NCBI GenBank assembly: GCA_964510585.1
Contig: CAZECW010000038.1
Location: forward strand, 156-32,155
Direction of reading: 5' to 3'
Length of the DNA: 32,000 bases
DNA from: an uncultured archaeon
Lineage (GTDB): Archaea > Asgardarchaeota > Jordiarchaeia > Jordiarchaeales > Jordiarchaeaceae
Positions within the stretch are counted from its first letter, which is position 1; each line of letters opens with the position of its first letter. Positions 1-32,000 of this stretch are shown here, one piece after another. The notes under the pieces were generated by a model. That model searched no databases. It saw only the letters and a program-made list of their open reading frames with translations, and was not told the DNA's origin. The translations under genes and the position numbers were made by a program.

Positions 1-629
1 TTTTGGGAAATGGGAACAAAAAACCACATGTTCAAAATGCACTCCTGTTTGCGGGGCCTGTTTTTGTGGCTGCTTTGGGGAAAACATTTTGCAACATTTT
101 TAATCACATTTTGTAAAAATTTGGTTCAGAAAAGTTTTTTTGTGGGGGGGACTCGGGCAGGGCACAACAAAACAGACCAGCAATGCCGGGGTGTTTTTTA
201 AGCATGTGGAAAAATTCTGGTTTTTACCGATTCAGCGTTAAAAAATGAGAGTTCAACATTACCCACAGGTGCAATCCGCTCATAAGGCAACTTTCAACTG
301 CGTAACTCCTAACTGGTTTTAAGAAATTCAGAGCAGAGATTTACAATATCTCTTACCCTGTGATAAACGTTTTCTGCATATTCTCTTCCGAAAGCCTCTC
401 TGGCTGGTATTCCTTCTATTTCGTAGCCATAGAGCGCGGGTCCCCTAACTCTAGCTAGTTCTGCTGAGAGTTCTACGATATCTTGAAGTTTTTCTTTCAG
501 ATAGTTTGGTAGTCGGTTTCCAACTTGTACAAAGACGCCGCTTACGTCATGTTCCTTTGGGTACTCAACTGTTAGGTATCTTAGGACAGCTTTTATCGCT
601 AGTTCGAGGGCTTCCTGTGATCTTCTTAC

Positions 630-909
630 AAAACCTTGGTGAGAAAGCCCCCGACTTCAAGTCGTGGGGATGAATCGCCAAAAAAGCTTATTTGAAAGTA
701 GGGTATGTAAATAGTTGTTGGTAGCTGAAGGGTTTGGCTTGGGCTCAAGGAGGCTAAACAAGACGCAGCCCCCATGAGGGTGCCAACATAGACGCCGTTC
801 CCTTTGAGGGAAGGGCGTGCTAACTGGGTGATGGCACACCCATTGCTTCCTAAGGCTCCCGATGAGCCAGAAGCAAGAATCTCCCGACTTTAGTCGCGGA
901 GAGTGTCAA
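630..909 (+). mobile_element. Non-autonomous IS200/IS605-family (IS608-like) miniature element, no tnpA or tnpB
   Basis: Inserted immediately 3' of TTAC (626-629) and ends in TCAA (906-909), with no target duplication. Left end: AAAG (644-647) plus hairpin CCCCCGACTTCAAGTCGTGGGG (648-669). Right end: GAAT (877-880) plus hairpin CTCCCGACTTTAGTCGCGGAG (881-901). Precise removal restores the HEPN frame. Confidence 0.93.
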
Positions 910-925
910 AACTCCTGCGTAGTCC
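715..925 (+). ncRNA. Predicted TnpB omegaRNA (right-end RNA) scaffold plus flanking guide
   Basis: Consecutive hairpins at 732-759, 765-783, 792-818, 825-842, 843-876 and 881-901. Loop TGGCA (832-836) can pair with terminal TGTCA (904-908) as a pseudoknot. The 5' end is estimated from a TATA-like TTATTTGA at 688-695. The guide would be the flank from 910 (AACTCCTGCGTAGTCC). Confidence 0.65.
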
Positions 926-1004
926 TTTTCTGATGAGGCTAGTTCTGCTTCCCTTAGGCATCTTTGTGCTCTGAAAATATGGTCGGAAGCCATTTTTGTA
1001 TTTT

Positions 1005-1515
1005 TCAAATCTCAACTACCTTGAGGGTTTAGCGTCTGGTTTGAGAATCCAGTAGTGGCCCCTTTCAGTTTTGATTTTTTTAGCCCCCAATTGTTTCAGC
1101 TTTTCGGACAGTTTTTCTAGGATGCCCTTAAGGAAGTTATCTCTATCGTAAAGGATCACTCCGTCGTCTATTATATCAAGAAGGATGGGGGATGTGTTTC
1201 CACTTCTTGAGGTGTGAAGAATATGTCTGAAATTAAACAGTTTCTTCCAAGTTTTCTAAGTACCTGGTAAGATTCAGTTTCTCTAAGCTTGATGTGAATC
1301 CAGTTCGTTTCCCTGAATCTTAATCCCACATCTCGTGGAAGATCCTCAGCAACGACTAAAACATCTATATCACTTCTAGGCGTAGCCTCCCCCCGAGCGA
1401 CTGAGCCGAATAGACACACTGACCTCAACCGGTTCCCAAAGTGTGAAAGAATGTATGAAACATAATCTTTCAAAAGTCCAAGGTACTCCACAGAAATCCT
1501 ACCATCAAACATCAA
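1005..1515 (-). pseudogene. Minimal nucleotidyltransferase (MNT) antitoxin with two apparent 1-bp deletions
   Basis: LFGSVARG...SDIDVLVV motif. The ORF stops early at 1171, but adding one base to the G5 run (1187-1191) continues HPPILLDIIDDGVILYDRDNFLKGILEKLSEKLKQLGAKKIKTERGHYWILKPDAKPS. A second added base near 1021 gives KVVEI*, whose TGA overlaps the HEPN TTG start (TTGA overlap, 1005-1008). Confidence 0.85.
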
Positions 1516-1547
1516 AACACTTCCACATTACAATTTGGAATAAAATA

Positions 1548-1555
1548 ATTATAAA
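1548..1555 (-). promoter_or_regulatory. Putative TATA box of the MNT-HEPN operon
   Basis: TTTATAAT on the minus strand, about 33 bp upstream of the MNT start. Confidence 0.5.
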
Positions 1556-1883
1556 CATTTAGAGAAAAGCCGGAAAAAAGACAACCCACAAGAAATGCGA
1601 TTGCCCCACTATCCAACAAATCAAATTGACAATGTTAATTTTATTTCCTAACCATTCTTCTGCACCCCTTTTTACCTTGGGAAAATGGCTCCGCTGTTTT
1701 TGGTAATTCTGGGAAGAGAACAAACCTAATAATATTCGTCAAGTGTTAAATAAATCATCAATATGTGGCACCAAAGGTAATCAAAAATGAAGACAAATAA
1801 AATAGCCAAAAATTAGGTACAAATACTCTCAGATTGGCAATTAATCAGTAAAAAGACTATGATAGGGCCAGTAACTTTTTTGG

Positions 1884-1898
1884 CGAAAAGTTTTATAT
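1884..1898 (+). promoter_or_regulatory. Archaeal BRE + TATA promoter of the HAD-ECH gene
   Basis: CGAAAAG followed by TTTTATAT, about 50 bp upstream of the start and upstream of a GGGGAG RBS. Confidence 0.7.
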
Positions 1899-1905
1899 TG
1901 GGAAC

Positions 1906-1921
1906 GAATCTCCTTAGATTC
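1906..1921. promoter_or_regulatory. Inverted repeat GAATCT-N4-AGATTC, candidate operator
   Basis: Perfect 6-bp arms between the TATA box and the predicted transcription start. Confidence 0.4.
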
Positions 1922-1946
1922 AAAGAATTCTAGGGGAGAATAAGAA

Positions 1947-3929
1947 TTGGTCAAAATAGATGAAATTAAGAAGGTTGCCGTGTTGGGCGCTGGAGTTATG
2001 GGTCACGGAATAGCAGAACTCGCAGCCCTTGCCGGCTTTGAGACTTACCTTAGAGACATAAACCAGGAGCTTGTTGACAAAGGAATGGGCATGATCAAAA
2101 AAAGCCTAGAAAAATTCGCTGAGAAAAAGAGAATCACCCAAGAGATGATGGATCAGAGTTTGAAGAGGCTGCATGGCGTTGTGGATTTTGATGAGGCTGT
2201 TAAGGGTGCAGACTTTGTAATTGAAGCCATTCCAGAAGTCATGGATCTTAAGAAAAAGACTTTTAAAGAACTTGACGAGAAGACTCCAAAACACGCCATC
2301 CTTGCAACCAATACCAGCACGCTTCCCATATCGGAAATCGCTAGTGCAACTAATCGACCTGAGAAAGTTATAGGAATGCACTTCTTCAATCCTCCGCCAC
2401 TTATGCCACTGGTGGAAATAATTCGGGGAGACAAGACCGATGACGAAACAACCCAGACCACAGTTGAAATGGCAAAGAAAATGGGCAAAATGGTTGTTGT
2501 CTGCAGAAAGGATGTTCCAGGATTCATAGTAAACAGGCTCCTAGGACCACTGCTGGCAGAAGCTGCAAGAACAGTGGAGCGGGGAGAAGCCACAGTGGAG
2601 GAAATCGACTCCGCCCTAGCCTACAAGGTTGGGTTACCAATGGGTGTCTTCCTAGTGGCGGACTATAGCGGCATAGACACAATAGTTAAGGCTTCGGAGG
2701 AAACAAAGAAGAGAGACCCCATGGCTCCTGGACCCCAGAAACTCTTCGTAGAAAAAGCCAGTAAAGGAGAGTATGGATGGAAGGCTGGGAAGGGATTCTA
2801 CGACTGGAGTAAGGGCCGCCCATCAATACCGGCTGGTGTAGGAGAAAAGTTTGACCCCGTACCACTCTTCGCCCCCGTAGTTAACGCCGCAGCGTGGCTT
2901 ATTAGAAATGACGTTGCAGACCCCCAGGACATAGATATGGGAGTCAAGTTGGGACTAGGTTATCCCAAGGGTCTCTGCGAGTTGGCTGACGAGTGGGGAA
3001 TCGATCGCATAGTCAACATTCTAAAAGAGAAGGAAGCCAAGTATGGAGACTACTACAAGGTTGACCCCCTACTGACCGAGATGGTAAATAAAGGACATAC
3101 TGGCGTTAAGGCTGGAAAAGGCTTCTACGACTATGCAGGTGCAGGATACACATACAAGGCAACAATCTTTAAGAGAGAGCCTCCACTGGCGTGGCTAATC
3201 TTTAACAGGCCGCAGAGGTTAAACGCCATAAATGCTGACCTCACAGCAGATTTAGACCACTGCTTAACCGAACTGTGGGACGATGAAGAAGTAAGGGTTC
3301 TGATAATTACTGGTGCTGGTGATAGGGCCTTTTGTGCAGGGGCGGACATTACGGGATTTAAGGGTGGAACACCAAACCTGGGTTTTGAGGCCACTCGAAG
3401 GCTGCAAATGGTCACCACCCGCATGGAGAAGTTTCCAAAACCCATAATAGCGGCTCTCAACGGTTTTGCTTTAGGCGGCGGACTGGAAATTGCTATGGCT
3501 TGCGACTTCAGACTTGCAAAGGAAGGAACATTTGTGGGGCAACCCGAAATACTCTTGGGAATAATACCCGGAGCAGGTGGAACCCAGAGGCTTTCCAAAT
3601 ATGTGGGCTTAGGCAGAGCAAAAGAAATGGTTATGCTGGGAGACCGGGTAAGCGTGGAAGAGGCTCAGAAAATGGGCCTAATTAACAAAGTATTTCCCGC
3701 AGACAAGTTTGAGGAAGAAGTCAAAAACTTTGCAAACAGACTCGCCGCAGGTCCACCAATCGCCTTGAAGATGGCCAAGTACGCCATAAACTACGGAACA
3801 GAGGTGCCTCTGGACATTGGACTACTGGTAGAGTCAGGGGTCTTCGGCGTTCTCTTCGGAACAGAAGACATGGTAGAAGGCACCACCGCGTTCCTAGAAA
3901 AAAGATTTCCCAAATTCAAAGGAAAGTAA
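1947..3929 (+). CDS. Bifunctional 3-hydroxyacyl-CoA dehydrogenase / enoyl-CoA hydratase (archaeal HAD-N, ECH-C fusion)
   Basis: GAGVMG Rossmann motif, VIEAIPE, ATNTS, GMHFFNPP, PGFIVNR, duplicated HAD C-terminal domains, then a crotonase domain with GGGLE and GQPE catalytic Glu motifs. Confidence 0.95.
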   Translation: MVKIDEIKKVAVLGAGVMGHGIAELAALAGFETYLRDINQELVDKGMGMIKKSLEKFAEKKRITQEMMDQSLKRLHGVVDFDEAVKGADFVIEAIPEVMDLKKKTFKELDEKTPKHAILATNTSTLPISEIASATNRPEKVIGMHFFNPPPLMPLVEIIRGDKTDDETTQTTVEMAKKMGKMVVVCRKDVPGFIVNRLLGPLLAEAARTVERGEATVEEIDSALAYKVGLPMGVFLVADYSGIDTIVKASEETKKRDPMAPGPQKLFVEKASKGEYGWKAGKGFYDWSKGRPSIPAGVGEKFDPVPLFAPVVNAAAWLIRNDVADPQDIDMGVKLGLGYPKGLCELADEWGIDRIVNILKEKEAKYGDYYKVDPLLTEMVNKGHTGVKAGKGFYDYAGAGYTYKATIFKREPPLAWLIFNRPQRLNAINADLTADLDHCLTELWDDEEVRVLIITGAGDRAFCAGADITGFKGGTPNLGFEATRRLQMVTTRMEKFPKPIIAALNGFALGGGLEIAMACDFRLAKEGTFVGQPEILLGIIPGAGGTQRLSKYVGLGRAKEMVMLGDRVSVEEAQKMGLINKVFPADKFEEEVKNFANRLAAGPPIALKMAKYAINYGTEVPLDIGLLVESGVFGVLFGTEDMVEGTTAFLEKRFPKFKGK

Positions 3930-4233
3930 AAACCTCACCCCTTCCCTCCTCTTTTTTATCAACTTTAATTTTTTATTTGTTTAAATCATTGCTTCGCTTA
4001 TGTAGATCCGTTCAATTCCTCCTCCAAGAGGAGCGTTCAATAGACCTCCTTTATCCATCTGGAGCCCAAAAAAAATGGATGAGTCGGACTAATCTACATC
4101 GCTACTGACATTGATTTCTATCTTGCTGGCTTCTGTAAAAAGTTTTTTAAGAGATTTCTAAGAGAAGTATTGTTTAAGTATTGTCATTTAACTATTCAGG
4201 TTTTCTTAAATATGGTGTTTTTGAGGCGGTTTT

Positions 4234-4752
4234 GTGTCAAGAGAGGAGCTTAAAAAGCTGATTTTGAAGAAGGGAGTTATTACTGGTAAACCCATAATTC
4301 TTTCAAGTACCCGTATGAGCACCTATTACTTCAACTTGAGGCCCATAGCTTTGGACCCTGTGGGCTGCAAAATGATTGCTGACGTTATGATTCCCAAAAT
4401 TAAACAGTATGAGGCTGACTGTGTGGGTGGCACCGAGGATAGTTCACTTCCCATTATTTCAATAATTTGTGCTCTGGGTGGGATTCCCGGTTTCTATGTG
4501 CGGAAGCAAACTCAAAAGTATGGTTTAAGAGAGCTAATTGAGGGCAACCTAGGGAATGTTGCAGTCTTGGTGGACGATGTAGCCACAAGTGGGGAGTCAC
4601 TCCTCCACGTGGCTAAAACTGTAAGGGAAGCTGGGTGCAAGGTGGAACACAGCATAACCATTGTTGACTTGTTAGAGGGAGCCAAAGAGAGGCTGGCGTC
4701 GCATGGCATTAAACACGAATCCATTTTTGACCGGGACGACTTCAAACTCTAA
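4234..4752 (+). CDS. Orotate phosphoribosyltransferase-like type I PRTase (divergent PyrE)
   Basis: LSS...S.YY.., RK..xYG loop and PRPP-binding VDDVATSGES. Several PyrE-conserved positions are altered. Confidence 0.8.
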   Translation: MSREELKKLILKKGVITGKPIILSSTRMSTYYFNLRPIALDPVGCKMIADVMIPKIKQYEADCVGGTEDSSLPIISIICALGGIPGFYVRKQTQKYGLRELIEGNLGNVAVLVDDVATSGESLLHVAKTVREAGCKVEHSITIVDLLEGAKERLASHGIKHESIFDRDDFKL

Positions 4753-4817
4753 AGCCGCAATTTTTAACATCAAACCACATTTTTGCCGCTACCCTTTCTA
4801 ATTATTTTGGAGGTTTT

Positions 4818-5885
4818 TTGGTGAGGTCTTATCTTGATGAGGTTGACTTTGAAACCATAAAGCAGCGCTTCGACGCCTTTTGGGATAGGGAAATTCTGGA
4901 TAGGCCCATGATTTATATAACTGCTCCTAAAGACCCTCCCAATCTTTGGGATTTTCCGGTTCCCAAAAGTGTGGAGGAAAAGTGGACAAACATAGATTAT
5001 GTTCTGTACAAGGTGGAGTTGGGCTTCGAAAACACCATCTATATGGGTGACGCAATCCCCTACTATATGCCTAATATTGGTCCGGATTCTTTTACTGCTT
5101 TTCTGGGTGGGAGACTGGTATTTAGGGATGAGGGAACCTCTTGGGCGGAACCCTTTCTTGAGGATTTGTCAAGCTATGATCCTGTTCTGAGGGAGGATAA
5201 TTATTGGTGGAATTTTATGTGTCAACTAATTGATGTGGTTTGTGAGGTTGCGGAGGGCAATTTTTTGGTGGGAATACCTGATCTTCACTATGGTGGCGAT
5301 TCTCTGGTTGCCACATTTGGTGCTCAGAGGATAATGAAAAGCCTTTTTAGGGAGCCTGAGGAGGTGCGTAGGCTAGTGGAAAAATTGGCGGACATATGTC
5401 TCACTATTTTCAACCATTACTATGATAGAATTTCGAGGGTGCAGAAGGGTTCCATCACTTGGATTCCAGCATATTCTAGGGGGAAGTATTTTGCTTTGCA
5501 GGATGATTTTTCGGGTCTGGTTTCCCCAAAAATGTTCCAAGAATTTTTCCTCAAACAGCAGGAAAAAATTTCCAAGCAGCTTGACAACTCCATTTTCCAC
5601 CTAGACGGGCCCATGGCTCTTGGAAACTTGGGCTTCCTTCTGGAGATAGAATCGCTTGATGGTATCCAATGGGTTCCCGGTGTGGGTAAGCCCATGTCGG
5701 ATTGGCTCCATGTATGTAGACGTATTCAAGACGCTGGGAAATGCCTTCAAATTGACTGTGAACCCCACGAGGTGGAATTCCTACTATCCAAACTTAAACA
5801 CGAAGGCCTTCTCCTCTGCACCTACTGCACATCAAGAAAAGAAGCCCAAGACGTTCTAAAAATTGTGGAACGGTACTCTAGGTAG
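4818..5885 (+). CDS. URO-D / MtaA-like TIM-barrel family protein, function unknown
   Basis: QDDFSGLVSPKMFQEF, FHLDGP and GIQWVPG motifs typical of the uroporphyrinogen-decarboxylase/methyltransferase superfamily. GGAGG RBS before the GTG start. Confidence 0.75.
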   Translation: MVRSYLDEVDFETIKQRFDAFWDREILDRPMIYITAPKDPPNLWDFPVPKSVEEKWTNIDYVLYKVELGFENTIYMGDAIPYYMPNIGPDSFTAFLGGRLVFRDEGTSWAEPFLEDLSSYDPVLREDNYWWNFMCQLIDVVCEVAEGNFLVGIPDLHYGGDSLVATFGAQRIMKSLFREPEEVRRLVEKLADICLTIFNHYYDRISRVQKGSITWIPAYSRGKYFALQDDFSGLVSPKMFQEFFLKQQEKISKQLDNSIFHLDGPMALGNLGFLLEIESLDGIQWVPGVGKPMSDWLHVCRRIQDAGKCLQIDCEPHEVEFLLSKLKHEGLLLCTYCTSRKEAQDVLKIVERYSR

Positions 5886-5905
5886 CCATCAGTTTAGCCG
5901 TCGAT

Positions 5906-7297
5906 TCACCTCTTCACCTTTTTCATCTCTTTCAGAATTATTTCTGAACAGTTAATTGCGCTCTCCGCTGCTAGTTCTGTTCCTATTCCCCAGCCCCCAG
6001 CGTCCCCGCCCACAAGGTACAATCCCTTTATAGGAAGCGCTGATTTGGGTCTGTTAACTCCCGACTGGTCGGCATTTTGCGCGATTCCCACCACTGTAGC
6101 TTCCTTTCCACCCAATAGTTCAATGTCTTTGGGGGTGGTAATGTCCCGCCACAATAAATTCTTTGAGAGTCCCGGAAACATTCTTTCCAGGTTTTCCATG
6201 GCATTATTGATCCATTTCTCCCTGTTTTTGTCAAAGCTTTCCCGAGGCACAGCGGTTCCCGCTATAATTAGCTGTTTACCCTTGGGTGCCAGGTTGGGAT
6301 CGTAGTTTGAAGGCACTATAACCATCAAGTCCACCTCATCTGGAACCTTGCCCTCCACTATTGCTCTAAACTTTTCTTCTGGATCCTCGAAAGTCATGGA
6401 GTTAACTATCTTGTAATGGGTTACTGGCTCCCTCAACGCCAGTTTGACTGTGAAGGCACTCATAGAATATCTGAGTCCATCCACATACTCCAAATAATCC
6501 TTCTCAAAATGTTTTCTGCCAACCAGATTGTTCACGGTTTCCCTTATTCCCGCATTACTAACCACTAATCCAGAGGAAACAAATTCACCGTTATCCAGCT
6601 CCACACCCTGCACCCGGCCATTCTCAACCACAATCTTTTGGGCTGAAATCCCGGTTCTCACTTCCCCTCCAAATTTGGTTATGCCCTGAACATATGCCCT
6701 TGGGATGGATATGCACCCCCCTTTGGGATAGCCTGTGCTCATATCTTTTGCCAGGGAAGACATGCACCTCACAAATTCTCCAGCCGAAGCTTCATGGTAG
6801 GGAACCACAAAGTACATGGTGCAAATGCCGTTAAAGAATGAGTGAACCAAAATGTTATCTGTATACTGGGATAACCAAGATTTCAAACTAACACCATCAA
6901 GTTTATGGGTGTCCTCAATCCGCATCAACTCACCCAGCAGCCTAATGAGCTCCCGATAGTCCGATTCTGGAACCAGCTTCTCAAGCTCTCTGGGAAACTT
7001 CCAAAACTTGCCCCCATAAAACTGCGCCGGACCCGGATTTCGAGCCAAAACCCATTCCACAGCATCCTCCATATGCATCATTCTCAGAACAGCGCCCAGA
7101 GGACCCTTACCCGACCTTCCAAAGGTGTGAACACCCACATCCACCTTGAAACCTTCCCTTTCATAACTTGTGCAGCGCCCACCAACAACCCCATTCTTCT
7201 CCACCAGAAGAGTTTTCAAACCATTAAAGGCCAAAATACCTCCAATAGCTGTGCCCCCAATGCCGCCACCAACAACCACCACATCATAACCAGACAT
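5906..7297 (-). CDS. FAD-dependent oxidoreductase, phytoene-desaturase-like (COG1233)
   Basis: DVVVVGGGIGG...LLVEKN..VGGRC..Y..EGF.VDVGVH, YPKGG and C-terminal GLYLVG.DA motifs. Start re-assigned to ATG 7297 (MSGYDV). Confidence 0.85.
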   Translation of the reverse strand: MSGYDVVVVGGGIGGTAIGGILAFNGLKTLLVEKNGVVGGRCTSYEREGFKVDVGVHTFGRSGKGPLGAVLRMMHMEDAVEWVLARNPGPAQFYGGKFWKFPRELEKLVPESDYRELIRLLGELMRIEDTHKLDGVSLKSWLSQYTDNILVHSFFNGICTMYFVVPYHEASAGEFVRCMSSLAKDMSTGYPKGGCISIPRAYVQGITKFGGEVRTGISAQKIVVENGRVQGVELDNGEFVSSGLVVSNAGIRETVNNLVGRKHFEKDYLEYVDGLRYSMSAFTVKLALREPVTHYKIVNSMTFEDPEEKFRAIVEGKVPDEVDLMVIVPSNYDPNLAPKGKQLIIAGTAVPRESFDKNREKWINNAMENLERMFPGLSKNLLWRDITTPKDIELLGGKEATVVGIAQNADQSGVNRPKSALPIKGLYLVGGDAGGWGIGTELAAESAINCSEIILKEMKKVKR

Positions 7298-7511
7298 CTC
7301 AAAAAACACCCCTAAAAAGCCCAAAAATTGCTCCATTTAAACTAAACCTATATTCCCCAACCAATTAAGTTTAACGCACCAAAAATCTTTCCCACTAAAA
7401 AATGAGCAGTGCTCCCTCCTAATTCCCTCCAAATTTACCACTTTCTTTTTATACTTCAACCAATCCAGAATCCATTCAAATCATCCAAAAAAGAATTAGA
7501 GAGGTGTTTCT

Positions 7512-8333
7512 ATGCCTTATAAAAACATTATTTATGAGAAGGATGGACATGTTGTAACTATTACTCTTAACCGTCCAGAAGTCCATAATGCTCTTAATTG
7601 GGAAACGGCCCAGGAGCTCCACAAGGCCTGGCAAACATTTAGAGACGATGATGACGCCTATGTAGCCATAATGACTGGGGCAGGAGACAAGGCCTTCTGC
7701 AGCGGCTGGGACTTAAGAGACGCAGCTTTCCAAACCGGTGTACTTGAGGAACTCAAAGACTTTGACAAGTACCGAGTTCACCTATATAATTCACCCGGAC
7801 CCTGCGGCTACACTCGCCGTTTAGATATTTTCAAGCCCACTATAGGAGCCATTAATGGCTACTGTTTCGCCGCTGGCTTTGAAACCGCCCTCACCCTCGA
7901 CATCCGCATAGCCTCTGAGAATGCCGAGTTCGGCATGCTTGAGCGAAGGTGGAACATTGTTTTTGCCGACGGAGGAGCAGTAAGGCTTCCCCTAATAGTT
8001 GGGTTCGCAAAGGCTCTGGAGCTGGCCATCACGGGACGCCGTTTTGGGGCTCAGGAGGCTCTAAGTATGGGATTGGTTTCAGAGGTGGTGCCTCAAAACC
8101 GGCTTATGGATAGGGCTCGTGAACTCGCTGAGTCCATCTGTGAACTTCCCCAGGGGGCAATTCGCTCAGACAAGGAGGCCATAATAAGAGGAATAGGGCG
8201 TCCCCTAGAGGAGGCTCTGCGCATCGAGGCAGAAATGGCAATGTCTATGCTTATGAGAAGTGACTCCTTCAGCGAGGGAGCAAGGGCCTTCTTAGAGAAA
8301 CGTAAGCCAGAATGGAAAAAACACGGACTATAA
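7512..8333 (+). CDS. Enoyl-CoA hydratase/isomerase (crotonase) family
   Basis: ITLNRPEVHNA, FCSGWDL, KPTIGAING, AGFE and MLERRW motifs. GAGGTG RBS. Confidence 0.92.
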   Translation: MPYKNIIYEKDGHVVTITLNRPEVHNALNWETAQELHKAWQTFRDDDDAYVAIMTGAGDKAFCSGWDLRDAAFQTGVLEELKDFDKYRVHLYNSPGPCGYTRRLDIFKPTIGAINGYCFAAGFETALTLDIRIASENAEFGMLERRWNIVFADGGAVRLPLIVGFAKALELAITGRRFGAQEALSMGLVSEVVPQNRLMDRARELAESICELPQGAIRSDKEAIIRGIGRPLEEALRIEAEMAMSMLMRSDSFSEGARAFLEKRKPEWKKHGL

Positions 8334-8457
8334 AAAGTAATAATCTTGAGGAAAACCCAAACTATGATATGTGAAGAAGTTGACTCACAAAAAGAATGTG
8401 AGGTTTATTATTGTTTTATTTCGTTTTGTTAGATTCTCTTTTAATGGAGGTGTATTT

Positions 8458-10018
8458 GTGGAAACATTCCCTTGGTGGACTGAAAGTCAGAAAAAACTCG
8501 CAGAAGAAGTGGAAGAGTTTGTTGAGGAAAATGCTCCAAGGGCAGCCGAGGCTCTCTGGACATTCGAGAACCCCGAAGATATCGTTAAAAAGGTGGCCGA
8601 GAAGGGCTGGTTTGGAACCCTAATTCCTGAAGAGTATGGAGGAATGGGAAGCGAAGTGGGAGTTACCGGAGCATGCATCGTAGTCGAAGGACTCGCCCGT
8701 CTAGGTCCACTCACTGCAACCTATAGCACTACGTGTTTTGGGGGAACCCATCAATTGGTACGCTTAGGAACCCCGGAGCAAAAAGAAAAGTGGCTTCCCA
8801 AAATTGCTCGTGGGGAACAGTTAAACGCACTCTGCCTTACGGAACCATTCGTGGGCTCCGATGCTGCTGGCGTCACCACCAGAGCTACACGTGTTAGGGG
8901 GGTATATAATTAATGGCAAGAAAAGATTCATAAGTACTAGCGGAATCGCCGATGCCTATTTTGTGTATGTTAAAACTAGCGACAATCCCAGTGACAAAGC
9001 AGCATACAGACACCTTACGGGCCTCTATGTTCAGAAGGGTATGCCCGGCTTCACAGTGGAGAGAATAAATGCTCTAGGAGTCTTTGATGGGGTTCGCAAT
9101 GGGGTACTAAACTTCAACAATGTCTTTGTGCCAGAAGATAATGTGGTGGGAGGGGAAGGTATGGGGTGGATGTGTATGATTAGCGGCCTCAATCTGGAGA
9201 GAGTCCTCATAGCAGTGAGTGTAGTTTCTGGCATCAGGGAAGCCTTGAGATACTCCTACTACATGAGTCAGAGAAGAGTCCAGTTCGGCAAGCGCACCAT
9301 TGAGTTTGAAAGTAACCAGTACCGAGTAGCGGATATGATAATTGGTTACAAAACTTCCCGACTGCTAACCTACTATGCGGCTTCCCTTCTTGACAAGGGG
9401 TTGGAGCCCCTAATTGAGGCTAACAGCGCCAAGATTTACGCAACAGAAACTGCGAGGAAAGTTGCTGAAGACGCATTGCAGGTTATGGGTGGAGATGGCT
9501 TCACAAAATATTATCCTGTGGAGTCACTGCTGAGAGATGCCAAAATACTTGAGGTGGGAGGAGGCACAAACGACGTGTTAAGGCGTCTAATAGCAAACCA
9601 GGGCTGGAACATAATGAGGGATATGTTGAAGCCGCCTAGGCGCCGCGTAAGCAAAAAATTCGGAATCTCTCTCCCCTATTTCAGGAACCCACCTGAACTT
9701 GAATTACCCACAAAGTGTGGAGCCTCTGACTCAGAGGCCGTTGAGAAGGGTGTACTCTTGGCACTTGCAGAAGATTACCTTGTAAATCCCGGATTGCATA
9801 TGACTAGGGAGGAACTAATGGAGGACACAGGTTTAGACGAGGAGCGCCTAGACGAGGCCCTATTATCACTTGAGGAAAAGCAGCTTGTGGACATTTATCG
9901 CGACAAGAAGGGAGTTCTCAGACTAATAAAGGCAACCTACGCCGGACTGGATAAGGCAAGGCCTATCAACTACTATAGATGGTATCCGGAATGGGTTCGA
10001 AAAGACGAAATATTCTAG
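8458..10018 (+). pseudogene. Acyl-CoA dehydrogenase with C-terminal extension, split by a frameshift at the G6 run 8897-8902 (may be a sequencing error)
   Basis: GTG start with GGAGGTG RBS. The N-part (LCLTEPFVGSDA) joins the C-part (YIINGKKRFIS, GLNLER, RVQFGK, QVMGGDG, ILEVGGGTND) across AGGGGGG. Span is 1561 nt, i.e. 3n+1. Confidence 0.88.
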
Positions 10019-10019
10019 C

Positions 10020-10078
10020 AAAAAATTCAATATTTTTTGTGACAAAACAATTTTATACCTAAAAAATTCAATATTGAA
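10020..10078. repeat. 15-bp direct repeat AAAAAATTCAATATT (10020-10034, 10061-10075) flanking a TATA box; the second copy forms the palindrome TTCAATATTGAA
   Basis: Read directly. TATA-like TTTTATAC at 10051-10058. Confidence 0.7.
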
Positions 10079-10109
10079 GAAAATGTAACTAGGTTAAGGT
10101 TGGTTAGCT

Positions 10110-11162
10110 ATGATTAAAACTAAACTTATGGAAATGTTGGGAATTAAATATCCCATAATACAGGCTGGAATGGGTCCCTATTCAACTACCAGACTCGCCG
10201 CTGCAGTGGCCAACGCCGGAGGACTGGGAATAATAAGCGGCGTTGGTATGGGAGTTTGCAAGCTTTTGGGCGGCCAAAAATTCATGGATTATGATCCGAA
10301 AAAGAGTCCAGCTCAAAATATGAGGGAAGCCATCCACTACGTTAAAGAAGCAACCCAAAAATCTGGAGGCATATTTGGAGTAAACGTTCCAGTTGCGGTG
10401 GAATTTCGAGAAATAAGCGACGAACTAATCCAAACTGCAATCGAGGAGAGAGAAAAAGATCCGGATCTAGTCAGAAGGATGAAGGTCATAATTACATCTG
10501 CGGGAAACCCGGAACGCCACGCCGAAATGATAAAGGAGTCAGGGGTTTTGCGCTTCCACGTCTGTCCTTCCCCCTACCATGCAAAGAAGGCAGAGAAGGC
10601 TGGTGCGGACTTGGTAATCGCCAGTGGTCATGAGGGCGGGGGTCACGTGGCCCACGAGCCGGTTCACAGCATGGTTTTGATTCCCGAAGTGGTGAAGACG
10701 GTGAGTGTACCAGTTGTGGCTGCAGGTGGCTTCTGTGATGGAGCGGGGCTGGTTGCGGCGCTGGCTCTGGGGGCGGTTGGTATACAGATGGGCACGCGTT
10801 TCATAGCCACCAAGGAGAGTGACTTCCTCGACTACTACAAAGATTACACTAGGAATCTTGGCGATGTCCGAAAGACTATTGTTGCCAGGGGAGTTTTTGG
10901 CAGAATAAGATACCTGAAAACCGACGCAACTGTTGAACTTTATGAGATGGAGAGGAGGGGCTGCCCAGATGCTGAGGTTGCCGACTTTGAGATGAAGGCC
11001 ATCCAAGCGATACATTTCGGTGATCCCAAGAAGGCCGCGTTTTTCGGCGGTGAGGTTGCAGGGAGATTTTCAGACCTACCCACAGTAAAAGAACTTATGG
11101 ATAGGATAGTTAGGGAAGCAGAAGAAATCATAAGGGATAAGCTTCCAAAAGTTGTCGCATAA
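10110..11162 (+). CDS. Nitronate monooxygenase / FabK-like FMN-dependent oxidoreductase
   Basis: LGIKYPIIQAGM, LAAAVANAGGLG, GHEGGGH, PVVAAGG and GIQMGTRFIAT.ES motifs. Confidence 0.92.
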   Translation: MIKTKLMEMLGIKYPIIQAGMGPYSTTRLAAAVANAGGLGIISGVGMGVCKLLGGQKFMDYDPKKSPAQNMREAIHYVKEATQKSGGIFGVNVPVAVEFREISDELIQTAIEEREKDPDLVRRMKVIITSAGNPERHAEMIKESGVLRFHVCPSPYHAKKAEKAGADLVIASGHEGGGHVAHEPVHSMVLIPEVVKTVSVPVVAAGGFCDGAGLVAALALGAVGIQMGTRFIATKESDFLDYYKDYTRNLGDVRKTIVARGVFGRIRYLKTDATVELYEMERRGCPDAEVADFEMKAIQAIHFGDPKKAAFFGGEVAGRFSDLPTVKELMDRIVREAEEIIRDKLPKVVA

Positions 11163-11208
11163 CTATCATATTCCTCTTTTCTATTTTGGTGTTTAAGGGA
11201 GGCATTCT

Positions 11209-11991
11209 ATGAAGGATTTGAAAACAATTAAGATTCAGAAAGAGGATGGTTTGGGAATAATAACTCTTAACCGGCCTGAAAAGAGAAACGCCATTAACTT
11301 TGAAATGTTTAGTGAGATTGGAGAAGCGGCCGGCATAGTGTCTGACGATGATGAGATAAAAGCTGTCATTATAACTGGTGCAGGGCCCTCCTTCTCTGCG
11401 GGAATAGATTTCAATTCTTTTGGGCGGTTCGGAGGCATATCCTCCCGGGAATTCAGGAACCTTGGAAGAAAGATTCAGATAGGCTGGACTAGAATTGAAA
11501 ACATTGAGAAACCAGTCATAGCTGCCATTAATGGTTCAGCAATCGGAGGCGGCTTGGAACTCGCCCTCTGCTGCGACATCCGGATAGCAGCGGACAATGC
11601 CCGCATGGGTATCCCAGAGGTTTGCATAGGCATCGTACCTGATCTGGGAGGAGCTCAGAGGCTTCCCAGAATAATTGGGTTGGGAAGAGCTAAGGAACTC
11701 ATATTCACGGGCAGAATCATAGATGCCCAGGAAGCTGAGAGAATAGGGCTGGTAAACAGGGTGGTTCCCACAGAAAAACTCATGGACTCAGCCAAAGAGT
11801 TAGCGAGAGAAATCATGGATAACGGTTTAATCGCGGTTGGCCTTGCCAAAAAAATCGCCAACAAGTCCCTAGAAGTCGATATGGAAACCATACTAGAATA
11901 CTCCATACTAGCTCAAGACATATGCATAAGAAACGAAAACATGGCAGAACTGTTCACCCGCTACATGCAAAAGAAGAGCAAGAAAAAATAA
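11209..11991 (+). CDS. Enoyl-CoA hydratase/isomerase family
   Basis: LNRPEKRNA, FSAGID, KPVIAAING, GGGLE and GIPE motifs. Confidence 0.92.
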   Translation: MKDLKTIKIQKEDGLGIITLNRPEKRNAINFEMFSEIGEAAGIVSDDDEIKAVIITGAGPSFSAGIDFNSFGRFGGISSREFRNLGRKIQIGWTRIENIEKPVIAAINGSAIGGGLELALCCDIRIAADNARMGIPEVCIGIVPDLGGAQRLPRIIGLGRAKELIFTGRIIDAQEAERIGLVNRVVPTEKLMDSAKELAREIMDNGLIAVGLAKKIANKSLEVDMETILEYSILAQDICIRNENMAELFTRYMQKKSKKK

Positions 11992-12243
11992 AACAAAACC
12001 CCAGATCCATAAATGGAAAAAAATAATTTTCAGTGTGCTTGCTTTGCATCCCTTTTTGAGATAGCAGATTTTCACTGAAAAAAGTTTCAGGGGTCAACTA
12101 GGAATAAGCTTTATGTAAGACATCTTCTGGCAAAATGAGAAAAAAAATAGGGGAGAACAAAAACTAGGCATAAGAGCTACTTACGAATTTAGAGCGCTTT
12201 TTCTTGAGGTATTTGTGAAAAAGATCCAAAGATAAAAACAGTA

Positions 12244-12265
12244 AAGGGAGGGTGTTTGCTCCCTT
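12244..12265 (-). terminator. Hairpin terminator candidate of the thiolase/DUF35 operon
   Basis: AAGGGAG/CTCCCTT 7-bp stem a few bases after the stop at 12273, followed by a T-rich tract on the minus strand. Confidence 0.55.
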
Positions 12266-12272
12266 CAAAGAT

Positions 12273-12740
12273 TTATATGAGTTTGAAGTATTGGATATCC
12301 ATTATGTCTCCTACGGTTTTGTCCCTCCATACTGCCTGTACCTTTGCACCCACTTTAACCTGTTTTTTGACATTCTCAAGATCTGATATGTCTACTTCCC
12401 CTATGTAGTGGTGGAAGGAGCTGTCAGCGCCATCCAGTTTTATACGCGCTATTATGTAGGGGGGATTCGCGGGTTGGTTAATATAGGGATATGTGACCAG
12501 AGTCCAAGATTCAATGGTGCCCTTGTCACTGACTTGAACCCAATCCGGAATATCCACAAAACACGTGCTACAGAATTTCCTACCTGGAACAAGCACCTTA
12601 CCGCATTTGGGACATTTGCTTCCCATTATCTTCTTGTTCTTCATACCCTGAAAAAACTTTAAACCCGCTTCCCCAATCGACCAACGGTAGGGAAGTTGAA
12701 TCGCACCATACTTCACACTTTTAATTCCTTCCTCGGCCAT
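12273..12740 (-). CDS. DUF35-family Zn-ribbon + OB-fold protein
   Basis: CPKC...CSTC Zn ribbon, GTIESWTLV, and P.PPYIIARIKLDGAD...FHH motifs. Confidence 0.92.
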   Translation of the reverse strand: MAEEGIKSVKYGAIQLPYRWSIGEAGLKFFQGMKNKKIMGSKCPKCGKVLVPGRKFCSTCFVDIPDWVQVSDKGTIESWTLVTYPYINQPANPPYIIARIKLDGADSSFHHYIGEVDISDLENVKKQVKVGAKVQAVWRDKTVGDIMDIQYFKLI

Positions 12741-12761
12741 TTCATCAATCCTCCAACTTTT

Positions 12762-13931
12762 TTAAGGTGTTCTACTCAAAATCATCACACTAATGAGATG
12801 GTTAGCTCCTCCAAGACCATTACTGAAAGCTGTCTCAGCGTCGGGAATCTGGTGAGCCCCAGCTTTGCCAGTGACCTGAAGGGCAGCCTCCACCACCCTA
12901 ACCATGGCTGTGGCACCGATGGGATTAGTGCTCAACACGCCTCCCGAAGGGTCGCAGGGCAACTCACCACTCCTGGACACAATGCCTTCCTCGACAAGTT
13001 TGTATGCTTCACCCGGTTTGCAGAAGCCAAAACACTCGTAATGCATCATTTCCTGGAAAGTGAAGGGATTATACACTTCTGCCACATCCAGCTGCTTAAG
13101 GGGATTAGTGATACCCGCCATTTTGTAGGCCCGCCTAGCCACCTCTATGGTTCCCGGATTTTCCACACTATCATTATCACTAGACCAGTACTCGTTGCCA
13201 CAATAAGCAACACCCTTAACCCAAGCAGGAGTATCAGTAATTTTCCTGGCCCGCTCCTCAGAAGCATATATGATCGCGCAGGCACCATCCGATTGTGGAC
13301 ACACATCCAACAATCTAATGGGGTAACAGATTATCCTGGAATTCAGAACATCATCAACCTTAATCTTTATCTTAATATGTGCATAGGGATTGTCAAAAGC
13401 GTCCAAATGATTCCTCACCGAAACCTCAGCCGCAGCCAAACGAATCTTTTCCTCAGGAACATCGTACCTGTGCAGGTACTCGTTACTCTGCTGGGCAAAA
13501 ACTCCCGGAGCGCCAGGCACAAAAGGCCTGCTAAAGTGAGCATCACCCACAGTATTCATCGTTCCCTGAGCTTCACCCTCATACTGCTTCTCCGCCCCCA
13601 CAGCTAAAACCACATCAAACATACCTGAAGCTACATGGTAATAACCAGACTGAGCCACAGACATGCCCGTAGTTCCACAGGTAGCCACCCGCATATTAGG
13701 CTTCAACACAGCACCGGCTGCATCGTCACCCCAATAGAGGTGGGGAGCATTAACTCCCTCCATCGGTGCAGGCATAGAACCGGATACCACAGCTTCTATT
13801 TCCTCAATTGTTAAATTTGCGTCGTCTAGCGCCCTTTTCACGGCTTCATGTACCAATTCTGGGAAACTTACCTCTCTTCTTTTTCCGTGGACTGTCTGAC
13901 CCACGCCCACTACAGCTACTTTTCTAACCAT
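12762..13931 (-). CDS. SCP2-type thiolase-fold protein, Ltp3-like, canonical catalytic Cys/His absent
   Basis: VGVGQT, EGV..P.L, KP.MRVATCGTTG, CPQSDGACA, AEVYNPF and PSGGVLSTNPIGA closely parallel actinobacterial Ltp3. Confidence 0.88.
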   Translation of the reverse strand: MVRKVAVVGVGQTVHGKRREVSFPELVHEAVKRALDDANLTIEEIEAVVSGSMPAPMEGVNAPHLYWGDDAAGAVLKPNMRVATCGTTGMSVAQSGYYHVASGMFDVVLAVGAEKQYEGEAQGTMNTVGDAHFSRPFVPGAPGVFAQQSNEYLHRYDVPEEKIRLAAAEVSVRNHLDAFDNPYAHIKIKIKVDDVLNSRIICYPIRLLDVCPQSDGACAIIYASEERARKITDTPAWVKGVAYCGNEYWSSDNDSVENPGTIEVARRAYKMAGITNPLKQLDVAEVYNPFTFQEMMHYECFGFCKPGEAYKLVEEGIVSRSGELPCDPSGGVLSTNPIGATAMVRVVEAALQVTGKAGAHQIPDAETAFSNGLGGANHLISVMILSRTP

Positions 13932-13945
13932 CCAGCTTCTCCTCT

Positions 13946-15085
13946 CTACCTGCCCAAGATTGCCACCATGTGGAGCTGTCCAGCAAGTCCATGTACACTG
14001 TGCACCAGTGCGGTCTCCGCGTCTGGAACCTGTCTCTCACCCGCCTTGCCCCAGAGCTGTAGAGCAGCCTCAGCAGCCCTTATGGCACCACGGGCACAGA
14101 AGGGATTCGTAGAGAGAACTCCACCTGAGGGATTCACAGGCAACTCGCCATCCATACTGGTTACTCCATCCTTGATGAGTTTTGCACCCTCACCCCTGGA
14201 GCAGAAGCCTAATGCCTCATACCAGAGCAACTCTTGGAAAGCGTAGGGCTCACAAATCTCGGCTACATCAATTTCTTTGAGTGGATTTTTGATTCCCGCC
14301 ATTTCGTAGGCCTTTTGGCTGGCCATTTTTAATGCCCGGTTTTCCAGTATATCTCGGTCTCCCATAAAGTAGGGCTCAGCCCTCCAGTTTATTCCCTTTA
14401 TCCAGATGGGGTCGTCGGTGAACTTTTTGGCCGCCTTTTCACTGGCAAGGATTAGGGCGCAGGCACCGTCCGAAGCTGGGCAACACATAAGCTCCCTTAG
14501 GGGATAAGCCATAACCGGGGAATGCATTACGTCCTCTACTGTCGCTCTCATTTTTCGGTGCGCGTGGGGGTTAAACAAAGCATTTCTAAGATTTTTGACG
14601 GCTACCTCGGCTCCCACCTCTTCGCTGACCTTATACCGGCTCATGTACTGGTTAGCTTGAAGGGCAGCCGCCGAGATTTCTTCCAGACCTATGGGTCTCT
14701 GGTAGAAGGGATCATTATAGATGTTTGTTAACGTGGCTATGGGTGGGGCCTCGCTGCACTTAGTAATCCCTATGACCAGACAGGTGTCAAAGTGTCCGGA
14801 TCTGACTCTCATGTACCCGTAGGCTAAAGCCAGTCCGGAGTCCTCCTCAGCTTTGGTGCTGTCTTTAAGATAGCCAGCCGCGGCGTCGAAGTGGAACACG
14901 TTTGAGCAACCCATACCTTGCCAGTAGTCCGAGGACGAGGCCACAACTGTATCGAGTTCTTCTCGGGTTAAGCCAACCTTGTCCATTACGGTTTTAGTTA
15001 CTTCGAAGGCAAGTCCCCTTACCGAATCCATTAAGTTTTCTCCACATTTTTGAGCTACACCAACAATTGCCACCTTTTCAGACAT
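13946..15085 (-). CDS. SCP2-type thiolase-fold protein, Ltp4-like, canonical catalytic Cys/His absent
   Basis: SSSDYWQG, KAEEDSGLAL, DPFYQRP and PSGGVLSTNP parallel Ltp4 motifs (SGSSDYLAG, VEMDAAWAL, DPY..P). Start re-assigned to ATG 15085. Confidence 0.86.
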   Translation of the reverse strand: MSEKVAIVGVAQKCGENLMDSVRGLAFEVTKTVMDKVGLTREELDTVVASSSDYWQGMGCSNVFHFDAAAGYLKDSTKAEEDSGLALAYGYMRVRSGHFDTCLVIGITKCSEAPPIATLTNIYNDPFYQRPIGLEEISAAALQANQYMSRYKVSEEVGAEVAVKNLRNALFNPHAHRKMRATVEDVMHSPVMAYPLRELMCCPASDGACALILASEKAAKKFTDDPIWIKGINWRAEPYFMGDRDILENRALKMASQKAYEMAGIKNPLKEIDVAEICEPYAFQELLWYEALGFCSRGEGAKLIKDGVTSMDGELPVNPSGGVLSTNPFCARGAIRAAEAALQLWGKAGERQVPDAETALVHSVHGLAGQLHMVAILGR

Positions 15086-15106
15086 AAAACCACCCTTAAA
15101 CATTGT

Positions 15107-15592
15107 TTACTTTATGGGTTTGAAGTACTCGATGTCGGTTATTGCTCCCACCCTTTTCTCGGCCCACACTGCCTTGACCCGCATCCCTATTTTTACCTGG
15201 TCCTTTACCTTCTCGGGGTCGGAGAAGTCGATACCCATTACGTAGTGGTTGAACCCGGTGTCTGCGCCGTCAAGATCGATGACCGCTACGATGTAGGGAG
15301 GGTTTCTGGGCTGTCCAACAAAAGAGTAATTTACGAAGGCGTAGGTTCTTATGGTGCCTTCGTCCTTAACCTCTACCCAGTCGAATAGTTCTACGAAGTC
15401 TCGGGGGCAAAATTTTCGTCCCGGAACCAGAACCCTACCGCACTTGTGGCATTTTGTTCCCAGAATCTTTTTCTCTTTGAGTCCTTGGAAGAAGCGCAGT
15501 CCAGAGGGTCCGATGGTCCATTTGTAGGGCAGAGTAATTTCTGCTTCCCTAACAGTTTTAACCTCTTCTTGACTCAAACTTTTTTCCTCCAA
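15107..15592 (-). CDS. DUF35-family Zn-ribbon + OB-fold protein, paralog of 12273-12740
   Basis: LPYKWTIG, CHKC...CPRD, GTIRTYAFV and PPYIVAVIDLDGAD motifs. Confidence 0.92.
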   Translation of the reverse strand: MEEKSLSQEEVKTVREAEITLPYKWTIGPSGLRFFQGLKEKKILGTKCHKCGRVLVPGRKFCPRDFVELFDWVEVKDEGTIRTYAFVNYSFVGQPRNPPYIVAVIDLDGADTGFNHYVMGIDFSDPEKVKDQVKIGMRVKAVWAEKRVGAITDIEYFKPIK

Positions 15593-15732
15593 ACCTTTTA
15601 GACGATTCTAAAAACCTACCTTTTCACTAACAGGGTAAATCATGACTTTTCCCAAACAATTTTTCTAATTATCGCTGGGATGACTGCTTTTGGTGTAGGT
15701 TACTCTTTTTTCCACTTCTTTGTTTAAATGTC

Positions 15733-15740
15733 TATATAAA
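15733..15740 (-). promoter_or_regulatory. Putative TATA box (TTTATATA) for the DUF35-Ltp4-Ltp3-DUF35 operon
   Basis: Consensus TATA on the minus strand preceded by an A-rich BRE-like stretch. It implies a leader of roughly 110-120 nt. Confidence 0.45.
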
Positions 15741-15999
15741 TTTTGTTTAAAGACTTCGAAAAACCGGCGGTGATGATAAATGAAAGAATGTGGGGGGATG
15801 TTTGGATTTTTTGTTGGTTTTTTCGCTTAACTACCTATAATTTTGCCATAATTTGGAAAAGAATTCTTATAATACCTCCTTTCTTTAAAACCGCTAAAAA
15901 AGAAATTTTCTAAAATGTGGATGCCGCCTTGCGTCTTGGAGAGTTATCGAAACTTTAATATTTTTTAACCTTAAACTTTTTGATAAACAATTCTTGTAG

Positions 16000-17253
16000 A
16001 TGCTGAGTTTGACCAATATGTGGTTCCGCTATGCCAATTCCAAGCTCTTAGTGGTTTACTTTGCCAGTTTTGTAGGCCCTGTTTCGGGCAACACCGTTCT
16101 GACCCTGATACCAACATTGAAGAGCACTTTTCATACAGATGTGGGTACTGTTCTGCTTGCCATAACGGCTTTGATGGTTCCCTTCGCCTTCTTCCAGCTT
16201 TTTTCAGGCACCATATCCGATGTTTACGGCAGAAGAAAAGTTTTAGCGGCAGGTTTCCTAATATATGGTGCCGGCTTGACGCTCATCGGTTTCAGTCCCA
16301 ACTTTAACATTTGGGTGTTTCTGGGAGCAAGGTTCATTTGTGGAATAGGCTACGCATTCATCGGTCCGGTTTTGCCTGCCTGCATCGGCGACCTCACAAA
16401 AATCGAGTACCGGGGGAAAGTTATGGGAATCTACTCTTCAATGGTCACCTTTGGTACGGCTGTAGGTCCTCTGTTGGCTGGTTTCCTCGCTGATGTTTGG
16501 TGGTATATTTATTTTATGCTTGCCGGTATGGCCTTTCTATCCCTGTTTTTGGTTTGGTTTTTCCTAGGAACTGTTAATGTGCCCAAAAATGTTAGTATTC
16601 CTGTTATGAGCCAAGTTTTTCTGGATTTGAGAGAGGTTTTCTCCCACAAAAACGTATTAGTACTTTCTCTGGCCGGATTCTTCGGCTATTTGGGCTTGGC
16701 TGGTGTATCCTCTTTTCTATCCGACACTTTGTCACTGCCTCCCTTCTATTTGGATGCTGTATCTATTGGGGTGATTCTCTCCGCTTGGGGTGCTGTGGTG
16801 ATTTTCTTCGCTCCACTATCCGGATATCTGATGGACAGGTGGGGTAGGGGAAACGTGGCCTATTTGGGGATTGCTGTGAGCTTATGTGCGTTGCTTTTGC
16901 TATTCTTCTCTCAAGATTTTTGGTGGTTTATGCTCTCCACAGCCCTGTTTGGTATCGGAGGCAACCTGTTTTGGCTACCCCTAGGAACTTTGTCTGTGGA
17001 GCTAGTGCCCCAAATGAGGGGAGCTACGGCCTCTGTTTATAACAGCCTCGGCATGTTTGGCTATGCTCTTGCACCCTACCTGCTCACCCCAGTTTACAAT
17101 GATTATGGTACAAGTATGATTTCCGGCTTCCAAATCATTATCTTAATAGCGATGTTCACATTATTGTCAATGATTTTCTTTATCCGATACCTTGGAAGGC
17201 AGGAGCTTCCCGAAATACAAATAAAAAAACCAAAACCTACATTAATCCACTAA
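16000..17253 (+). CDS. MFS transporter (DHA1-like), copy 1
   Basis: About 12 hydrophobic segments, motif A GTISDVYGRRKV and second motif GYLMDRWGR. The true start may be TTG 16009, which aligns with copy 2. Confidence 0.93.
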   Translation: MLSLTNMWFRYANSKLLVVYFASFVGPVSGNTVLTLIPTLKSTFHTDVGTVLLAITALMVPFAFFQLFSGTISDVYGRRKVLAAGFLIYGAGLTLIGFSPNFNIWVFLGARFICGIGYAFIGPVLPACIGDLTKIEYRGKVMGIYSSMVTFGTAVGPLLAGFLADVWWYIYFMLAGMAFLSLFLVWFFLGTVNVPKNVSIPVMSQVFLDLREVFSHKNVLVLSLAGFFGYLGLAGVSSFLSDTLSLPPFYLDAVSIGVILSAWGAVVIFFAPLSGYLMDRWGRGNVAYLGIAVSLCALLLLFFSQDFWWFMLSTALFGIGGNLFWLPLGTLSVELVPQMRGATASVYNSLGMFGYALAPYLLTPVYNDYGTSMISGFQIIILIAMFTLLSMIFFIRYLGRQELPEIQIKKPKPTLIH

Positions 17254-17345
17254 ATGGAGGAAGTCATCTTTTAAGATATAGAAATATTAATATCGCTGTC
17301 TTTGTGTCTTTTTCTGAAGAGCATTTAGGAAAGGTTGTGTAGTGA

Positions 17346-18593
17346 ATGTCCGGTGTCTGGTCTCGATATGCCAACGCTAAGCTTTTGGTTCTCTACTTTG
17401 CAGGTTTTGTAGGCCCCCTATCTGCAAACACGGTTCTGGCTCTGGTTCCCACACTGAAAAGCACTTTTAATACGGATGTGGGTACTGTTCTGCTTGCCAT
17501 AACGGCTTTGATGGTTCCCTTCGCCTTCTTCCAGCTTTTTTCAGGCACCCTATCCGATGTTTACGGCAGAAGAAAAGTTTTGGTAGTTGGCTTCCTAATT
17601 TACGGGATAGGTTTGACTATAATTGGGTTCAGCCCAAGGTTTAGTATCTGGGTGTTTATAGGGGCTAGATTCCTCTGTGGAATAGGCTACGCATTTATTG
17701 GTCCTGTTTTGCCTGCTTGCATCGGTGACCTCACAAAAATCGAGTACCGGGGCAAAGTTATGGGGATCTACTCCTCGGTGCTCACCATGGGAATAGCGGT
17801 GGGTCCCTTATTTGCTGGCTTTTTTGCTAAAGAGTGGTGGTACATTTACTTTATGATTGCGGGAATGGCCTTTCTCTCCATGATTCTAATATGGCTCGTT
17901 TTTGGAACAATTAATACCCCCAGGAATATTACTATGCCTATTTTCAGCCAAGTTTTCACTGATCTGAAAGAGGTGTGCTCTGTTAGAAGTGTGATGGCGC
18001 TAAGCGCCGCGGGTTTTCTGGGTTACGTGGGCTTTATTGGTGTGCAATCGTTTTTATCTGATACCCTATCTCTGCCACCATTCTACCTAGACTCTGTGTC
18101 TATTGGTATGATTCTCTCCGTTGGGGGTGCTGTGGTCATCTTCTTCGCTCCACTATGCGGATACCTCACAGACCGGTTGGGAAGAGAGAGGGTAGCCTAT
18201 TTAGGCATCGCTTTGAGCATACTTTCACTTTTTCTACTATTTCTCTCCAGAGAATTTGCTGGTTTTATGGTTTCAATGGCGCTTAACGGTATTGGGAGCA
18301 ACCTGTTATGGTTGCCGCTTAACGCCCTTTCCGTGGAGCTCATACCAAAACAGAGGGGAGCTACCTCCTCAATTTACAACAGCCTTAGGTTCTCCGGCTA
18401 TGCTCTTGCACCCTACCTGCTAACCCCAGTATACGAAGATTGGGGCACCAGCACGGTATCGGGCTTTCAAATCATAATCCTAATGGCAATAATAATAGTA
18501 CTAATGATAGTTCCCCTCATCCGATACGTAGGTAAGCAAGAGCTACCCGAAATGTGTCTGGAAAAATTAGAAAAAACCACGCCCAAAAATTAA
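17346..18593 (+). CDS. MFS transporter (DHA1-like), copy 2, tandem paralog
   Basis: GTLSDVYGRRKV and GYLTDRLGR motifs; colinear and highly similar to copy 1. Confidence 0.93.
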   Translation: MSGVWSRYANAKLLVLYFAGFVGPLSANTVLALVPTLKSTFNTDVGTVLLAITALMVPFAFFQLFSGTLSDVYGRRKVLVVGFLIYGIGLTIIGFSPRFSIWVFIGARFLCGIGYAFIGPVLPACIGDLTKIEYRGKVMGIYSSVLTMGIAVGPLFAGFFAKEWWYIYFMIAGMAFLSMILIWLVFGTINTPRNITMPIFSQVFTDLKEVCSVRSVMALSAAGFLGYVGFIGVQSFLSDTLSLPPFYLDSVSIGMILSVGGAVVIFFAPLCGYLTDRLGRERVAYLGIALSILSLFLLFLSREFAGFMVSMALNGIGSNLLWLPLNALSVELIPKQRGATSSIYNSLRFSGYALAPYLLTPVYEDWGTSTVSGFQIIILMAIIIVLMIVPLIRYVGKQELPEMCLEKLEKTTPKN

Positions 18594-18674
18594 TAACACA
18601 ACCTAACTACTCCAGACAACAAATCCCACTACGCAAATTCACGCAACCTTGCTTAAGTTTGCATAAACCTTATT

Positions 18675-20261
18675 ATGGAAACTGTTTCCCTAATTGACAA
18701 TTTTACCCAAGCAGCTATGTTTAAGGAGCAGATTCACTTGCAGACAGATGGAAAAGACCAAAACATTTACCAGGCCATAAATTGTGCTTTGCATCCCCGT
18801 TCAATAGCTGTAATTGGAGCCTCACCCGACCACCTTAAGATAGGAACCTGGATACTGAGAAACATTTATCTTTTGGGCTACGAGGGTAAGCTTTTCCCCA
18901 TAAATCCCCGCTACAGTGGAGAGATATGCGGGCTGCAAACCTACCATAGCATATTTGAAGTGCCCGGAGAAGTAGACTTGGCCGTGATTGTGGTTCCCAA
19001 CGATAGGGTTTTGGATGTTTTAGGTGAATGTGCACAGAAGGGCGTGAAAGTGGCTATTCTGGTTAGCGCAGGTTTTGCGGAGTTCAGTGATGAGGGCAGA
19101 GATCTTCAAAATAAGGTAAAATCTTTCGCGAGGGATAAAGGTTTACGCTTGATAGGGCCCAACTGCTTGGGGGTTGTGAATCCTGCATATGGATTGAACA
19201 CCACTACTATGCCCATGATGCCTTCCGTGGGCACTGTGGGTTTCATTTCTCAGAGCGGTGGCTTCGCGGGGCAAACTTTCCTCACAGCTAGAAGAATCAA
19301 CTTGGGTTTCAGTAAAATAGTGAATACAGGTAACGAGGCAGATCTTGACACCACCGACTTTCTAGAATATTTTGGCGAGGATCCCCAAACCCGTGTAATT
19401 ATGATGTTTGTGGAGAGCATAAAGAGAGGGCGTCGCTTCTTGGAATTAGCCCAAAAAATATCTAGGGAGAAACCGATTCTGTGCCTAAAAGTGGGTAGAA
19501 CCGAAAGAGGTGCTAAAGCAGCCCTGTCACATACTGGGAACATCTCTGGATCCCACGAAATTTTTAAGGCAGCGATGCGCCAAGCTGGCGTTATCCTGCC
19601 CAGAAACATTGAGGAAATGTTTGAGTGGGCTTTCGCCCTGGCAAACCAGCCCCTACCCCAAGGAAACAGAATGGGAATAGTGACAAACTCTGGAGGACCA
19701 GGTGTGGCTCTAGTTGACGCCTGCCTAGAACACGGCTTAGAAGTGCCAGAACTACCCCTACAGGTTCAGAAAAGGCTTAAAGAAATCTTAGCCCCAAACG
19801 CCATAACAAAAAACCCAGTGGATTTAACCTTTGCAAGTGACTTCGGGGTATACGCCAAATGTGTAGAAATAATGTTCGAAGAAGCAGACATAGACGGAAT
19901 CCTCATCTATGGAGTCTTCGGTGAAGACATCTGGAGACACCTTCTTAATATGCCTAATCCCACCCCAAAATTTAGGGAGCGCCTGGAGAGGGTCGGCATA
20001 GAAAATCTAAAATATTGGAGCGATACTATAGCAAAAACATTCACTGAGGCTATTCCCAAAATTTTCCAAATAAGCAAAAAGTACCATAAACCCATAATGA
20101 CCGCAAGCACCTCAGCGCCTTGGGAGGACGCTGCCATAAGGTCTCTGCCCGAACACGGAATTCCCTTCTTCAGAACACCTGAGGCAGCAGCAGAAGCAAT
20201 GGCAGTAATGTTAAAATACAGCCTTCATAAGAAAAAGCAAAGTAATACAGGGACGAACTGA
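18675..20261 (+). CDS. Acyl-CoA synthetase (NDP-forming) alpha subunit, CoA-binding
   Basis: PRSIAVIGAS, RLIGPNCLG, SQSGG, GNEADL, phospho-His motif AALSHTG, TNSGGPG and NPVDL. No ATP-grasp domain. The true start may be a later Met. Confidence 0.92.
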   Translation: METVSLIDNFTQAAMFKEQIHLQTDGKDQNIYQAINCALHPRSIAVIGASPDHLKIGTWILRNIYLLGYEGKLFPINPRYSGEICGLQTYHSIFEVPGEVDLAVIVVPNDRVLDVLGECAQKGVKVAILVSAGFAEFSDEGRDLQNKVKSFARDKGLRLIGPNCLGVVNPAYGLNTTTMPMMPSVGTVGFISQSGGFAGQTFLTARRINLGFSKIVNTGNEADLDTTDFLEYFGEDPQTRVIMMFVESIKRGRRFLELAQKISREKPILCLKVGRTERGAKAALSHTGNISGSHEIFKAAMRQAGVILPRNIEEMFEWAFALANQPLPQGNRMGIVTNSGGPGVALVDACLEHGLEVPELPLQVQKRLKEILAPNAITKNPVDLTFASDFGVYAKCVEIMFEEADIDGILIYGVFGEDIWRHLLNMPNPTPKFRERLERVGIENLKYWSDTIAKTFTEAIPKIFQISKKYHKPIMTASTSAPWEDAAIRSLPEHGIPFFRTPEAAAEAMAVMLKYSLHKKKQSNTGTN

Positions 20262-20396
20262 AAATTAAAGAATGAGATCTAGAAATGTGGATTCTACCAG
20301 CCTCTAATCTCCCCGTTTTTGGTTTAAAAATTAAAAAAGGAGACATCTAAATTCTCCTTTTTAGAGTCAGGAAATAAAAAATACGTAATAGAGTAA

Positions 20397-20942
20397 ATGG
20401 AGGAAAAAGTGTTGAGAAATAATGAAGAAGGAGTCCTAAAGCCAAAATTGCATAAATCTGTTTTTGTTGCAGAGGGTGCCCAAATATGGGGAGACGTGGA
20501 AATCGGTGAAGGTTCCAGTGTGTGGTTCAACGCCGTTATTCGTGGAGATGAAGGCAAAATCACCATTGGCAGAAACACTAACATACAGGATAACGCGGTT
20601 CTACACAGCGACATGTTGGTGGGAATCCAAATAGGAGACAACGTAACCATTGGCCACGGAGCAGTAATCCGGGGCTGCAAAATCGGAAACAACGTCATGG
20701 TGGGAATGAACTCCACAATTATGACCAACTCCGAAATCGGAGAAAACAGCATAGTGGGAGCAAACACCTTTGTTCCCTACGACAAGAAGTTCCCTCCCCG
20801 CTCCCTAATCCTGGGAGTACCCGCCAAACTAGTAAGGGAACTAAAAGAGGAGGAGTTGGAAACAATTAGAATGGCCACCCGAATCTACGAAGGACTGGTG
20901 AAAAACTACTCCCAAAAAAGGATTCTAGGATACAAAAAGTAA
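20397..20942 (+). CDS. Gamma-carbonic-anhydrase-like / PaaY-CaiE-like left-handed beta-helix protein
   Basis: GDVEIG, SVWFNAVIRGD, NIQDNAVLH and TIGHGA hexapeptide repeats. Confidence 0.92.
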   Translation: MEEKVLRNNEEGVLKPKLHKSVFVAEGAQIWGDVEIGEGSSVWFNAVIRGDEGKITIGRNTNIQDNAVLHSDMLVGIQIGDNVTIGHGAVIRGCKIGNNVMVGMNSTIMTNSEIGENSIVGANTFVPYDKKFPPRSLILGVPAKLVRELKEEELETIRMATRIYEGLVKNYSQKRILGYKK

Positions 20943-21029
20943 CATGCCCCCCTTTTTTAAATAAAGTCTTAAATATGCCCTGTGAACATTTAAATTAACC
21001 TTACCCTGTTCTTAAAAGGAGGATTCAAT

Positions 21030-22703
21030 TTGATGGAAGAAAAACCACTCTACACCGTGGAGTATGATTTTGAAAAGCAGAGTCCTTGGGTGAGGCCCAA
21101 CCGTGTTTGGGAAAAACTGCTTCCCAAGGATGTTCCCAAGACCATAAAATATCCCGAAATACCTGTGCACTATATTCCCAGAGAGGCTGCAAGAAGATAT
21201 CCACACAATCTGGCAATATATTTTGTCCCAGAGGAAAGAAAGTACACTTACAGAGAACTAATGCACTGGAGCGATAAGGTAGCAGCAGGACTAGCGGATC
21301 TAGGAGTGGAGAAGGGTGACGGGGTGGGAGTTTACATGACCAATTCGCCCGAGTTCCTATTCTCACTCTATGGAATAAGTCAGAACGGGGCCTTCACGGT
21401 GCCCATAAATCCCATGCTTAAGGCGCCGGACATAAAGCACATAGTAACAGATTGCGGGGTTATGGATACCCTAATCTGCAGCTCCATACTCTACCCTAAC
21501 ATTGAAAAGGTGAGAGAAGAGGTAGAAATTGAAAATATTATAGTCTATGGAGAAAAGAGGCCGGGAACCATAAGCCTCCAAGAAATTATGGAGAAGTATC
21601 CCCCCAAACCTCCCGAGGTAAAAATTAATCCCAAAGAAGACCTCTTCACCCTAATGTACACTGGGGGAACCACCGGTCTACCTAAGGGAGTTATGCAGAC
21701 ACACTACAACATTGTGGCAAACGTGTACCAGATGATTGGAATGGAGCCCGCATCACCCATAGAGGAGGGCCGAGTATCTTGCATAACAGTGCTCCCCATG
21801 TGCCACTCATTCGGATTAAGCCAATCCCAACTCTACGTAGCCCAGAAAGCCATGATGCTAATTTACACTGGTTTCAACCCTGAGCAGGTGATGAAGGCTA
21901 TAGAACTTTACCGAACTGAAAACTTTGTGGGGATCCCCCTAATGTTTCAATTCATGGTTAACCATCCCGACTTCGAAAAATACAACCTAAAATCACTGTT
22001 CAGAGTAATATCGGGAGCTGCACCAATTCCCGAGGATCTTGTCAAGAAGTGGAAAAAGGTGGTAGGCTCAGATGTTGGACAAGGTTATGGTCTGAGCGAA
22101 GCCAGCCCCACCTGCCACATGAAACCCACCTGGCTTCCCCAGAAGGGGCTCACCATAGGCATCCCCGTGGTGGACACCGACGCTAAAATTGTGGATGTCG
22201 ACACCGGCTCCGAACTACCTCCAGGAGAAGTTGGAGAACTAATGGTGAAGGGGCCCCAAGTCATGAAGGGATACTGGAAAAATCCAGATAAAACAAGAGA
22301 AACCATCGAGGACGGCTGGCTTCACACTGGAGACCTAGCCTACATGGATGAAGAGGGCTACTTCTACATTGTGGGAAGGCAAAAGGACATAATAAAGTAT
22401 AAAGGCTACAAAGTGTTGCCCGACGAGGTGGAAGACAAACTGTATAATCACCCCGCAGTTTTGGAGTGCGCCGTAATAGGGGTGCCAGACCCGGAAATAG
22501 GGGAAACCATCAAAGCCTACGTGGTAATAAAGGAAGAGTATAAGGGAAAAATTACACCAGAAGAACTGAGAGAGTGGGCAAAGCAAAACATGGCAGGATA
22601 CAAGTGGCCCAGAATAATAGAATTCATCGACAAGATTCCAAGAACAGCCATAGGCAAAGTCTTCCGCAGAGAACTAAGAGAAAAGGAAAAAACTAGGAGC
22701 TAA
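21030..22703 (+). CDS. AMP-forming long-chain acyl-CoA ligase
   Basis: MYTGGTTGLPKG, GYGLSE, TGDLA, GRQKD and terminal GKV motifs. GGAGG RBS. Confidence 0.95.
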   Translation: MMEEKPLYTVEYDFEKQSPWVRPNRVWEKLLPKDVPKTIKYPEIPVHYIPREAARRYPHNLAIYFVPEERKYTYRELMHWSDKVAAGLADLGVEKGDGVGVYMTNSPEFLFSLYGISQNGAFTVPINPMLKAPDIKHIVTDCGVMDTLICSSILYPNIEKVREEVEIENIIVYGEKRPGTISLQEIMEKYPPKPPEVKINPKEDLFTLMYTGGTTGLPKGVMQTHYNIVANVYQMIGMEPASPIEEGRVSCITVLPMCHSFGLSQSQLYVAQKAMMLIYTGFNPEQVMKAIELYRTENFVGIPLMFQFMVNHPDFEKYNLKSLFRVISGAAPIPEDLVKKWKKVVGSDVGQGYGLSEASPTCHMKPTWLPQKGLTIGIPVVDTDAKIVDVDTGSELPPGEVGELMVKGPQVMKGYWKNPDKTRETIEDGWLHTGDLAYMDEEGYFYIVGRQKDIIKYKGYKVLPDEVEDKLYNHPAVLECAVIGVPDPEIGETIKAYVVIKEEYKGKITPEELREWAKQNMAGYKWPRIIEFIDKIPRTAIGKVFRRELREKEKTRS

Positions 22704-23215
22704 ATCTTTGAGAGCCGCGCCTTCCAGTCACGTATGGAATACATTAATTCCCCGCCATCCTGGTCTGAGAGTCTTTCTTGTGGATAGTTTCTCAGTTTTC
22801 TACTCCACTGCGTAATCTGATAAAGCACGCTCGATTGGGTTGGGGAGAGCCCCATCACCCAGTCCCTAATATTGTCCAACTCGTTGCACATGGATTTGAT
22901 GTGAGTTCCCTCCTGAACTAGTTCCTCCAAGTTTTTGAATTTGCTGTCAATGGGGCGCGTAAGCACCGTGGAAATCTCAGCCACCCGCTCCTCTTTTTTC
23001 TCAAAAGTTATGGGCTTGGGAGGTGGAGCCTCCTTCTCTAGTTCCCTAATGTGCTCAGGGATAACCACTTCTTCCCTGTATCCAGCAAGTGAAAGCGCTG
23101 CGGAGAGCGCCGAAGTCGCCTCATCTATCTTCTCAGAAATGTCTCCTAAAAGGGCAATCGCTTTTCTAAGAGCTTTTTTCAATTCCTCTCTCTTTTCTGC
23201 TTCACTCAAAACCAA
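22700..23215 (-). CDS. Hypothetical protein: N-terminal coiled coil, Pro/charged linker, C-terminal helical bundle
   Basis: 171-aa ORF with RBS GAAGGTGG, its own TATA-like TTTTTATA near 23246-23253 and protein-like amphipathic helices. No family recognised. Confidence 0.8.
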   Translation of the reverse strand: MVLSEAEKREELKKALRKAIALLGDISEKIDEATSALSAALSLAGYREEVVIPEHIRELEKEAPPPKPITFEKKEERVAEISTVLTRPIDSKFKNLEELVQEGTHIKSMCNELDNIRDWVMGLSPTQSSVLYQITQWSRKLRNYPQERLSDQDGGELMYSIRDWKARLSKI

Positions 23216-23359
23216 ACCACCTTCTAAAATGCATCGTCATACTTGTATAAAAAATTATGAACCTTTACAGTTATAAGGCTTTCAGATGAAAAAACCGAAA
23301 AACAGTACCCAAATACTCAAACCCAATTGTAGATGGAGCAACCGCCTAAAAAGTGGGAG

Positions 23360-25177
23360 CTATTCCTCCACCTCTTTGGTTTCCCTCAAGTATTCATGTA
23401 TTCTTTTAGCCACATCCTCACTTATGTTTGGCACCCTCATTATATCCTCAACTGTGGCCTTCCTCAAGTTTTCCAGAGAACCAAAATGCTTCAAAAGCGC
23501 ATTCCTCCTATTCTCCCCCACACCGGGAATAGATTCCAACAATGATTCTTTAAGTTTCTTTTCCCGAAGCTTCTTATGATAACTGAGAGCAAACCTGTGA
23601 GCCTCATCCCTCACCCTCCGAAGAAGAAATAACGCCTTTGAATCCGAAGGCAAACTAATAGGCTCAACCCTCCCCGACACATATAGGTTCTCAAACCTCT
23701 TCGCCAACCCCACAACTGGAACATTTAAACCAAGACGCTCAAGGCTCCTCAGCGCAGCATTAAGCTGCCCCACCCCCCCATCAACAAGAATAAGGTTGGG
23801 CACCACTTCACCCCTCTCCTTCAACCCCCTATATCTCCGGTAAACAATTTCCCCCATCATTTGGGGATCATCAGGACCCTTAACTGTCTTAATCCTAAAT
23901 CTCCGATAATCCTCCTTCTTCGGCCACCCATCCTCAAAAACAATGAGAGAGCCCACAGCATCCTCTCCCAAAATATTGGAAACGTCAAAAGCCTCTATCC
24001 TAACAGGAGGCTCAGGCAAGTTCAACAATTTTTGTAGGTCTCTCACAGCATACAAAGTCAACTCTCTCTCCAGCTCACTCTTCCTCATCCTCTCATTAAG
24101 AACCATTACCGCAATTTTCTTAGCATAATTTAACCGCTCCCGCTCCTCCTCCGTGAGTGGCGTACGGATCTCAACTTTTTCTCCCTTCCTCTTCTCCAAC
24201 CACTTCTCAACAAGCTCCCTATCTTCAAAGTCCCTCTCAACAACTATTTTTTCTGGAAGAACCTCCGCATCAATATAGAACTGCTTCACGAATCCCCCCA
24301 ACAACTCTTCATCTGCGGCATCACCCTTCTCCTCCCTCACGAAGTCCTTCTTGTCAACAATCCTCCCACTCTGCAGAAAAAGAAGCTCAATACAAACCCT
24401 CCTATCCAGCCTCTCTAACGCTATAATGTCAGTATCCCTAGACTTGGTGGACAAAATCTTCTGGCGACCAATGGCCTTCTCCACACCCACAATACGATCC
24501 CTAATTTTGGCAGCGTCCTCAAACCTCAACTCCTGGGAAGCCCTCTCCATCTCCAAATAAAGCTGCTCCACCAACTCCTCCCTCTCACCCGCCAAGAAAA
24601 GAAGAAGCTGCTCCACACGATTCAAATACTCTTCACGACTAATCTTCCCCACACAGGGAGCCGAACAATTATTAATATGATACTCAAGACAAGGCCTCCT
24701 CATCCTACCCATCTGCACAACACTCTCAGAACCACAAATACCAAACAGGCGCCGAATATACTTCAAATTCTCCTTAACCTTCTTAAAACGAGTGTAGGGG
24801 CCAAAGTACTTCGCCCCATCATCCACAAGTTCACGAGTAGTCAAAACCCTGGGAATCTCCTCATTCACAGTCACCTTAATATAGGGAAACTTTTTGGAGT
24901 CCTTCCAAGCCACATTATACTTGGGCTGATACTTCTTAATCAAGTCACACTCAAGAATCATAGCCTCAGTCTCATCACCAGTAACAATGTACTCCAAACT
25001 GGCAACATTATTCACCAAAGAATCCTTAGCATCAGTCTTCCTTGAAGACCCAAAGTAAGTTCTGACCCGGTTCCTGAGGTTGCGAGCCTTACCCACATAA
25101 ATAACCTTCCCATCGGCATCTCTCATAATATAAACGCCAGGTTCCTCGGGAGCCTCCTTAACACGCTGCTCCATCAA
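23360..25177 (-). CDS. uvrC: Excinuclease ABC subunit C
   Basis: GIY-YIG domain (PGVYIM...YVGKA), [29 protein letters not shown] and a C-terminal HhH. Confidence 0.97.
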
Positions 25178-27998
25178 CCTCCACCTCCAAAACTCTCTTC
25201 AGAGCCTGACCCGTATATGATGATGGCACCTTCATCACTTCTTCCGGCGTTCCCTCACAAACAATTTCGCCTCCACGATCCCCACCCTCAGGACCCAAAT
25301 CAATGATGTAATCCGCCACCTTAATCACGTCCAAGTTATGCTCAATTACAATCACCGTGTTACCCGCATCAACCAACCGATTCAAAACATCTAAAAGCTG
25401 CTGAATGTCTGCAAAGTGCAAACCTGTGGTGGGTTCATCGAGTATGTATAGTGTTTTTCCTGTGCTTTGTCTGCTTAGTTCTTTGGAGAGTTTTACTCTT
25501 TGGGCTTCTCCTCCGCTTAGTGTGGTTGCGGGTTGTCCTAGTTGGATGTAGCCGAGTCCTACGTCTTTTAGGGTTTGGAGTTTTTTCTTGATTTTTGGTA
25601 TGTTTTCGAAGAATTCTAGTGCTTCGTCTACGGTCATTTCTAGTACGTCGTGGATGTTTTTGCCTTTGTACTTTATTTCTAGGGTTTCTCTGTTGAATCT
25701 TTTTCCTTTGCAGTTTTCGCATTTGATGTACACGTCTGGGAGGAACTGCATTTCTATTTTTATGGTTCCGTTTCCTTGGCAGGCTTCGCATCTTCCGCCT
25801 CTGACGTTGAAGCTGAATCTTCCGGGTCGGTAGCCTCTCATTCTGGCTTCGGGAACTTTGGAGAAAACTTCTCTTATTTCCGTGAAGACTGTGGTGTAGG
25901 TTGCGGGGTTGGAGCGTGGCGTTCTTCCTATGGGTGATTGGTCGATCATGATTACTTTGTCTATGTTTTCCAACCCTTCTATTCCCTCATATTTTCCAGG
26001 CTTTTCTAATGAGTGGTAAAATTTCTGCGCTAGGGCTTTGTAGAGGGTTTCGTAAATTAGGCTGCTTTTGCCTGAGCCTGAGACGCCGGTTATGCAAATG
26101 AACATTCCTAGGGGAAATTTCACGTCAATGTTCTTTAGATTGTTTTGTTGGGCTCCTCTTAGAGTCAGGTATTTGCCGTTGCCTTTGCGTCGCCTTTGTG
26201 GTACTGGTATTTTGATTTCTCCAGAAAGGTATCGGCCGGTTAAGGAGTTTTTGTTGGCCATTATTTCTTCGGGGGTTCCAGCAGCTACAACCCAGCCTCC
26301 GTTTCTTCCAGCGCCGGGGCCCAAGTCTATGATGTAGTCTGCGGCTCTTATGGTGTCTTCGTCGTGTTCCACTACTATGATGGTGTTGCCTAAATCCCTT
26401 AGTTCTTTTAGGGTTTCAATTAGTCTTTTTTTGTCTCTGTAGTGGAGTCCAATTGAGGGTTCGTCTAGTATGTATATTACTCCGACGAGGCTGCTTCCTA
26501 TTTGGGTTGCGAGTCTTATTCTTTGGGCTTCTCCTCCGCTGAGGGTTCCTGCGGCTCTGTCCATTGTGATGTATTCTAGTCCCACGTTTTTTAGGAATTT
26601 TAGTCTTGACTTTATTTCTTTGAGGATTTTTTCTGCTATTATTTGTTCTCTTTCTCCGAGTTGTAGTTGGTCGAAGAATTTTTGGGCTTGTTCAACGGAC
26701 ATTTTTGTGACTTGGGCTATGTTGAGGCCTCCCACGGTTACTGCTAGGCTTTGGGGCTTTAGTCTGTCTCCTTTGCAGTGGGGGCATGGGCTCATGTCCA
26801 TGAATTTCTCCATTTCTTCTTGGATGTATTCGGATTTTGTTTCGCGGTATCTGCGTTCCAGATTGTTTATGACTCCCTCGAAGCTCCCTTCATATTCTAG
26901 GTATACTCCTCCATCCTCATTTTGGTAAATCATTCTGACTGGTTCGTGGGTTCCGTAGAGGATTATGTTGAGTTGCTCTTTTGTTAGGTTCTTTATTGGT
27001 GTGTAGATGCTGAAGCCGTACTGTTTTGCTACTGACTCCAGTTTTTTTAGGTACCAGCTTCCTGTGGGGTTGTGCCAGGGTGCTATTGCTCCTTCTGCTA
27101 GGGATAGTTCTTTGTTTGGGATTACTAGGTCGGGGTCGATTCTTCTGGTTGTTCCCAGTCCGCTGCAATAGGTGCATGCTCCTTGTGGGTTGTTGAATGA
27201 GAACATTTGGGGTGTGAGTTCTTCGAATCCCGTTCCACAATCCTCGCAGGCTAAGCGTCTGCTGTAGATGTTTTCCTTCTCCTCGTTTATTAGAATTTTT
27301 ACAACGTCTCCGAATTTGAGGCAGGTTTCAACGGAGTCGCTTAGTGTTTTTTGGATGTTTGGCTCGATGACTAGTCTATCTACTACCAAGTCTATGTCGT
27401 GTTTCTTGTTTTTGTCGAGTATAATCTCTTCCTCAAGGTCTCTTATTTCTCCGTCTATTCTGACTCTGGCGAAGCCTTCGTTTTTGAGGTTTTCTAGGAC
27501 TTTGCGGTATTCTCCCTTTCTCCCCTTAACTATGGGTGCCAATATTTGTATTCTGGTTCCTTCTGGGAGGCTCATTATTCGGTCTACTATTTGTTCTGTG
27601 GTGAGTTGTGTGATTTCTTTTCCGCATTTCCAGCAGTGTGGGGTTCCCACTCTGGCGTAGAGTAGCCTGAGGTAATCATAAATTTCGGTTATGGTTCCAA
27701 CGGTGGATCTGGGGTTTCTGGTGGGTGGCTTCTGCTCTATGGATATTGCGGGGGACAGTCCCTCTATGTATTCTACGCTGGGTTTCTCCATCATTTCTAG
27801 GAATTGGCGGGCGTAGGAGGATAGGGATTCAATGTATCTCCTTTGTCCCTCCGCGTATATTGTGTCGAATGCCAGTGAGGATTTTCCAGAACCGCTGAGT
27901 CCAGTTATTACCACTAGTTTGTCGCGGGGGATTTCCACGTCAATGTTTTTGAGGTTGTGCTCTGATGCTCCTTTAACAATTATTTTGTCTTTACCCAT
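25158..27998 (-). CDS. uvrA: Excinuclease ABC subunit A
   Basis: Two ABC cassettes ([26 protein letters not shown] twice, LDEP) and Zn fingers. Confidence 0.98.
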
Positions 27999-28001
27999 GT
28001 T

Positions 28002-29957
28002 CTAATTTCCCTCTTGTACCGATTTGAGTTGGAATAGTTTGTCGCGGATGGCTGCGGCTCTTTCAAACTCTAGGGCGGCCGCTGCGGCTCTCATCTCCCT
28101 CTCTAAATCCTTTATCACTATGGGTAACTCTTCTCTAGGTATTTTTTCAACTTCTATTTCTTCGTGTCTTCTTCCCGTCATGTCTCTTATGGCTTTCACT
28201 ATGGTTTGGGGAGTTATTCCATGTTCCTCATTATACTTCATTTGTTTGTTTCGTCTGCGGTTGGTTTCCTCTATGGCTCTCCTCATTGCTTCGGTAACAG
28301 TGTCGGCATACATTATTACGGTGCCGTTAACATTCCTTGCAGCTCTGCCAATGGTTTGAATTAATGCTTGCTCTGATCTGAGAAAACCCTCCTTGTCTGC
28401 GTCCAGTATGGCGACTAGGGAAACTTCGGGGAGGTCTAAGCCTTCCCTCAAAAGGTTTATGCCTATAAGGACGTCGAATTTTCCGAGGCGTAAATCCCTA
28501 ACTATGTCCACTCGGTCAAGTGTTTCAATTTCGGAGTGCAGGTACCTTACTTTGACGCCTAGATTCTCGTAATAATCAGTTAGGTCTTCAGCCATCCTCT
28601 TGGTTAAGGTGGTAACCAGAACCCTCTCATTTCGCTCCACCCGCTTCCTAATTTCGCCCAGAAGATCGTCTATTTGTCCCTCTACTGGTCGAACCTCTAC
28701 TATGGGATCCATTAGGCCTGTGGGACGAATAATTTGCTCCACCAGCTGCTCATTTTTCTCCAACTCGTAGGGGCCCGGGGTTGCTGAAACGTATATGGCC
28801 TGGTTTACTAGCCTTTCAAACTCTTCAAATTTGAGGGGCCTATTGTCGAATGCTGAGGGTAGTCGGAAACCATACTCCACTAGTGCTTCTTTTCTGGATC
28901 TGTCTCCCTCATACATTCCCCTAATTTGGGGTATGGTTACATGGGATTCATCAATGAACAGCAGGTAATCTTTGGGAAAATAGTCAATGAGTGTGAATGG
29001 TCTCTCGCCGGGCTTTCTGCCATCCAGATGCCTAGAGTAATTCTCTATACCGGGACAGTAGCCCATTTCCCGCAGCATTTCCAAGTCGAACCTAGTTCTC
29101 TGCTCTAGCCTCTGCGCTTCAAGAAGCTTATTCTTCGACCTTAACTCTTTTAGCCTTTGTTCTAATTCCTCCTCGATGCTTTCTATGGCCTTCGATAGAT
29201 TCACGCTGGGTATAACGTAGTGTTTGGCTGGTAGAATGTAAACCCTGCTTTTCTCCGCCTTAGTTTTACGTGTCAAAGTGTCAAGTTCCCTGATTCTCTC
29301 TATGCGGTTTCCGAAAAGCTCCACTCTTATTAGGGTTTCCTCATAGGAGGGGTAAATCTCAATAACGTCTCCTCGAACCCTGAATTTTCCCCTCTCCAAG
29401 TTCAAATCGTTACGCTCATATTGTATGTCCACTAGTTCTCTGAGGATCTCCTCCCTACTCTTTGTTTGTCCAGTTTCCAAAAAGAAACCCATGCTTCTAT
29501 AATAGTCGGGTGAACCCAAACTGTAAATGCAGGAAACACTTGCCACCACTATTGTGTCCCTGCGTTCAACCAAAGCCCTAGTGGCTGCGTTGCGCATCCT
29601 GTCAATTTCCTCATTGATTGAGGTTTCCTTTGCTATGTAGAGGTCTAATTGTGGAACATAAGCCTCGGGCTGATAATAATCATAATAGCTTACAAAATAC
29701 TCCACAGCGTTTTCTGGAAAGAATTCCTTAAATTCGCTATATAACTGAGCCGCCAAAGTTTTATTATGCGAGATGACCAGGGTGGGTTTCTGTACCTGTT
29801 CTATGACGTTTGCCATAGTGAAGGTTTTTCCAGAGCCGGTAACTCCAAGTAGGGTTTGGTGGCGCAAATTATTCTCTACGCCTTCCACCAACTTGCTAAT
29901 GGCTTCAGGCTGATCGCCTCGTGGAGTATAATCTGACACTAGCTTAAATTTGGACAT
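28002..29957 (-). CDS. uvrB: Excinuclease ABC subunit B
   Basis: [18 protein letters not shown] beta-hairpin, DESH, GRAARN and a C-terminal UVR coil. Start re-assigned to ATG 29957 (MSKFKL). Confidence 0.97.
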
Positions 29958-30270
29958 CTTCCCAAAGGCTCCTTCCACAATCAATTCAAACAGTAAAATT
30001 TGAAACAAATAAATATTAGGATTTGAATCAAAAAATATTAATTGAAAAATCCAGAAATAAAAAACACCGGCAAATTGATGAATATTCCTTCCAAAAATTT
30101 GTATGATGTAAAATCATTCGAAGTCTAAAAAAGGAGACAGCTACAAGGCTCCTCGCGGTTTAAAGCTTAGAGAAAAGGACTCCCATAAACCTACATCACT
30201 CAAAAAACTGAGAAGGCGAAAATGGGAAAACCCCTTTAAATTATACAAAAATTGTGAGGGAACAAATTTA

Positions 30271-30765
30271 ATGTTAGCGAAAAGGGATGTTAAGGGTTTA
30301 ATAAAAGCCCTAAAAGGCAGCAAAGAGGCGGAAGTGCGGGCAAATGCTGCGGAGGCGCTGGGGAAGCTGGGTGACAGAAAGGCGGTAAAAACACTCATTC
30401 AGGCTCTTCACGATGAGGATAGCTATGTTCGATTGAGAGCCGCATTAGCTCTGGGAGCACTAAAAGAAAACACTGCAGTAGATCCACTTATTCAAGCTCT
30501 CCACGATTGTGACGCCTATGTTAGAGGCGGAGCTGCATGGGCTCTGGGAGAAATTAGAGACAGAAAAGCAGTGGAACCCCTAATTAAAAAACTGGAGGAT
30601 GAAAATAGCCACGTCCGAATATTCACAGCAATGGCTCTAGGACTGGTTGGGGATCACAGAGCCGTGGAACCACTCAGGAAGGCTATGAAGGACAAAGATG
30701 ACAACGTAAGGGAGGCGGCATACGAAGCCCTAAAATGGCTAGCAGATAGAATTAATATAGAATGA
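30271..30765 (+). CDS. HEAT-repeat (PBS-lyase-like) protein
   Basis: Five ~31-aa repeats of the type VRxxAAxALGxxxDxxAVxPLIxALxDxD. Confidence 0.93.
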   Translation: MLAKRDVKGLIKALKGSKEAEVRANAAEALGKLGDRKAVKTLIQALHDEDSYVRLRAALALGALKENTAVDPLIQALHDCDAYVRGGAAWALGEIRDRKAVEPLIKKLEDENSHVRIFTAMALGLVGDHRAVEPLRKAMKDKDDNVREAAYEALKWLADRINIE

Positions 30766-30906
30766 TACAAAAACAATTAAATAGCGCCTACCCCTAACCA
30801 GAATTATCCCCCCTATGAATAAATTTTAACTCCAAAAATGGAATAAATAAAGCAAAAAGGGTTTTACAAATTAATTTCTACACATTAATAGGAGGAGAAT
30901 GGCGAA

Positions 30907-31686
30907 TTGAGCTACGAATCACTAAAAGAAATAAAACTGGTGAAAACTTCTTTTAAGAACCAGACCGCAATACTAACCCTAAACAAACCCCCAGTGAACG
31001 CCCTCTACATCGACCTTTATAACGACCTAGGCAACGCTCTGGATATCCTTGAAGGTATGAGTGAGGTAAGAGCAGTTATACTAACCGGAAGTGATAAAAT
31101 TTTCAGCGCCGGAATGGACCTTAAAGCCGTTGGGAAGGCTTCACCTGAGGAATTGTTGGAACTTATGGAAATAGGTTACAACTTTTTCCAGAGAATGGAG
31201 AGGTACCCCAAACCCACCATAGCCGCTGTAAAGGGCTTCGCTTTGGGCGGTGGCTTAGCATTAGCCATTGTATGTGATTTCAGAATAGCGGGAGAAAACG
31301 CCGTTTTTGGTTTGCCTGAAAGCCGATTGGGTTTTCCCCTACTCTGGGGCGTCACAAACCTGTTTCTGAGAACAGTGAGCAGGGGGCCAGGACTGGATCT
31401 TCTTCTAACTGGCAGAAACATAACCGCTAGGGAAGCACTCCAATACAATCTGGTAAAAAGCGTAGTTGCAGATGAAAAGGTTCTAGAAGAAGCGTTAAAC
31501 CTCGCAGACCAAGTAAACAAAAACCTGCCCCCCTTCGCAGCCAAAGCCATCAAATCAGTACTATACGAAGCATCAAGGGAAACCTCCCCCCGAAAGGTAT
31601 TCGACATAGAAAATAGACACATATGGGAAATACTTAACCAAATAAATCTTAAAGCATGGTTAAAGGAGTACCTAGAGAAGAAATAA
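30907..31686 (+). CDS. Crotonase-superfamily protein with a single catalytic Glu
   Basis: LNKPPVNA, FSAGMDL, KPTIAAVKG, GGGLA (Ala where Glu is expected) and FGLPE. GGAGGAG RBS 9 nt before the TTG. Confidence 0.9.
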   Translation: MSYESLKEIKLVKTSFKNQTAILTLNKPPVNALYIDLYNDLGNALDILEGMSEVRAVILTGSDKIFSAGMDLKAVGKASPEELLELMEIGYNFFQRMERYPKPTIAAVKGFALGGGLALAIVCDFRIAGENAVFGLPESRLGFPLLWGVTNLFLRTVSRGPGLDLLLTGRNITAREALQYNLVKSVVADEKVLEEALNLADQVNKNLPPFAAKAIKSVLYEASRETSPRKVFDIENRHIWEILNQINLKAWLKEYLEKK

Positions 31687-31704
31687 CACGTTTAGAAAAG
31701 GAGG

Positions 31705-31726
31705 GGGAGAGAATTTAATCTCTCCC
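31705..31726 (+). terminator. Hairpin downstream of the last crotonase gene
   Basis: GGGAGAGA/TCTCTCCC 8-bp stem with a 6-nt loop, 19 bp after the stop. Confidence 0.5.
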
Positions 31727-32000
31727 GCATAGCCCCCTAGTCCTACTTGTTCCAGATCTTCCACTATGCCCCAGCCATAAAACTATACAATTGTCAATAT
31801 TCAGAAATTCTCCCCCCTATATAAATCTTTTCAAATAAATGCTGTGTTGTATAATTTTGCTTTTTCTAATGAATTTATTTAATTTTCTTAAATTTTTTCA
31901 AATTAACAATGTGAAATTGCAAAAAATTCAAAATAATATATAAATAAATTAAAAAAATAAGAATTATGCAACACAGCATCCCTAAACTGTTCACCGAAAA

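Follow-up and report, generated by a model that had tools for sequence, protein, structure and literature searches.

The 32,000-nucleotide stretch of archaeal DNA analysed here, referred to below as the window, carries at positions 630-909 an IS200/IS605 element without protein genes, a PATE, that keeps the core of a TnpB guide RNA. We put the probability of this reading at about 95%. The element is mobile, as seen from some 30 complete copies in unique contexts and from a HEPN frame that is split precisely at its boundaries, and its last ~120-135 nt are, by the alignments, homologous to the structured RNA located at the 3' end of TnpB genes, that is, at the right end of the transposon. A first-pass annotation of the window had described an ORF-less IS605-family mini-element, and this description is borne out: the ends are of IS608 type, no ORF is conserved, and the 280 bp lie at 630-909. 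The coordinates and motifs that it gave (TTAC, the insert, the flank, the six stems and the TATA-like box) were all found as described. The features on which the argument depends are the following:

312-629, minus strand: C-terminal part of the split HEPN gene (Pfam HEPN, E = 6e-12, profile positions 29-115 of 117)
626-629, plus strand: TTAC, target site of TnpA and, by the family rule, presumed TAM of TnpB
630-909, plus strand: 280-bp ORF-less IS200/IS605 element (PATE), complete, as defined by its copies, its boundaries and the split HEPN frame
644-669, plus strand: guide tetranucleotide AAAG (644-647) and left-end hairpin (648-669), for TnpA, by homology to the left ends beside tnpA
678-695, plus strand: A-rich BRE-like run and TATA-like box TTATTTGA (688-695), a putative promoter by homology to that of tnpA
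715-790, plus strand: family-specific 5' segment with stems 1 and 2, without homologue and outside the centroid fold
732-740 with 751-759, plus strand: stem 1
765-771 with 778-783, plus strand: stem 2
791-909, plus strand: homologue of the omegaRNA core, stems 3-6, by homology to TnpB 3' ends, covariance model R1 and covariation
792-796/798-802 with 808-812/814-818, plus strand: stem 3
825-830 with 837-842, plus strand: stem 4, loop ATGGCA
832-836, plus strand: loop TGGCA, proposed pseudoknot partner of TGTCA (904-908), by complementarity with one G-U pair
843-849/854-858 with 864-868/870-876, plus strand: stem 5
877-880, plus strand: GAAT, preceding the right-end hairpin
880-902, plus strand: stem 6, the right-end hairpin, with a UUUA loop
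903-909, plus strand: tail GTGTCAA, the terminus of the element, ending in the cleavage site TCAA
910-925, plus strand: 3' flank AACTCCTGCGTAGTCC, the would-be 16-nt guide, by its position and the TnpB rule
910-1008, minus strand: N-terminal part of the split HEPN gene, in frame with 312-629 once 630-909 is removed
1171-1515, minus strand: nucleotidyltransferase (MNT) gene, just upstream of the HEPN gene

All six stems can be read directly from the letters.

The boundaries of the PATE were set by aligning 29 full copies together with their flanks. TTAC stands immediately upstream in 27 of them, and all 29, the insert at 630-909 included, have GAGAGTGTCAA as their terminus, so that the terminal letters are TGTCAA in every one. 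Neither target duplications nor terminal inverted repeats were found in these 29 copies, and the subterminal hairpins lie at 648-669 on the left and at 880-902 on the right. The logic of these ends is that of IS608, with a TTAC target, AAAG plus a left hairpin, GAAT plus a right hairpin, and a terminal TCAA, the TTAC at 626-629 being identical to the left cleavage-site tetranucleotide of IS608. The element thus has all four tetranucleotides of IS608 (ISHp608, from Helicobacter pylori), two at each end, and like it has subterminal hairpins and no target duplication, whereas IS608 has both tnpA and tnpB and 630-909 has neither. The longest frame inside the PATE is 60 aa and is broken by 1-nt indels in other copies; since these indels, at 747-750, 803-806 and 849-851, vary from copy to copy, the family has no conserved ORF.

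BLASTN of the 280 bp against its own genome (217 contigs, 3.78 Mb), which had been proposed as a check on the element, uncovered many further copies. There are 115 matches with an identity of at least 89%, made up of about 30 full copies inside contigs and about 90 half copies at contig ends, and the estimated copy number is about 75-80, at 90-97% identity. Of the 434 contig ends in the genome (G000), about 90 break off roughly 137-140 nt into the PATE repeat. Because so many half copies stand at contig ends, the repeat is a main cause of the fragmentation of the assembly, and it accounts for about a fifth of the contig breaks. An artefact of assembly or binning, with no real multi-copy element of one genome behind it, has a negligible probability in our view. 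The assembly is in 217 pieces with an estimated contamination of 4.8%, and about 90 of its contig ends fall inside the repeat; however, a genuine high-copy element would itself break contigs at the repeat, and the roughly 30 complete copies lie within contigs, each with unique flanks and, in 27 of the 29 aligned, with TTAC upstream.

Several related fragments were also met in the genome. A right end of 35 nt that matches the terminus of the PATE with 100% identity stands alone at G000:C136:4664-4698, inverted and with the rest of the element absent. Other, different ORF-less IS605-type elements or solo left ends are found at G000:C107:6905-7200, G000:C162:24316-24400 and G000:C166:7975-8031, the first of these having its own variant of the RNA core (…GATAACTGGGTGGTGGCACACCCATTGC…).

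The ends of the PATE are shared with full-length transposons resident in the same genome. Its first 56-62 nt have 92-96% identity to left ends that lie beside tnpA on contigs C7, C169, C162, C49, C42 and C15. Matching left ends (C7, C169, C162 and several contig ends) precede a Y1 tnpA gene and then the start of tnpB, and the tnpA genes look intact (Y1_Tnp, E = 9e-35). In these full-length elements the A-run and TATA-like stretch follows the left hairpin and lies about 45 nt upstream of the tnpA ATG, so that the element's "own promoter", proposed by the first-pass annotation with a TATA-like box at 688-695, is the homologue of the parent's tnpA promoter, kept in the PATE, and transcription from it is predicted. 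Every copy of the family keeps this stretch, and so do the independent PATE families found in sister genomes. The logic of a TATA box applies here because the genome encodes TBP, whose profile otherwise matches archaeal control genomes only.

At the other end, the last 36 nt of the insert differ by one base from the right end that stands behind a TnpB C-terminus on C8, and TnpB C-termini with a right end of this type are present also on C54, C152 and C45. Over the ~90 nt ahead of those last 36 nt, the PATE and the C8-type right end are 74% identical. A second TnpB lineage, on C81, has its last 41 nt 93% identical to the PATE. For the scaffold as a whole, the nearest TnpB right end shows 74% identity over 125 nt; BLASTN of the fragmented assembly and of 40 related genomes brought up no element that both carries TnpB and exceeds 90% identity in the scaffold, the best scaffolds being at 72-74%. 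A parent with matching ends, as the first-pass annotation had envisaged, therefore exists in part: left and right ends are common to the PATE and to resident tnpA-tnpB elements, and a TnpB element with the same scaffold was not found. Since the ends are common, the TnpA of those elements can move the PATE in trans; since the nearest TnpB gene of the genome reaches only 74% over the scaffold, the cognate nuclease is one that we infer. There are at least 4 resident copies of TnpB genes of the matching type, every one of them cut by contig ends, and the copy on C7 looks frameshifted. A full-length resident TnpB could not be reconstructed, the middle ~85 aa being absent from the assembly.

Among these elements, G000:C81:5075-6787 (L034:1318-3030, minus strand) reads as one 571-aa frame with Y1_Tnp, OrfB_IS605 and TnpB zinc-ribbon domains. 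We considered a TnpA-TnpB fusion and rejected it; in relatives at about 70% identity, which come from other archaeal MAGs, tnpA and tnpB occupy two frames that overlap by about 50 nt, so the single frame is probably a local frameshift. In the sister genome G004 (loci L061-L072 and L080, G004:C141:25863-29174), a PATE family of 198-207 bp arose from the C8-type element by a clean deletion that runs from just ahead of the tnpA start codon up to the RNA core, with ATAG as the microhomology at the join; in the full-length G004 element tnpA is degraded and tnpB is frameshifted.

The evidence for a structured RNA comes from folding, from homology and from covariation. The RNA of positions 700-925 folds at -91.5 kcal/mol, compared with -73.3 +/- 4.5 kcal/mol for dinucleotide shuffles (z = -4.0, none of 200 shuffles as good), and both the minimum-energy and the centroid folds include stems 3-6 and lack stems 1-2. 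Positions 775-909 (~135 nt) align with the 3' ends of the TnpB genes located on C8, C54, C81 and G004:C141, and the core at 791-909 has homologues at the TnpB 3' ends of C8, C54, C152, C45 and C81. Stems 3 and 5 differ from those of the C8-type and C81-type TnpB elements by compensatory changes, ACGCC/GGCGT in the insert against GTGCC/GGCAC, and TTGCTTC/GAAGCAA against TTGGAGGTTC/GAGCTTCCAA, while AACATAG, GTTAAC, the ATGGCA loop, CAAGAAT and GTGTCAA are constant between the insert and these elements.

A covariance model of stems 3-6, named R1, was built from 12 PATE copies. It matches 20 of the 41 genomes of the phylum, with E values down to 1e-16 outside the genus, and scores 140-176 bits for PATE copies and 88-93 bits for the nearest TnpB right ends. 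Covariation was counted on 43 diverse R1 matches aligned to the model; in this alignment, which leans towards structure by being fitted to the model, 92.1% of cells pair in stems 3-6, a figure that drops to 66.9% on shuffling and to 50% or less on sliding, and the covariation score of 0.486 compares with a maximum of 0.097 for slid alignments. The first-pass annotation had proposed covariation as a check on the stems, and for stems 3-6 compensatory changes were indeed found, 35 of the 37 pairs having changed on both sides. G-U pairs are frequent, which assigns the RNA to the plus strand. Among the 43 matches, about a dozen close long TnpB-like frames of 270-570 aa; the rest are ORF-less. TnpA, too, constrains the right-end hairpin and the TCAA tail, and therefore they are by themselves no argument for an RNA function; stems 3-5, in contrast, are not a substrate of TnpA.

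The 5' part of the putative transcript behaves differently. The claim of a full omegaRNA with six stems is supported for stems 3-6, which are homologous and covary, and unsupported for stems 1-2, which are family-specific and have neither homologue nor covariation. In parents and relatives we found no homologue of the segment that carries them beyond borderline local matches of 16-25 nt, and a derivation of 715-775 from the C8 or C81 elements was set aside, the local alignment scores of 27-28 being borderline against null maxima of 25-27. Variants among PATE copies show no significant difference between paired and unpaired sites at stems 1-2 (732-783). The pseudoknot has modest support from the alignments. 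The TGGCA loop is complementary to the terminal TGTCA, with one G-U pair, as had been claimed; across 41 relatives 94% of cells can pair, compared with 21-43% when slid, and a few one- or two-sided changes keep the pairing. The support is modest because both segments are almost invariant and the tail overlaps the TCAA site of TnpA. A permissive cmscan of positions 400-1200 against Rfam (E up to 10) yielded nothing better than chance, all hits being to unrelated families at E > 2; HgcC RF00062, which Gomes-Filho et al. 2015 tied to the right-end-like tetraloop of these RNAs (PMC4615843), was not among them.

A yardstick for this core is the omegaRNA of ISDra2, whose functional core is a 116-nt scaffold, the 5' 115 nt being dispensable; in it, the loop of one hairpin pairs with nucleotides -5 to -3, a stem encloses an inner stem, and a UUUA tetraloop at -20 to -17 closes the last hairpin (PMC10097598). 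In the same way, the RNA of the PATE would end at the right end of the element, would use the flank as guide and would have a core of ~116 nt; its last hairpin has a UUUA tetraloop (at -21 to -18 in 630-909), a loop is able to pair just before the guide, and an enclosing stem with an inner stem is present. By this yardstick, positions 791-909 would make up a complete omegaRNA core. The two differ in that no sequence similarity is detectable between them and the RNA here is detached from any tnpB ORF. Furthermore, the RNA of the PATE has an extra hairpin (stem 3) 5' to the one proposed for the pseudoknot, the latter having a loop of just 6 nt, and the target site, which should also be the TAM, is TTAC instead of TTGAT.

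The conservation of the core admits another explanation. The PATE could be a plain non-autonomous transposon, moved by TnpA in trans, whose interior is an undecayed remnant of the parent's 3' end, without RNA function and unused by TnpB; we consider this rather unlikely. The copies are young (90-97% identical) and their conservation could reflect recency alone, the assembly contains no TnpB of matching scaffold, and the 5' stems (1-2) are unsupported. Within the family, variants are more frequent at unpaired than at paired sites only weakly (Mann-Whitney p = 0.08, Fisher p = 0.06; p range 0.05-0.09); yet most of the common variants lie in the loops of hairpins, a compensatory change from T-A to C-G is seen in stem 4 of 3 copies, and the core covaries across the phylum. 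The same fusion of the left-end promoter to the ~125-nt RNA core is present in independent PATE families of the sister genomes, which measure 198-207 bp in G004 and 245 bp in G003, with others in G001. Much shorter PATEs can move, those of 52 bp consisting of termini only appearing to be mobile in Haloquadratum (PMC3119063), and so the keeping of the core by several sister families points to a retention beyond the needs of transposition.

Alternatively, the RNA might be transcribed and important without being a TnpB guide, for example as a decoy that binds TnpA or as a regulatory sRNA acting on neighbouring genes. Such roles have been speculated upon for haloarchaeal sotRNAs and PATE RNAs (PMC4615843); overexpression of a PATE RNA altered the growth of Halobacterium, a role as TnpA competitor was proposed (PMC4615843), and the RNA of the present element would include the right-end hairpin that TnpA recognises. 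However, that proposal is older than the discovery of these 3'-end RNAs as guides of TnpB, and the conserved parts extend well past the TnpA hairpin and mirror the core that TnpB binds in ISDra2, which makes this explanation very improbable to us.

We favour the use of the PATE RNA by TnpB in trans, which we hold to be fairly probable. The retained tnpA promoter would drive plus-strand transcription that starts at about 715, crosses the right end and runs on into the flank, and the transcript would be trimmed to an omegaRNA with the 16-nt flank as guide, following the rule that the 3' flank serves this purpose in TnpB systems (PMC10097598, PMC10055086). TnpB supplied by a full-length element would load this RNA in trans, and resident TnpA would mobilise the PATE in trans through the common ends. 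When TnpA excises a copy, TnpB would cut the resealed TTAC plus flank, and repair from the sister chromosome would restore the copy; through this restoration, we propose, selection acting on the element would maintain the RNA part. Homing and retention of this kind have been demonstrated for bacterial elements (PMC10055086).

Excising 630-909 joins both minus-strand HEPN pieces into one frame, and the first-pass annotation had suggested that the guide RNA would attack intact HEPN alleles and so spread a toxin knockout; we find nothing beyond ordinary homing and retention, and no sign that the loss of HEPN is itself selected. A close paralogue with the HEPN target was not found, and TTAC plus the 16-nt flank of 630-909 has no second occurrence in the assembly. 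The neighbouring MNT gene (window 1016-1515, minus strand) also seems frameshifted, a 114-aa frame stopping at about 1171 and the C-terminal continuation (…LLDIIDDGVILYDRD…) lying in another frame across a C-run at about 1160-1180. Either the HEPN/MNT pair are both decaying or this is a homopolymer error; the second apparent lesion suggests that the HEPN/MNT module is simply decaying.

Unoccupied TTAC-plus-guide sites were sought for 83 right ends, and one case was encountered: at G000:C154:2119-2321, compared with G000:C12:8956-9153, TTAC plus the 16-nt flank of the C12 copy stands unoccupied, inside 198 bp that are 98% identical to the right flank of that copy. We rejected the C154 site as a simple empty allele of the C12 copy, since the left flanks differ; paralogy, variation between strains within the bin or a rearrangement involving the element could each explain the pair.

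Elements of this sort have been described before. PATEs were defined by Dyall-Smith et al. 2011 in Haloquadratum walsbyi (PMC3119063), and VNG_R0052 of Halobacterium salinarum is an expressed RNA of a fused left-end/right-end PATE (Gomes-Filho et al. 2015, PMC4615843). With these haloarchaeal PATEs (PMC3119063, PMC4615843) the present family shares the fusion of the left and right ends of an archaeal IS605-type element and a "homogeneous" family structure above 90% identity. It differs from them in lineage and sequences, and also in extent, since many haloarchaeal PATEs are 52-99 nt long with little beyond the hairpins, whereas here the whole ~120-nt core is kept; one haloarchaeal RNA has been seen transcribed, whereas that of the present family is predicted. 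Meers et al. 2023 reported that PATEs often encode omegaRNAs, which TnpB must use in trans (PMC10055086). The omegaRNA PATEs of Geobacillus stearothermophilus (PMC10055086) are likewise protein-less, have the ends of resident tnpB elements, keep the guide-RNA region and need both TnpA and TnpB in trans. The differences are an archaeal host, about 75-80 copies instead of a few, an archaeal TATA-type tnpA promoter upstream of the RNA and, in the present case, no TnpB found with an identical scaffold. The idea of an omegaRNA-bearing PATE is thus already known (PMC10055086), and 630-909 is a clean example of it and no new system, made mildly unusual by its high copy number, its archaeal host and the retained TATA promoter.

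These numbers also invite a more speculative reading, which we regard as quite doubtful. With about 75-80 cassettes of promoter and omegaRNA against a handful of TnpB genes, the guide-RNA-only element would be the dominant form of this transposon, and, if each cassette were expressed and loaded in trans, it would act as a hyperparasite of TnpB at the RNA level and as a library of some 80 guides on one or a few nucleases. If this were true, it would represent a natural intermediate between transposon nucleases with one guide and multi-guide systems.

The current picture of TnpB biology is unchanged by the PATE at 630-909. The element provides a well-resolved archaeal case in which TnpA ends, a promoter and a TnpB guide RNA travel without any protein gene to high copy. 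Furthermore, the comparative data yield a usable covariance model of a class of archaeal omegaRNAs and of its minimal core, which helps to annotate such repeats and to choose compact pairs of TnpB and omegaRNA.

Follow-up and report, generated by a model that had tools for sequence, protein, structure and literature searches.

Four genes of a hot-spring Asgard archaeon are predicted relatives of the Ltp3/Ltp4 "aldol-lyase" of sterol-degrading bacteria

Which reaction could be catalysed by a pair of thiolase-fold proteins that have lost the catalytic residues of thiolases, and to which family do they belong? This question is raised by a locus in the window, a 32,000-nucleotide stretch of DNA from a hot-spring Asgard archaeon (Jordarchaeia/Freyarchaeia), which is a strict anaerobe. 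Four co-directional ORFs are found on the minus strand, exactly where the original prediction had placed them, in the order DUF35, B-type, A-type, DUF35. The upstream DUF35 protein P0004 (15107-15592; zinc ribbon and OB fold) is followed by the B-type, or Ltp4-type, thiolase-fold subunit P0003 (13946-15103), the A-type, or Ltp3-type, subunit P0002 (12762-13931) and the downstream DUF35 protein P0001 (12273-12740). Both DUF35 genes were recognized by the Pfam domains zf-ChsH2 and OB_ChsH2_C, and both subunits by Thiolase_C_1 and Thiolase_N together with alignment and tree, in the case of P0002 also by a structure model. ORFs and Pfam thus confirm that two thiolase-fold genes are enclosed by two DUF35 paralogs. 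The predicted gaps of 14-21 bp hold for two of the three intergenic regions (14 and 21 bp), but P0004 and P0003 are separated by 3 bp. The likelier start of P0004 is a TTG at 15577, which is preceded at 8 nt by GGAGG and fits the length of the orthologues (156-157 aa). The operon is separated from the divergently oriented MFS genes next to it by an intergenic region (15593-15999, delimited by sequence reading), in which a TATA-like element, TTTATATA (15733-15740, minus strand), is a candidate promoter only.

Eight canonical Cys/His thiolases from the same genome, together with Ltp3 and Ltp4 of Nocardia farcinica, served as references in an alignment of P0002 and P0003. Neither of the two proteins retains the nucleophilic Cys or either catalytic His. 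The nucleophile region of P0002 reads RVAT-C-G-TTG, which sets Gly86 in the nucleophile column and Cys85 one residue earlier; in P0003 the nucleophile loop is deleted (AEEDSGLA). The HDCF motif is replaced by YNPF in P0002 and by CEPY in P0003, and in place of GHP both proteins have (S)T-NP, with one residue deleted before NP. All motif readings of the original prediction (VATCGTTG, AEEDSGLA, STNP and the Tyr of AEVYNPF) proved correct in this alignment. The substitutions Cys to Gly, His to Tyr, Cys to Pro and His to Asn occur in 21/21 sequences of the A clade, N. farcinica Ltp3 included, and Tyr287 and Pro289, the latter in the HDCF Cys column, are invariant in all 21 rows. Altogether, 52 columns of the A clade are invariant, among them the polar residues Arg18, Thr84, His185, Tyr287, Asn336 and Arg345 near the former active site. 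Among 12 orthologues and paralogues of the B type 49 columns are invariant, while the residue at the HDCF/Tyr position is variable. Cys85 is strictly kept throughout the orthogroup of the window, bacterial and archaeal, a conservation for which the lyase reading proposed below does not account. With the nucleophilic Cys, HDCF and GHP all missing, we rejected an assignment of P0002 and P0003 to true SCP2-type or archaeal thiolases with DUF35. At least eight paralogues in the same genome retain all three elements.

In a maximum-likelihood tree (IQ-TREE), P0002 groups with the reference Ltp3 and P0003 with N. farcinica Ltp4, apart from the true thiolases of the same genome. The supports are 91/95 for the Cys-less clade, 85/96 for the A clade with Ltp3 and 95/83 for the B clade with Ltp4; the placement of Ltp4 is less sure because it forms a long branch. 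Ltp2 and the true thiolases fall outside the Cys-less A+B clade, and the hypothesis of an independent actinobacterial duplication was rejected in an AU test at p 0.014. As reference we used the N. farcinica locus L003 (NZ_LN868939.1), standing in for Rv3521-Rv3522-Rv3523, which was checked to contain an Rv3520c-type F420 oxidoreductase, a tandem DUF35 gene, an NF005924 gene and an NF006180 gene. Whereas the reference Ltp3 reaches 750 bits with NF006180 and Ltp4 596 bits with NF005924, the best NCBIfam match of P0002, NF006180 (Ltp3), stays below its cut-off (379 versus 514 bits). P0003 scores 184 bits with NF005924 (Ltp4; cut-off 419) and has NF006180 as its best family (278 bits). A benzoylsuccinyl-CoA thiolase of the BbsAB type was rejected for the two subunits (145 and 134 bits versus an equivalog cut-off of 750), as was a BbsAB-type DUF35 partner for the window DUF35 proteins (28-30 bits versus 250). 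The predicted kinship with Ltp3/Ltp4 is thus borne out by the tree, by the AU test and by the B-then-A gene order, which equals ltp4-then-ltp3, and neither protein clusters with Cys-containing thiolases. Judged by sequence, the four genes are archaeal relatives of the Ltp3/Ltp4 "aldol-lyase" of sterol-degrading bacteria, a type already known, and the gene set is common in anaerobes.

The likeness to Rv3523/Rv3522/Rv3521 is not complete. Ltp3 and P0002 both have T-x-G where thiolases have the nucleophilic Cys, and they also share Y-x-P-F and (S/T)-NP, the latter accompanied by the identical one-residue deletion; Ltp4 and P0003 share the NP deletion, and two DUF35 domains accompany each pair. 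On the other hand, Ltp3 and P0002 are only about 39-43% identical, P0003 is far from Ltp4, and the host of the window genes is a strictly anaerobic archaeon with six such modules. The actinobacterial DUF35 domains are fused, and the fusion protein gave no zinc-ribbon match, whereas the window genes are split, flank the pair and keep their zinc ribbons. It is important to note that the two DUF35 copies, 57% identical, differ in their ribbons: P0001 has a full Cys4 ribbon, while in P0004 the fourth Cys is replaced by Asp (C-x2-C...C-x2-D), a Cys3Asp pattern retained by the upstream copy in four genomes of the genus. P0001 is the counterpart of the single DUF35 of bacterial and other archaeal trios, and the two flanking genes stem from a recent Jordarchaeia- or genus-level duplication of one DUF35. 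The proposed Rv3521-like composition therefore stands as far as two DUF35 domains per A/B pair are concerned, but these are genus-level duplicates and not the two halves of Rv3521.

Much closer relatives are the B-A-DUF35 trios of Bacillota, Ammonifex, Dehalococcoidia, Deltaproteobacteria, Archaeoglobus veneficus and Hecatellales, which form one orthogroup with the window genes (identities of 60-67% for A and 56-60% for B). They match the window genes in order and motifs, including ATCG(T/S)TG, but have one DUF35 gene, where the genus of the window has two, the upstream one with the Cys3Asp ribbon. Their proteins carry the annotation "acetyl-CoA acetyltransferase" or "thiolase domain-containing protein". 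The module had been presented as an archaeal counterpart with no known characterised archaeal example; it turns out to be an orthogroup shared at 56-65% identity with anaerobic bacteria and not an archaeal peculiarity. The nearest solved structure by sequence is the "thiolase-like protein" ST0096 of Sulfolobus tokodaii (PDB 4YZO; E 7.5e-47 and 1.6e-47), likewise archaeal and devoid of a Cys at the nucleophile position. Unlike the window proteins, however, ST0096 lacks the A/B signature, because it retains both His residues (HDM, GHP) and has Ser in the Cys position.

P0002 was modelled with an SCP2-thiolase fold (pTM 0.89; TM 0.78-0.89 to thiolases, Ltp2 and Sal, and 0.8-0.89 to SCP2 thiolases). 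A modelled A-B heterodimer gave an ipSAE of 0.95 versus 0.00 for the best control, with a mark that is reached by 58/80 solved complexes and 2/110 mismatched pairs. The runs had at least 91% of contacts in common, with a partner pLDDT of at least 92. Its interface is the ordinary thiolase interface, and the model may pass merely through likeness to solved thiolase homodimers. A and B are always paired, and their tree topologies are parallel over the six modules of this genome. Modelling thus favours the A-B heterodimer, as had been anticipated. The tree placement and the invariant Tyr in the Ltp2 Tyr294 column likewise support both the assignment by homology and the proposed heteromer.

For this Tyr, the relevant comparison is with Ltp2-ChsH2(DUF35) (PDB 6OK1) and Sal-Shy(DUF35) (PDB 9MYR), which are assayed steroid side-chain retro-aldolases. 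Like the window proteins, they have an SCP2-thiolase fold without nucleophilic Cys, a Tyr in the HDCF His column and DUF35 flanking a thiolase-fold dimer; they differ in being homodimers and in having their DUF35 fused to a hydratase. The columns of TcLtp2 Tyr294, His296 and Tyr344, whose catalytic roles are described in PMC12329534, were mapped and checked via N. farcinica Ltp2 (6OK1 match, E 5e-182). P0002 Tyr287 occupies the Tyr294 column, but P0002 does not keep the second catalytic residue, which is Tyr344 in Ltp2 and Cys304 in Sal: Sal Cys304, equivalent to Ltp2 His296, corresponds to Pro289, and Tyr344 to Asn336, which also lies in the GHP His column. Membership in the Ltp2/Sal steroid aldolases was rejected, as the base Tyr of their YDHF or YDCY motif is kept but the dyad partner columns hold Pro289 and Asn336, and Ltp2 lies outside the A+B clade. 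The claim of a Tyr-dependent retro-aldolase modelled on Ltp2 is therefore only half matched: the YNPF Tyr is in place, whereas Tyr344 is replaced by Asn.

A convergent plus-strand operon beside the module (7512-11991; Pfam, synteny) comprises a crotonase (7512-8333), a frameshift-broken acyl-CoA dehydrogenase (8371-10018), an NMO-family FMN enzyme (10110-11162) and a second crotonase (11209-11991), and its crotonase-NMO-crotonase part is syntenic with the module genus-wide (L014, L016). The same holds (L015, L016) for a divergent plus-strand operon (16000-20261; Pfam) encoding two MFS transporters and the alpha subunit of an ADP-forming acyl-CoA synthetase. Crotonases and acyl-CoA ligases recurrently adjoin such modules, in this genome and in other lineages. 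The genome carries six four-gene modules in differing CoA-ester contexts, which include BKACE with a CoA-transferase, methylmalonyl-CoA mutase, corrinoid methyltransferases and an aldehyde oxidoreductase. In the last case, sister module C87 lies directly downstream of an aldehyde:ferredoxin oxidoreductase gene, an adjacency seen only in the genus; it is absent at 15 further Asgard loci that carry this type of module.

Taken together, we favour a heteromeric retro-aldol-type acyl-CoA C-C lyase of the Ltp3/Ltp4 family, with a rough probability of 55%. We infer the lyase chemistry, the identity of the catalytic subunit and the stoichiometry as follows. The four proteins would form one complex, a heterodimer of two SCP2-type thiolase-fold proteins without thiolase chemistry onto which the DUF35 zinc-ribbon/OB proteins are docked. 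P0002 would be the likely catalyst, with Tyr at the base position of Ltp2/Sal and with Gly and Asn where thiolases have the nucleophilic Cys and the GHP His, while P0003 is probably non-catalytic and most likely just shapes the shared pocket. In the most likely reaction, a 3-hydroxyacyl-CoA supplied by the neighbouring crotonases would yield acetyl- or propionyl-CoA plus an aldehyde or ketone, and no acyl-enzyme intermediate would form. As the partner residues of the aldolases are missing, other residues would have to act as general acid and build the oxyanion hole. Since the locus is one of six modules and its orthogroup is common to anaerobic bacteria, we regard the complex as a general tool of anaerobic CoA-ester catabolism rather than a sterol-specific one. 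Ltp3 and Ltp4 are genetically required for the degradation of C24-branched sterol side chains and are termed aldol-lyases, but no assay of any Ltp3/Ltp4-type protein was found in the literature searched; the label itself is therefore an inference.

The missing dyad residues could instead speak for another Cys-free carbonyl chemistry on CoA esters alongside beta-keto-acid cleavage enzymes, namely direct attack of CoA on a 3-ketoacyl-CoA, decarboxylation of a malonyl-type CoA, or an aldol/Claisen condensation in the synthetic direction. BKACE genes are indeed located beside or near modules in one Bacillota genome, in two other Asgard genomes and, at C60 and C139, in the present genome, and weak decarboxylase activity was reported for TbSLP with its YDCF motif. 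We nevertheless hold such a chemistry to be unlikely: the aldolase base Tyr is the only conserved residue of catalytic type that is shared with the assayed relatives, both His residues that polarise the 3-keto thioester in thiolases are lost, and for 3-ketoacyl-CoA cleavage the genome retains at least eight intact thiolases.

The original prediction had envisaged a counterpart of the actinobacterial branched-sterol system, which would strip beta-oxidation-blocking branches from sterols, hopanoids or isoprenoid chains. Isoprenoid lipids are plentiful in archaeal habitats. The family membership and the genetics of Ltp3/Ltp4 agree with this idea, and one Dehalococcoidia trio adjoins, divergently, genes for DXS, a polyprenyl synthase and HpnH/HpnG-like proteins; these neighbours, however, are biosynthetic and lie on the other strand. 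No steroid-ring, P450, carboxylase or Rv3520c-type gene was found in the window or the five sister modules, and of the sterol-catabolic context of Ltp3/Ltp4 (Rv3520c-type F420 enzyme, FadD19/EchA19, KstR regulon) the window has none, only generic crotonases and ligases. The six modules lie in very different contexts, and orthologous trios in Bacillota and a metagenome stand beside amino-acid-type or BKACE genes. The proposed substrates thus find no support in the window or its sister modules, and we consider branch removal distinctly unlikely.

It is more doubtful still that A and B are dead pseudo-enzymes with an organising or regulatory role towards other enzymes of beta-oxidation, comparable to the scaffolding of thiolase and HMG-CoA synthase by DUF35. 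Such scaffolding by DUF35 proteins is known from the literature, and every classical thiolase residue is lost in both subunits. Yet identities of 56-65% across domains are very high, the invariant A-clade columns include polar residues round the former active site, and knock-outs of ltp3 or ltp4 stop a specific catabolic step. Finally, we give hardly any credence to P0002 being a thiolase with Cys85 as nucleophile one residue before the canonical position: Cys85 is present in all orthogroup sequences and the modelled helix begins there, but a gapless alignment of both flanks sets it at -1, its column is occupied by A, F or G in true thiolases and by Gly/Ala in Ltp3 and the other A-type modules, neither activating His is present, and residues 74-85 lie within the subunit interface of the modelled dimer.

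Canonical beta-oxidation is presumed in the metabolic reconstructions that have been published for Jordarchaeia and other Asgard archaea. Of the roughly 24 thiolase-fold genes in this genome, however, about half (12 in the six modules and two lone A-type copies) cannot encode thiolases, and their relatives are publicly annotated as "acetyl-CoA C-acetyltransferase". Thiolase gene counts in such reconstructions therefore need correction. As a speculation with a small chance of being right, strict anaerobes including Asgard archaea might use A/B-DUF35 complexes for an aldolase-type beta-oxidation, in which a hydratase, the C-C lyase, a tungsten aldehyde:ferredoxin oxidoreductase acting on the free aldehyde, and re-activation by a ligase or CoA-transferase follow one another. 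If true, this route would need neither the NAD-dependent dehydrogenase nor the thiolase, take substrates that are not oxidisable to a 3-keto group and give low-potential ferredoxin electrons, and half of the "thiolases" in Asgard fatty-acid reconstructions would not be thiolases. Members of the Ltp3/Ltp4-type family occur widely among anaerobic bacteria and archaea, and the compact thermophilic four-gene version would lend itself to a first assay and structure, which would also bear on the role of Ltp3/Ltp4 in mycobacterial sterol catabolism.

The four genes lie on the minus strand in the order P0004, P0003, P0002, P0001. The two inner genes, P0003 (13946-15103) and P0002 (12762-13931), encode thiolase-fold proteins with Pfam Thiolase_N and Thiolase_C_1 domains, which we refer to as B-type and A-type, respectively. 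The outer genes, P0004 (15107-15592) and P0001 (12273-12740), code for DUF35 proteins with a ChsH2-type zinc ribbon and an OB fold (Pfam). With intergenic gaps of 3, 14 and 21 bp, the tight four-gene operon proposed in the original prediction is borne out by ORFs, translations and Pfam matches. For P0004, a TTG codon at 15577 appears the likelier start, owing to a GGAGG motif 8 nt ahead and the fit to orthologues of 156-157 aa. The host is a hot-spring Asgard archaeon (assembly 3.78 Mb, 96% complete), and the closest public contigs are those of Candidatus Jordarchaeia RPF2 (99%), Freyarchaeota SQRJ_82 (98%) and Jordarchaeum madagascariense (87%). Two hot-spring runs labelled metatranscriptomic contain contigs of a ~92% identical relative that span 12272-15756; as these runs are probably DNA, we set them aside as evidence for expression of the module.

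P0002 and P0003 were aligned with thiolase-fold paralogues from the same genome, eight of which have the full xCxSG, HDCF and GHP motifs. In P0002 the nucleophile column is occupied by Gly86, with a Cys one residue before it (RVAT-C-G-TTG), HDCF has become Y-N-P-F, and GHP is replaced by T-NP with a one-residue deletion. In P0003 the nucleophile loop is deleted, HDCF reads C-E-P-Y, and NP is found with the same deletion as in P0002. The motifs of both proteins had thus been read correctly from the sequence. In a tree of 45 sequences (IQ-TREE, LG+C20), the Cys-less proteins form a single clade (support 91/95), which divides into an A clade that includes Ltp3 (85/96) and a B clade that includes Ltp4 (95/83); Ltp2 and the true thiolases of the genome branch outside. 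The window proteins accordingly fall apart from the Cys-containing thiolases of their own genome, and the names Ltp3-like and Ltp4-like are appropriate at the family level. If actinobacteria had duplicated the gene independently, their Ltp3 and Ltp4 should group; imposing this lowers the log-likelihood by 24.9 units (AU p 0.014, for a group chosen post hoc after inspection of the tree). By tree and AU test, the A/B duplication is older than the split of the actinobacterial system from the archaeal one.

Reference Ltp proteins were taken from a Nocardia farcinica replicon by tblastn of annotated records. The locus has an Rv3520c-type F420 oxidoreductase gene (TIGR03559, 508 bits), followed by genes for a 340-aa protein that contains a pair of DUF35 OB domains, an Ltp4-type protein (NF005924, 596 bits) and an Ltp3-type protein (NF006180, 750 bits); Ltp2, with a YDHF motif, is encoded on the same record (PDB 6OK1 match at E 5e-182). 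The Ltp3 of N. farcinica resembles the A type in all three signatures, with T-A-G at the Cys position, Y-V-P-F, and SS-NP with the same deletion, and Ltp4 has the NP deletion in common with the B type. In a plasmid collection, the nearest named relatives are actinobacterial Ltp3-type proteins at 39-43% identity. Since the NCBIfam scores of the window proteins lie below the curated cut-offs (379 vs 514 and 184 vs 419), they are no equivalogs of Ltp3 and Ltp4. Genetically, both ltp3 and ltp4 are needed for C24-branched sterol side chains, and the literature terms the products aldol-lyases. Our literature search yielded neither an assay nor a structure for any protein of the Ltp3/Ltp4 type, no biochemistry on Rv3521-3523, no characterised or studied archaeal member and no characterised anaerobic one. 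The paper describing the Jordarchaeia takes canonical beta-oxidation as given.

Eight residues (Arg18, Thr84, Gly86, His185, Tyr287, Pro289, Asn336 and Arg345) are invariant across 21 A-clade sequences. When columns are mapped via N. farcinica Ltp2, Tyr287 corresponds to Tyr294 of TcLtp2, Pro289 to His296 and Asn336 to Tyr344. In TcLtp2, Tyr294 is the catalytic base and Tyr344 the catalytic acid (PMC12329534). The A type therefore retains the base Tyr found in assayed aldolases and lacks their second catalytic residue, so that the proposed likeness to Tyr-dependent aldolases stands for the base and fails at Asn336. Half matched at the residue level, putative retro-aldol chemistry is the best available reading for the A/B complex. 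A fold search retrieved thiolases, Ltp2 and Sal alike at TM 0.78-0.89, which does not separate aldolase from thiolase. An unlikely rival reading would take Cys85 of P0002 (window about 13677-13679), at position -1, as the nucleophile. This residue is present in every member of the window orthogroup, bacterial and archaeal; in Ltp3 and the other A-type modules, Gly or Ala occupies this column.

The predicted heteromeric thiolase-fold complex is supported for A and B. Their genes invariably lie side by side, and the A and B trees have parallel topologies. B has 49 columns that do not vary in 12 sequences, and so is not decaying. A two-chain model of A and B gave an ipSAE of 0.95 (best control 0.00), a mark that 58 of 80 solved complexes attain, as do 2 of 110 mismatched pairs; at least 91% of the contacts were shared between runs, and the partner pLDDT was at least 92. 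As the modelled interface, which includes A residues 74-85 and hence Cys85, is the usual thiolase dimer interface, this result may reflect resemblance to solved homodimers.

The two DUF35 proteins are 57% identical. In the DUF35 tree P0001 and P0004 group together at the genus level (SH-aLRT 97), inside the single-DUF35 clade of bacterial and archaeal trios. The flanking pair is therefore a recent duplication and does not match the two halves of Rv3521, contrary to the shared composition that had been suggested. In the upstream copy (15107-15592) and its orthologues in syntenic loci of same-genus relatives (L014-L016), the fourth ribbon Cys is changed to Asp (Cys3Asp; four of four genus genomes), whereas Cys4 is kept in the downstream copy and in all single-copy relatives. 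The altered upstream ribbon looks like sub-functionalisation, considering that Sal-Shy has an unusual Cys3His ribbon which gives its substrate cleft its shape.

Modules of four genes occur six times in the genome, on contigs C38 (the window), C28, C60, C139, C27 and C87. At two further places (C193, 23317-24510, and C12, 6645-7814; L033 and L034) an A-type gene stands alone, with no B-type or DUF35 neighbour. These two are 74-76% identical to P0002; one follows a PaaK-like ligase gene, the other lies near three MFS genes, and both contexts are kept in other Jordarchaeia. Databases contain over 3000 relatives of P0002. Among the closest 120 (59-99% identity) are proteins of Dehalococcoidia, Deltaproteobacteria, Firmicutes, Syntrophomonadaceae and Archaeoglobus veneficus, and all 17 relatives fetched keep ATCG(T/S)TG, YNPF and TNP. 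In these organisms, as in a Hecatellales archaeon, B and A come with a single DUF35 gene (B-A-DUF35). The module is thus no single archaeal oddity, as orthologues occur in anaerobic bacteria too. A 1058-aa Ammonifex ORF that resembled a B fusion is probably an over-long ORF call, because matches are confined to its last 380 residues.

Among 151 sampled Asgard genomes, orthologues of the window B gene (84-95% identical) were confined to the same genus; the Asgard matches ranking next (46-48%) belong to other module types. Since bacterial B proteins are closer (56-59%), the window module is common to both domains, a pattern that fits lateral transfer. While four other genomes of the genus have 8-11 matches each to the B-type query, the closed, 100% complete genome of a further member (G038) yielded nothing for the B-type query at E 1e-70 or for the C87-type query at E 1e-90, which indicates that the expansion is lineage-specific within the genus. 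The C87-type module occurs as a single copy (55-67% identical) in 38 of the 151 genomes, with a rigid B-A-DUF35-DUF35 layout in 16 of 16 fetched loci.

In the genus, the window module has crotonase-NMO-crotonase genes (NMO, NMO-family FMN enzyme) as neighbours at one end and MFS-MFS-ADP-forming acyl-CoA synthetase genes at the other. In the window, a surplus G in a G6 run (8897-8902) breaks the acyl-CoA dehydrogenase gene (8371-10018) into two frames that overlap; with five Gs it would read TRATRV-RGYIINGKK. The gene is wholly absent between crotonase and NMO in L014 and L016. The window copy could reflect an error in sequencing, or be a pseudogene or recently inserted. The window also contains a complete uvrC-uvrA-uvrB set (23360-30008, minus strand), i.e. 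excision repair genes of the bacterial type, here present in an Asgard archaeon.

The C60 module neighbours two crotonases, a beta-keto acid cleavage enzyme (BKACE), a CoA-transferase, a Zn-ADH, two amidohydrolases, a ligase and two NMO genes; the C139 module, CoA-transferase subunits and two BKACE genes; the C28 module, a methylmalonyl-CoA mutase; and the C27 module, URO-D-type and corrinoid proteins. BKACE genes beside Cys-less modules were seen at C60 (L028), C139 (L030), in two other Asgard genomes (L059 and L060, the latter with three clustered modules) and in a Bacillota genome (L005). At C87 (L032, 3409-8948), the B-A-DUF35-DUF35 module has directly upstream, on the same strand, a gene for an aldehyde:ferredoxin oxidoreductase, a family with 10 paralogues in this genome. 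As this adjacency recurs only in a same-genus genome and is absent at 15 other Asgard loci, it is a weak hint. Linkage to a sterol, hopanoid or carboxylase gene was seen in none of the module contexts examined, so that the suggested sterol, hopanoid or isoprenoid substrate is unsupported; one Dehalococcoidia trio adjoins isoprenoid and hopanoid biosynthesis genes on the opposite strand. What is added here is the six-fold expansion of the module in an Asgard genome, together with a duplicated DUF35 that carries an altered ribbon.
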